Shown in pieces: positions 1-64,000 of a stretch of DNA of 64,000 nt; position 1 is the first letter of the stretch, and every line of letters starts with the position of its first letter. The notes beneath the pieces are model-generated. The model made no database searches. It saw only the letters and a program-made list of their open reading frames with translations, and was not told where the DNA came from. Origin of the DNA: Anthoceros angustus. Taxonomy: Eukaryota > Plantae > Anthocerotophyta. Made by a program: the position numbers and the translations under genes. The DNA lies in the NCBI GenBank assembly GCA_010909165.1, contig VJWM01000202.1:186001-250000 (forward strand). The letters run 5' to 3'.

Positions 1-487
1 ATCGGCAGCAGTGATGCCTGCATCGCTCGGATAGAAGCATCCAAATCCGCTACAACTGATCTCAATGCATCTCGCACTGCACCTGACTCTTCCAGCTGCG
101 TACGAAATTGTTCAAACAGCGAATCCATCCCAGAAATGCTGCCTAAACGACCGAAAGCTCGCTTGCCGCTTCTTCAGTGTGGATTTCGACCCCCACCGTC
201 CCAGCATTCGGTTCGTAAAACGAGACGCTGAATGTATAACCTTTATTTGCAGTCTAATAACGAATGGCCCGAAAGACTGCAAAACAGGAAGCCTGGCACC
301 GAGCCCTCCGCACTCGCCGCAGGTCCGTCTTTTGGTGCATGCGGTATTTGACGTTCTGCCCCGGTAATCGCTCGTAGCTTTGATGTTGGATGCGCCCCCT
401 TTTGTTGCTGATTTTCTTCGTGGTTGCTTTGATGAGGAACAGCGAAGGACGTGAAGGGGGATCCAGCTGCTGTCCAGGAAGGGCGTG

Positions 488-1948
488 ATGGCCTCTTTGC
501 AGAGGGCAAGGAGAGCTGCAATTTCTATTCACTCTACCCTGCAGTCATCAAGCGGCAGCACAGCTCTTGCGGGCGCAGTGCAGAAGCGGGGTTTGGCTGG
601 GGCTCCAGTGGCACCCCCTCCCCCGCCCCCGCCCGAGAAGACTCACTTTGGAGGGCTTAAGGATGAAGACCGCATATTCACCAACTTGTATGGACAGCAT
701 GATCCGTTTCTGAAGGGAGCTATTAAGCGGGGTGACTGGCATCGGACAAAGGACTTGGTTCTGAAAGGGTCGGATTGGATCGTGAATGAGATCAAGAAAT
801 CAGGGCTTAGGGGTAGAGGCGGTGCAGGGTTTCCGTCAGGGATGAAGTGGTCGTTCATGCCGAAGGTGTCGGATGGCCGCCCCTCCTACCTTGTTGTCAA
901 CGCCGACGAGAGTGAGCCGGGGACTTGCAAGGACCGTGAGATCATGAGACATGATCCCCACAAACTCATTGAGGGATGTTTGATTGCAGGCGTTGGGATG
1001 CGGGCTCGTGCAGGTTACATCTATATCCGGGGGGAGTATGTGAATGAGAGGCTCAACCTTGAGAAAGCACTCAAAGAAGCTTACAAGGCTGGGTATATCG
1101 GGAAAAATGCTTGTGGCTCTGGATACGATTTTGATTTGTATATTTCATTTGGTGCTGGTGCCTACATCTGTGGAGAAGAGACAGCTCTTATTGAGAGCTT
1201 GGAGGGGAAGCAAGGGAAGCCGAGATTGAAGCCTCCTTTCCCTGCTAACGTTGGGCTCTATGGCTGTCCGACAACGGTGACTAATGTAGAAACAGTAGCC
1301 GTTTCTCCTACCATCCTTCGGAGAGGACCAGAGTGGTTTGCTAGCTTTGGGAGGAAGAACAATGCAGGTACCAAGCTGTATTGCATATCGGGACATGTGA
1401 ACAAGCCTTGTACTGTGGAGGAAGAAATGAGTATCCCACTGCGAGAGCTTATTGAAGTGCATTGTGGGGGAGTTCGTGGAGGTTGGGACAATCTCCTGGC
1501 TATCATTCCAGGAGGCTCGTCTGTGCCTTTGCTTCCCAGAAGTATCTGTGATGATGTGCTGATGGATTTCGATGCGCTGAAAGCTGTGCAATCTGGGCTT
1601 GGAACTGCAGCAGTTATTGTTATGGACAAGTCAACGGATGTTGTGGATGCTATTGCACGTCTCTCATATTTTTATAAGCACGAGAGTTGTGGACAGTGCA
1701 CTCCTTGCAGAGAGGGAACTCCGTGGCTTTGGCAGCTAATGGAGAGGTTGAAGGTGGGGAATGCCAAGCTGGAAGAGATTGATATGCTCCACGAAGTCAC
1801 CAAGCAGATTGAGGGTCACACGATCTGTGCTTTGGGTGATGCAGCAGCCTGGCCCGTCCAGGGCTTAATTCGCCATTTCAGGCCGGAGCTTGAAAAGAGA
1901 ATATATGAGAGGGCGAAAAAGGAAAGCGAGCTAGCAGCGGCAGGCTAG
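488..1948 (+). CDS. NDUFV1: NADH:ubiquinone oxidoreductase 51 kDa flavoprotein subunit (mitochondrial complex I), intronless CDS
   Basis: 486-aa ORF from ATG 488. Arg/Ser-rich presequence, [42 protein letters not shown] (FMN/NADH) and the [11 protein letters not shown]...C 4Fe-4S motif. Confidence 0.97.
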
Positions 1949-2852
1949 CTCTACTAGCACGCAGTGGAATTCCTAGTTCGTTACTCTTGGAAGACTTGAA
2001 GACAGTCTGCCAGTGTTTTAGTGATTTAAATTCAATATAGAATAAAATCTGTTAAGGTCCTGACTGTTCTCTTGTGAGCGTTCTCTTTTTCAGGATATCT
2101 GTTGGAGGTAACAAATACTAGTGAACCTTTGAGTCTACAGGATCTTGTTGGAAGGAGTTTTCTGTTCCATCTTGGCAAGCATTTCTTAGTAGCATGGGTT
2201 TTAGGCAGAATTGGTGCAAGCTGTGCCCCCTCAGAGCAGGAAGCTTCGTGGAATCGCATTCTGGCTATAGACTTGTGATAATCAGAACAAATTGTTTCAG
2301 GTTGCCCTTCCGAGGTGTTTGTGACAGGCTTGCCCTGCAGCTTTGCGCATGTGCTGCGGACCAGGGAGAACATTCAAGCTTGCGCAGTCGACGAAGTAAA
2401 CACTTCAGAAGCTATGTGGTGTGTATACTCTTTGGCAGCAATCAGGCATCAGAAGGACTTCAAGAACGTGGAACCGTGACGCAACGTACTTTTGTCCACT
2501 TCTTTTTACATATATGTGATCCAAGTCGGCGAGTGTCAGCTGACGTTAAAATAAATCTGCAATTGCACTTCGGGTATCTGATAATATGCTGTAATTGCAC
2601 TTGACCTATCACTGACTCATCGGTCCCCGCACTATTTGGAATAGTTGCCCCGCACTATGGAGGACTGAATACCCGAACAGTCAGCTGTTGTCTACACGTC
2701 TGGCCATTTTCTTGTCCCAAAGTTTGAGGGAAATTATTTTTATCGTTTTAGACTCGAATTATATAGTTTTTAATTACGAAAAAAATGTACTCCATAATCT
2801 CCACGCCAAGCTCTTTCCAACAAGCTTTCATTTGCCTCGTTTGAACGTTTGA

Positions 2853-3328
2853 AACAAAGAATGCAAATGGTGCCTCCATCAAAACTAGGAGCTTGTTCTC
2901 CAACAAACTATCTCAAACAAAGAATGCAAATGGTGCCTCCATCAAAACTAGGAGCTTGTTCTCCAGCAAACTATCTAATTTGATAGGTCCAGTCGTTCTC
3001 GGGTGAACCATACACAAAGAAGAATAGAAGAAGAAGGCTGGTCGTTCTCGGGTGAACCATACACAAAGAAGAATAGAAGAAGAAGGCTGAACCATACTCG
3101 AAGAAGAATAGAAGAAGAAGTAGCATATCATACTTTCGAAATTGGGAAAGGAATTGTAATAAAATGAGTATTCATGATGAAACAATTATCGAACCCGAGT
3201 GGTGTGAACCTATGTCATCGTGCAAAACCAAATGCCAAGACTATATAGTCCAACGGACCCCATGAGTGGTGTGAACCTATGTCATCGTGCAAAGCCAAAT
3301 GCCAAGACTATATAGTCCAACGGACCCT
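2853..3328. repeat. Cluster of short local tandem duplications (about 62 bp x2, about 50 bp x2-3, about 67 bp x2)
   Basis: Direct repeats aaacaaagaatgcaaatggtgcc...ctatct, gtcgttctcgggtgaaccatacac...gaagaaggctg and gagtggtgtgaacctatgtc...cggaccc. Confidence 0.85.
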
Positions 3329-3499
3329 ATGCTTCATATTAATGTGAAGTACTATAATATACTTGTTCATCTTCTTCCATTCATCTACAGCGGAGCATAC
3401 AAGCCCCGGTTGCAAGAGCACGGGCCAGCGCCCCGGTTTCAAGAGCACAGGCCAGCGTCCAATCGGAACGAGGAACAAAAAGCTAGTTGGTGAAAGTAT

Positions 3500-3573
3500 T
3501 GCTCTAACTGAGAGTTGAACTCAGGACCTCCCGCTTACTAAACGGGTGCTCTAACCAACTGAGCTATCAGAGC
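3500..3573 (-). tRNA. trnT-AGT: tRNA-Thr (anticodon AGT)
   Basis: Reverse complement GCTCTGATAGCTCAGTTGGTTAGAGCACCCGTTTAGTAAGCGGGAGGTCCTGAGTTCAACTCTCAGTTAGAGCA. It has a 7-bp acceptor stem, D arm, anticodon arm CCCGT-TTAGTAA-GCGGG and a GTTCAA T loop, with an oligo-T Pol III terminator about 20 nt downstream. Confidence 0.95.
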
Positions 3574-6500
3574 AGGCGACATCTGCAATTGAGATCAATT
3601 TAAATAAAAAAATTTTAAACGATCAAAACACTCTGAACAGCATGTTGCCCGCACTCAAATCATTTGGAGCGATTTGTGCATGAAGCTGCATCATCCCGTT
3701 CTCCAGTAGTTGGAATCGTAAGCCTGCACTCGTCTGTAACGAATCCTATGCCTGCACACGACTGAAACAGGCCGAACAAGTGTGAAAGAATGGAGTGCAG
3801 CAACGCCCGATTCTTGCATCAGGTTGCGGCCCGCGGGGCAGGTTGGGTCGGGGCGAACGCCGCTTTCACTTCATTGGCCACTTTATGCCGTCTGCGAGAT
3901 GGGACTGGGGAGCATGAGGGCCTGGTCTGGTCCGCCCTGACTGAACCGCTCATCCATAAATGCTCCCTGTCCCAAGTTGCACCGAGCTGCCAAGGAATCA
4001 GCAGGATCTTGCACGCGTCGCACTTATGTTCTTCTTTGTGATGGATAGGCGAGTGCGAAGCCCGAAGTGATACAAAGCCCCTTCTTTGGCCAACATCGCA
4101 GAGCTCAATGCAGCTGCTTGTCACAAACAGACAGGAAATAGAAGACTCGAAGAAGCAACCGACTACTGCCAAAGGGTTTCAGGTGAAGTTTGCATCAGCA
4201 ACGTTCGCATCAGAGACGTTGGAGAAGGATGTGGCGGCTTTAAAAGAATCTGAAGCCCAGGCTTCCGCTGAAAAGGTTGAAACCAAAAGGCTTCTCGACA
4301 AAGCAAGCACAGATCCGAAGGCAGCAAAGTCAGCCAGCGAAAACTGGGCTGGATACTGTGAAAGCAGCAACGGCGGCCAGTGAAGATGAACTGGACAAGA
4401 GTCGGGAACCCCTTATCTCGACGCAAATCGAAGAAGAACACATGCGAAAAGCTGTCAGGTGGTTAGTTAGCAGCTGCGGATGCGGTGGGAAGGGGCTGGT
4501 GGAGTGACACCCAGCGAAATACGGATGGTGCCATAAAGAGACTTGCAGTTCATGAGTCTACTGAGACTTGAAGTTTGAGTCCACTGAAGAAATGAATACA
4601 AAGGAGAAGAAGGCGGAGAAGAAGGAGAAATTGATGAAGGAGGAGAAGGGCTGGTGAATGGAGTGTGGCCCTGAGCTACCCTTCCAAATGCAGCCTACTC
4701 AACTATGCTGTACCCTCGAGGACCCACACCTCGGGAGCCGGGCACCACGGGCAGCGGAAAACGGACGCAGTCCCGCGGGTGGTTCTCGATCCCGAATTTT
4801 CAGTCACGTATCACGTCTCAAAACCTTCGACCTCTCACCTGTTTCAGCGTTTTGTTGTCTTTTGTTCGAAGAGTCTTGGAAAGGGCTCATCGAATCGAGG
4901 AGGGAGTTCGATTCTAGTTCGATTCTTCAACACTCCTTCCTCGATTCTATGAGCCTTTTCCAAGACTGGTTGGAATTTGCTAAGCATAGTAGGATGCAGC
5001 AGGATGAGGTGATATGCTGGGAATTTTAGCTGATTTATTGGTCCAGAAATGAGAAAGAACTAATGTATTTTCAGTCGGAACGACTTGAATTGAGTCATGG
5101 TAGGTTTAACATGCCCCTCTCACCGGTCTCTGGCCATGTCTGTTATTTTGCCTATTTTATGAAGTGTAGAATTTTCTTAATGACAAACCGCCAAAGAATC
5201 ATTTTAAAACGGAATCAAAATGAAGGGCTTAGTTAACGATCCTCATAATTAAGGTTTGATTTCGTGAAACAAATACTTAGAAGAAGAAAGAAGAATTTAA
5301 TTAAAAGTTATTAAAAATAAAACCATCAAACATAAAAACAGAGCTAGACTTTATGAAGAAAAGACCTTAAGGTATTTTAAACACAATGGGGGGCTAGGCT
5401 CCCTTGGCTTGGGCCCTCAACAGATTTGTTCCCCATGGTATGGTGTAGATGGGACTTCCCATCTCTGCATATATATAAAAACTCTACATTCTCTTAAAAC
5501 ACCACAACATCTAAAGTACAATCAGATAACCAATGAGTCAAGCCTTCTAGTTGAATCTAGCTTAAGAAATCAAGCTGCTTCATAAGTAGATAATAAAATA
5601 TTAGCTCAAAAATATATTATTTCTGATCATCGGAGACATATTATATTATTATTGATGTGAATGGTTGTCTATTACTGATGGAATTACCACCATGGCTGTT
5701 CACTATTACTAGCAGAATTACCATAATAACACGTTTCTCTAGGAAAGATTAAGCACACCTTTCTTTTGTTGACTGATTTTCTTTAATTTCTCAAAGAACA
5801 ATATACTTATACATATGGGATAAACCCACCTCGAAGAAGAAGAGCACTATATTGAATACATAGAGATGGGATAAACTCAGGACGCTTGGGAAAGACCACG
5901 AGGATCATCTTTTAAATCTCCTTTAACTCTCAAAGTATCTCTGCTCCCTCTCATAACCTATAGTTGTTTCAAGAATATTGTTAATCCACTTGGATTTATG
6001 TATAAAAAGTTATATTTTAATTTCTACAATTTATCTTATTACAAATTGAATGCACATACCTATCTTTTGTACAATGTACAAAGATGGGCAAATAATCAAG
6101 AATATAATTTTGACTACGAGCTCGGTGAAGGTCTTTGGACTGGAGACGTATCTTCTTCTTGAGTAGGTTCCAAGACTTGAGTTAACTCCAATTGCCTGCC
6201 ATCTTCAACTCTGGCAACAGCAATATTTGCTAACTCAGGTGCCCCTCCGATATCTAAGGGGTTGGATGCTAACTCAGGTGCCCCTCCTATATTTAAGGGG
6301 TTAGATTCAACCTCTGCTCCAAGTCTATCTTTACTGATATAATCTTCTTCAATAAAAATATTTTTGCATAGCCTTGCAATAGCCAACTGGATCAAAAACT
6401 ACAAGTCTTAGTAGCAACAATTTTCTAGGTTTTACATAGAAAAAAGTTAAGTTAAAAAAAACCTAAGCCAACAAAACATGATAGAGAGCTAGGCGCTAGA

Positions 6501-9431
6501 AGTAAGAAGCCTTTCATCCATGATTACCTTATGACCATCAGGTTGTTGTACAGCATAAATCAATTCAACATCATCATCTGATGCTTTTTCTAAATGGCCT
6601 GAAATACTAGTGGCACCATCTTGAGGGAGAACTTGATTAATAACACGTGCCCTCATAGCTCTTGGGGATAGCCCTATAATTTGGATGCCCTGAATAAAAA
6701 TGGTGTTCTAGTCATTAACATGCAAAGGTATTTACAAAGATTATTTATCAAAATATGAAGGAAAACATGTAAACCACTAATATGAAAGCATACAAGAGGT
6801 CGCACAACATGCTCATCATCTGTTGTAGGTGAGATTTGAGAAGTAGGCCAATTAGCGATAATTTGTCCATCATCGTCGGCCATAGGCATCTTTGACACTT
6901 TTACCACCATAATGGCAACAAAGATCTGTAGATGGAAAACATGTTTCATGAATTGTTAGCTTTCTTTGTAGATCCTTTATAAATATCAGAATAAAATCAA
7001 TTAAAAATTAAAACTTAGGATGACATGGAATTCTTACTTGATAGCAAAGAAGGATGGAGTAAAGGACAAGTGGAGCAGCACAATTATATTTGTGACATGG
7101 TTGTCTCTTGGCATACACTGCTAGTGATAGCAAGCTAAGTAGAATCTGGGCCACTGAATACTGCACTTACCTCCATCAAAAGATGCACCCAACCAGGGTC
7201 AATATACTTAGCTCAAAGCGTATTAAATTAACTATATAAATAAAATTATGCTCTACAATATTTTACATGTTGAGATACATCATTTTTTTCAAATGAAATG
7301 TATGCAGTTCTATTTACAATACTTTGATAAGAAAAGAGTAAGCCATGGAGATGCTTATGGTTTTAGTCTCTCCACCCAGGAGTTCATGATTTTCATTTTT
7401 AAGATGAGGAACTAAGGCTTTGATAGTGAATTCAATCTGTCATGATCTATACCAAAGGAGCTGAGACTACCAAAGAGGGGATATAGCCTCGCGAACAGAT
7501 GAACGCAACCAGCTCCACTGCTCTGTTAAGCATCATAGGATAAAGGTGCCATGGAAAATAGCTTGCCGTGAATAGCTGGTAGCACAACACTCCAACAATT
7601 TCGATCTATTGAAGAAAATGAGAATGTTTTAGAGTGATAATCGAGATAAAATTTAGTACATAATGTTATCCATCAATGTAAAGATGGTACATTGCTTACA
7701 AGGTCCACTGAGACCAGAAAAGCAAATAAAGCGACCACATATTTGTGAGTTAGAATAATTTGTTGAAATTGCTGGGATTGTTGTTGGGCACCAACATTTG
7801 CTCTCCTTGGCCAAAATCTCCATACTGATGATGATGGCATTCTTTTATCATGAGAATAAATTTTAAATTTAGTATAAGTGAGTCTAGCTGTCAAACTCAA
7901 TAATTACTTGAGATTGTGGACTCCACCTATCACTGCAACACTATTTCATCAAACTTCTAATGTGAAAACAAGCGTAGATATGAGAATCACCATAACTCAC
8001 ACATTTGAAAACATTTCAAAGATTCTCATATTTAAGCTATGGAGATGAAATGACATGTTTGACATGTTTATAACCTCCAATTGATAAGAAGATTTTTTAA
8101 ATTAACAATAAACACATGAAAAAATCAACATTTAGTTCTCCCCATGGATTGTAAAGTTTGATTTATAGAACTGAATACATAGAGGTCTTGCTCAGGGTCA
8201 TGATAGGATGAGTTGGCACAAGATAAAATGTACATGCATACTATTTTAAAATAATAATTTATTAATAGGTGTGTATATGCTGTATATTAAATATCTAAAT
8301 ATCACATCTATGTTTCACTATTATTATCCATATTTTATCCTTATCATAATAATAACTTTGAGCAACGTGGTAAACTGGGAACTCATGTTCAAGAGCATGC
8401 AGGTCCTACGCCAAAGCTTACCATGCTCGCAGACACAATGCTGGGCTTTCGGTTTCCTATGATACAACATTCTTTCGACAACATGTGCCTATTGCCTTCC
8501 AATGAGCACTCACTGCGGTGATCCTTCGTACGGCATCAACACCAAGTGATGCATCGTCTTTTAGTTCAGTTGTATGTAGACCCTTTATTCTTCCTATGTA
8601 CGACATTATCAATGCAATAGGTGACCTTCGGGATGTCCGCTTAACATCAGAAGGACAAGGTTGAAAATGGCTTTTTTGCACAAACCAAGTTTTCTTTATT
8701 TTTCAATGTTATAAAGATTTTTTATTTTCCAAAAAGATTAGGCTCATAGACTTGCACAAGACCTTTCCAACGCACCCAAGCACTACCCATTTGGGTTAAT
8801 TCAGACCACACATTAGGATGCGCTTCTTTCCATCCTCTTCCATATCAAGGTATCAAAATCCATGATTTACGAGATTGGCTGAATGAAAAATATTGCTTGG
8901 CATATCTTCATGATAGTCACACCCAGCCTAGTGAGCACACGGAAAACTAGGAGCTTGTTCATTATGAAAAAAAAAAGAGATACAAGCCTAAACGATTGCC
9001 TTGGCTCCACAACCTCCAACCATGGCCAAACCAAACTAACCACGGCCCGGTCCATGCGAGACCGTCGCACGTGGGTCCATGACCTTTAAGTTTGGCACAT
9101 GAGCCTCCAACCACATAACTTAAAGGCCAATGGAACTCGGTTTGAGCACCCGCTTCTAAACTAGTACACATGAGGGTAAGACGGTTTCGATCAAGGTTTC
9201 GTTGATGTTTTTGGGTCATATTATTAAAAAATTTAAATAAATAATATTGGGAGATAGAGTAGAGAATTTCACATTGAAGGCAAACTTGTGTTGAATTGGT
9301 GTCATACAAATTTTGTTCGAAAAGTGTCGAAAAGGTACTCAAAAACTCGTTTTGAGTAGCATTGTCTTTTTGGGGGTAATTAGTTGCTCTTTTCTTCCAC
9401 GGCTTTTGGGGGTCTCCCTTTGATGTCCTCT

Positions 9432-9632
9432 GCTGGATAGGCTCTTCCCGTCATCTTCTCCCCTCAATAAATATTTATTTCAAGAGCATACTTCATGGCG
9501 AGGTGCTCTTTTCATGAAAGTATAATGAGGCTGGATAGGCTCTTCCCGTCATCTTCTCCCCTCAATAAATATTTATTTCAAGAGCATACTTCATGGCGAG
9601 GTGCTCTTTTCATGAAAGTATAATGAGGCTGG
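9432..9632. repeat. Near-perfect tandem duplication of about 97 bp
   Basis: gctggataggctcttcccgtc...tataatgag occurs twice head to tail. Confidence 0.9.
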
Positions 9633-10263
9633 CATTTTAGAGGGTAACTCTACAGTTCCAATTCTTCTCTTCCTTTGGGGCTAATTTGGGGCTAATTATT
9701 CAAAAGCCGCTTGATATATATTCAGCCGCTTCAAATATTATCATGTTTTGTAGAATGGTACCAAGTTGTTTTTTTAGCGAATTCAAAGACTTTTATAGAT
9801 ATTTCAAAGTGTACATTGAAGTTCCGTACAAGGATTTCATAGGATTAGCCCCGTAGGTGGGCGCACGCATTACGGGACAAGGGCAAGATTATTATATCAA
9901 GCGACACAATAGGACCATGAAATTGGGGATGAATGGCATCTTATCCAAGAACTGAACCAAAGGATACTTAATTGTGGAGTTCCAATGAACTCATGTCTGG
10001 ATGTTAGTGCTTGAAGGGAGAATAATGGGACCAAGTTCACGTCATCCACTTTCCCTGTTGCAATATTGCACCAAAAAGCTCATACATATGTTACTCTGGC
10101 GCACTTTGCGAAAAAATGTCGAGTTGTGCCAGTAGTCATCATAAAGGTATTAATGAGAACGCAAAATGCGAGGACATAGCATGCGAAGGGTGATTGGTTC
10201 AGATCACATTGTCATCCCACTATGTGCTCGCGCCGCACTCCCGTGGGTGCGTTCTTTCGTGCA

Positions 10264-10455
10264 AGGCTACTTTCCCAAAAAGTGTCAAATTTAAAGATTC
10301 ATAAAAAATCAATGGCTACTTTCCCAAAAAGTGAAATTTAAAGGTTCATAAAAAATCAATGGCTACTTTCCCAAAAAGTGAAATTTGAAGGTTAATAAAA
10401 AATCAAAGGCTACTTTCCCAAAAAGTGTAAAATTTAAAGCTTCATAGGAAATCAA
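10264..10455. repeat. Minisatellite, about 50 bp unit x4
   Basis: Unit ggctactttcccaaaaagtg(tc)aaatttaaag.ttcataaaaaatcaa repeated four times. Confidence 0.9.
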
Positions 10456-10590
10456 AGCCTCGAAGAATTTAGGGTTTAGGGCGCACTAGGTAGTGAAGGT
10501 TACTTCTCGTAGTAAAGAATTCTCTCCAAATTATAAAAAAAATAATTTACAAATTTTAACCAATATATTCGGTAAACGTGAAAGAATCTT

Positions 10591-10670
10591 TTAGAAAACT
10601 CACGAACCCCTCAAGAAACGGGGTCCTCATTTAGAAAACTCACGAACCCCTCAAGAAACGGGGTCCTCAT
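10591..10670. repeat. Tandem duplication of about 40 bp
   Basis: tagaaaactcacgaacccctcaagaaacggggtcctcat occurs twice. Confidence 0.9.
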
Positions 10671-12196
10671 GCATGCGATGGGTCCAGATTTTTGGTGCAT
10701 TTAGAAAGAGCTTTTCTTGGAATATGGGCCTAATTATTTTCAGAAAAAAATAATATACTTTGAGAAAACGTATTTGTTAAAAGGTAGTTATTTTCTGAAA
10801 AACGTAGTTCAAGAAAATGTAGCACTGGGATGAGGCAGTGTAGGCCAAAGCTCGGTGGAGTTTAAACGCATTTGTGCAGCTACTTGGGCCGCCCCCGATT
10901 TTGGCTGGCTGTCTCATTTCAAAGTTCAAGATCTGAGGCGGTTCCGTGCTTAGGTCCATACAACAGCAGTGGAGGTGGAGTTGAGGTGTAAAAGATCCTT
11001 TCGTGTTGGTGGAGAGTTTTTACGTTTTTTCTTGTAAAGTGACCACGCTACAAGAACAAGAGTACGGAATTATGCACCAAAAGATACCTTAATATGAACT
11101 CTTGTCATAACTTTTTTGTCCAAGAAAAAGCAAAAAGAGGGGCAAAGGCTCATATTCGGATCCTTTGTCATTCTGGGGTTAAGCTTACACTATTCCCTTT
11201 GCTTGGCCTTTAGGCGGCCTACAACCTATATTAAATGGGGTATATAGAGTGGGTATTTTGATTGATATTTGATTGGGGTGCTTACAGATAGCCTTCATAC
11301 AAGTAGCTAAGATACACCATGGCAGGCATTATTACAAATAACAACTTTATCAACTCCTACTTTTAAATCCATACTTGATTGAGGTGTCTAAAGGGGGCAT
11401 TTAGATTGATACCTGAATGGGGTGCCTAAAGATGTTGTGTGAAAGTAGTCTAGATATATCAGCCTTCATACACCATGGTTTAAGTTATCCTTGCACCTTT
11501 ATTACAAAAAACAAGATGCCCATGTACCAAGTCCAATGATGGAAAGGTTAGTGGACTTAAATAGAATTTTTCTAGCTTCTTGTTAAGGTCATGTTGACTA
11601 TCCACATCCAATATAGTCTTAGTAAAAGGAATAAAAAATTAATAAAACCTCATCCGTGAACTTCTTGCAACACAACTTAAGCCTTTTAGGTCATAAAGAA
11701 GAAAGAAATGAATATATATTTACAAAATATATTTTGTTGGATCCATTCAATAAAATAAATGAAAGCAAAGCAATGTACAGTTTTAAGATAACTAAGAGAT
11801 GAAAGATGAGCTATTTTGGCTAGAAAGCTATTGTATCTCTTGGAAAAAACTATTCATGCTAGTACATCTAGTGTTCCTACCACATACTAGATACTAAAAA
11901 GTATAGTATAATGGTTTATAAAAAATTATTAAATTTCAAACAATACCTATATTACTATCTTTAAAATAAAATTTTAATTAAAGATACTCATCGACTAGGA
12001 CATTACAACATTTCACATGAGTTGATATATAAAAAGAAGAATTTATTAAAGCCCGCTAAGGACGGATTTTCATCATATGATTGATAAGAAGTCAAGAGTA
12101 GGATAAAAGATATAGTATAAGAAGTACAATATAAACTAAAAATCATCAAACATGCCTAGTAATATATTTTAAAATAATTACTTATAATACAAGAGA

Positions 12197-12880
12197 ATGT
12201 CACTCCATGAGGATATTCCAATTTTGAAAAGTTATGAAGATTATTTAAATAATTTTATTTCTGAAAAGGATATGAAGTTTCTAGAAGATGAAAAATTAGC
12301 TCGTTTATTTATGGAACATGGAGTCACTAGGCACATAATAATATCTAGGGAGGAATTCCATAGGCTGAAAGGTTCAGAAGAAATAAACCAGAGAAAGAAA
12401 CTCGGCATTCCACATACCTCACTCCCATTTGGAGAAAAACTAGAAAATTGGCCCCTATTAGACGCAATAGCTCAAAGAGAGCAAAAGATAAGTGACAAAG
12501 AATTAGCTACTATAATATTTATACGCCTCTTTCATCCTAAAGGCTTCTCAATCTCTGGGTATATTGATCTGGCACATCGGTTTCAATCACATAACTTTGA
12601 TCGTGTTTTAGAGCATAGAACTAAACTTTGTCCCAAACCATCCGATCTCTCGTACTACAATTTTCGCACCAAAGCTGTGCTTACTCAATCATCTTGCAAC
12701 TTTGAAGTATTAACAACCATAGAGACACTTATGTTCCAGTGTAAGCTGGATAAGAAGATTATCAATCCAAATCCAAATGCACAACCTGATCATTTGACTA
12801 CGCGTGCACGCATCAATGATCCTGAATACGAAAGTATTGTGTTCTTTGACCACCATGTGAGGAATGAAATTCTACCCTAA
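12197..12880 (+). CDS. CFAP299: Cilia- and flagella-associated protein 299 homolog (C4orf22/DUF4464), intronless
   Basis: 227-aa ORF with family-typical segments SYEDYLNNFISEKDMKFLEDEKLARL, LATIIFIR, ISGYIDLAHRF, PKPSDLSYYN and VFFDHHVR. Confidence 0.88.
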   Translation: MSLHEDIPILKSYEDYLNNFISEKDMKFLEDEKLARLFMEHGVTRHIIISREEFHRLKGSEEINQRKKLGIPHTSLPFGEKLENWPLLDAIAQREQKISDKELATIIFIRLFHPKGFSISGYIDLAHRFQSHNFDRVLEHRTKLCPKPSDLSYYNFRTKAVLTQSSCNFEVLTTIETLMFQCKLDKKIINPNPNAQPDHLTTRARINDPEYESIVFFDHHVRNEILP

Positions 12881-13183
12881 TTAGAATAGAAACTTTAAAT
12901 GAAGCCAAGGGGAAAGAAAGCTACTAATGAGACATACGCAGAAAAGCTTTCTAAGGAGTGCTTCGAAGGTTTTTTTTGTTTTTAGTGGTAAACCTTTTTT
13001 TGTTTTTAGTGGTACCTAAATCTTTTTAGTGCTTCTAAGCCTTTTGCCTATTTGGACTCTCTAAGTATTTTCTTTCAGGATACTCATTTATGTTCTCTTC
13101 CATCATGTGCTTAAATATAAAGAATTTTCTATGAAAAATTTGCCCTTCACATATGCCGTGAAAGATGAAAAGAGGGAAGTAGA

Positions 13184-13532
13184 TGTGGTGCCTTGCTCCT
13201 AGGTGGCCCCATTGGTGGGTCATACGCTAGGTAGCATCGTTGAATCCTTGTGGTGCTCCTTGCTCCTAGGTGGCCCCATTGATGGGTCAAACGGTAGGTA
13301 GCATCGCTGAATCCTTGTGGTGCTCCTTGCTCCTAGGTGGCCCCATTGGTGGGTCAAATGGTAGGTAGCATTGCTGAATCCTTGTGGTGCTGCTTGCTCC
13401 TAGGTGGCCCCATTGGTGGGTCAAATGGTAGGTAGCATCAAATCGGTGAATCCTTGTGGTGCTCCTTGCTCCTAGGTGGCCCCATTAGTGGGTCAAACGG
13501 TAGGTGGCATCATTGAATCCTTGTGGCTCCTT
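13184..13532. repeat. Tandem array, 67 bp unit, about 5 copies
   Basis: Unit tgtggtgctccttgctcctaggtggccccattg.tgggtcaaa.ggtaggtagcatcgctgaatcct; copies start at 13249 and 13316 (67 bp spacing). Confidence 0.92.
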
Positions 13533-13894
13533 CGGGTCCTTTGGAAAGATTCAACTATCCTTCAATCTGTTTTTGACTTGGCATCAGGAAACGTTTGAAG
13601 GCGAACGACCTCCAAACCCATCATTATCTTGACCCCTTTAGACCACCTAATATCTCATTACTTTACCGGTTAAGAACCTATTCCATAGAGCAATCTTAAA
13701 GAAATGCCTACGAGCAGGGAGCATCTAATACTTTCCAAGCCATCCGGCTTCTTACCATCAGGTCTATGATCCGAGTCAGTTTAGATTGCGACACACTAAT
13801 ACATATAGGTTCTCCAGTCCATTGCAGCTTCCTAAGCTCTTGATGCATAGCTCTAACTTTAGTACATGTTTACAAATGCTCGCAAAAGAAGTGT

Positions 13895-15625
13895 ATGTGG
13901 AGACTTTATAAAAAGAACGAGATGGGAAACCCCATCTACCTTGAGGCGAAAGGGGACAATCCACGATGGGGCTCCAGGAGGGGAGGGCGTGCCCCGCTGG
14001 CCCTATAACCCCAACCGCCCCAAGATGTCGCCGTCCAAGATAGGGAAGGGCCTACTTACCATTGGTGCCGCCGATGTCGCGTCTCCAACACTCATGATCG
14101 TCCTAAAGATGGCGTTGGCCAACGCCCTTTGCAAGGCGATGGAAAGGCGTTGCCTGAAATATGCCATGACACTGGAAAGGGGGAGGCCAACCCCGCCCCT
14201 GTCATTGTGGTAGGCCCTTGCGCACTCCTTGATGAAACGAGGAAAAACCTTACCCAAGGCCCATGGGTTTCAATGGCAAGGGGGATAAAAATGCGACCTT
14301 GCTGAATGCAGTACTTGTAAATTCTCTTAGTTGCGCTCCCTTCTGCTACCCGACCTGGAGGGTTGATGATGACATGGTCACTAACAGAATCTCTGGTTGG
14401 GTCAGTGGCAACCACATCTGCAACCGAGACCTCATCCCTCGCATCAAGAGAAGGTCAGCTCTGATAGAGACGCCATTGAGCAGAGTATACTGCCGCTCCT
14501 TGAAAGGGAAATTGATGGGGGCTAAGATGATCCCAGAATTGCTCATTGAGCTGGATGGCAATGCTGCGGCTAACAAGATGTAGGAATGCCTCTCCCACGG
14601 CGATAGGGCGCACCCCCAATGTGGGCTTCTCCATACCCAAAAGCCTGCTAGCCCCCAACACCCGTGGAATCCGATGGGGAGTCTCCCCCCACGCCACAGT
14701 CACCGCAAAGATAAAGAGCTCCGAAAAACCACTAGAAGGATTCTCAGGAGAGGAGTAGTCACAAAGGTGATCATAGAGAGTTCCAGAAAGACCCCCAGAA
14801 GAGAGCCGTGGGGTGGTAGTTAAAGCGTGACCAAAAACCACCTTGTCCAAACAGAAGGGCTCCTCAACCGCAAACTCCAAGATATCCGATGGGATGGGAT
14901 ATCTAGAGCCGGGTGAAGGGCCCGAAGAACTGCAATAGTCTCCTCAGACGTCGGAGCCACCAGCTCTGGTCAAAGGGCCCGGGCAGCCCTAGCATACTCG
15001 CATGCGCGACCAAGCAGGAGGCACCTTTTGGAGACACGCCTTCACGGGGTATTGACAAACCTGATCAAGCTTAGCCGACTCTAACCTCAATCGAGTAGCA
15101 TAGCCACCCTGTCCTGAAGAGCTTGCCAGTCCCCGACCTGGAAACGGTGAAGCTGGGAGGCAACCTCCCTGTGACCTGAATTCCCACCTCTAGAGCGACG
15201 AAGACACCATCAGAGAAGAAAAAGGAGAAAAGTCCAGGCTGCTTCATCTTGAGAGTTTTATGCGAGGCGCTCCAAGGGAAGCCTATATGGCAAGCGGACA
15301 TCGTCTTGTAGTTGATGGGGGAGACGTCGGAAAAGGCGGTATCTTGGGGGACGCATATCATAAAGAGCCAAAAGATGATCAAATTGTGCCCACAACCACT
15401 GCCAAAACTCTGGCGGAGGCTCTAGGGAAGCAATCGGATGTGAGGAGGAAGGGGCAGCAATGTCGAAAGATGTAGCCCTCACCTGAGCCTCCCATGCATT
15501 TCGGTCAAAGTCCTTGTGCATCAAGCCCATGTGTCTCTTTGCACCAACAATATCCTTATATAAAATTCCGCAGACGGGGCAAGTAGTGTCCTTCCAGAAG
15601 CGGAAGAAGGAGGCCCCATGGAAAA
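13895..15625 (-). mobile_element. CRE-like (RLE-endonuclease) non-LTR retrotransposon, degenerate and internally deleted
   Basis: Minus-strand remnants: N-terminal C2H2 finger CPVCGILYKDIVGAKRHMGLMH, RT N-terminal motif GVRPIAVGE...HLSPHQF, and RLE region RADL..VADV...FIPLAIETHG...YFRQRLSIALQRALA. Contains stops and frameshifts. The 3' UTR is shared with the 26.9-28.2 kb copy. Confidence 0.8.
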
Positions 15626-15725
15626 TAATATGAAGGAACCTTATCCAAAACTAGGGTGCTCCTCTCTCCAACTTGTTTATCAAATATAGCCGGTATCCGT
15701 CCCTGAACCTGGAAGATCAGCTACC

Positions 15726-16402
15726 GTAAAACCCTAAATATATTGAGCCCCAAATTTGTGAAACCCTAAACCTAGAAGATTAGCTGCCATAAAACCTTAA
15801 ACCTGTGAAACCCTAAACTTGTGGAACCCAAAATTTGTGAAACCCTAAACCTAGAAGATCAGTTGCCGTAAAACCCTAAACCTGTGAAACGCTAAACTTG
15901 TGGAACCCAAAATTTGTGAAACCCTAAACTTAGAAGATTAGCTGCCGTAAAAACCCTACATCTATGAAACCCTATTGGAGCCGACGCAGCAATGTATGGC
16001 AGCCCTTACTCTCAAGCAACGGTAAAGGTGGGGAGTTTTAGTGGGTGAGGGAGTTTTTTCCACATCCCACATAAAGGTGGGGAGTTTTAGTGGGTGAGGG
16101 AGTTTTTTCCACATCCCACATAACCTGCGATGGTATCTAAGTACGTATTCAGATGACCTTGGGAAGAGTATAATCTCTTCCTGTTGGGATGATACGATGT
16201 GATGATACGATGTGTAACATAGGGGAATCAGAACCTTGCTGAAGATTTCTCCCTCGGGATTATTTTGATTTATTTTCAAAATACTAAATTAAAAAAAATC
16301 TATGAAACCCTAAACTTGTGTTTTCCTAAACCTAGAACCCGGCTCCCCGCAAAAACCCTACATCTATAAATCCTAAACTTGTGAAACCCTAAACCTAGAA
16401 CC
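15726..16402. repeat. Degenerate satellite rich in telomere-like AAACCCTAAA motifs, interrupted by an insertion
   Basis: About ten aaaccctaaa-like motifs within roughly 80-bp units (aaaccctaaacctagaagat.agctgcc.taaaaccctaaacctgtg...). Confidence 0.8.
15975..16297 (+). mobile_element. Short retroposed insert (SINE or truncated LINE 3' end) with A-tail and 15-bp target-site duplication
   Basis: ATCTATGAAACCCTA at 15960-15974 and 16298-16312 flanks 323 bp that ends in an A-run. The insert contains an internal duplication of about 48 bp. Confidence 0.7.
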
Positions 16403-16905
16403 TGGCTCACCACCGGCCCTACCGCCACGACATCCCGGGCTCAGTTTCCTACTCGTACATGTGCCATTGCTCCCCAGCATCCTTCCCTAATTGCTCCCTC
16501 CCATGGTCCCTCCGGCATCCAGACTGACCATCTTTGAAGGCCTCCATCACAGCAGTCATCGCATCCCTCACCATAGTAACCTGATGCTGGCAAATAGGCC
16601 ATCCAGCTAGTTAGCTGCGTCTCCTGAGCTCGGGACGTCACACAATGGTTTAGTTTTAAACTATGGAGTCTCCATGTCGCTGCGGAGCTTTCTGCAAGGC
16701 CGAACTTGCATAGAACAAGGAGGTAGAAAAGGGGCTTTCAATAAGGTCAAATTCGCAATGAGCAAGGAGGTGGAAAAAGGAGTTCTGTCTTTTGGGAATA
16801 ACTTCGACGTGAGAAAACAGTTGCACCTATGCGCCTTTACTCCTGGCTAAGGCAGTCACTTCGCAATTCCGGCAACATGAAACAAAGGTTTCAATCCGGG
16901 CTGAG

Positions 16906-19069
16906 CTACAGGACTAGTCGATTGGAATGTTTGCTCAGGAAGTCTGCTGTGAGCTGAGCGAAGGTGGCCTGTTGCTCTTGGGAACTGATGGTGCCAACTA
17001 TGGGACCCTCGAATTCTGCGGTCTGTTCATGGTTCGCGCCTTCCACCACATGGACTTGGGTTGTGTCCTTGTTGAGGAAGGGGGACAAAGGCCGGCCGAC
17101 AAAAAACCTGTCAATGCTGCCGTAAATGAGCACCGCCGGCAGTGGAGAAGACGTGAGGTTAACGGCCACTCGGCCTGCGTGAAGCACCATCGCCTGCACC
17201 TTGCGGGTGTATGATTCATTCTGCAACGACACAAACTCAGTCGCTGCTCCACCTCCTCTAGAGTGGCCGCCCACGGCCCATTTCTCCACCCCGAGGCCTG
17301 CATGTACAGGGATTTACAACGTTTTATAATTAAACAGTAACGCGACTCCACCTTCCGGTGCTTCCTAGGCGCTTCCAGAAACAAACAAGACGAAGCGCCG
17401 ACGAAGTATGTTCATACCTTTGAAAATAGTGCTGTCAATGACAGTGTTCACGTCCGACACTAGTTGAGGTACGTCATCGTCCAGAGAGGTGAAGCGGGAA
17501 GGTTGCTCCAGCAGAACCACCAGATGACCTCGGGCCGCTATTTCAAACGCAATGGGAAAGTAGCCCTGGATAGGGGCTCCCGCTCCTGGAAAGTAAACCA
17601 AGCCTACGCCGTTTTCGATGTTCTCCGGGGCAAACACATACCATGATCTCTGCAAATGCCAACGCCAATGCTGATTCCATGAAAACGTTCCAAGACGACG
17701 ATGGCTACCTCAGAACGAATATTTGGAGAGTAGTAGACTTACAGGAGGTGCCGGAGCTACGGCCGGGGCAGGGTAGCTCTGGAACGTGACCTGATTCCGA
17801 GGGATCCCGGCGGGGTAAGGCTTGGATCCCACGTTGTTAGGGAGCAGCAATGTCTGGTCCCCGAAGGACAGAGCTCGGGCCGTGGCGGCTGGCCACAGCT
17901 GAAACCTAGCAGCCAGCGACTCCTCAAACGCCCGCAGTGCTGCCACGCTGGGGGCTGCCGCCGCTTCCTTGCTGCCTCCTCTTCTCGGAGTGGCTGTGTT
18001 GCCAAGGCAATCGCTGTAGGCGAACCCGAAGTGCGCGGCGTCCAGCAAGGGAGCAACATATGCATCGCCTGCACATGGCGCCACACTCTCAGCGGATTGC
18101 AAAAACTATACGACTTCATCACATTTGCGTGTCATTAAAGCGAATTGCAGCCAATCAAGAGATTGCATCACTCAAATTCGAGGATTTGGACAGGCAAGAT
18201 TCCTTACCGGGAAGCCGGGACGCGAACTTGGCCAGAGAGGAAGGTGGCACAACCGTGTCCTCGCTGCCGTAGTACAAGTACACCCCTGCATTGGAATTGG
18301 CGAGATCTACATCGTCTGGCAGCGGAGACGCCAACAATCCCAGCGCTGTGAACTGGCCCGGCAGCGAAGCCACAAGCTTCGCCGCCAGAGCTCCCGCGCG
18401 TTCCCCGTGGGCCACCACAGCCCACTCCAAGATATCCAGCCGCTCGAACACGACCTCCGTCACCAGCTTCACTTCCGCCCTGTTCAGGATCACGCTATAC
18501 CGTCCCGTCCCAGCCGACGCTGCACCCTTCCACGCAACGAACTCTCGTTTCTCTTTCACACATCACGATCCACTGACTCACAATTCACAAAATCAACGTG
18601 GACTACTCCCACTCCATGCATTGCAGTCATAGTGAATTGCAGCTATGGCGTGCAAAGCAATTTCTTTCATCTGCGGCATGCAACATCCAGTCACTGATGA
18701 ACGACACAGTAGCGTACCTATGGCGTAGGGAGCGTATGCTTCCGGAGCAACATCCAGTTCGGGGAGGAAAAAAATGCCGCGTTTCGCAGGCTGATCGCCG
18801 CTCAGGAGTGAGGCGGACTCCTCCGTGAGGTTGTTGCTGAAGACGTAGTAGCCATAGTGCTCTATTCCCACGATGATCCCCGGGGGAGGCGCGTGCAAGC
18901 TGGCCTTGGCCTCGATGCTGGCCTGACATTGGTACCGCTCTTGGCCGCTAAGTGTTCCAGCAACTGGAGCAGCAGAAGTAGCAGCTCCAGGTCCCAGCAC
19001 CAAAGTTGCCAACAACAAGGCAACGGCTGCTTCCCAAGAGCCGCAGACATGGCATCCCTGCGACGCCAT
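16906..19069 (-). CDS. Secreted protein with two tandem alpha/beta-hydrolase (Abhydrolase_5-like) domains; 6 exons, about 554 aa
   Basis: Exons 19069-18718, 18663-18613, 18519-18208, 18068-17743, 17649-17418 and 17297-16906 join in frame (1665 nt) with GT-AG introns. Signal peptide AAVALLLATLVLG. The C-domain has GLVYFPGAG, GHSRGG, YGSID and GANH. Confidence 0.75.
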
Positions 19070-20110
19070 GGCCACAGCACGCAGCAACCTCCGTTTCCAG
19101 ATGCGAGGATTCTGGACGAGGTCTAAACCAGCTGGCATCTATGCCGGCTTGCTCTCTTGGCCACATCTATGCCGGCTTGCTCTCTTGGCCGCTTCGGTTG
19201 AAATATAAGATGTACTGGTAATCAGGCCGACAACTGGAGACCCGGAGAGGAGGCTCCTGCAACGCATGGCATGATGTCCGACATTGCCGAGGACCTTGGC
19301 AAACAACGGTCTCGAGGATGTGGCGGTTGAGTTAAGGCACCTCAGATTTAGGGCCTTAGACGGCCCCTTGTTCCATTAACCAAGGTTAAGCCTTCCTGCC
19401 TTGTTCTACTTTTTCAGATTTGTTTGCCAAAGAATTGAGCAAGTTGAAGGCAGGCACCAAGTAACGAGAAAAACGAGAAGGCAGGGCCATTTAGGTAAAG
19501 ACGCTATCGTTGCCACATCGCAGCGTTGCAGAACAGACCCTCTGCAGTGCAGTTGACAGCCGGATCACTTGCTTATGACAACGTACGATCCTAGCCACAA
19601 CCAGTCACACGTCGTCCACACTCTCATAGCTACAAGCTTGGAACATCGCTGAGGAGGGTCTAACCCTAAACCCACTGCCAACCATCGCACCAGCAGGTTC
19701 ATCCACTTGATATACAATATGTAGTGTAGCTACAGACTCTGGCGAGGAACGGCACTAGAGTTCAATTCTACATTGAACATCCTGTCAACGGATTAGCATC
19801 CACCCTTTCCACCCGTGTTCAATGCCTCCGACCATGTACTGTGTTGTAATACAAAAATGGAGAAAGAGTTAGAATTTGACGACTCGAAGACTTCTCAACT
19901 CCTTCATTTGAAAACTGTAGACCCATGCAACCCTTTCAACTTACCGGGGATTACCGGAGTTCGGAACACCTGCAAAAAGCAGTTGGAATTACAAGTCTTC
20001 TGCAGATCAATCAAAACCATACTACTTCAGAGGCAGCAGCTGAGTGTGCCGTAAACCGGAAGTACCTCGATGTCGTTGGTACGTACGTGACAACACCGCA
20101 AAATCAAAAT

Positions 20111-23100
20111 CTAGAACCTCACAGGCGATGTCTGTGCAACGAAGGATACAGACAACAAATTAGCTGCATACAAGGGCCGAGTCTCTGAGAAGCGTTCATT
20201 TGTATGACTTACCTTTAAGTTCCAAATATCTGTTGCATATTCCTCGATGGTCCGATCACTACTGAAACGTCCCATTTTGGCTGTACTGATCTGCAACATT
20301 CCAAGACAGCTATGAGATGGGATAATGTGACACGCATGAGACCCCGGCATGACTTTTACAGCGAACAATTACTCTCTCAATTTACACCTACAATGCATCG
20401 TCGCGTCCATTCTGATGTGTTCACAAAGAGATGGTCCACTGCAACCTGTCAATTTTAAACCAGGTCAGCAGCAGCTTACCTTCATTCTAGGAGAAAGGAT
20501 TCACTTTTCAACATTTGACATCGGAAAGCCAAAAAAGGGCACACTGAATCACATGCTCATCGATATATGAAGGCCAGTCATGGTTGAGCAAGTAAAAGTC
20601 GTTCCCATTCAGGAGAGAGTCTAACAATGGTTGGAAGGTGGCAACATCACCAAACATGCCAGACTCGATCAACCGGAACACCTGTACACAAGCACAACAG
20701 TAAGATCTGTCAGCTCAAAGTAGCCGGAATGGAAAGAAATCCTGCTGTCTTCCAAGGCAGCAAGTTTATGGACCATTGACATCACCTGTATTAGGCGCTC
20801 ATCCATTGCGACATCGTGGGCTTTCATAGCAAGTCGAATGCTGTCAGTCTCATCTGCACGAGCTCCAAAAATGAACATATTCGCATTACCAATTGCATCC
20901 GCAATTTCGATATTTGCACCGTCCATAGTACCAATGATCAGTCCACCATTCATGGCAAATTTCATGTTTGACGTTCCACTGGCTTCCATCCCTGCTGTAG
21001 AGATATGCTGAGATATGTCACTGGCTGGAATGACAGCCTGGCCAACCAGAAGTGTGTCAAATTCTCCTGCGGACTTGCTGTCCAAGGTAGGCACTATGAC
21101 AGGGGTGACAAATGAGGCCATGTACCTCAGCAATGGAAACACTGTAGTTCGGGATGAAGACAACCTTCAGCAAATCCCCAACTTCAGGGTCATTATTGAC
21201 CTGTTCAGCAACCCTGAGCCAAGCACATACATCATGACAGCTGTGGCGAACATAGGTGGTTTAACAAGATACCAAAGCGACTTTCGCCTAAGAAGCCAAG
21301 ACAGATAAGTGAAAGCCATGCTCGTCCCTGATAATATTCAGTCACAGCTAGGCATGCCTTGGAAGAATCATTCTTAATGTCTATTTACACTGCTATAGCT
21401 ACGTACCCATTGATGAGATGAATGATGCACTTCGCAAGATAGTAGCCTGGCGCTGCTTTGCCAGCAAAAATGACAACGCGCGGCACCATGGCTGCCACCT
21501 CAGATGCTGTGCTATTCTGTTCCGCACAAGAAATGGAAAATGGTAAGGCATGGAGACCACATTTGGCATCAGAATTCAGCACTCCAATAGGACGTTAACA
21601 GGTTTTGCACCTTGATTGTGTGAAGCCGATGGATAACACTTAAAATATTCAGCAGTTGGCGCTTGTATTCATGAATGCGCTTGATATGTACATCAAACAG
21701 TGCCTTTTCATCAACCTGTGAACGCTCAACACAATCAATCATGCTGAAGACATGCGAATATAACATGGGTTAGGGGACCTGCACAGAAGATATCACGGAA
21801 TGAACCGTACCTCCACTCCAACTAACCGCCTGATAAGATTGGCCAACCGTCTTTTATTCTGGAGCTTTGCATTTTGCCACTCCCTTTGCAACTCCACTTT
21901 TGTGGAAAACCTCAACAACCCCTATAAACAAGGGCCAGCTCAGTCCAATTTAACCTCTTCAAGTGATCAGCTGAGAGACAGAGACAGCTATGGTAACCAC
22001 ATGAAGGGATGTCATTCAAGATAATCACATGTAGGAGATCAAGCCTTGAGATCCAGCGATCTGTCTCAAGCCATTTGCTTATGACCTGATCCAGATAATT
22101 GTTGACGGTCAGATAGCTGGAATTCAGGCAATGCAGATGCTTGCTTAGAAATCTAGGTTTCCTGCATGTGTTCAGTACCTGACTCAAACAAGGATTGGCG
22201 ATGTGGATCCACCTGCGAGGGGTTACTCCATTCGTTTTATTTTGGAACTTACCGGGTGTGAGCTCCACAAACGCAGGGAATAGACGAGTTTTAACCAGGC
22301 CAGAATGTATTTCTGCAACACCATTTACTGTATGAGACCCGACCGTTGCGAGAATAGCCATCCGAACCATCTTCGGATAACTTTCCTCAATAATGCTCAT
22401 CTTGCCAAGTCTTTCCGAGTCCTCTCCCCATTTATTCTTCACTGCCTGCAAAGTAACACGTTAGGAAACTAAACGCAGATGCAACATAAAGTGGTGTCCC
22501 AACATGCAGAGACAATACCTGCAGGTGACGGTAGTTGATTTCATATATTATTTGCAGGTGACGAGGAAGCAATATTTCAAAAAGAGGGACAGACCACTTT
22601 TCCAGTGCTTCTGGAAGAATCGTGTGATTTGTATATGCAAAGGTTCTAGTTGTAATTGACCAAGCATCATCCCACTCCATATGCTGCACATCACCAAACC
22701 AGATTTAGACAATGGGTGGCAACATGACGTCCTCCCACGGCTGGTCAAGAATGACACACCTCTTCATCCAGTAAAAGTCGCATAAGCTCTGGAATTGCGA
22801 TAGTTGGATGAGTGTCATTTAGTTGCACCGCAACCTTTGTGTGCAACTCCTGCAGACTTCTACCTGTCGCCTTGTATCTAGAGACTATATCCTGAGAATG
22901 AGTCAACCTTAGTGCAATTCAAATCCTCCCTCAATATAAACTTTTCTTCCGATTGACAATCACAAAACTGCAGAGTACATTGAACAGGAGAGGAAGCTAA
23001 ACCTACAGCTTACTTGCAGACTGGCTGAAACAAAGAAGAATTGCTGCTTCAAACGCAATTCCTTGCCTGCATCAGTATTATCATTGGGGTAGAGTACGCT

Positions 23101-24521
23101 GCTTATTGCCTCAGCTCGGTCTCGGGCCTGGACAGCTAGGGTGTGCTGTCCAGCGTTGAATGCTTGGAGATTGAATTCCTCAGACGGTCGACTGCACACA
23201 ACTTGTAACCAGTTAGTCGAGAAGCAACAGGCCTTTTCCTAACTTCATGCTGGTAGATTGAACTAGGCTACCTGTCCCAAAGCCGCAGTGTGTTGGTGTT
23301 ATATGTACCATATCCTGGAACGGGAGTGTCATATGCCACTGCTCTGATCACCTCACCTCCTTCCCAGTCAAACCGCACACCGCTACCACTTGTTGAGCAT
23401 GTTACCGTCCCATAAAATCTTACTGGGTACTGCACATTAATACGCTCTATCTCCCATGGGTTCCCATCTTTCAGCCAATAATCTGGTTTCTCAACTTGCT
23501 TGTTTTCCATGATTGTCTGTTCAAACAAGCCGTATTTATAACGGATTCCATACCTGCAGTCAGAGGTTCCTTATCAGTCGCAGAACGTAACAACAACATT
23601 TTGAGATGACCAGCTATGGCAGCCCCAACACAACAAGCCACGTTCTCAAGCTAAGCAGCAGGAATATTTTGGCAAAGATGTACATAGGGAGAACAAACCC
23701 AGAAACAGCTGCACCCACCCCCAGGCAGGGTAGTTGAGTGTTGCCAACGAGTCCAGGAAGCATGCTGCGAGACGACCAAGACCCCCATTTCCAAGACCGG
23801 GGTCCTTCTCCTCCTCTGCCTACAGCTTTGACAAGTCAAGTCTGTGCCAGGGAAGCCTTCCAACTTGAAGATAAACCTGATGCATTGCTTACCGTTTCCT
23901 CAAGAACATAGCCTAGGCGCTTCAACACCTCCGAGTAGGGACCCTGCCATGCCAGGGAGGGGTTTAGCCCAAATCATGGTTTACAAAGAAGGCTCAAGAC
24001 TAGGGTTAGAGTGCAATGTACGAAAGCAACATGGTGCTCTCGACTACATACCTGCACACCGAGATTCGAGATCGCATTCAGAAGCGTTCGTCCCATCAAA
24101 AACTCCAGCGACAGGTAGTAAACTCTCTTGTCATCCTGCAAAACAGGTAAACGGTCTCACCAACTTTGGCTCCACACACCGATATGCTCCATCCCCGAAC
24201 TTTTGTGGCAAAGAATTGCCGTACAAGAGGACAGGAAAGTGACACCTGCTGTGCATAATGTAGCTCCGTATCAATCCAGCGCTCGATAAGGTGATCCCTC
24301 ACACTTTGCGCCGTAGCTCGGTACAGAACTGGGGGAGTGAGAGGGGCCGCACGATGAGCGAGCGTGATATGCGTGTGGTACAGCAACGACTGCTGCAGCG
24401 TGTCATCTTCCTCCCCCGCCTGCGCCACAGGCCTGGGCGGCACGGTGATGGCATCTCCATTGCTCACATGGTGCTGGTGCTGGTCCCGGGAGCGCTGGCT
24501 GCCCCTCTGGTGGCTGGCCAT
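20111..24521 (-). CDS. Alpha-1,4-glucan (glycogen/starch) phosphorylase, multi-exon, no evident transit peptide
   Basis: Exon translations: [82 protein letters not shown], the PLP site [10 protein letters not shown], and [11 protein letters not shown]. Confidence 0.93.
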
Positions 24522-26894
24522 GGTTTCTCCACCACCTCACGCACGCACTCTCTCGCTTCTTCTTCCTCTACACACCAGCCCAGCTACTAATAGATGCAGG
24601 AAGCAGCATTCCACGCTGTGAAGCAAATTCCGCTCAGCGCCGAGATTGAAGCAAGCACAGGAGCACTGCAGCCCACCAAACCTCCAGGAATCCAGGCTGC
24701 CTGCCCGACTAATCAGCTCCAACCCGCGGATCTCATAGACTGCCCGGGCATCGCCCACCAACAGCGATGTAGACGATGAAGAAGAAGCCGAGCGCCTGTG
24801 CCCGACAATGCGGGAGGATCAGATCCGAGGCAGCGGGGGAGCGGTGGACAGGTGTCGATGAGGTGCCCGTGGCCATGGAGCCCGCAGCCGCAGAGACAAG
24901 TGGTGCTGCTGGAGTGTTCAGACGATAGCGATCGACACCAGCAGTTTCCGCTTCCCAGGTTTGGTCCCCTGCCTTGCTACTGGCCAAACGGTTGTACAAA
25001 ATGCTATTCCTGCTTACACCAAGCCTGCCCACTGCCCAGCTCTCCTCCAGGCTCCACACATAGTAACCTGCGCTGGTGTCAGCTGGACAGTGCGGTCCGA
25101 ACTTCCCAAGTCTTGTTACTGTGCAGATCGCGGGATCTGTCTCTACCTGCGTGCCGGGCCGCTGCGGTGTGTGACCCAGTTCCAACCAACTGCAGTGACA
25201 ATACACTACGAGGCCTGCATCAGAAAGCTCGCAAGCTCGGATCTTTGTCAGGCTGTGCTGTCTTCTTTCTGGGGAGTGGCGAGGCACCGAAGGAGGTGCA
25301 TCACAGTCAGGTGACGTAGTTGCACTTGTTTACTCATCTCCGGAATCCGGATCTGCTGCGGACAGGCCCGAGAGGCAGGTGTGACGCTGTCTGCTGCAGG
25401 TCTAGTTGACGATGGAGGACCTGGCACAGTTTCACACGCCAGGCTTTATGCATGTGCGGGATCAGGGAGATTCGACTGCGTGCTTCTGGACCGGATGTAT
25501 CTGCAGTCTTGCATTGTTTTTTCTTGTTCGTTGCAGTGTGAGCCGCTGATGTCCATCATCCGCCCCATGTCGAACAGGATCGGTGACGGAGGAAGGCTAC
25601 ACGGCTTCAGTCCTGATGGCAGCCGGTATCCGCAGATTCTAGGTCAGGAAGAAGGGACTATGGAAGCCCGAGGCGGTCAGTTACCTGTACGATCGGCAGC
25701 AGTAGCCCAGCGGGGCCAGCTGAGTGACCCTCACAGATGTGCGGTCACCGCTAGGCTACTGCTGCAGATCAGACAAAGTAAGTGATGTGGTGAGAGCAAA
25801 CGGGAAGGAGGGTCCGGGTGATCATACCATATCTTGGGAGAAGCATACTCAACTGAGGGCTGGGGCCGAGGGCCTCAAATAGGAGGAGGGGCTGTGAGTT
25901 GGTTGCTACCATGCTCACATAGCACGCCTTGGCATGCTCCAAGCGGCATGAAATCGTCTGGCAGCAAAGCCGGTCTCATCAGATGCGGGAAGTCTCGATA
26001 GTGGTGAGACTCATCAGAGGAAAGTATACTAAGCACCCTCCAAGGTGTGATCAGCTGGGACTTAAGTCAAGTCGAGAACTTCAGCAGTGTGCAGTCGGTT
26101 GTCCACAGGAGCCATATCATACACTGTGGATCAGATAGGCTTGTCGTATGAACAGGAAGTTGGGAGTCGCTAGAGCTTTCCCCGGAACTCCTGGGCATCT
26201 TCGTAGTCTGGCATTGTGTATGCACGATGAAGACATCTTGTCCTAGTTAAGAATCAATCATGGTGCACTGATTGGGAAGAGCACACGCGGCAAGTTGGAT
26301 ATGGTCAAGCCCTTGTTTCTTCGTTGTATGGACTTGGCTCCGGAGGAGAACTGGTCCTCTGCCCGCTTCCCTCTGAACTTCACTCGAAGCAGTGGTGGGC
26401 TCGTGGCTTGTCTTAGGGTCTGGATGCTCTCTTTATTCGCGTGGTAGGCTGTGCGTCTGGTAAGTAGACACCTCTGTGCAGGGTGACTCGCTCCCTGTCT
26501 CATGATTGTTCTCGCCCGCTCAGACTTTCTGTTCTCCTCGGGCTTATTTCTACAAAAGTCTGGTTCTCGAAAAAAAAAGCTGGCAGCTGGTAGTAATTGG
26601 TTTGTACAATATTCTACTACATCTAAGCTGCATTTTTTAATGAACTTTAAATATACTTGAAATATGTTTTCTGTGAACCTTCTCATAAATTCGATGTTTA
26701 AATATTATTATATTTTATTTAAACATGGATGTAAGAACTGGAGTGTAGGTGTCTTATATTTTATTAAAACACGGGTATAGGAGCATAGGTGTCTAAAACA
26801 CGGGTATAGGAGCATAGGTGTCTTCCGGATGTTAGGACTGTATCATGAGAATGAGGTCTATATCGCGGGAGGTAAGACTACACCATGGGAGTTA

Positions 26895-28190
26895 TCGGAC
26901 CAAATTCCTTCCAATGTGCAGCCCAAGGACTTGGCGCGGTGACAAGCATCCCTCCCCACCATGGGAGTTATCGGCCCAGATTCCTTCGAATGTGCAGCCC
27001 AAGGACTTGGCGCGGTGACAAGCATCCCTCCCTGTCGCTTTCACGGGCGCAGGTCTTTTGGCAATGGAGGCCTCGGCGCCAGCGGCTTTTCTAGGAAGCT
27101 GGGTCCTCTCGGCCCCAATTTTGGCATCTCGCTTACTTATCTGAGAGAGCAGCATTTTGGAGAATTTCGTCGCAGGAGTTGAGGAGGGGTGCTTCCCCCT
27201 CCAAGTGTCTCTAAAGTCGGCTAGGGACCTCTTACCCTCTCTGGCCATGCAGGCCATGCCTTCTTTTTCTTCGTTTCTCGCAGATGGGTTTCAGGGGTTG
27301 CAGGCTTCTCTCCAGGAGAAGCATTATGGGCAGGTGCTGCAGGGTCTTCTTCTGGATTCTTCTATTCCTCGTCCCACTAGAGCTCGCTTTTGCTCTTGCT
27401 CAGGGAAGGGTGCAGGTTCCTGGGCTCTTGGCCCGCCCTTACATCCAAGCGTTCTGAATCGCACCAGCTTCTTTTTCTACTGCGATGAGGTTTTGCCTCG
27501 GTCTAGTCCAACCACTAGCGTGTTCTCTTCCGGCCTGCTTCTGTGGGGCCTCCATCGATGACCTTGGGGCCCATTTAGTGTGTTGTTTAATGGGTGGACA
27601 ACGTATGCTTACACATGACACCGTTCGAGACGCCATGTTCTCGATGGCCAAGGAGAGCGGTTTCTTCCCTTTCAAGGAGCGGCAATATACTATGCTCAAT
27701 GGCGATCAAAGCTAACCTTTTCTTGATGCGGGGGACGAGGCCCATGCAGCAAGGTCACATTTTCATCCCCCTTGCCATTGAAACCCATGGGGCCCTGGGA
27801 AAGGTTTTTTCTCGTTTTATCAAGGAGTGCGCAACGGCCTACCACAACGACAGGGGCGGGGTTGGCCTCTCCCTTTCCAGTGTTGTGGCATATTTCAGGC
27901 AATGGGTTTTCATCGCCTTGCAAAGGGCATTGGCCAGCGCCATCTTTAGGATGATCACGAGTGCTGGAGACGCGGCATCAGCGGCACCAGTGGTAAATAG
28001 GCCCTTCCCTATCTCGGACGGCGACATCTTCGGGGCGGTTGGGGGTTATAGGGAAGATTAGTGTGGGGGCATGCCCCCCCTCCCCCCCCACTCCCCCTGG
28101 CCTGGTGCCCCGTTGTGGGTTGTCCCCTTTCGCCTCGGGGTAGATGGGATTTCTCATCTCGTTCTTTTTATAAAGTCTCCACATTATCAT
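26895..28190 (+). mobile_element. 5'-truncated CRE-like non-LTR retrotransposon copy with apparent TSD
   Basis: GNGGLG, zinc knuckle CFCGASIDDLGAHLVCC..GGQR..THDTVRD and FIPLAIETHG, with frameshifts. The 3' end is closely similar to 13895-14330. Flanked by CATGGGAGTTA at 26884-26894 and 28191-28201. Confidence 0.8.
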
Positions 28191-30264
28191 CATGGGAGTT
28201 AGGACTATAGCATTGGTGTTTCTTGTTTTTAGCATGGGTGTTAGGAGTGTAGTATGGGTGTTAGAGTGTAGCATGGGAATTAGGCCTTTAAGGGCAAGAG
28301 CTCAAAAGGCAAGACTTAAGAGGAATTGAACTCATTTAGATCAGGATCAGTTAATGTTACATTAAGATTTAAATTAAAATTAAATTGAACTATAAATATT
28401 TGATAGTTAAAGCATCTTAAAAAAAATAAGCATATGGTAGATAACAAATCTGAGAAACAAAATTTAAGTAAACGATAGTTAGAGCATCTGAGAAACAAAA
28501 AAGACCACATGTGAAGAACCTAAATAATGTGTATCCCGACCATGTAGCATCTTAAGGTTGCAGCAGTTTATTCCAAAAAGCGTTCGGACCAACACTTGCT
28601 ATGAAGGACCTAAAAGTTTTACTTGTTAGCGTGTGTGACAATATGAGCAAAGCTTATGGTTGTCCTCTAAATGTTTTATTGGATCTTAAATATGACCAAA
28701 GGTAGTCGGTGCAACAGGGCTGAAAGCGCACAACTTTGAGCAGGACTTTCCAAATCACCATTTCATCAAAAAAAAGAAAAAAACTTCCGCTATTATAGAA
28801 TTTAAGGCTGTTAGTATCTATGGTGCACAAGTAATAAAAAAATGCCCCATGAAGGGGACTAGAACTAGCATGTCTAGATCGTAGCACTTCTGTTGTCGCG
28901 ACATCTTCTCACGAAAGGTAGCAATGACAACACCAATTATAGGAGAGGTGCAACATTCTTTCACATATGTGGAAATTTAAGTAGTTTAAAGGTGGAAATG
29001 ATTTCTTCATTTTACAGCTAGTCATATTTTATTACTCCTCGGATGACAAGGTACTTAGGTTTAAAGAGTTCAAATACTTCTCTATCATCTAGAATAAAAC
29101 TGCCTAAAGAATCGCACTTTTTCCTTGCGGTGATAACTATGTGGTATATTAAATTATTCATATATCCGCAATTTTTTGCCCGTCGTTTGTCCCGTTCAAC
29201 GCAATCCTTGTTTTGGTTTTGGATTGCTCGTATCCCAGGTTTTGTCTGTAGGGTCCTTATTTTTATTATCAGCTTACCTTGTTTAATTTTTGTTTTTCAT
29301 AGTCTTTTATTATAGTAAGGCTCTTTGTGTTCTCTCCCTGTTTGTGAGAGATTTTGTTAGTTTCAAGAGCTTTCAATTGTGTATGGATGTACAAATCAGG
29401 AGCTTACTTAAGGCTGTATGCGTGGGAAAAGGATTTATGTTTATCGGTTTCCATCTTTACAAAAGCGTGCTATTCTTTCAATAGATCGTTCCGGGCGTGC
29501 AAAATTATCAAACAGCCACTTGTTGCCACAGCTGCATAGGTTGGATCATAGTTTTGCCCGTTTGACAAGTGGAGAGTAGCATGTGAAGTGGCGAGTGAAC
29601 ACCCAACTTGGATTGGCTTGATCTCCCTTGGATTAGGTTGGAATTTGAATTGTCTTGTTCCTTTATTGGGAATAAATTGTGCAATCACCCTCTAATTCCC
29701 ATGTCTAAGCAATATATAAATACATAGGCCTAATCTATAAAGAGACATTGCGAGCGCGGAGGATACATGACAAAAACCTATACCTGACATGTTTAGCTTC
29801 TTTAGTGATAGAAAACCTTTACATAGATAAGAATTGAAGCTTAAAATAGGTGGAAAGGGCCTGCAATAGCTTAAGAAAGATATGAATGGTCTCATCTACA
29901 TCAGACAATGTGAAAGAAAAACTCTCTGGCGTATCATAAGTTGAAGTACTACGCTCTTAGAAAATCCAATGTCTTATGGCAGCTACAAATTGTGGAAGTT
30001 AAATGTCAACTTTAACGATTTAGAAACGCCAACCTACCGTCGGGTTAGAAAAGAAGCATGTGTTGCATTCATTGGTGACCAAAAACTAGCACCTACACAG
30101 CTCTTTGGAAAAGCTAAATTTTTTGTTTCTCTTGACTTTTGAAAAATAATGGCTAAGCTGTAAGATTTAGAGTTTAGATCTTCCATGAACATAACATATA
30201 GTCGCCCAGTTACCAACCCGAAAGCACCAAAGACAACTAGCAACTTCCCGATGCCCGGAAGCCC

Positions 30265-30530
30265 CACCCCTAGTACACCGAAAACACCACTAGGGGAGAA
30301 GCAAGAGAAGGCACCAAGCTAACTCGTCTCGGGGGTCAAACGCAAGGCAATCCAAGAGAAGATGGAACGCCAAACGGGCATCATCATGAAGGTGTTGGGG
30401 AAGCCTGCGGAAGATGCGCGAGCATGGAAAGCGGGTTTCAAACATCCCAAGGATGTGATCTAGCTGACCCTGCAACCATTTCCCAGGAAGAAAGAGGGAC
30501 CCTGTGGCGCTACTTTTGCTGACGGCCAGC
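30265..30530 (-). mobile_element. CRE-like element fragment (region upstream of the RT domain)
   Basis: Translation IFRRLPQHLHDDARLAFHLLLDCLA...WCLLLLLP matches LFRRLPHQLQDDVRLPYRLPLERLA in the 15.2-15.4 kb part of the first copy. Confidence 0.65.
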
Positions 30531-33070
30531 CGGGCGTGCACCGGACCTGTGCCGTCGCAATATGGGGTCCGTTCCCAAGGAATGACTGATCCGTTTGCGA
30601 ACGTTTTCTACTCGATACCCTTCGTTGTCGATGCACGATCACTTACCCACGGTCACTTTTGACTCTACACGCCACCGCCCGCGGCTGCGGTTGAGCCACA
30701 CTTCCCGCCACGTCCCTGCTTCTTCCGTCTGGGGTGTGGCCAGCGTTTAAGGACCCGTTCTCGTCCGAAAGCCCTTCCTCCCTTCACTTACCACACTCAC
30801 TCCGTCTCTCCTACCACTCTTGCTCGCACCCAAGGTGCCTAGTTGAAGTTCACGGTCGGGTGTGTGTAGGCTGTAGACCTCTTCGTCGCGTCCACTAGGT
30901 CGTCCCGTCCAGGCTCTACACGCCTTTCTTGGAGTCCGGCTAATCGCGTCCACTCCGGTCCGCCGGCCGCCGAGCCTCTGCCCTGGAAGAGCAGGGATCC
31001 CGAGTCCTTCGCACCTGCACTCACCACCCTACGTTTAGGGTCCATCACCAGGACCTGGATCAGTCTCTCCAGAGTAGTCTACCTGCTCAGTGACTCGGGA
31101 CTCGCGTTAGCACTGGACACACAAGGGCCTGCAAATGTAACGCGGCATCCCCTGAAAGAAAGAGCCCTTTACTAGAATGGCAACCTCCCTTTTGTACTAC
31201 GTTCTGAGGGAGCGCCTTTATTACACCCCTAATTCATGCTAATGACCAGCTCACTATGCCCAAGCAAGTGGTTCTCCACTTTCGGCATTTCTCTACCTAC
31301 GTCTACGGTGGTGGGGCTGTGGTTGACTGCGATTTCCCCTTAGTGCTGGCAGCCCAATCCCGAGCTCTGGCACCTGCGGGGCACCCAATCGGATGATCCG
31401 TGACCCCCGGAGTCCCGCAGAGGCTCTTCCGCTACCCCTAATCCTATCGGGCTACGCCACTGGAGGTGGAGTGACAACTTCTGTTACCACTAAATCCTCC
31501 TCGCTGTCCACTGACGCGCTGGTGGGACCCGTTGCTCGGTCCGTCTGGAGCCCGCTCTTCCTGGGCTGGTCGAGGCTGACCCTCAACCCCCCTTACCTCT
31601 ACCCCCAAGGTCCGAACTACTGGGTTCGTTCCCTCGACCTGAGTCTGGACCTCGGGGTTCGTCCTCTCCTCCTAAGTCCGGACCTCGGGGTCGGTCCTCT
31701 CCTCCTGAGTCCGGACCTCGGGGTCGGTCCTCTCCTCCTGAGTCCGGTTTGCTGGACTCGGGTCTTCCACCAGCCTCCGGACGTCCAGGTCCGGAGCCTC
31801 TCCCAAGGGTCTGGCTTCCAAGCCCGGACCCACTCTCCCTTCATCCCCCTGCGTCGTTTCCTCCGGCGCTCTATCCCCTACCCCTTCCTCCGGGGCTCTC
31901 CTTTCCACGCCCTCCTCCGGAGCTCTCTCTTCTACGCCCCTCCCTTCAAGCGTTGGATGCGACGGACCTACCTCTGGTCTTGTCGCATCCGCCGCTCCAC
32001 CCTCCTCTAGCCGGCGTCCATTCTTTGGGTCCTCCTCGCTGCTGCTCTCGTCACCGAACAGGGCTCCCAGATTCCCTGTGGCTGCGCTCTCCCCTAGGCG
32101 TTTGTCTCTCCAGGCCCCCTCCGACTCCTCTGGCGGTCCTTCAATCTAAGCAGCTTGATATCGCTCCTCGCCTTCGAGCTCCGGCGTGATGTCAGCTAAG
32201 TCGAGTCGACACGGTGAATGGCCTCCTCCACATGGGCTCGGAGCACTCGATACTCCTGCCTCAAGAGATTCTCCGGTAGCTAGGCGTGCCTGGTCGCTTG
32301 TTACGCCGTTCCCATCGCGAGGTCGTCCAACCTGGTCATGGCCGCATCTCGTGAAGCCGTTAAGGTGGCTTCCGCCACCTCCTGGAGTCGTTGCTTCTCG
32401 TTGGCGCGTTCCTCCTGCTGCTGCTTTTGCAACTCTGCCAGCTTCCCGGCCATGGATTGGAGTTCTCCCTCTGCCTTCCGTAGGCGGATCAGCAGCTTCT
32501 GCTCCTCCCTCAACGCCCTTTCCTGCTCCGTCATTCTTCTTCAGGGCCGCCATGTCCTGCTCCAGCCGTCCAGGTAGTTCCGCCCGACGTCTAGTATTGT
32601 CCAGCTCTCTTTCAAGCTCGACGACGTCTTGCTCCTTGTTGCGCCAGCGACCTTCCTCCACCCTCAAGCAGAGCTGGAGTCGCTTTATCTCCCGCTCATG
32701 GTCTCCGATCCTCCCTTGGAGAAGCCCATTCCGTTCTTCTACTACCCGGAGTCGCAGCTCCAGAGTCTCCTTTTGACCTTCCACCTCCTGGCGCCCTCCT
32801 TCCATCTCCTGAAGCTGCAGCCGGAGATCTCCCAACTCCCTGTTTTGCACTTCCATTTCTTCGCCATGGGCCACGCGCCCTTGCTCTGTGGCCGCCTGCT
32901 CCATCTTCAGGCTTGCTGTGGCTGCTCCTGCTGCCTCCTCCATCGATTCCGATCCCGGTGGTAGTGGTCCCGGTCGGTCTTGGCTGTGGCCTCCGCCTCC
33001 CTCGCCTCCTTCAGCTGCGCCTCCAACGCTTGGCTCTTGCGCGCCGCTGCCAACTCCCTAGCTTCCTCCG
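30531..33070 (-). mobile_element. GC-rich degenerate element with frameshifted coiled-coil (gag/ORF1-like) coding remnants
   Basis: Glu/Arg/Gln-rich heptad ORFs 32146-32943 and 32301-32534 lie in different frames, with no splice structure, embedded in a TE island. The element class cannot be identified. Confidence 0.35.
31639..31748. repeat. 33 bp tandem repeat x3
   Basis: ctgagtccggacctcggggtcggtcctctcctc repeated; reads as the LLLSPDLGVGP repeat in the + ORF. Confidence 0.85.
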
Positions 33071-33524
33071 CTGTAGGACGATATCACGGTACCGTATATG
33101 TCATGGTAAATGTGTATAGTACGAAGGACGTATTGATAAGGGTATTTATGTGTGGTGGTATTGATGGACGTATTAGTAGTAACTACTAAGTAAAACATGG
33201 TATTCCATAGGGCAAAAGTAAAAGGGCAATGGTAGATGGGGAGGAGGTTTGGTACCAAGCCTAGAAAAGTGTAACAAGACCTTTTTTCGTAACATTTTAG
33301 ATGTTGCAATCTTGTTGATTTCCGAGCCAAAGTGTAACAGGGGCCCAAAAAGTGCTGCAACATGAGTATTACATCCAGTGGTCCAAATCGTAAAATAAAT
33401 TGTGACATAAGCAATTGAAACTCAAAGGAAACAATTATGGGGTACGTAAAATTTATAGAACCTGCAAAAAATTATATATTATTTTATTCATTATTCATTA
33501 TTATTATATATAAAATAGTTAGTG

Positions 33525-34060
33525 ACTTTATAAATATGCAGAGATTGGGAAGTCCCATCTACACCCGGGCTATGGAGAAGAGCCCTCTAGAGAATTCCAG
33601 CCCCCGGGGACTAGCGATGGAGAACAACCCTCTGGAGAGTCTCAAGCGAATAGTCTACTCTAAAGCTACTTACTGCTCCCAAGACATCAAAATCCGGAAT
33701 AAAGAAGGGCCTACTAACCACCGGAGCTGAAGATAGTATGTTCCCTGCGTTCGAAGGTATCTTGAAAATTGCGCTTGCCAATGTCCTTTACAGAGCAATG
33801 GATACTAGTTGTCAGAAGAAAGCCACCACACAGGAAAGAGGGAGACCTACCCCGTTCTTGCAAATGTGGTATGCTTTAGCACAAGCCTTGATAAACCTCG
33901 AAAAGTCCTTGCCCATGGCCCGAGTCTCAATGGCAAAAAGGATGAAAGCATAACCTTCGTGCATGGGTGTACTTGAGAACCTTGGCTGAAGTGCATCCCT
34001 CCGCCATGCATTGCGGAGGATTGATGATGACATGCTCCTTAATATACATAACATCTTAAA
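33525..34060 (-). mobile_element. Diverged CRE-like 3' fragment (RLE C-terminus plus 3' UTR)
   Basis: YAFILFAIETRAMGKDFSRFIKACAKAYH...GVGLPLSCVVAFF is homologous to the other copies. 3' hairpin at 33542-33560. Confidence 0.7.
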
Positions 34061-34904
34061 CATCGCTTTTAGACCGGCATCATTTTAGGACGATGCGTAA
34101 GAAACTCAAAAACGTTTTATTGTTGTAAAAGAAGGAATGAATTAAGAAGTACGGAATCTTCGTAAAGGAAGGCGGAGGACAGGCAACCGCCACGTTGGAT
34201 CAGCAGGGGTGTGTTGGGCTTTGCCCATTGGAGATGTTTGTTTTGTGAATTTGGAGCGGTGAGCGGCGCTGAATGACGATGGTGCTAAAAGCTAGAACAA
34301 CTAGAGAAGAGCAGCTGGATCAACGGCATCCGTGAAACGCAGCCAATCACGCTGATTACTCGATATGAGCTCTCGAAGTGATCACCTACAACTTGTACTC
34401 TTGTCTAGGGTGGTGGCTCGGAGTGGGGTTTAGCCCCTGACCATGGTGATTTAGGGTTTTAGCTCGGGTCCTGGAAGAAGCGCTTGCTTCCGGGGCACTC
34501 TTCCATTCAGCTGTCTCTCTTCATGCATTTCACTGCTTGAAGTTGCGTTTTCGATCGGCTGATTATCAAGGTCCACCGGGCGGCAGAGCTAGGTCCAGGA
34601 TTCAAGGGGCGCAATCGGGGCATTGGACTGTACTGCAGAGATCGGGATCGCTGGGATACAGAATTTTGCCTTACATTGACCGCGCTCTTGCTCAAGAGGT
34701 ATAGCGCTGCCGCTGAGGGAAGACGAGAGCGGACCAACCTGTTTGTTGTATCCTGTTCCGATGGGTGTTGTACGACTGAAGCAGGCTTTTGTGGACGATC
34801 TGGATCGGAATTCGTGAATGTGCAATTAGCCAAGCATGGTGGTGTAGCGAGCGCATTTAGGGCCGGTAACTGAGGGATCGTAGCTCTCCTGATCGCTGTC
34901 AAGG

Positions 34905-37767
34905 ATGGCGGCCTCCTCCGCTGTGAGAGGTCTTGCAGCTGCAATCGCCGCCACGCCTTTCATGCTCGGGAATTCGGCATTTGCAGAGAAGAGGACCCTT
35001 GCCGATGCATTTCCGTTTTTGTCTACAACGCCTCCGGTTGCGCCTGCATCAACACCTTCGGACGCGGCCACAGCCACACCAGCCGCGGCGCCTGAGAGGG
35101 AGGAACCAAGACCTAGAAATGACAATCCGAGGACCACGGCTGCTGGCTTTGACCCTGAAGCTCTCGAGAGAGGAGCTGCCGCTCTCAGGGAGATCAACAA
35201 ATCACCGAATGCCAAGAAGGTATGTTGAGCCGTAGTATCGGTCCTGTCTTGCGCTCCTGTCTTGGTGGTCATCGTGTTGTCGAGCGTTGAGGTCGTGACA
35301 CAGGCATGGTGCAAAATGTCAACACCCGCGGATGCAAATTTTTTCTGAGGAGAACTCTTCAAGTGGCCTCTAACAGCGCACTGTCGTTTCTGAGTAGGTT
35401 TTCGAGTTGATGAAGAAGCAGGAGGAAACCAGGCAATCCGAAGAAAATGCAAGGAGGGCTCAATTTTCAGCTATCCAAGCACAGCATGAAACGGTGGCCA
35501 TCTCCATCCTTCTGTTTAATGACAGGCAGTAATTCTGAGTTTGGCTCTATCGCAGGTCTTATCTGATTGGTCTCATTTTATTCTGCAAATGTGAATACAG
35601 GAACGACAGAAGGTTGTCCATGAAGAACAGAGGAAGACTATGCAGCAGCAGGCCCAAAATAAAGCTCAGCTTGCTCGATACGAGGATGAGCTTGCTCGCA
35701 AGCGCATGCAGGTATTAGGCAGATGCGGCTGCCTAATTTTGTCATGTGACTTCATGTGATGCGCTGGATTCTAAATTTATGTCTGATGTTCAGGCTGAAC
35801 ATGAAGCTCAACGACAGAGAAATTCGGAGCTGGTGAAGATGCAGGAGGAATCAAGCGTTCGTCAGGAGCAAGCCAGACGGAAAACTGAGGAACAAATCGC
35901 AGCGCAGCGAATCCAAACTGAGAGAGAGAGGGCCGAAATCGAGAGAGAAACAATCAGAGTACGTGCCATGGCAGAGGCTGAAGGTCGTGCTCGGGAGGCC
36001 AAGCTAGCTGAAGATGTGAACAGGAGATTGCTGCTGGAACGAGCCAACACTGAAAAGGAGAAGTGGTTGGCGGCTATAAACACTACCTTTGAGCACATTG
36101 GAGGTAATTGATTGCAGTTTGGCTTTTTGCTTTAGTATTCCGGGGTGCATCTGTCAGCCCTCTGGAGAGTAGGGGCGCAGTCATGGGATCGTAGATGCTG
36201 GTGTACTTGGTAGCAATTTTAGAAGTGTGAAGTTTGGGACATGGTTGAAGTGGAGAGAAGGGGAATAAGTTGCGCCATCTACTGTGCTTTGAAGGTGGAC
36301 TAAGGGCTCTGCTGACGGACCAAAACAAGCTAATTGTGGCCGTGGGGGGGGCAACAGCGCTTGCGGCAGGGGTTTACACAACGAGGTAGCTCCCGTGTCA
36401 CCTATCCAGGATTCGTTCTTTCCTGCAGGATCTGGTGGTTAGAAGCGGAGTCATGAACAATTCAATTGTTGCAGCGTTGTGATGTGAATCTTGTCTAACA
36501 TTTTGTGTTATGATATTCAGAGAGGGTGCTCGTGTAGTTTGGCGGCACATTGACCGTATATTGGGACAGCCGTCCTTGATTCGTGAGTCATCCAGAGGCA
36601 AGTATCCATGGTCACGTTGGACAACGCAGCTGAGTAGTACGCTGCTAGGAAGAGGTGCAGGTGATCTTATCAAGTCTGGGAAGGGGTTTGGCGGTGTGAT
36701 ACTGCATCCGTTCTTACACAAGCGAGTGCAACAGTTGGCAGCTGCAACAGCTAACACAAAGAAACATGATGCCCCTTTCCGGAACATGCTTTTCTATGGG
36801 CCACCGGGAACGGGGAAGACTATGGCAGCGAAGGAGCTTTCTAAGCAATCAGTGAGTATGCGTCGGAAGGCTATGGCCTTTTCCACCGGGGTTCGCAAGA
36901 AACTTAATCTTTTCGTCTGTTCGGTAACTCGCAGGGTTTGGACTATGCTCTGATGACAGGTGGAGATGTGGCTCCTCTGGGGCCTCAGGCAGTCACAAAG
37001 ATACACGAGATGTTTGAGTGGGCTGGGAAGACCCGAAATGGGTTGTTGCTTTTCATTGACGAGGCTGATGCGTTCCTATGCCAGTACGTGATGCTTTTGT
37101 TGCTTTCTTGCTCTACTTGTTTCAAATTGGCATCGGAATTGGAATCCGTTTGGCACTGCTTCGTTTGTTTGTTCACGTTATAAAGGATTTTAGGTCGTCA
37201 GGGAAAATCTGATTTCAGTTGATTCGCTGCAGGCGTAACAATACCAGGATGAGTGAGGCACAACGTAGTGCATTGAATGCTCTTCTTTACCGTACTGGAG
37301 ATCAGTCACGTGATATTGTCCTTGTTCTGGCCACAAATCGCCCAAGTGACCTCGACTCTGCCGTGACAGATCGGATTGACGAGGTGTTGGAATTCCCGCT
37401 TCCAAGGCAGGAAGAGCGTGAAAAGCTTTTCAAACTTTATTTACAGAGGTACATCGTTGAAGCAGGAAATGAAGTCAAGGGTTGGAAGCGTTTCTTCCGT
37501 GGTAAGCAGGCCAAAATTGAAGTGAAGGGGATCACTGATGAGTTAGTTGAAGAAGCTGCCAGAAAGACGGAAGGTTTTTCAGGTCGGGAAATTGCGAAGC
37601 TCATGGCGAGTATGCAGGGAGCAGTTTATGGGAGTGCAGAAAGTGTATTGGATGCTAATTTGTTCAGAGAAGTTGTGGACTACAAGGTTGCGGAGCACCA
37701 ACAGCGTAGGCAGATCGCAGCCGAGGGACAACAGTCTGATGGGGTAAAATTCGCGTCTGCATCTTGA
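34905..37767 (+). CDS. ATAD3: ATPase family AAA domain-containing protein 3 (mitochondrial), about 8 exons
   Basis: [18 protein letters not shown]-terminal motif, coiled coil, [13 protein letters not shown], Walker A GPPGTGKT, Walker [17 protein letters not shown] and [14 protein letters not shown] introns. Confidence 0.95.
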
Positions 37768-39626
37768 TGTTCAAAGCCAAAATGATCAACGACTCTGCAG
37801 TCTAGAAGAACAGTTTTGGGCGGTGAGGGAAATGTTAGGAGCGTTCTAAAGCAGCTCTGAAGGTCGGCAGTCAGCCAAGAGAGGATGTGCACAGGGTCGC
37901 TGTTTCTTCCTTGGTGTTGTCAAATTTTTGGTAGAGTTAGGAATTCTTTGAAGTATACAGCGGCATTGCTGTCGGAACAGTACCATCATGCTTTTACTGC
38001 CATTTTCACTGTCATTGTGAGGCAAAACAATATGGAAATTGCTGAGATCTAAGCAAGGGACACTAGTAGAATTCCATGCTATGCTGTGGACGTCGGTTTC
38101 GGGTTATGTGCTAAGCCCTCTCTTGTGTCCGTTAAGCAGATCAGCAAAGGCAAATGGAGAATTACTCCTTTACAACGGTCAGGAAGGCGATTTTCACACA
38201 AGAGGAAGCCAACTGGTTATCTACTTTGAGAATTAAACAATACTGTGGTACCGTACAGAAGCTGCGGAACCAGGCCCGAGAATGACACTTAGCGAAGGAT
38301 AATTGATATATGTACAGCTGCCATTCGTCTGCGTTTCTCGCACATGTGATCACACTTGAGCTTTCCCTTGGGCTGACCAGTGTTCACTCTCGGTTCCAGC
38401 ATTCCGGGAATTCACAATCTGCGATGATGTCCTGAACGCTGTCTGGGATGTTTGTGTACTGCATCGGTAGGCCAGACTGGACACCAAATTTTACCCCCCC
38501 GTACACAGCTGTACACTCGAAACGGTGCACTCCTCTAGGCCCACCTGCACCGCAGCTTCGCCAACATCATTTATCGGCCAAACCGGTAAAAGGAAATCCT
38601 GAACGGGAAGCTTCATACAATTTTTGAGTTCACCCATCAACACCACCCCCTACCACCATCTCACACAAGGATTTATGTTGGCATGGAAGCGCACATCTTA
38701 CGGAAAGAGATACATATCATAGAGTCTGACACAAGCGAAGCGAAATCCAGCCTCGACATACACACTGATCAGCAACAAAGTTTCTACGGCACACCAAAAA
38801 GCCACATCCGGTTCCCTAGGCTGGTCACATGACACACTCCGTCTAGAACAGCGCCAACGGCCAACACATCATCATTCCAAGCCATGAACACCGATGATCA
38901 CAATTCACTCGGAGAACCAAAGAGAAGGCAATAAAGGCCCAAACACCCCACACCGCACAATGGCAATCACGACTGCAGCACCATCTACAAACAAAACAAA
39001 AACTACTTCCGAGATCCAGTCCTCTTCCATTGTTGTCATTTGATTAACAATTACCTGTAAAAGTACATAAGCTTTCTCATCAACACCTCTGCTAAAGCAT
39101 CACAGAAGTTCAAGTCAACCTTGCCGTCCGCATCCAGCGACAAAATAACATTTAAGCTGGACTGATGCCAATCCCAACTTCCAACGTCTCATGACTGTAA
39201 GTCAGAGGACCGTTTCACAGATCTATTTGGAGGGTCTCTGATGTCTTCCTCGAGGGGCCAGTTAGCACGCCATCAAGATATCGAAGACCTACCACCATCT
39301 GCTAGATTTGAGGCACGACAAGAAGAAGCACCAGATACCGGTTTCAGATATTGGAGAGCACAGACCTAGTTTCATGTCCTCTCAACCAAGATAAACATAC
39401 AACCATGCTCACATGCACACGAGCATAAGAAAGTCCACAATAACCGTTGGAGAAACAAAATTTGTGGACCGCTGACAAACAAAAGCCGAAGTTTTACGAC
39501 CAAACAAACTCTACAAAGAGCATCGAAGACGATGGGCAAACCGCACACAAGCTTCACAAACACAAACCTTCAAGCTAACCTAGAGCAACAGCAACAAAAG
39601 GGAAGGTCCTCAATCACCACTTAGTC

Positions 39627-40276
39627 TCAGTCACTCTCGTCAGCGTCGTCATCGTCATCATCGCTCCCGCCCTCCTCAAAGTCATAATGAACGGGCTGCT
39701 GAGAACGTCTCCTAGTTCTGGACGGCAGAATGTTCTTCGGGTCCAGCTCGTCATTAGGATCCGAAGAAAGGTCCCCCTCGTCGTCCTCGTCGTTGCCGTC
39801 TCCATTGCCTTCGTCGTCACTCTCCTTAGCCTTGCCCTTGTCCTTGACAACAGGCTTGGCCTTGGCTGACTCCTTGCCATTCTTCACAGGCCCGCCCTTC
39901 GCAGCAGGCGCGGGCTTCTTGGGAGCCGGGGCCCGGGCAGCTGGCTTGGCCCCTTTCTTCACCGGCTTCTTTGTCAGCTCCTCCTCCGACAAATCATCCT
40001 CCTCATCGTCCTCCTCCTCCCCGAGGCTGCCCTCCGACTCGGAATCCAGGTCGTCCTCCTCGTCCTCCCCACTCTCGCCGCTGCTCCACCGCTCCGCAGT
40101 CTTTTTAGGTTTCCCCTTCGGCTGCGGCTTGCCTCCCCTGCCCGCCGCAGGCTTGGGCTCTCGGCGGGCCTCTTGGCTACCGGCGCATTCTTGGCCCGCT
40201 TCTGCGGTCCCTCATCGCCGCCGGCCTTGCGCTTGGCCGCCAACGCCTCCAGCATCTTCTTCCTGTCGTCCGGCAT
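39627..40276 (-). CDS. Acidic/lysine-rich protein with a C-terminal CHZ (histone H2A.Z chaperone-type) motif; one apparent frameshift near 40160
   Basis: MPDDRKKMLEALAAKRK... switches frame to EPKPAAGRGGKPQPKGKPKK...D/E tracts...ELDPKNILPSRTRRR...DDDDDADESD. Confidence 0.7.
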
Positions 40277-40842
40277 GGCGCCGTTCTCACTCCCACGCCC
40301 TGGAATCACACTAAGGTCCGCTCCGCACCGTCACGCCCGCTCCGCAAGCTGCTGCGCCGCACAATTGGCCTCCAGCCGCAGACGCGAGAGCAGAAAGTGA
40401 GCGCGGCAGCCGACACTGGCGAGACCCCTCCTGGGGGCAAGGCGCTCCGAAGCTGGCTGGACCTGCTGCGCGGGAACAACACGGACGCCCGGTAGCAAAG
40501 CCGAGCGTCGTCCAAACGCGTATTTAATGCGTGCGGACAATCGTGCGTCAAACCGCGACAGCGAATTTCTTATTCCCATGTATGTGTTGCTAATTCAAGT
40601 CGCAGAACCCGGTCCCCAACCCCCGGTACATACTTAAGCAATCCTAAATACATAACAGCCCGGCGTCCGTTCGTTTTCACACCCATTCTAAATGCCGTGG
40701 ACCCCACGGAGGAATTTCCAAGTTCCGCCGAATAAAAAAATGTATGTAGCATCATCGGATCGCGGGGCCTGCTTGCCCGAATCTCAACGAGAGGCCTTTC
40801 TGTTTTACTGTAACAAATCCAGTGACTGCATAGGTTTCAACC

Positions 40843-42801
40843 TCACTGCCCTTGCATCTCCTGGCGCAGCATGTTCACCATGGGTTGGTTCCCTGCAGAC
40901 ATGTTCAAGCTGACTAGGAAACGCAGGATGTTTGCGTTTGGGTTGCAGCCGTTCGCCTTCATGAGATTGTAGACGGACATAGCTTGTCTGGGACGGTTGG
41001 TTTTGTGGTAGATCCGGATCATTGTCTCATAGGCTGGTAGGTGGTTCCTGTAGCCCTTCTTCGAGATCATACGGCGGAATAGACGCTCACAAGCCAAGTG
41101 CTGGCCTGACCGGAATAGGACATAGAGCATTAGAGTGTGAGAGTTCACTGATATGGGGCAGCCTGATATTTGCCAGTCTTTCATAAGGTGGACTGCATCT
41201 TCCCACTGCTCGGTGTTGATGTAAGCGATCATCACTGCAGAGTAGCAGTCTTCGCTGACAGACAAGCCGTGCTGCCTCATTGTGGCCATGAGCTGAGCTG
41301 CCTTTTTAGGATGGTTGGCCTTACAGTACATCTGCAGCATTGTCCAGAAGACGATCTTATCTGATGCCGAGCCAGACCGGCAGAAGTCCTGAAAAGCCGA
41401 TGTTGCCTCATCCACCATGCCTGCCTTTGCAAAAGCATGCAACATTGTGTTGTACGCTGTGGCGTCTGGCTTCAGCCCCTCCTCCTGCATACTTTTAAAC
41501 AGGGCAGCTGCCTCTGCTGTCTTCCCGAACTTGCCATAGAGGTCCAAGAGAATGCTTGCTGGTACATGGTTCCGTGGAATTGCAGAGCTCTTCAGCTCTG
41601 TGAACAGCCTTGCTGCCCCTGTCACATCTCTAGTGTCTCGGCATGATGACAAGAGATGGCAGAATGTGAACAGATCTGGAGAGATGCCACACCCTACCAT
41701 TTCCTGGAAAGTGGAAAACACTTTCTCATGCATTTTCTTCTTCAAGTACGCATGGATGAGTGTGTTGTAGACTATCCTATCTGGATGGCATCCGAATTCT
41801 TTCATCATACGAAACCACTTCTCACACACGTCCAACCTGCCTGCATCACTGGCTTCCTTCATTATCCTGCAATAGAATTTTGCGTCTAGCGGCAATTGAT
41901 GTTGCCTCATGTCGTCCACCAGCAGCTCTAACCTTTCCCATTCCCGCGTTGCTAGTAAACGTCTATGTGTTGCAAGGCACACAAGCAAGTCAGGCTTGTG
42001 TTTCGACTCCTTTCGTATCCAAATATACAATGGGAACACCGTGCGATCTGGAACGGACTTGAGTAAGACTATGTAATCCCTTGCAGAAAGCTCTGCAGGT
42101 AATCCCTCCAGAGTGGAGATGAGGTCCTCTGTGTGTCGCAACCCCTCTCCAGCCTGCAGAACTTCTTTCAGGGAACGTTCAGGCATGTCCTCGGAGCCTC
42201 CTTGTGTGCGAACCAACGGTGACAACGGGTGATCCCCATTCTTAAGATCTTGAGAACTCGAATCTGGCCCCTTGTGAAGAGAAACCTGTGGAAGTCCCTC
42301 GACGCTTCCGTCTGCACTACTCACAATTATCTGATCAGTCGAAGAAGAAAGACTTGTTAATTCCTCCCCTGCCTCCACATTCTTCGAATGGGGTGGACGC
42401 AGTTCGACAATCTGCTGAGACTCTACCGATCCTTCCGCTATCTCTGCACTTGCTCCCTCGTCTTCGATGAGGTGCATGCTGCGTGTTTTCCCTGTTCGAG
42501 GATCCGATCTCAAATGCTCTGACCACGTTTCCCAAGGCCGCTGCCTATCAATTCCCCGAGGTGAAAAGTATCCTCCAAGTGGTACCCCCAGCTCCTCCAA
42601 AACAGATCCTGCCCTAGCCATGAAGGGCGCAACATACAAAGTCTTCCAGCACCCTGCGGGTGAGCGAAGTCTGTATGCCAATTGCGTGCATGACGTCAGA
42701 GAGAAATGGTTCTGTATAGTGCACAGATACTGCGGAACCAGCAGGCATTGCTTGGCAACCCACACTCTCCAAATGCTGTTGAGCAGCTGAGTTCCGGCCA
42801 T
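40843..42801 (-). CDS. P-class pentatricopeptide repeat protein (about 652 aa, organelle-targeted)
   Basis: Single exon with about ten 35-aa repeats (PDRIVYNTLIHAYLK, PDATAYNTMLHAFAKAG). The ATG at 42801 follows a probable 5' UTR intron acceptor (ttcttacag). Confidence 0.9.
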   Translation of the reverse strand: MAGTQLLNSIWRVWVAKQCLLVPQYLCTIQNHFSLTSCTQLAYRLRSPAGCWKTLYVAPFMARAGSVLEELGVPLGGYFSPRGIDRQRPWETWSEHLRSDPRTGKTRSMHLIEDEGASAEIAEGSVESQQIVELRPPHSKNVEAGEELTSLSSSTDQIIVSSADGSVEGLPQVSLHKGPDSSSQDLKNGDHPLSPLVRTQGGSEDMPERSLKEVLQAGEGLRHTEDLISTLEGLPAELSARDYIVLLKSVPDRTVFPLYIWIRKESKHKPDLLVCLATHRRLLATREWERLELLVDDMRQHQLPLDAKFYCRIMKEASDAGRLDVCEKWFRMMKEFGCHPDRIVYNTLIHAYLKKKMHEKVFSTFQEMVGCGISPDLFTFCHLLSSCRDTRDVTGAARLFTELKSSAIPRNHVPASILLDLYGKFGKTAEAAALFKSMQEEGLKPDATAYNTMLHAFAKAGMVDEATSAFQDFCRSGSASDKIVFWTMLQMYCKANHPKKAAQLMATMRQHGLSVSEDCYSAVMIAYINTEQWEDAVHLMKDWQISGCPISVNSHTLMLYVLFRSGQHLACERLFRRMISKKGYRNHLPAYETMIRIYHKTNRPRQAMSVYNLMKANGCNPNANILRFLVSLNMSAGNQPMVNMLRQEMQGQ

Positions 42802-43331
42802 TGCGATGACTGTGTCAACCTGTAAGAAAGCCCTAAGGCAAACATCCGTCTTCCCAGACAACAGAGCAGAAACATGATCTCCACATGTTATTCCTGCAGG
42901 AATCACTCCAGGATTTCCGTGTTCGATGATCCATCGTACCCTGTAACAAAACAGGTTTTTGGGTGTAAAAGTCTCAAATCCTCTAACATGCAAGCGGTGA
43001 GGGGGCCTCTTCTGCTCCAAGCAAACCTAAAGCCGCATAGCCGCATGGCGTGGACGAGAACATCGGGAGCTGCAGCGCAATACGTGGCAATAGTTTCTTA
43101 AAATAGCAAAGCTTTAAATCCTGGATTACCTCCGCCAAGCGGGAAGCGGGGACGACGTTGCTGCCGAATTTCGATGTATTAGAAGGAGGAGGCAAAAGGT
43201 GAGGAACAATCTGCACAGGGCGCGCATCCCACGTTCCTTTCTGTTTGGAATCCGATAGATCTCAACACTTCTACTATACAGTACAGAGCATCCTGCACAG
43301 TTACCACTGCTGATTTCTGTTGAAAGCATTG

Positions 43332-46300
43332 ATGGCGAGCGCTGTGGCGCTTGCCGGCTTGTTCACGCCCGAGGCTTCGTGTGTAGCGTGCAGCAGAGAC
43401 TTATTGGCTTCGCGGCAGTGCGACAGGGCTTGTGGGTCATCGAATTCCGGGGGCTCCAAGTTGTGGAGTTCAATGAGAGCAACCTCTGCGTTGAACAGAG
43501 GCACGCCTATGAAAGTCCGGCAGCTGGAGGCACCTCTTTGTGTCACCAAATTCGTTCGCTTTCAGGGGAAGGAAGCAAGCTGTCTGAGACGTGGAGAGAA
43601 ATGCGTTCCAATTGAGCAAGGATCAGCTAAGCAATGGAACAAGCTGGGTGGAAGGCCAGAGTTTTCGGCAACTTCAGGATTGTGGCCCAGGATGGTGTTT
43701 GGGGGCAGTGCCAGAGCTTCGTGCCGGCCGTCCTTGGTGGATGCTGCAGTACGTGCAATAAGCAGTGACAGATTGAGAGCAAGGGATGATTCGTCGGGAA
43801 GGTTTCGAGCAGAAGCCAGCCGGGAAACTTTTGTGGGCTGGAGGAGATTCGTGCCAATCGAGACGTCCACAGTTGGGCTGACTGGAGGCCTTTCTTCTGA
43901 GGCACATGCATTGACGGCAGGAGCAGCTACAAGACGATCCTTGAAGACTTTGGCCTCTAGTGCTGCAGAGGGTATCGTTGCAGAGCCATCCTCACTGAGG
44001 AAATCATCGAAGAAGAAGGAGATCGTTCCAGATCAACGGTTACAAAGCCTGCGCGAAGCTTTTGGGAAGGAAGGAGATGACGCAATCGATGCATACATTA
44101 TACCATCGGAAGACCCTCATCAGGTCAGTGAGCTTTTCCTGGCCTGGTTGCAGAGTTTGTTACCGCGCAGGTTGTGGTTTCTGATGATGTTCAATGCAGA
44201 GCGAGTTTATAGCAGATTGTTTTCAACGGAGAGCTTTCATATCCGGATTTACGGGCAGTTCAGGCACGGCAGTTGTGACAAGAGAACATGCTGCCCTCTG
44301 GACTGATGGCAGATACTTTCTGCAGGTACCAGACAAGTTCTTCTTTCTTTGCTAGCACAGACTACGACGTTAGGGCTTCCTGTTTACAACAGCGCTGTCT
44401 CATGTTTCTGGAACTTCAGTTCGGTGAAAGGCAGTCGCTGACAAGGCTGTCCCTTGTTTCTACCAAAGGCCGAGAAGCAGCTGGGTCCAGGATGGACTCT
44501 CATGCGGCAAGGAACTGCAGGAGTTCCACCTGTTGGGGACTGGTTACGGGAAGTTCTGCTTAAAGGTTCCAGAGTGGGCATTGATCCGGTGAGCGGACAT
44601 TTTGGTATTGGGTGACAACGTAGGCTGTGGCGGGTTGTAACAAGAAGCTCGTTCCTAACTTCGTTTGTGTTCCATGACCAGTTCCTTTTCTCTGCAGATG
44701 CAGCTGAAGATTTGAGGCAGACCTTAAGAGCAGGTGACCTCAAGCTCCTCCTTCTATACGAGGAGAACCTGGTGGATAGAGTCTGGGGAGAGAAAAGGCC
44801 GAGTCCTCCCACCGCTCAGATGAGAGTGCACGATCTCCAGTATGCTGGGGTTGATGTTAGGTCGAAGATTTCGAGTATACGTGATAGCATGAAGGCAGCC
44901 GGTGCAACTGCACACATTATCAGCATGCTTGATGAAGTTGCATGGGTCTTAAACCTGGTAAGGATGGTGCACTGTAATCGCGTTCTGGTGATTGTAATGT
45001 GCTGCTCTGGCTACTAATTGTTCATGACATTTCTTTAAACGCAGCGTGGAGGTGACGTGCCTCATTCGCCAGTGACCTACGCATACTTAGTAATAGAGCA
45101 AGAGGTGGCTACGTTGTTTGTTGATGGAGCAAAGATTACCCCTGCAGTTGCTTCGCACTTGAAAGGAGCCTCAGTGACTGTTCAACCTTACACATCCTTG
45201 GTTCCAAGCATTCAGAGGTGTCATTCTGGTCCTGTCAGCTAAGCACCAAGGGACAATTGTATAGTCTTGGTCTAGTACACAAGTACTCACTGCTTTATTG
45301 AGTGTCTGCAGATTAGCTGAAGCGGGAGCAAAGTTGTGGATGGATCCAAAGAGATTAAGTGTGGCTATTGTCGAGGCATTCAATAATGCGTGTTCTGCAT
45401 ACTACGACAAGGCTACTGTAGCAGTAGGCAACAAGGACAGATTTCTTGAGAGGTCGAATGGACCAGCTGCGATCGCGAGAAGTTCACCTGTTTCACTTGC
45501 CAAGGCACTGAAGAATCCCTCGGAGCTTGAAGGGATGAGACAGGCCCATCTCAGGTATTTTCTCATGCACAGCCAAGTAGTCCCTGGATGCAGGACAGGC
45601 TTCAGAGGAAGGACGGTCTGACATGCTACAGCTGGTGGTTTTTGGTGTTCAGGGACGCTGCTGCTCTTGCGGAATTCTGGGCATGGCTGGAAGACAAAGT
45701 TGTGGATCAGGGGAAATCGCTCACTGAAGTGGAGGTTGCAGATCGGCTGGAAGAATTTCGTGCAAAGCAGGCTGGATTCTTGGATACTAGCTTCGACACC
45801 ATAGCAGGGTCGGGTGCCAATGGAGCTATTGTACATTATAGAGCAGAGCCGTCATCTTGTGGAGAAGTGAACAACCAGAAGCTCTTCTTGTTAGATAGCG
45901 GCGCACAATTTGTGGATGGCACTACAGACATCACGAGAACTGTACACTTCGGCACCCCTACCGCGAGGCAACAGGAGTGCTTCACAAGAGTGTTGCAAGT
46001 GAGTTCCACCCTTTTTGTCAGTTTTGCTTTGGCGGATCAGAGTTTACTTCTACAAACCATCCCAGCTGATGTTGTGGCTCTGCAGGGGCACATCGCTGTG
46101 GATAAGGCAGTCTTCCCAGAACATACTCCTGGGTTTGTGCTGGACGTGCTTGCTCGCTCCGCTCTGTGGAAAATCGGGCTGGACTATCGTCATGGTACAT
46201 GCATTTCTGACCTTGGCCTGCCTATTCATGTCTTTTCCTTCCCGTTTGCCCGTGAGCCAAACAAGCTGACTGTGTTGCAAAACCAGGCACAGGGCATGGA

Positions 46301-46963
46301 GTAGGTGCAGCTCTGAATGTACACGAAGGACCTCAAAGCATAAGTTCTAGATTTGGCAACATGACGGGCCTGCAGGCTGGGATGATTATCAGCAATGAAC
46401 CCGGCTACTACGAAGACAGGTCCTTCGGCATCCGCATAGAGGTAAGAGTGTTCAGCGTCTCAGCCCTAACCTGGATTTCCATGTGAACATGATGCTAAAG
46501 CAACTGCGGTGTTTTGTCACTGCAGAATTTGTTGATTGTACGTGAGGTCGACACTCCTAACAATTACGGAGGCACGACATACCTTGGATTCGAGCGTTTG
46601 ACATATGTTCCCATTCAGGTAAGCTTTCCAACAATTAGCCTCACTGAACTCCGCCAAGCCTACCTGCTCGAGTGTCTGATCCCTGTTCTTGATCCCTAAC
46701 AGACGAAGATGTTGGACCTGACGATCATGTCGGAGGAGGAGATCGACTGGCTCAATGCATACCACACCGAGGTGTGGAAGAAGGTACGGCGCGTCCCGAG
46801 GTCATTTCCCTTTGTTAATGAGGTTACGTCTAACTGCGTATGCTTGTTGCAGGTTTCACCCCTTCTGGACGGTGAGGCGCATGCTTGGCTCCAAAGGAAC
46901 ACAGAGCTCATTTCAAATAAAACCATCGGGGAAGACAAGGTCGTTGTTGCAGGAACCACATAG
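43332..46963 (+). CDS. APP2: Xaa-Pro aminopeptidase P (M24B), organellar APP2 type, multi-exon
   Basis: Long transit-like N-terminus, then [57 protein letters not shown] and [16 protein letters not shown]. Confidence 0.93.
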
Positions 46964-47361
46964 AAAGCAGGTTGGCAATCACAGCTTGCAACTTCCGAGG
47001 GCTGCAATGCGACTCATGTATTCTATCAGTGAAGCTGTCTTTCTCTGTTGGTAACAACCGGATAGAGACAGCACCGTTCTTCCGGCTCCTCAATCCATCC
47101 TATCCTCATTCTGCACCCTGCTATGTACACGATGGACTCCCTTCGCCTCATAACCTCGACCTGATGAAGAAGACAACAGGCCGCAAAGCCGAAGGCTGCA
47201 GTGCCTGAGCGAGAGCAGGAGCTCCAACCACTCCAGGCCGGGCATCGGCGGATGCTGCAGCTTCCGAATTCAGCAAAACCTCCCGCTCCACATCTTCCAC
47301 TATCTGCAGCACAGGCGTCCTTCCAGATCAGCGACGACGATCGGAAGAAGGAGCAAGCAAT

Positions 47362-47988
47362 TCAAGTGCAGGCACAGGAAATCCTCACCGCTCTGGCCTG
47401 GTTGGCATGAGCTGAAGAGATGGAGTCAGGCAACATGTCCAGAATCCGCTCCTTGGCCCGCTGCACAGCATCCCTGGCCGTGCCGTAGGCGTTGGACGAC
47501 ATGGCGGAGTCGAGAGTGCGGCGGACGCTCTCCATCACCTCAGCCGGCAGCGACGGCACGGCAGCAAACTTCTCCTGCAGCTTGTCGCTCATGAGAGCAA
47601 TGTTGTCGGCCACATCCGCGGCCGCTGCCTTGGTGGCCTGGATCACCGTCTTCCCGGCCGCCGTCACCGCGGACGGGCTCCTGTCCTGCTCTCCCGGACC
47701 CGGACTTGCCTTCCTTTGCGATTGCGCAGCATCCGGCTTGATCTCCTTGGCGTACATCGGGCTGTAGAGCTCGCCTTGCCCGACGCCCGTGGACTCCTTC
47801 CTGGGCCCTGCGTAAGGCGGGACGTGCACGGCGTACTCCGGCGAGTACAGCTCTCCGTGCCGAGCTCCATCCCCGAGCTCAGGGGAAGAAAGCTTCTCTT
47901 CCCATTTCTTCCTTCCCGGAACCATCCCTGTTCTCCCGAGCGGCTCCATCCTGCGCGCGCAGCTGTGTATCGGCAAGTGCCATGGCAC
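47362..47988 (-). CDS. Hypothetical hydrophilic protein with duplicated GELYSPxYA motif and LEA-like Ala-rich helix; start uncertain
   Basis: GC3-rich 208-codon ORF with HGELYSPEYA and QGELYSPMYA, followed by ATKAAAADVADNIA...TARDAVQRAKERI. Confidence 0.5.
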   Translation of the reverse strand: MPWHLPIHSCARRMEPLGRTGMVPGRKKWEEKLSSPELGDGARHGELYSPEYAVHVPPYAGPRKESTGVGQGELYSPMYAKEIKPDAAQSQRKASPGPGEQDRSPSAVTAAGKTVIQATKAAAADVADNIALMSDKLQEKFAAVPSLPAEVMESVRRTLDSAMSSNAYGTARDAVQRAKERILDMLPDSISSAHANQARAVRISCACT

Positions 47989-48208
47989 GCAGAGAAGACA
48001 AGTCGGACAGCGCCCAGTATGGCAAGTGCAACCAGTAAGAAAAGGGGTTGGTTAGATGGGAAGCACCAGGTGGCGGGCTCTGGCCTGCGCCACCTCTGCA
48101 GCAGATGCTAACCACCGGGTGACCACACACAGGTGATAAGCGGGGTGCTGGGATTCCTTCCAACAAGTGCCCCAAACCTTGAGAAGCTGACAGACCGAAT
48201 CCAACAAC

Positions 48209-49216
48209 ATGGCGCGGTGCGCAGGGCTGGTGTCGGATCTGGCTGCGTCGGTGGGCAGCTTCAGCCCCGACATTCGTGCTAGCAAGCAGGGGAGCAGGAG
48301 GGTTTGGACTGTGCAGGCCCTGGATTCCAGCTGCCTGATCGTGAGGAGCTTGGCATCCTCGGATGGCAGCACTTCGGGCATGGGCAATGCGCATAATGGG
48401 CTGAAGCTGATCATGCCTCTCCGGGTCTCTTCCAATGCCAGTGCCGTGAGGAAGCTGCGGGGGAGCAGGAAGTTGCAGTTTGCAGGTGAGTGGAGTTGCT
48501 TGGTGGGCGGTGGGGGGGAAGGGAATGGGAGGTGAATGTGGGATCTGAGGGACTGGTGGGCGTGCAGTGCAGGCATCAGCTGGAGGTGATGGCGAGCCTG
48601 CTGGTTTTGGGTTGGGAGGTCCCGGGACGTGGTTCGGGTTTGGCAGGAAGCAGGAGCGGCAAGTGGGACGCTTGGCGATGGTCGGTTTTGTGGTGAGTGA
48701 GGGGAAGGGTGTGGGCCCTGCAGTCTTGTGATTGATGGCTTGATCCGCCTGGAGTTTGGATTCAGAGGTGGACCGGCATTGTTGCATTTTGCAGGCCGCC
48801 ATAGTGATGGAGGTGCTTACTGGGAAGGGGATTTTCGGTCAGTTGGGCTTGGATCCCGTGGTTGTGCGCTTCCCCTTTCTGGCTGGATTGGCCTTCCTTT
48901 TCGTCGGAGGTCTTCTAGGTGGCAGTGTTGTCATCAACAACCCTCCAGATGTTTCCAAAGCACCCCCCAATGAGGGAGCTGGTCTTGCCAGGGATCCATT
49001 GAAGACGTACGATGCTAACTATCTGGACCCCTTGACAACGTACACCCGCGGTGGAGTCAGTGACAGACCCAATGGTCAGGTATGTATCTCGTTTCTGATA
49101 ATACACATTCACAAGCTTGCCTTCGATTGTGAGGCCTAAAAAATCTCGGCTTGTGACAGAAGGGACGTGAGCCCTATGTGTCGGACCTTGATGAGCCTCC
49201 TAAGAAGTCCAACTGA
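48209..49216 (+). CDS. Two-helix light-harvesting-like protein (PsbS/SEP-related), 4 exons, about 247 aa
   Basis: Exons 48209-48485, 48568-48692, 48795-49079 and 49160-49216 are in frame (744 nt). A transit peptide is followed by GPGTWFGFGRKQERQVGRLAMVGFVAAIVMEVLTGKGIFGQLG and a second hydrophobic helix. The true start may lie upstream. Confidence 0.8.
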
Positions 49217-49666
49217 AGACAAGTTGCAGCATACACTGTGAAAGTCACCGGATTGCCATCGAGCCTGATATTCATCTCTCTGGCGGCAACGACTGATTTG
49301 GATTACTGCAAACAGCGAGTTCGCGGCCCGCCCGAAGGAGCGATTGTTGTTGAAGGGGAAGCAGGAGAACAGGTAGCTTGTTGATGCAGGGTTCTCTGTT
49401 GTTCTTGTTCTCAACTGCGAGTGAAAGTGAGGGGTCCAAAGCTCAAACTGTAACGATATCAACTCCTAATTAAGCAACGTATTATCGTTGGCTACGTTTT
49501 TTCTCTAGAGGCGCAAGACATTCCAGACGGAAATGTCTTAACCCACATGTTAATGATCCATCGCTACACCCTTTCTGGTGATGGAGCGATCCAACTTCAG
49601 GTCAGAACTCTTCCCCTACGGAAATAGATCGCGATATTGTCAGGAAGAGTGTAGCGCAGGATCATA

Positions 49667-52468
49667 TCAACCGGCCACATGTCCTGCTGCGTCGGATCCA
49701 TTGTTGGGTCCGTCAAATGCTCGCAATGTTTTCATGCCGGTATGTTGTTTAAGGCCGATAGCCAGCATTTCGCCGTGTCCACACAAATGATCCGTTCTAT
49801 CATCGGATAAGTCTGCCGGTGCCAGGGCCACATGTGGCACACACCTTTCGTTCTTCATTTTGGCAAAAATCTGTTCCAGCCTTGCTTGACTTTTGGGATG
49901 CTTCGTGTGTCCAGCCACAAAACTGTGAACGAGTCCGTCTTTCTCTGTCCACCAGCTCTGGGCCGGATCCTTCCATGCCCTGATTTGTACTCTCCTTGAC
50001 TTCATCTCGTGTGCCAAATCCCACATCTGGGCACTCTTGTATATGTTCAACATCAGCACATATGCTGCGGCATCTTTCTTGTCTAGCTTCACAGCTTGGT
50101 CGAAAGCATGGCGTCCGACCTCCACATTGCCCCACTTTTGACAAGCACCCAACAGAGTGTGCCAAACTGCAACGTCAGGCAGTACAGGCATTCTCCTCAC
50201 CAAAGCTCGTGCCTCATCCAGCCGGCCTGCACGGCCAAGGAGATCCACCATGCATGTGTAGTGCTCTACCGTGGGGCTGATCCTGTAGAGTCTCCTCATA
50301 TCCTCGAAGTATTCTTGCCCCTTGTCTACGAGACCCGTATGACTGCATACCATTAATACACCAAGGAATGTGAGGCCATCTGGTTGTATTCCATCCTCGC
50401 TCATTTTGAAAACCATATCAAAGACCACCTCGCTGCCTTGGCGGCTGTACCCAGCGATCAGTGCATTCCAGGCGACGAGGTTTCTTTCGGGTAATGCATC
50501 AAACACCTGCTGTGCATCAACCATGCTGCCAGACTTTCCATACATGTTTATCAGACTCTGGGCTATAAACAGAGCACCAACAAGCCCTTGTTCTTCAATC
50601 TGTGCATGTAGCTGCCTTCCCAGATGCAAAGCTGCAACATCTGCACATGCCTGCAGGAGGCACACAAATGTGATGGAGTCAGGTATAGCCATGCCATTTT
50701 CTTGCATAGCAGTATAAAGACGAAGGGCTTCCAGACCCTTGCCCTGCTGGGAATACCCTGCTATCATGGCATTCCATGTTACCACATCCTTCTGACCCAT
50801 TCCGTCAAACACTGTCTGCGCATCCTCGAGGCTGCCACACTTTGCATACATGTTCACCAAACTGTTGGCAACAAACAGATCGACTTCATGTCCTTGTTGC
50901 CTGATTTGCGCATGGAGCTGCTTCCCCTTCTCCAGAGCTGGGGTGCCCACACTTGCACATGCCTGCAGGAGGCGCACAAATGTCACAGTATCGGGTACAG
51001 ACATGCCTTCTTCTTGCATCGCACTGTAAAGGTTAAGGGCTTCCTGCCCCATGCCCTGCTGGGCATACCCCGCTATCATGCCATTCCACGTCACCACATC
51101 CTTCTGACCGAGTCCGTCAAACACTTTCTCAGCATCCTCTATGCTACCACACTTCGTGTACATGTTTACCAAACTATTGGCTACAAACACATCAGCTTGA
51201 TGTCCTTGCTCCCTGAGATGTGCATGAAGCTGCTTCGCCGTCTCCAAAGCTGGAGCACCCACACTTGCGCAAGCCTGCAGGAGGGACAGAAATGTCACGG
51301 AATCAGGTGCAGCGAGACCACCTTCTTGCATAGCACGGTAAAGATGAAGGGCTTCCTGCCCCATGCCCTGCTGTGAATACCCTGCTATCATGGCATTCCA
51401 TGTCACTACATCTTTTTGACCAAGTCCTTCAAATACTCTTTGGGCATCTCCCAAGCTCCCACACTTCGAATACATGTTTACCAAACTGTTGGCTACAAAC
51501 ACATCACCTATGTGTCCTCGTTCTGTAATTTGCGTATGAAGACACCTGCCCGTTTCCAACGCTGGGGCACCTACAGTTCCACATGCCTGCAGGAGGCACA
51601 CAAATGTCACAGAGTCGGGTACGGCCATACCTTCTTCTTGCATGGCAATGTACAGACCAAGGGCTTCCTGCCCCATGCCCTGCTGGGAATACGCTGCTAT
51701 CATGGCAGTCCATGTCACTACATTTTTTTCACTAAGCCCGTGAAACACTCGCTGGGCGTCTTGCAAGCTGCCGCACTTTGCATACATGTCCACCAAGCAA
51801 TTACAGACGAACACATCAGGATCAACCCCACTGGCCAAGACATCAGCATGTACCTGCTGCCCAGCTTTCAAGTCTGCTCCCCTTGCACAAGCCTGAAGGG
51901 CTGCCACAAATACATGGCCATCCGGCTTAACACTTGTTCTGCGCATCCCATGGTACAGTTGGATGGCCTGCTTGGCTTGTCCATGCTTAACATGTGCAGA
52001 AATCATGGAAGACCACATGAAGGCATCTGGGGTGGTGACCATGGTGAATACATCCATCGCGTCTTGCAACCTGCCATGAGAAGCGTACATGCGCAGAAGG
52101 TGGTTGCAAAGGAACCTGTCTGACTGGTACCCCTTCTGCACCGTAAAAGCATGGACGCGGCGACCCAGAGCAAGATCTTTCTGTGCTACACATTTCTTCA
52201 GGACAGCATAGAAGAGAGACTTGAGAATAGAACCGTCTGTCTCCACCAGGACACCCAAAGCCTCGACAGCCTCGGTGAGACTTCCCCCATCACATAGTGC
52301 GCTCACAGTTTCAGCCGTCACGGTGCCTTCGTGTCCTGCAGACCCACGAGGGTTCGCATCATCCAGCCTGCATTTGGGATCAGGACGTAGCGACGACCCT
52401 CGCTGGAAGATCCGTCTCCAGCCCGACAGCCTCTTGGACGCAGTGGCTTTCTTGTAGAGGTGGTGCAT
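49667..52468 (-). CDS. PLS-class PPR RNA-editing-type factor with E1/E2 and a truncated WW-type DYW domain
   Basis: 933-aa single exon with P-L-S triplets, HYTCMVDLLGRAGRL, WHTLLGAC, AYVLMLNIY, KDPAQSWWTE..GLVHSFVAG and HLCGHGEMLAIG. Confidence 0.92.
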   Translation of the reverse strand: MHHLYKKATASKRLSGWRRIFQRGSSLRPDPKCRLDDANPRGSAGHEGTVTAETVSALCDGGSLTEAVEALGVLVETDGSILKSLFYAVLKKCVAQKDLALGRRVHAFTVQKGYQSDRFLCNHLLRMYASHGRLQDAMDVFTMVTTPDAFMWSSMISAHVKHGQAKQAIQLYHGMRRTSVKPDGHVFVAALQACARGADLKAGQQVHADVLASGVDPDVFVCNCLVDMYAKCGSLQDAQRVFHGLSEKNVVTWTAMIAAYSQQGMGQEALGLYIAMQEEGMAVPDSVTFVCLLQACGTVGAPALETGRCLHTQITERGHIGDVFVANSLVNMYSKCGSLGDAQRVFEGLGQKDVVTWNAMIAGYSQQGMGQEALHLYRAMQEGGLAAPDSVTFLSLLQACASVGAPALETAKQLHAHLREQGHQADVFVANSLVNMYTKCGSIEDAEKVFDGLGQKDVVTWNGMIAGYAQQGMGQEALNLYSAMQEEGMSVPDTVTFVRLLQACASVGTPALEKGKQLHAQIRQQGHEVDLFVANSLVNMYAKCGSLEDAQTVFDGMGQKDVVTWNAMIAGYSQQGKGLEALRLYTAMQENGMAIPDSITFVCLLQACADVAALHLGRQLHAQIEEQGLVGALFIAQSLINMYGKSGSMVDAQQVFDALPERNLVAWNALIAGYSRQGSEVVFDMVFKMSEDGIQPDGLTFLGVLMVCSHTGLVDKGQEYFEDMRRLYRISPTVEHYTCMVDLLGRAGRLDEARALVRRMPVLPDVAVWHTLLGACQKWGNVEVGRHAFDQAVKLDKKDAAAYVLMLNIYKSAQMWDLAHEMKSRRVQIRAWKDPAQSWWTEKDGLVHSFVAGHTKHPKSQARLEQIFAKMKNERCVPHVALAPADLSDDRTDHLCGHGEMLAIGLKQHTGMKTLRAFDGPNNGSDAAGHVAG

Positions 52469-52628
52469 CTCTCGTCTTGGTGGCTTTTGAGAACGTTTGA
52501 TTCCTTAAAGCAGGCAGAGTCTGTGATGGTTTGGACGGCAGGGAAGTGCGGGGGAATGCAAGCCATCTTGGTGGGCGTACGAGAAATTCGAGCCCAACGA
52601 CTTACTAGTAGAACAGATATACAAACAT

Positions 52629-55010
52629 TTACATCCTTGTGGACATGTATCCGCTTGCATCCTTGCAAGAGTGCACACGATAGTCCGCAACCTCACACTC
52701 CGGTGTCTTGGTCAGGGCAGATGCGATGGTCATCTTCGTGCTGTGCCCAGACATGCGATGTTGCTTTCTATCATGAGACATGTGTCCTATCTTTGAAACC
52801 ACAAAACTGTGCACTAGTCCGTGCATGTCTGTCCACCACCTCTGACCCACCTGCTTCCATGCCCTGATCCGTGTTCTCCTGGCCTGCATCTCCTGTGCTT
52901 GCTCCAACATCTGGGCACTGGTGTATATGTTTGACATCAACACATGTGCTGCTGCATCTTGCTTGTCTAGCTTTACTGCTTGGGTGAAAGCATGCAGTCC
53001 GAGCTCCACATTGCACTTCTGACAAGCACCCAAGAGAGTCTGCCAAATTGCAGCATCAGCAAGTACAGGCATTGTCCTTACCAAGTGTAGCGCCTCATCC
53101 AGTTCACCTGCACCGCCAAACTGTGGGGGGTCAGGCTGTGTTGTCTACTCATAGCCTCGAGGTACTCCCGCCCCTTGTTCGCAAGACCCGTATGACTGCA
53201 TGCCATTAGTACGCCAAGGAACGTGATGCCATCAGGCTGTTTGCCATCCTCTCTCATTCTGAGAACCAAGTCGAAGACCCCTTCACTATCTGCTTCACGA
53301 CTGTATCCGGCAATCAGTGCATTCCAGGCAACAAGGTTTCTTTCGGGCAAAGAATCGAACAGCTGCTGCGCATCAACCATGCTCCCAGACTTTGCATACA
53401 TGTTTATCAAACTATGGGCTACAGCTTCACCTTGAAGCCCCGGTTTTTCAATCTGTGCATGTAGCTGACCCATGCCCTGCCTGGAATAAACTGCTATCAT
53501 GCCATTCCATGTCACCAGATCTTTTTGACAAAGTCCATCAAACACTCTCAGAGCATCCGCTAGGCTGCCACACTTCCCATACATGCTCAGCAAACTGTTG
53601 GCTACAAAGACATCAGCTTGATATGATATCCTAGTTCTCTTATTTGCGCATATATTCGCATGAAGCTGCTTCCCCTTCTCCAAAGCTGCGTTGCCAACAC
53701 TTGCACATGCCTGCAGGAGGGACACGAATAAGGTGCATCAGGTACATGCATGCCGTCTTCTTGCATACCACTGTAGAGATGAAGGGCTTCCTGGCCCATG
53801 CCCTGTTGGGAATATCCTTCTATAATGGCATTCCATGTTACCACATCTTTGTGAACAAGTCCGTCAGACACTCTCTGCCCATGGTCTAAGCTGCCACAAT
53901 TTGCATACATGGTCACCAACCTGTTGGCTACGCACACATCAGCTTGATGTCCTCTTTCTCCTATTTGCGCATGGAGCAGCTTCCCCGTCTCCAAGCTGCA
54001 GGAAGTCCACACTTGTACATGCCAGCAAGCAGCACACAAGTGTCCCAGAATTGAGCACAGCCGTGCCTTCTTTCATAGCACCATGGAGAAACAAGGCTTC
54101 CTGCCCCATGCCCTGCTGGGAATACCCTCCTATCATGGCATTCCAGGTCACGACATCTTTCTTAAGAAGTCCATCAAACACTCTTTGAGCATCTTCCAAG
54201 CTGCCACACTTTGCATACATGTTTACCAGACTGTTGGCTACAACCACATCCGCTTGATGTCCACGTTCTCTTTCCAATGCCAGGGTGCCCACACTTGCAC
54301 AGGCCTGCAGGAGGGAATTGGGTACAGCCGTATGTCAACTTGCATAGCACTGTACAAATCAAGGGCTTTCTGACCCAAGCCCTGCTGGGAATCCCGCTAT
54401 CATGGCAGTCCATGTCACGACGTTCTTTTGACCAAGCCTATCAAACACTCTCCGAGCCTCCTCCAGGCTGCCACACTTTGCATACATGTCTACCAAGCAA
54501 TCAGAGAGAGACATCAAGCTAACCGCCACTGGCCAAGACATCAGCATGCACCCGCTGCCAGTTTCCAGGTCTAATCCCGTTGCACAAGCCTGAAGGGCTG
54601 CCACAAAGACATGGCCGTCTGGCTTCACACTTGACCTCTGCATCTGATGATACAGTTGTATGGCCTGCTTATCTTGTCCAAGTTTAACATGCGCAGAAAT
54701 TATACAAGACCACGTGGTCTGGTTTGGCAACGACCGTAAACACATCCATCGCGTCTTGCAACCTGCCATGAGAAGCATACATTCGCATCATGTGGTTGCA
54801 CAGGAATGTTTCCAACTGGTGTCCCTTCTTCACCGTGAAAGCATGCACGCAACAACAACACATTTCTTCAGGCCAGTGTAGAACAGAGATTTGGAAATAC
54901 AAGAGTCTGTCTGCACCAAAACACCCAAAGCCTCAACAGCCTCATTGACATGGCCCTCAACACACAGCTTGCTCACGGTTTCAGCCGTCACGGCCCTTTC
55001 GTATCCAACT
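52629..55010 (-). pseudogene. Decayed tandem paralog of the PLS-PPR gene
   Basis: Colinear homology from AVTAETVSKLC...EAVEALGVLV to QRWWTDMHGLVHSFVV and GHSTKMTIA. Split over at least five frames by indels. Confidence 0.85.
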
Positions 55011-55497
55011 ATCCAACAGGCGTGCCAGGGTCAAGCCCAACCAGCGAGCGCCAATTGGACTTCGTGTCACGACCACCGATGTCCACATCTAGAGCAGCGC
55101 ACCCCACGCGGGCTTGTACATGCTGTTCTGCCAGACAAAAATATGGGACGCCACCAAACCTCCTGCCCACGAGCCTGGCTGGACGCTCCGTCTCCCACCG
55201 AGAACCCTCCTGGATTGGCTGATTCCCTTGCCCAGTTGCCGATTCTCGCTGCGTGATCATTTGCTAGTGCATGCAACGGTTGATTCCTCGATTCCTCGAA
55301 GTCCGGCAAGCGGGACCTCGACCTTCACTGGCTTTGAACAAGCTCCACATTGCAATGAGCCTGTGGATGCAGAGGCAAATGATGTCCCGTCGGACATCAT
55401 TTACTGTGCAGATGTAGTTGAATGAAGAAAATGAATTAATATCAAACTCGCAATGCATGGATGTCCAGATCCGAAGCAGGAAGGACATGGCATTGGG

Positions 55498-56453
55498 TCA
55501 CAGGAACCCACCCCAAGAGCGGAGGAAAGGGAAAACGGCAACGAGGACTCTGACGACGAGGGGAGGCCCTGCTCCGGGCCTGGCTAACGCGGTAGACGAG
55601 GGCCTGGACCTGGGCCTTGGCCCAGGCCCGGTTGCATTGGGCTGCGCATCCCATCCACCAACACTGGGCACAACTCCAGCTTGCCCTTGCCCTTGCCCTG
55701 TAGTGGCAGGAATGTCAGGGACATCAACCGGTCCTTCCGGCCAATAAAATCCTTCCTCCTCAGATTGCCTCGGAGCAGCAGCCCCGGCGGGTGATGAATA
55801 CTCGGCTTCGGCCGTCCTACCCTGATAGGCTCGCCCCTGGTACTGCCCCCTCCGTCTTCGCGGCTTTGGCCGCCTCTGCCGTTTGGGAGGACTAATCAAG
55901 CCCCAGAAGCCCGACACCAAGGGCCCCGCCGCGCGCTGCAGCACTGGCAGCACGGCCAGGCTGACGACGAGCGTGAGCGGGAGCTGGCCCAAGAACCACA
56001 GCCCTCCCAGCACCACGGCCGGAAACCCTAACCCCGCCAAGGACAGGATCTGTGTGCAGGCAAGCCTTGTCACGCACGCATCTCGACTATCAGCTTCGCA
56101 ACGCCACACGCAGGAACTATGGCACGGCAGCTCACCTCCCCGAGCCCGGGCCCCGCGTCCTCCTCGAACTCCTCTTCCAACATCTCATCTTCCGCCGCTT
56201 CCCGCGACACGCGAGCGCGCACAACCCAGCCCGATGGCGGAGCCGGGGCTGCAGCGGCGGCAGCCGGCCGCTGGAACTCGGGAATCCGCGGCATCGCTGC
56301 GTCGCAAGCCTTTCCGCGCGATGCGGCGAGCAAGTCGCCACGCTGCAGCTGCCCGCGACGAGCGGCTCGGCCTGGACCTGCGCCAGCCTGCACGCAGACG
56401 CCATAGCCAGAGCTCGAGCGCAGCACAGCACAGCGCTTCCAAAGTTCCAACAT
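55498..56453 (-). CDS. Uncharacterized probable plastid membrane protein, 2 exons, 289 aa
   Basis: Exons 56453-56136 and 56049-55498 are in frame. Transit-like N-terminus ending VVRA, a hydrophobic segment, and the C-terminus GGWD...PLVVRVLVAVFPFLRSWGGFL, which resembles a plant-conserved motif. Confidence 0.7.
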
Positions 56454-56802
56454 CTGCGTCACGTGGCCGCCGACGTGGACCAAGGTGGAGTCCTGCCAAG
56501 ACGATTCTTTTTTTTTTCCTCCCCTTTTTCTTTGGCGCAAAAATTGCCAAGACGATTCTTGACGGAGAGTCTGGGTGCAGAAGCAGAACGACACTGCTCT
56601 CCCGTTCTTCGCATGCTTTCTCCTTGCTGCGGGCCTGTCTCTCGTCCCAGCGCATTGCTTCTTGCCGACTCTGGAAAATTCGAGCAAGGACGGCACTCCG
56701 TATCCCAACATGGGGCGGAGGACGATTCTTTGAGCATTTCATTATCTGCTGTTCCTGCCAACGGCAAGGATTGATTGGGAGATACGAGTCCCGATTGGCA
56801 GG

Positions 56803-59800
56803 ATGGCGTCTGATACAGTTCCCCCTTCAGCCCCCGAGTTGATTCAACATCCTGGAAATGATCTTGCGCTGCGAGGTACGGGCCTGTATCTCCTGGACAG
56901 ATTCACGGGGAGGGAAAAAAGCGCACACTCTGTATGCTGCCTTTGGCGGGACGCTCAGGAAGCAGCGAATTGGTGCTGAATGCACCACCAGCTGATTCGC
57001 GCGGGTTCTGACAGACTGTTTCCACTGCGTGCAGAATGGATGGAGTGCCCGGTTGCTGGCCATCCACTTGAGGGAGTGGTGTCTTCGAAGTGTCCTCTTA
57101 GCAAAGCACTAAACAGCACGCTGGTCCCTCAATTGCGTTATTCCGGTGTGGAGTTGATTTCTCAGCAGAGGGGTCTTGGGCGCGAGGTGGCCCTCTCCTT
57201 CCTTCAAGAGAGCCCATTTGGTTTAGTTTGTGGTGGGAATGCGTGAATGCGTTTCACGGGCTGCATTAACCGCATGCTTTTGCAGGTGGGTATGGTGATT
57301 GATCTCACTGTGGGTGACAAATCCTGTTCCTCGGAGGACTGGAAGGCGAGTGGAGTTCAGTACGTGAAGGTACTGATGCCAGTTGAAGGGATTGCATTCG
57401 TTTCAAAAGCCTTTCTGCCCTTGTTTCACGTCTTGACGATTGAGGAGCTGGTTGCAGATACCGTGTACAGGGAAGCAGGAAGTGCCGGATCCAGTGTCGG
57501 TCAACAAGTTTGTATATGAGGTACAATCATTGGCAGGCAACCACCCTGAGCGCTTGTCAGGTTCAACTTTTTCACTTCGTCGCTCTTTTCTGGATGCAGG
57601 TTGTGAAATACTTCTGTGCTAACAGGCAGGATGGAGGTACGAAGACCAAATGTATTTTGGTTCACGGCATCCATGGTTACAACCGCTCGGGCTTCATGAT
57701 TGTCCACTACCTAATGCGAGCCCGAGGTGGCAAACTGGCAGAGGTCGGCAAATGCTGCCTGCTGAAAGCGTCTTGATGCCCCGGTGCTGTTGGTTCTAAA
57801 AGGCAAGAGTCAATCCCGTTGCTTGGTTGAGACTCTGACAGCAGTACCTGCTTGAGCAGGCTCTCCAAGCTTTTGCATATTCAAGGCCTCCGGGTATATA
57901 CAAACAGAAGTATATTGATAGTTTGTTCACTTTCTACAATGCACGACATGGTACTACCTTCATATGTCCAAAGAAGCCTACCTGGAAACATTTTGAAGAA
58001 CGTGATTCAGAAATTCCCAGTAAAGAATCTGGTGTGGATACGGAGGACAACTCGTCAACCTTGCAGGTTTGTTGTCCTCAGGTATCACCAAAGTTTGTCC
58101 CCTATATCATATCACACTTGTGCTTACTTAGCTATATGATGTGACATGCAGGCATCTCCCGACGATGTTTTGGGCGATGCCATACCTGAGGAGTACCAGT
58201 TTGAGATGCAAAAGATCTGTTATTGGGCTCTTGAGCTTGAGCTGGTAAGATGTACTTTTGGTAGTGCTGAGGCTTGGCACTCCAATACAGTATCTTGTAC
58301 TCGTTCTTTAGCTGTGCCAGTTATATCTGAGAGTCTAAAGCCAGGTGGTGGGAAGTGTGACAGTCTTCAAAGCATTCTTGTTCATCTTCTGCTTGAGTTT
58401 CCCCTCACTAGGACTGGATGTTGGGGACGGGCAGGGAAGACGCAGCGTGACACTGAAAGCATCTGCTTGTCAGCCTTTCATGGTATTGGGATGCTGACAC
58501 ATATTTACGGCTTGGGCAGCCTTCAGGCCAAGGGAGGATGATATCTCCGCAATCAGTGCCATTGTCGTTGAGCAGGTATGATCCTCCTGACCAGCGTTGG
58601 CAGCTCTTGGTATTGTGGCTTGCAAGCCAGAATGGTAGTGTACTTGAGAATGGAAACCGTCAACTTGCTCTGGATGTGGTTTGCAGAGCTCACTTGGATG
58701 GTGTACTCCTCCAGAGATACTATCGAACAACGTGGAAACCAGTAGCAGCGCGCTACATGCTGCTCATATGTCGCGATGGATGCTATCTAATCGACGCAGA
58801 TTTCCAGTTCAGAAGGGTGGAGATGCGTTTTCCCCGTCCCCGCAAGGTAACTAGTGTCTGCTAGGTTTTGGTTTTTCCATAGTTGAGCATGTTGTTCTGC
58901 TTGCTCATATAGTTCTTTTGGCAGGGCTCCTCAGATGGGAGAGTTAGAACTCATCACTATACCCTCCTTGATGGTGAAATGGTACTGGATACCGATATAA
59001 ACTCCAACCAGATCAGGAGATTTCTTGTTAGTGACCTTTTGATGCTCAACAAAGAACATACGAAGAACGTATGTCCTACGCAAGCTTTGTCCCCGACAGT
59101 GGCGCTCTTGCATACTTCATTTCGTAGTTCATTCACCTTTTGTGCCTTTTGTGCAGATCCCTTTTCATGTCAGACACCAGTTGATTGAGGACGAAATTAC
59201 GGCCCCTCGAAATGCTGAGGACCAAGCAAACAAAGATTATTATTACAACAAGGAGGCCTTTAGGGTGGGTTAATCCTTCCTGGTTGCCATCATTCATCTG
59301 TACATCCAGGACAGCTTCGTAAATCCTTTATCTGTTTGTACTGATACAGGTCAGACGAAAGTATTTCTATAATATCTCTTCGATGAAAAATATGCTTCAA
59401 GAATTCATTCCCAAGCTGTCTCATCCTGCCGACGGAGTGATATTCCAAGTAATAAGTATATTGTTACGATTAAGGCCAACTGTAAATGCCCTTCTAAGGA
59501 ATCTGAACATTTCTCTGCATGCTGTCTTGGGCAGGATTGGGATGGACCGTATGTCACAGGACCAGGTGAAGGGTTTCTTCAGTGGAAGTTCATGCATCAC
59601 ATTGATTTCCTGCTGAAGGTGCTCAAGAAACCGCCCGTGGATCTGGAGCATTTTTCTGACCGTAGACCATGCTTAGTTCTCTTGTGACCTGCTTCACTAG
59701 GTTTCACCCGGTCAAGGCCAACCGCATGTCTATTTGGTGGAAGACGGGGACAAATTAAAGGAGGTGGCAGTCAAGCTTCTGACGTTTCCTGGTAAGCTAC

Positions 59801-60219
59801 TTCCTCAGATCGTTTCACCTCACAAGCTGTCTCCACTCCTCCTTTGCGTAATTCCTCTTTCTGAATAGAATCTGCGGATGGACAAAAGCTGTCCGACAAG
59901 GTTATCAAATGTGCGTGGCATCCCATTGAGAAGAACTGGAAAGTTTTGGACACGCAGACAGGAAAGAAAACGGCAAGTTCCTGGACGGAGTACCAGAAGG
60001 TATGTTAGGTCTCTCGAACTCCGAACAAGAAACAGTGCTTCTTGGCATGACTACCCTGAGAAGCCCAGTTAAGCTTCAAACTCCGTTGCATCACAGGTTC
60101 TCGAGATGGTTGCTAAAGACATATCTCAGACAAGCTTGATTGCTGATCTTGCGAACCTGTCCAGGAGCCGCCTCTATGTTGCCAGAGACCGCCCCTATGC
60201 CGAAGTTCAGAAACGCTGA
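56803..60219 (+). CDS. mRNA capping enzyme homolog (cysteine-phosphatase-type triphosphatase plus guanylyltransferase plus OB fold) with degenerate active sites, 16 exons
   Basis: WMECP, SKCPL, GMVIDLT, VHGIHGYNRSGFMIVHYL, RPPGIYK, DDVLGD, TWKPVAARYMLLI, TLLDGEMV, LSHPADGVIFQ and FLQWKF. All exons join in frame at GT-AG boundaries without stops. Confidence 0.88.
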
Positions 60220-60616
60220 ACTACTTCAGGGACGTACGCGTAGACCCTCCCTGAAGATCATTCGGCTTCACTGGATGTAGGTAGATACTCCCTTGCTGCA
60301 TGCCACTGGTGCAATCATAAATCATCCTGGGGTAGAAAGCCACAAATCACCGCATCCCACTGGGGTTTGTTGGAAAGTCACAAATCGCTGCATCCCACTG
60401 AGGTTTTTGGGAAACGGGTGAACTCTAAGGAAGACACTTGATCACCATGTCCAACTCCTTGCTCAACGAGTCTAACTGCTGCCCCTGCTCACCGTGTCCA
60501 ACTCCTTGCTCAACGTGTCCAACCCCTGCTGTTCATCTAGTTGTTCTTGCATATTAGTTGTCTTCTGCTCCATACTTTTTGCATATGAGTTATCTTCGGC
60601 TCCATATTGAGGTCTC

Positions 60617-60752
60617 CTCAAGAGGTGGAGTTAGTTGGGGTCTGTCTCAAGAGGTGGAGTTAGTTGGGGTCAGTCTCAAGAGGTGGAGTTAGTTGGGTCC
60701 CTCCGCAAGTGGAGTTAGTTGGGGTCCCCTTAGGAGGTGGAGTTTGTTGGGC
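60617..60752. repeat. Tandem repeat, about 28 bp unit x5
   Basis: ctcaagaggtggagttagttgggg units. Confidence 0.85.
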
Positions 60753-61295
60753 AAACCTTTTCCACATGTTCCAACCGTCGCTCCAAGGACATACGGGATT
60801 TCCCTTTATGTGAAACCTCCACCAGCAGCTTGCGATCTCAAGAGGGTAATTTTAACACCTTGCCTTCCAATTCCTTCCTATGTCATTGTAAACACATCTT
60901 TTCCTCCTGAGCTAATCAACATCTAACTGGGTGAAATCCAACCTCCAAGTGACCCCTCCTCTGAATTCTTCATCTCGCATAACCAATGAGCCAGAGGGCT
61001 CTTGAAGGCCGCGGTTCCCCCTCCAGGGTACATGCTTCCCCCTCCATAATACATGCTGTACCACACAGATACAGTCACAGGCTGCCCGGGCACTTGCCTA
61101 CAAGCAAGATGGCTCTTACTGGCCAGGGAGCGCGTCCACCCTTCTCCGATTCCCGACAACCGTTCGAACATGACTGAGGCTCTGCCTGTTCCACTTCAAG
61201 CGGAGGTTGTGAATGCAGGCCTGCCCTCGAAGACCACGATCGAGGCAGCCATGGGGGGCACGCAGCAATCCGTGAATGTTGGACCAGAACCTGGT

Positions 61296-61358
61296 GGGAG
61301 TGGGAGTGGGAGTGGAAGTGGGAGTGGGAGTGGGAGTGGGAGTGGGAGTGGGAGTGGG
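61296..61358 (+). repeat. (GGGAGT)n hexanucleotide microsatellite
   Basis: About ten units; reads as poly-(Gly-Ser) in ORF 61053-61523. Confidence 0.95.
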
Positions 61359-61892
61359 TCCCAAAGTGGAAGAGGGACTAAGAGTGGTCGGGCTCCAAGC
61401 TTGGAGCACACAGACGCAAATAGTGAAGAGCTGGGTTTTTTGTGGGAGGACTGGGAGATAGTATGGAGGCTGCGACTAGAAGATGTCATAAAGGCGAGAG
61501 GAAGAAAGAAGCAGGCTTGGTAGGTGACAGTTACTGTAGCACGAAGAGCTGGGGGATTCATCCACGTGCTCGAGGTTTCGCTGAGGATGGAGAAGCTACC
61601 TGTGTTTGCCGGAAGGGACACCGTCAATGTTACAATTCTCCAGATGCACCCATCTTTCTGGCAGCCACGTCTGCTAGAAACTTCAGAGTCTTGGTACATA
61701 TATGGAAGTTTTGGACGATTTAAGTGGGCCGGTTTCAACAGGGCATGTGGGTTACAAAAGTGGAGCAGATGGGGGGCCCTTGGGCATTGGAAGAGCCCAG
61801 CACGGATATTGAATCAACGTGGTACTCTCGTATCTGGGTTGGTGTGTGGCATACATGGGAGAGTCGAACTCAGCGTGCACAGGAGCTTGCAT

Positions 61893-62500
61893 AGAAGAAG
61901 AAGAAGAAGAAGAATTTTATTTAAGTCTACTAAGGATGGATTTCCGTTATGGGACTGATTTGTCATACATACAAAGAAGGCATAATGAAAAATTAACCGC
62001 TATTCTGAATCTGGCCTGAGAACTAGTGACGTGAATCATTATGTAATGTCAAGCATGTTGAACTCTTGAAAATGTTGAGTCCGCTTCTCCCACGTTTGCT
62101 TTAGGCATACACCTACAGAAATAGGATCATGAAAAGAGAAAAAGCGGAGAAGTGAAGATCGTGCTGTTGTAAATAGAGGGATAAAATTCCCCCGAATATC
62201 TTCATAGATGTGACAGAGGAACACAAAGTGTTCTTCAGTCTCCACCCCTTGTTGCATAACCTGTTGATTCTGGACTTCTTTGGTGGCTTAGGACGTAGCC
62301 ATCTATCCGTCTCAATCCTAAGACGGTGAGACCCGACACGAAGATGGCCTATAATCATCCTTAATTTGAAAGACATAGGGGTGCGAAGGTAAAGAGGGAG
62401 CACTGGTTTCCCAGAATTGGATGAAGTACGAAAATACTGTTTATAAGTGTCCAGCCTAGGGGATAAGGGAGAGAGAGGAGACCAAGTATAGGACAAGTAT
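61893..62500 (-). mobile_element. 3' end of an APE-type LINE (RTE/L2-like) with (TTC)n tail
   Basis: LRVGSHRLRIETDRW...C...ETEEHFVFLCHIYEDIR is a C-terminal LINE motif, here frameshifted. On the minus strand it is followed by aataaaa and about seven TTC units. Confidence 0.7.
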
Positions 62501-64000
62501 GTAGTCTGCAAATCAAGGCGGATGGACTTATTTGGAGGAGGTGGCAAGAACTGGAAACGGGGATGGGCCGGAAGACTCTCGGGACAGAATCTAAATTTCT
62601 GCTTGGGAGTGGAGTGTAGCTTGGGCTCATTGGGCTGCTGACCCTCCCGAATTGCGGCCATGTGTGGCATATATCACCTCATCCCAAGATCATGTCATGC
62701 TTCTTATTTGCGGGAGGGAATAAATTTCTTCAAGGTGGAGGTGCGGAAATTGGGGCAGTAGAATCTGGATCATGTATATGGGAGCCTGTGCGAGCCAGTT
62801 TGCCTTGGTGGCCAGATCAGCACTGCCATCCGTAATCAGCCTGGGCACTCGGTGACGGAGTTCTTCCGTTGTTGGACACTGGGCAGGAGCCCGGATTGGA
62901 ACAGGAATTGAGGAGCTTTGGGTGGGAACAAAGGCTGGGCTGGCGGACCTTGCAGAGGCAGAGACTGTGCCCGTGGGTTTGTGTTCTATAATTCCACGGG
63001 CTTTGGAGAATGTGCTGCCCGCGGGCCCGGGGGTATCCGCTTCATGTTCGAGGGGAACCGGGCAATGGTGGCCTATCCAACTTTCCACCTGAGTGCAAAG
63101 ATGGAGTGGGAGCTACGAGAGGCTTTCCCATTTGTGTTGGCGACGTGCTACCTCTTCTCAACTCCATCCTAGAGGTGCATTGCACCTTGTTTGGGAGTTT
63201 TCTATACTTGTTCCAGGTGAAACACTTGACTAGGCGTCTGACTGTGCAAGTGCAGCAAGCAAGAGGAGTGGAGGAGAGCCGGAGGTTGGAAGAAGGGGTC
63301 CTCGTGGGCTGTAGGTATCCAAGTGTCCTCCGCCTCAAAGATCCATAGTGAGTGGCATGAGAGAGAATTTGGTCATGGGGAGACCGAGTTCATTATATAC
63401 ACTGAGAGAAACTGCTGGGCCCTTCATAAAATGGACTCACTATGACAGCAAGCTTCTATCTACACTTTCCTTACCGGGTTCATAAAACTGGGCCATGTGC
63501 AAAGTGGCGGTCATACAGTCCATGCAGTGCATGCGGAGCCTTTCCTTGAGTGGTTGTTTACACGCGTACCAGTGGACGCATGGCAAGAAAGCCCCCCCGT
63601 CCTCCGAGGCAATCAGAGGACACTCGTCCTCGGATTTCTCGTAGTGACTAGCAATGATCCTCCTGCATCTCCAGCTGTGTTTTGCACCTAAGCCATTGCC
63701 TGGAACATTGCGAAAGAGCCCAAAGAAGCATCCCGACCAAAACTCCAAGGAGGTTCCTTTCACGCTGGTAACTACAATTCTACTCCGACGGAGGCATCCA
63801 TAGGCTTGTTGGAAAGCCCACATAGAGCTTGGCAGTACCCTATCTTCTCAGAATTAATATCTGATCACAGCGTTTACAAAAAATTAAAAACCACTATGGT
63901 TGAATTTCTCAGAAAATAGAGGTGGTTGTTTAGGGGTTAAAACATTCAACACAACTACATCTCCTTAAGTGAGATAATTGATTTTTCTATTAAAAATAAT

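What the first reader, a model, noticed from the sequence alone, without database searches (positions are those of the whole stretch)
56803..60219. Intact 16-exon mRNA capping enzyme paralog with both catalytic centres degenerate (candidate pseudo-capping enzyme)
Seen: 16 exons splice into one uninterrupted frame with the full triphosphatase-guanylyltransferase-OB architecture. The P-loop reads HGIHGYNRSG (GGC at 57666-57668). Motif I reads WKPVAARY (58733-58756), motif V reads FLQWK, and the motif VI region reads WKVLDTQTGKK. Motifs III (LLDGEMV) and IV (DGVIF) are kept. Known: plant and animal capping enzymes need HCxxGxNR (nucleophile Cys), KxDG, KWK and RxDK. Inference: several catalytic residues were lost in two separate domains with no frame or splice decay. 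This argues for a selected non-catalytic role, such as a substrate-trapping 5'-triphosphate RNA binder, a Pol II CTD/Spt5 scaffold, or a decoy that regulates capping. The motif I Lys is retained.
Basis: partly seen in the sequence, partly recalled or inferred. Interest (0 to 1): 0.85.

Follow-up and report, generated by a model that had tools for sequence, protein, structure and literature searches.

The report
Dead capping-enzyme paralog in a hornwort
A land plant, probably a hornwort, carries a transcribed and evolutionarily constrained copy of the mRNA capping enzyme that has lost the key catalytic residues of both its activities, so it most likely works as a non-catalytic binder or regulator; most of the RNA copies seen are spliced in a way that cuts the protein short.

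Summary
Sixteen GT-AG exons (56803-60219) join into a 603-codon open frame with triphosphatase, guanylyltransferase and OB parts. The P-loop has Gly (GGC 57666-68) where ten streptophyte enzymes have Cys. Motif I is KPVA instead of KADG, motif V is QWK, and motif VI lacks both Arg and the Asp. Motifs III and IV are kept.

RNA contigs from this species and three relatives (90-97% identical) confirm 13 introns directly and intron 2 indirectly. The visible substitutions in exons 1-9 are 17 synonymous to 10 non-synonymous, a ratio of about 0.17. So this is not a neutral pseudogene.

On a tree the protein sits at the base of land plants on a branch about 11 times the median length. Degenerate paralogs arose independently in Ranunculaceae, in a Withania-like lineage and in one unnamed lineage.

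Two caveats remain. The exon 7/8 junction that the full frame needs was not among the joints shown. The relatives' contigs use upstream acceptors (58356 or 58364) that bring in early stops through an unusually conserved 164-nt stretch. Also, I could not look for a canonical capping enzyme in this genome, because the databases hold no proteome of this lineage.

Most likely it is a maintained pseudo-capping enzyme with much unproductive splicing. Any role as binder or decoy is inference.

The parts
56803..56875 (+). exon 1 (ATG at 56803)
   Evidence: The joint 56875|57035 is seen in X1 and X2 contigs, and the 5' UTR is covered back to 56589.
57035..57186 (+). exon 2
   Evidence: The X2 contig's own coordinates imply the junction to exon 3.
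57286..57369 (+). exon 3 (DLTNT.RYY of canonical enzymes reads DLTVGDKSC here)
   Evidence: The joint 57369|57458 is in X2 and X3. The X3 contig lacks 57286-57336.
57458..57520 (+). exon 4
   Evidence: Joints on both sides are seen in X2, X3 and X15.
57600..57743 (+). exon 5, with the triphosphatase P-loop VHGIHGYNRSG. Gly codon GGC at 57666-57668 replaces the Cys nucleophile.
   Evidence: Pfam DSPc, E 1.1e-6. It aligns to the P-loop of DUSP11/PIR1 structures. All other rows that cover this stretch have Cys there except P0040 (Met). Contigs of X2, X3 and X15 cover it, and no difference is listed at 57666-68 (the list was incomplete).
57860..58066 (+). exon 6 (RPPGIYK motif kept; acidic linker)
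58152..58244 (+). exon 7
58356..58519 (+). Alternative 5' extension of exon 8, inside predicted intron 7. It brings in early stop codons and is the best conserved DNA of the locus.
   Evidence: The acceptor is 58356 in the X2 contig and 58364 in X15 and X3. Differences: 1 in 217 nt plus a 1-nt deletion (X2), 2 in 153 (X3), 5 in 209 (X15), against 4-6% in the other pieces. Stops read: TGA at 58539 via acceptor 58356, TGA at 58394 via 58364. No Rfam match and no unusual fold.
58520..58575 (+). exon 8, short form, as needed for the 603-aa frame
   Evidence: It aligns to the canonical FPGSQPVSLDR stretch. Its acceptor TTGGGCAG is the same as that of exon 13. The junction 58244|58520 is not among the joints shown.
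58687..58846 (+). exon 9, with motif I WKPVAARY at 58733-58756. The Lys is kept; Asp is now Val and Gly is now Ala.
   Evidence: Pfam mRNA_cap_enzyme, E 3e-9. It aligns to WKADGTRYM of mouse 3rtx. 119 of 132 database representatives read WKADG.
58925..59068 (+). exon 10, with motif III LLDGEMV (58964-58984) and motif IIIa FLVSD
   Evidence: aligned to human 3s24 and mouse 3rtx.
59157..59264 (+). exon 11
59350..59448 (+). exon 12, with motif IV DGVIFQ (59431-59448)
59535..59618 (+). exon 13, with motif V FLQWK (59574-59588); the first Lys is now Gln
59701..59791 (+). exon 14 (OB part)
59869..59999 (+). exon 15, with the motif VI region WKVLDTQTGKK (59937-59969). R.R.DK has become D.Q.GK.
   Evidence: Weak mRNA_cap_C match.
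60097..60219 (+). exon 16 and stop codon TGA
   Evidence: The 3' UTR is covered to about 60560 in X1.

Best explanation
This is a real, expressed, selectively maintained and fast-evolving copy of the plant-type bifunctional mRNA capping enzyme in a land plant that is probably a hornwort. It keeps the triphosphatase, nucleotidyltransferase and OB folds, but it can no longer carry out either step of capping. The cysteine that attacks the gamma-phosphate is a glycine. The guanylyltransferase has lost the Asp and Gly of motif I, a Lys of motif V and the Arg and Asp of motif VI. Shown: the sequence, the transcription and splicing, the constraint on the protein, and the long branch. Inferred: it acts by binding rather than by catalysis. 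The triphosphatase half is built like the pseudophosphatase STYX (Cys to Gly in an otherwise kept HxxxGxNR(S/T) loop), so it may still hold a 5' phosphate end. The guanylyltransferase half may still dock where the real enzyme docks on the transcription machinery. Either way it could compete with or assist the canonical enzyme. Output appears to be limited by alternative acceptors in intron 7, which add a highly conserved 156-164-nt stretch with early stops. This resembles a poison-exon switch and would leave at most a truncated protein with only the triphosphatase-like part.
For: The frame and all 15 GT-AG introns are intact. Single exons match the expected domains. The catalytic positions are changed at columns that are invariant in ten canonical enzymes, while 118 of 169 invariant columns are kept, with similar shares in both halves: 36 of 52 in the triphosphatase part and 64 of 89 in the guanylyltransferase part. 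Spliced RNA contigs exist in four species. The visible substitutions are 17 synonymous to 10 non-synonymous, giving a ratio of about 0.17. Exons 9-10 differ from organism B by 8 of 308 nt, against 5.6% or more in the UTR-containing pieces. The terminal branch is 2.2 against a median of 0.19, inside the land-plant clade. Intact degenerate paralogs exist independently elsewhere, and the Ranunculus and Aquilegia copies share a common stem, so dead copies can persist for a long time. The STYX precedent of Cys to Gly is described in PMC8269279. The requirement for the Cys and for the motif VI Arg is described in PMC2904801.
Against: The junction 58244|58520 needed for the full protein was not among the joints shown. 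The contigs of three relatives carry the stop-containing extension. The organism C contig also lacks part of exon 3 and retains intron 11. The substitution count rests on 27 visible sites in exons 1-9 out of about 130 differences, so selection on the guanylyltransferase half is shown only by low divergence. RNA of this species itself does not cover the Gly codon. No binding, activity or localisation data exist. A canonical paralog in this genome was not found because it could not be searched for.
Confidence: 0.55

Rival explanations
1. The working product is only the front half. The stop-containing splice form is the main mRNA and yields a protein of about 280-330 residues with only the dead triphosphatase-like domain. 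The guanylyltransferase exons are then translated rarely or not at all.
For: One continuous 1778-nt contig in organism B runs from the 5' UTR through exons 1-7, the extension and exons 9-12. The same kind of extension appears in organisms C and D, and the depth bins of this species fit it. All 27 visible substitutions that give the low ratio lie in exons 1-9, and 26 of them lie before the stop.
Against: 313 codons after exon 8 are still open with all splice sites intact. They keep 64 of 89 invariant guanylyltransferase columns. Exons 9-10 diverge less than the UTRs do. This pattern is not expected of long-untranslated sequence.
Confidence: 0.17
2. This is a duplicate gene in decay. It is still transcribed but makes no useful protein, and the open frame is a leftover.
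For: Many catalytic residues are lost in both domains. The branch is very long. Unproductive splice forms, a missing exon part and a retained intron appear in the relatives' contigs. Depth is low.
Against: The excess of synonymous changes: under neutrality about 21 of 27 should be non-synonymous, but 10 are. There is no stop, frameshift or broken splice site over 1812 nt despite about 56-60% amino-acid divergence from canonical enzymes. Structural motifs are kept.
Confidence: 0.15
3. The protein is still an enzyme with altered chemistry. For example, it could be a nucleotidyltransferase that uses the retained motif I Lys with another nucleotide or substrate.
For: The motif I Lys and Arg, the motif III Glu, the motif IV DG.IFQ and the second Lys of motif V are kept.
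Against: The Asp and Gly of motif I, a Lys of motif V and the Arg and Asp of motif VI are invariant in canonical enzymes and are changed here. A motif VI Arg-to-Ala change alone abolished activity in a related enzyme (PMC2904801). The phosphatase has no Cys in its loop.
Confidence: 0.08
4. This is the only capping-enzyme gene of the organism, and the odd residues are assembly errors or are tolerated.
For: No canonical copy was seen, but none could be looked for.
Against: Contigs of three other species align across the P-loop and motif I exons, and no difference is listed at those codons. The changes number 51 of 169 invariant columns, not one or two. Capping is essential and needs the Cys (PMC2904801).
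Confidence: 0.03

Closest known systems
Metazoan/plant bifunctional mRNA capping enzyme (human RNGTT, mouse Mce1; PDB 3s24, 3rtx; canonical plant enzymes such as Sphagnum P0281)
   Same: The domain order is the same: cysteine-phosphatase-type triphosphatase, nucleotidyltransferase and OB. Identity to land-plant enzymes is 40-45% over about 580 residues. Motifs III and IV, RPPGIYK and DGCYLID are kept.
   Different: Cys is Gly in the P-loop. KADG is KPVA. KWK is QWK. R.R.DK is D.Q.GK. The roughly 85-residue basic N-terminal extension is missing. The branch is about 11 times longer.
STYX-type pseudophosphatases
   Same: The nucleophilic Cys is replaced by Gly in a P-loop that otherwise keeps His, Gly, Asn, Arg and Ser/Thr (PMC8269279).
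   Different: STYX is a stand-alone dual-specificity phosphatase homologue that binds phosphoproteins. Here the loop belongs to an RNA 5'-triphosphatase domain fused to a second dead enzyme. Binding was not tested.
Degenerate capping-enzyme paralogs in angiosperms (Ranunculus P0038, Aquilegia P0050, Withania-like P0083, unnamed P0040)
   Same: They are full-length proteins on long branches with damaged P-loop and/or motif I, V and VI. They show that dead copies recur and persist.
   Different: Their origins are independent, inside the angiosperms, and their substitutions differ. For example, the Ranunculaceae copies keep the Cys but lose the P-loop Arg and the motif I Lys. I found no paper that describes any of them.
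DUSP11/PIR1 RNA 5'-triphosphatase
   Same: It is the best solved-structure match of the P-loop exon, and it belongs to the same cysteine-phosphatase RNA triphosphatase group.
   Different: DUSP11 is a single-domain active enzyme. The matching chains have Ser where this protein has Gly.

Membership tests
Metazoan/plant-type mRNA capping enzyme (active enzyme) | Domain order: DSPc-type triphosphatase, then mRNA_cap_enzyme nucleotidyltransferase, then OB C-terminal domain | tested here: met
   Pfam on single exons: DSPc 1.1e-6; mRNA_cap_enzyme 3e-9, 7.8e-7 and 1.8e-4; mRNA_cap_C 0.059, which is weak. Collinear alignment with ten canonical enzymes.
Metazoan/plant-type mRNA capping enzyme (active enzyme) | P-loop HCxxGxNR(S/T) with the Cys nucleophile | tested here: not met
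   The loop reads HGIHGYNRSG with GGC at 57666-68. The Cys is invariant in the ten canonical enzymes.
Metazoan/plant-type mRNA capping enzyme (active enzyme) | Motif I KxDG | tested here: not met
   It reads KPVA: the Lys is kept, Asp is Val and Gly is Ala.
Metazoan/plant-type mRNA capping enzyme (active enzyme) | Motifs III (LLDGE) and IV (DGxIFQ) | tested here: met
   LLDGEMV and DGVIFQ are present.
Metazoan/plant-type mRNA capping enzyme (active enzyme) | Motif V KxK and motif VI RxDK | tested here: not met
   QWK in place of KWK; DTQTGK in place of R.R.DK.
Metazoan/plant-type mRNA capping enzyme (active enzyme) | Triphosphatase and GMP-adduct activity | not testable with these tools
   This needs recombinant protein.
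STYX-like pseudophosphatase | Cys replaced by Gly, with the rest of the phosphate-binding loop kept | tested here: met
   H, G, N, R and S are kept. Three relatives have Thr at the last position through 57687 T>A.
STYX-like pseudophosphatase | Binds its phosphorylated ligand without turnover | not testable with these tools
   This is inference only. Note that the neighbouring DLTNT.RYY motif is also changed.
Neutral pseudogene | Frame or splice-site decay, and dN/dS near 1 | tested here: not met
   There are no stops and all introns are GT-AG. The visible changes are 17 synonymous to 10 non-synonymous, but this is a partial list.
Gene controlled by unproductive (poison-exon-type) splicing | An alternative splice form that brings in an early stop, with the alternative segment conserved beyond neutral | tested here: met
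   Acceptors at 58356 and 58364, with stops in every frame used. Differences are 0.5-2.4% there, against 4-6% elsewhere.
Gene controlled by unproductive (poison-exon-type) splicing | Both forms are made, and the stop-containing form is sensitive to nonsense-mediated decay | not testable with these tools
   Only contigs could be laid, and only once. The productive junction was not among the joints shown.

The most novel reading that the evidence does not exclude
Plants have repeatedly turned spare capping-enzyme copies into non-catalytic regulators of capping. This hornwort copy would be a maintained example. It would hold 5'-triphosphate RNA ends or the enzyme's docking site on RNA polymerase II, and it would be dosed by its own conserved stop-bearing splice switch. 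That would be a layer of control over the first step of mRNA processing that has not been described.
Probability: 0.2. Interest if true: 0.75.

Novelty: new variant of a known kind. Interest (0 to 1): 0.5.

Why it matters
Capping is treated as a constitutive, unregulated step. A conserved dead copy of the capping enzyme would point to regulation by competition or scaffolding at the 5' end of nascent RNA. It would also add RNA-end enzymes to the list of families that give rise to pseudoenzymes. Hornworts can be transformed, so a knockout is feasible. The independent dead copies in Ranunculaceae and other angiosperms offer natural replicates. If the gene turns out to be a slowly dying duplicate, the result is ordinary.

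Tried and rejected
- The HMMER search of 1.84 billion representatives with exon 9 found no ortholog. The best hit was 69% identical, and none had the KPVA motif I.
- The profile search with the triphosphatase half plus exon rows (A2) found no near-identical protein.
- The search with the Spirogloea enzyme gave liverwort, moss, lycophyte, fern and seed-plant enzymes, but none attributable to a hornwort.
- The window's NDUFV1 ORF has no hit above 93% identity. The database therefore lacks this lineage, and the blanks above mean nothing.
- An exact look-up of a PPR ORF from the window gave nothing.
- Earlier notes of the scan hold no capping-enzyme gene elsewhere in this genome. The operators state that such blanks are uninformative.
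- A1 and A3, alignments of exon pieces to a full-length enzyme, were too poorly aligned to use.
- An Rfam scan and a fold of the conserved intron-7 stretch gave no RNA family and a z-score of 0.36. An embedded structured RNA is therefore not supported.
- The idea that the exon-8 extension codes for protein is rejected. Organisms A/D and B/C differ there by a 1-nt indel, and every frame used hits a stop.
- Literature searches found no paper on a dead capping-enzyme paralog in plants.
- The joined 603-aa model was never sent to a search, fold or look-up tool because it has no reference. Structure prediction, atlas search and exact look-up of the whole protein were therefore left out.
Full report
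**Anatomy**

I read 56500-60500 and rebuilt the gene model in a script from window coordinates. The exons are: 56803-56875, 57035-57186, 57286-57369, 57458-57520, 57600-57743, 57860-58066, 58152-58244, 58520-58575, 58687-58846, 58925-59068, 59157-59264, 59350-59448, 59535-59618, 59701-59791, 59869-59999 and 60097-60219.

All 15 introns are GT..AG and 77-275 nt long. The phases fit, and the CDS has 603 codons plus TGA with no internal stop. A tblastn search of the model against the window finds no second copy in the 64 kb.

The joined protein has no reference. I left out every step that would have needed the joined sequence in a search, fold or look-up tool. The joined translation existed only inside local scripts, where it was used for alignment, local BLAST against proteins already fetched, and a tree.

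**Domains and motifs**

Single exons hit Pfam DSPc (exon 5), mRNA_cap_enzyme (exons 9, 10, 12) and, weakly, mRNA_cap_C (exon 15).

- The P-loop exon aligns to DUSP11/PIR1 structures.
- Exon 9 aligns to WKADGTRYM of mouse capping enzyme 3rtx.
- Exon 10 aligns to motifs III and IIIa of human 3s24.

I aligned the model with ten canonical streptophyte enzymes (Chlorokybus, Spirogloea, Sphagnum, two liverworts, a lycophyte, a fern, Ginkgo, Vitis, Glycine). 169 columns are invariant among the canonical enzymes. The model keeps 118 of them and changes 51. The changes include:

- the P-loop Cys (now Gly) and the residue after it;
- DLTNT.RYY, now DLTVGDKSC;
- FPGSQPVS;
- KADGT, now KPVAA;
- the Tyr of motif IIIa;
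- KWK, now QWK;
- the two Arg and the Asp of motif VI.

Motifs III and IV, RPPGIYK, DGCYLID and FRRV.MRFP are kept.

The mechanism that makes these residues essential is described in PMC2904801. The Cys attacks the gamma-phosphate, the six motifs form the GTP site, and a motif VI Arg-to-Ala change abolishes activity.

**Expression and splicing**

One reads call was allowed. It laid contigs of four runs. X1 is 99% or more identical to the window and so is the same species. X2, X3 and X15 are three differently labelled organisms at 90-97% identity. Their kind was only guessed to be RNA, but the spliced joints show it.

Thirteen of the 15 introns appear as exact GT..AG joints. Intron 2 follows from the record coordinates of the 1778-nt X2 contig, which runs from the 5' UTR to exon 12.

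The exception is intron 7:

- The X2 contig enters at 58356.
- X15 and X3 enter at 58364.
- The depth bins of X1 fit a piece covering 58355-58514.

In the window's sequence, the 58356 acceptor runs into TGA at 58539 and the 58364 acceptor into TGA at 58394. Organisms B and C carry a 1-nt deletion at 58375, which shifts to a frame that ends at 58495.

So this extension does not code for protein. Yet it is the best conserved DNA of the locus. It differs at 1 of 217 nt plus the indel (X2), 2 of 153 (X3) and 5 of 209 (X15). The other pieces differ at about 4.1%, 4.2% and 5.8%. It has no Rfam match and no unusual fold.

The X3 contig also lacks the first 51 nt of exon 3 and keeps intron 11.

**Selection**

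The reads table showed 40 of about 130 differences. Of these, 27 lie in exons 1-9. Seventeen are synonymous and ten are not, in a CDS with 3.55 non-synonymous sites per synonymous site. That gives a ratio of about 0.17. Under neutrality about 21 of the 27 should change the protein.

One change, 57687 T>A in all three relatives, turns NRSG into the canonical NRTG. No difference is listed at the Gly codon or in motif I, but the list is incomplete.

For the guanylyltransferase half I have only divergence. Exons 9-10 differ from organism B at 8 of 308 nt. The 5' UTR-containing piece differs at 5.6%, and the piece covering the end of exon 16 and the 3' UTR at 6.6% plus gaps.

Both halves keep similar shares of the invariant columns: 36 of 52 in the triphosphatase part and 64 of 89 in the guanylyltransferase part. 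The C-terminal tail is the most decayed part.

**Relatives and placement**

An HMMER search of 1.84 billion representatives with exon 9 gave 132 hits. None exceeded 69% identity, and 119 of them read WKADG. Whole-length identity to canonical enzymes is 40-45%. Canonical streptophyte lineages are about 47-48% identical to each other.

A maximum-likelihood tree puts the model inside the land-plant clade (support 93/91). It lies outside ferns plus seed plants, unresolved against the lycophyte and the moss-liverwort group. Its end branch is 2.2, against a median of 0.19.

This is the position expected of a hornwort gene. Earlier notes of the scan call the genome very probably a hornwort. The window's PPR genes (one with an E motif) show only that it is a land plant, and I could not confirm the hornwort label by a named hit.

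**Other degenerate copies**

The same search turned up other degenerate full-length proteins:

- Ranunculus cassubicifolius P0038 and Aquilegia coerulea P0050. Both have lost the P-loop Arg, and motif I reads SAVG or NAVG. They share a stem of 0.52 in the tree.
- A Withania-like cluster, P0083.
- An unnamed cluster of ten transcript-derived proteins, P0040, with Met in place of the Cys and KAKG in motif I.

These lie within the angiosperms and are independent of the hornwort copy.

**What could not be done**

The protein databases hold no proteome of this lineage. The window's conserved NDUFV1 ORF has no hit above 93%. Neither the orthologs seen as RNA contigs nor any window protein appear.

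The absence of a canonical hornwort capping enzyme is therefore uninformative. The key refuting test, whether this is the only capping-enzyme gene, remains open.

I infer that a canonical gene exists. Capping is essential, and this protein lacks the nucleophile of the first step and several residues of the second.

**Verdict**

The best reading is a maintained, catalytically dead capping-enzyme paralog. Its triphosphatase half is built like STYX, with Cys changed to Gly (PMC8269279). Its expression passes largely through a conserved, stop-bearing alternative splice form.

Whether the full-length protein or a truncated front half is the working product is untested. Whether it binds RNA ends or the polymerase is also untested. 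I found no paper describing such a paralog in the literature I could search.

Noticed in passing
window 59846-59870 joined to 60125: Contigs of X2 and X3, at about twice the depth of the rest of the gene, join the end of intron 14 (plus one extra C) to a point 28 nt into exon 16. This skips 254 nt with non-canonical TC..AT ends. It may be a second, truncated copy or a rearranged allele in organisms B and C.
   Followed up: no
window 57286-57336 and 59265-59349: The organism C contig (X3) lacks the first 51 nt of exon 3, which would shift the frame, and it retains intron 11. So the transcripts of this gene in that species look poorly processed.
   Followed up: no
window 485-1948 (+): An uninterrupted 487-codon ORF encodes a complete 51-kDa subunit of complex I (NDUFV1: Complex1_51K, SLBB and NADH_4Fe-4S domains). 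The best database identity is 93%. The gene appears to have no introns.
   Followed up: partly
window 49667-52468 (-) and 40843-43020 (-): Two long single-exon PPR genes. The first has an E motif, which marks it as an organellar RNA-editing type.
   Followed up: partly
proteins P0038, P0050, P0083, P0040, P0027, P0041, P0048: Capping-enzyme homologues with damaged P-loop and/or motif I occur in Ranunculus, Aquilegia, a Withania-like lineage and unnamed transcriptomes. The two Ranunculaceae proteins share a common stem in the tree, so that dead copy is old.
   Followed up: partly
window 6001-14000: An AT-rich block (GC 36-40%) in a window that is otherwise 45-57% GC. It was not examined.
   Followed up: no
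window 57821-57871: An X2 contig of much higher depth (95) matches only this 51-nt stretch across the intron 5/exon 6 border and runs on into unrelated sequence on both sides. It is probably a short shared repeat.
   Followed up: no
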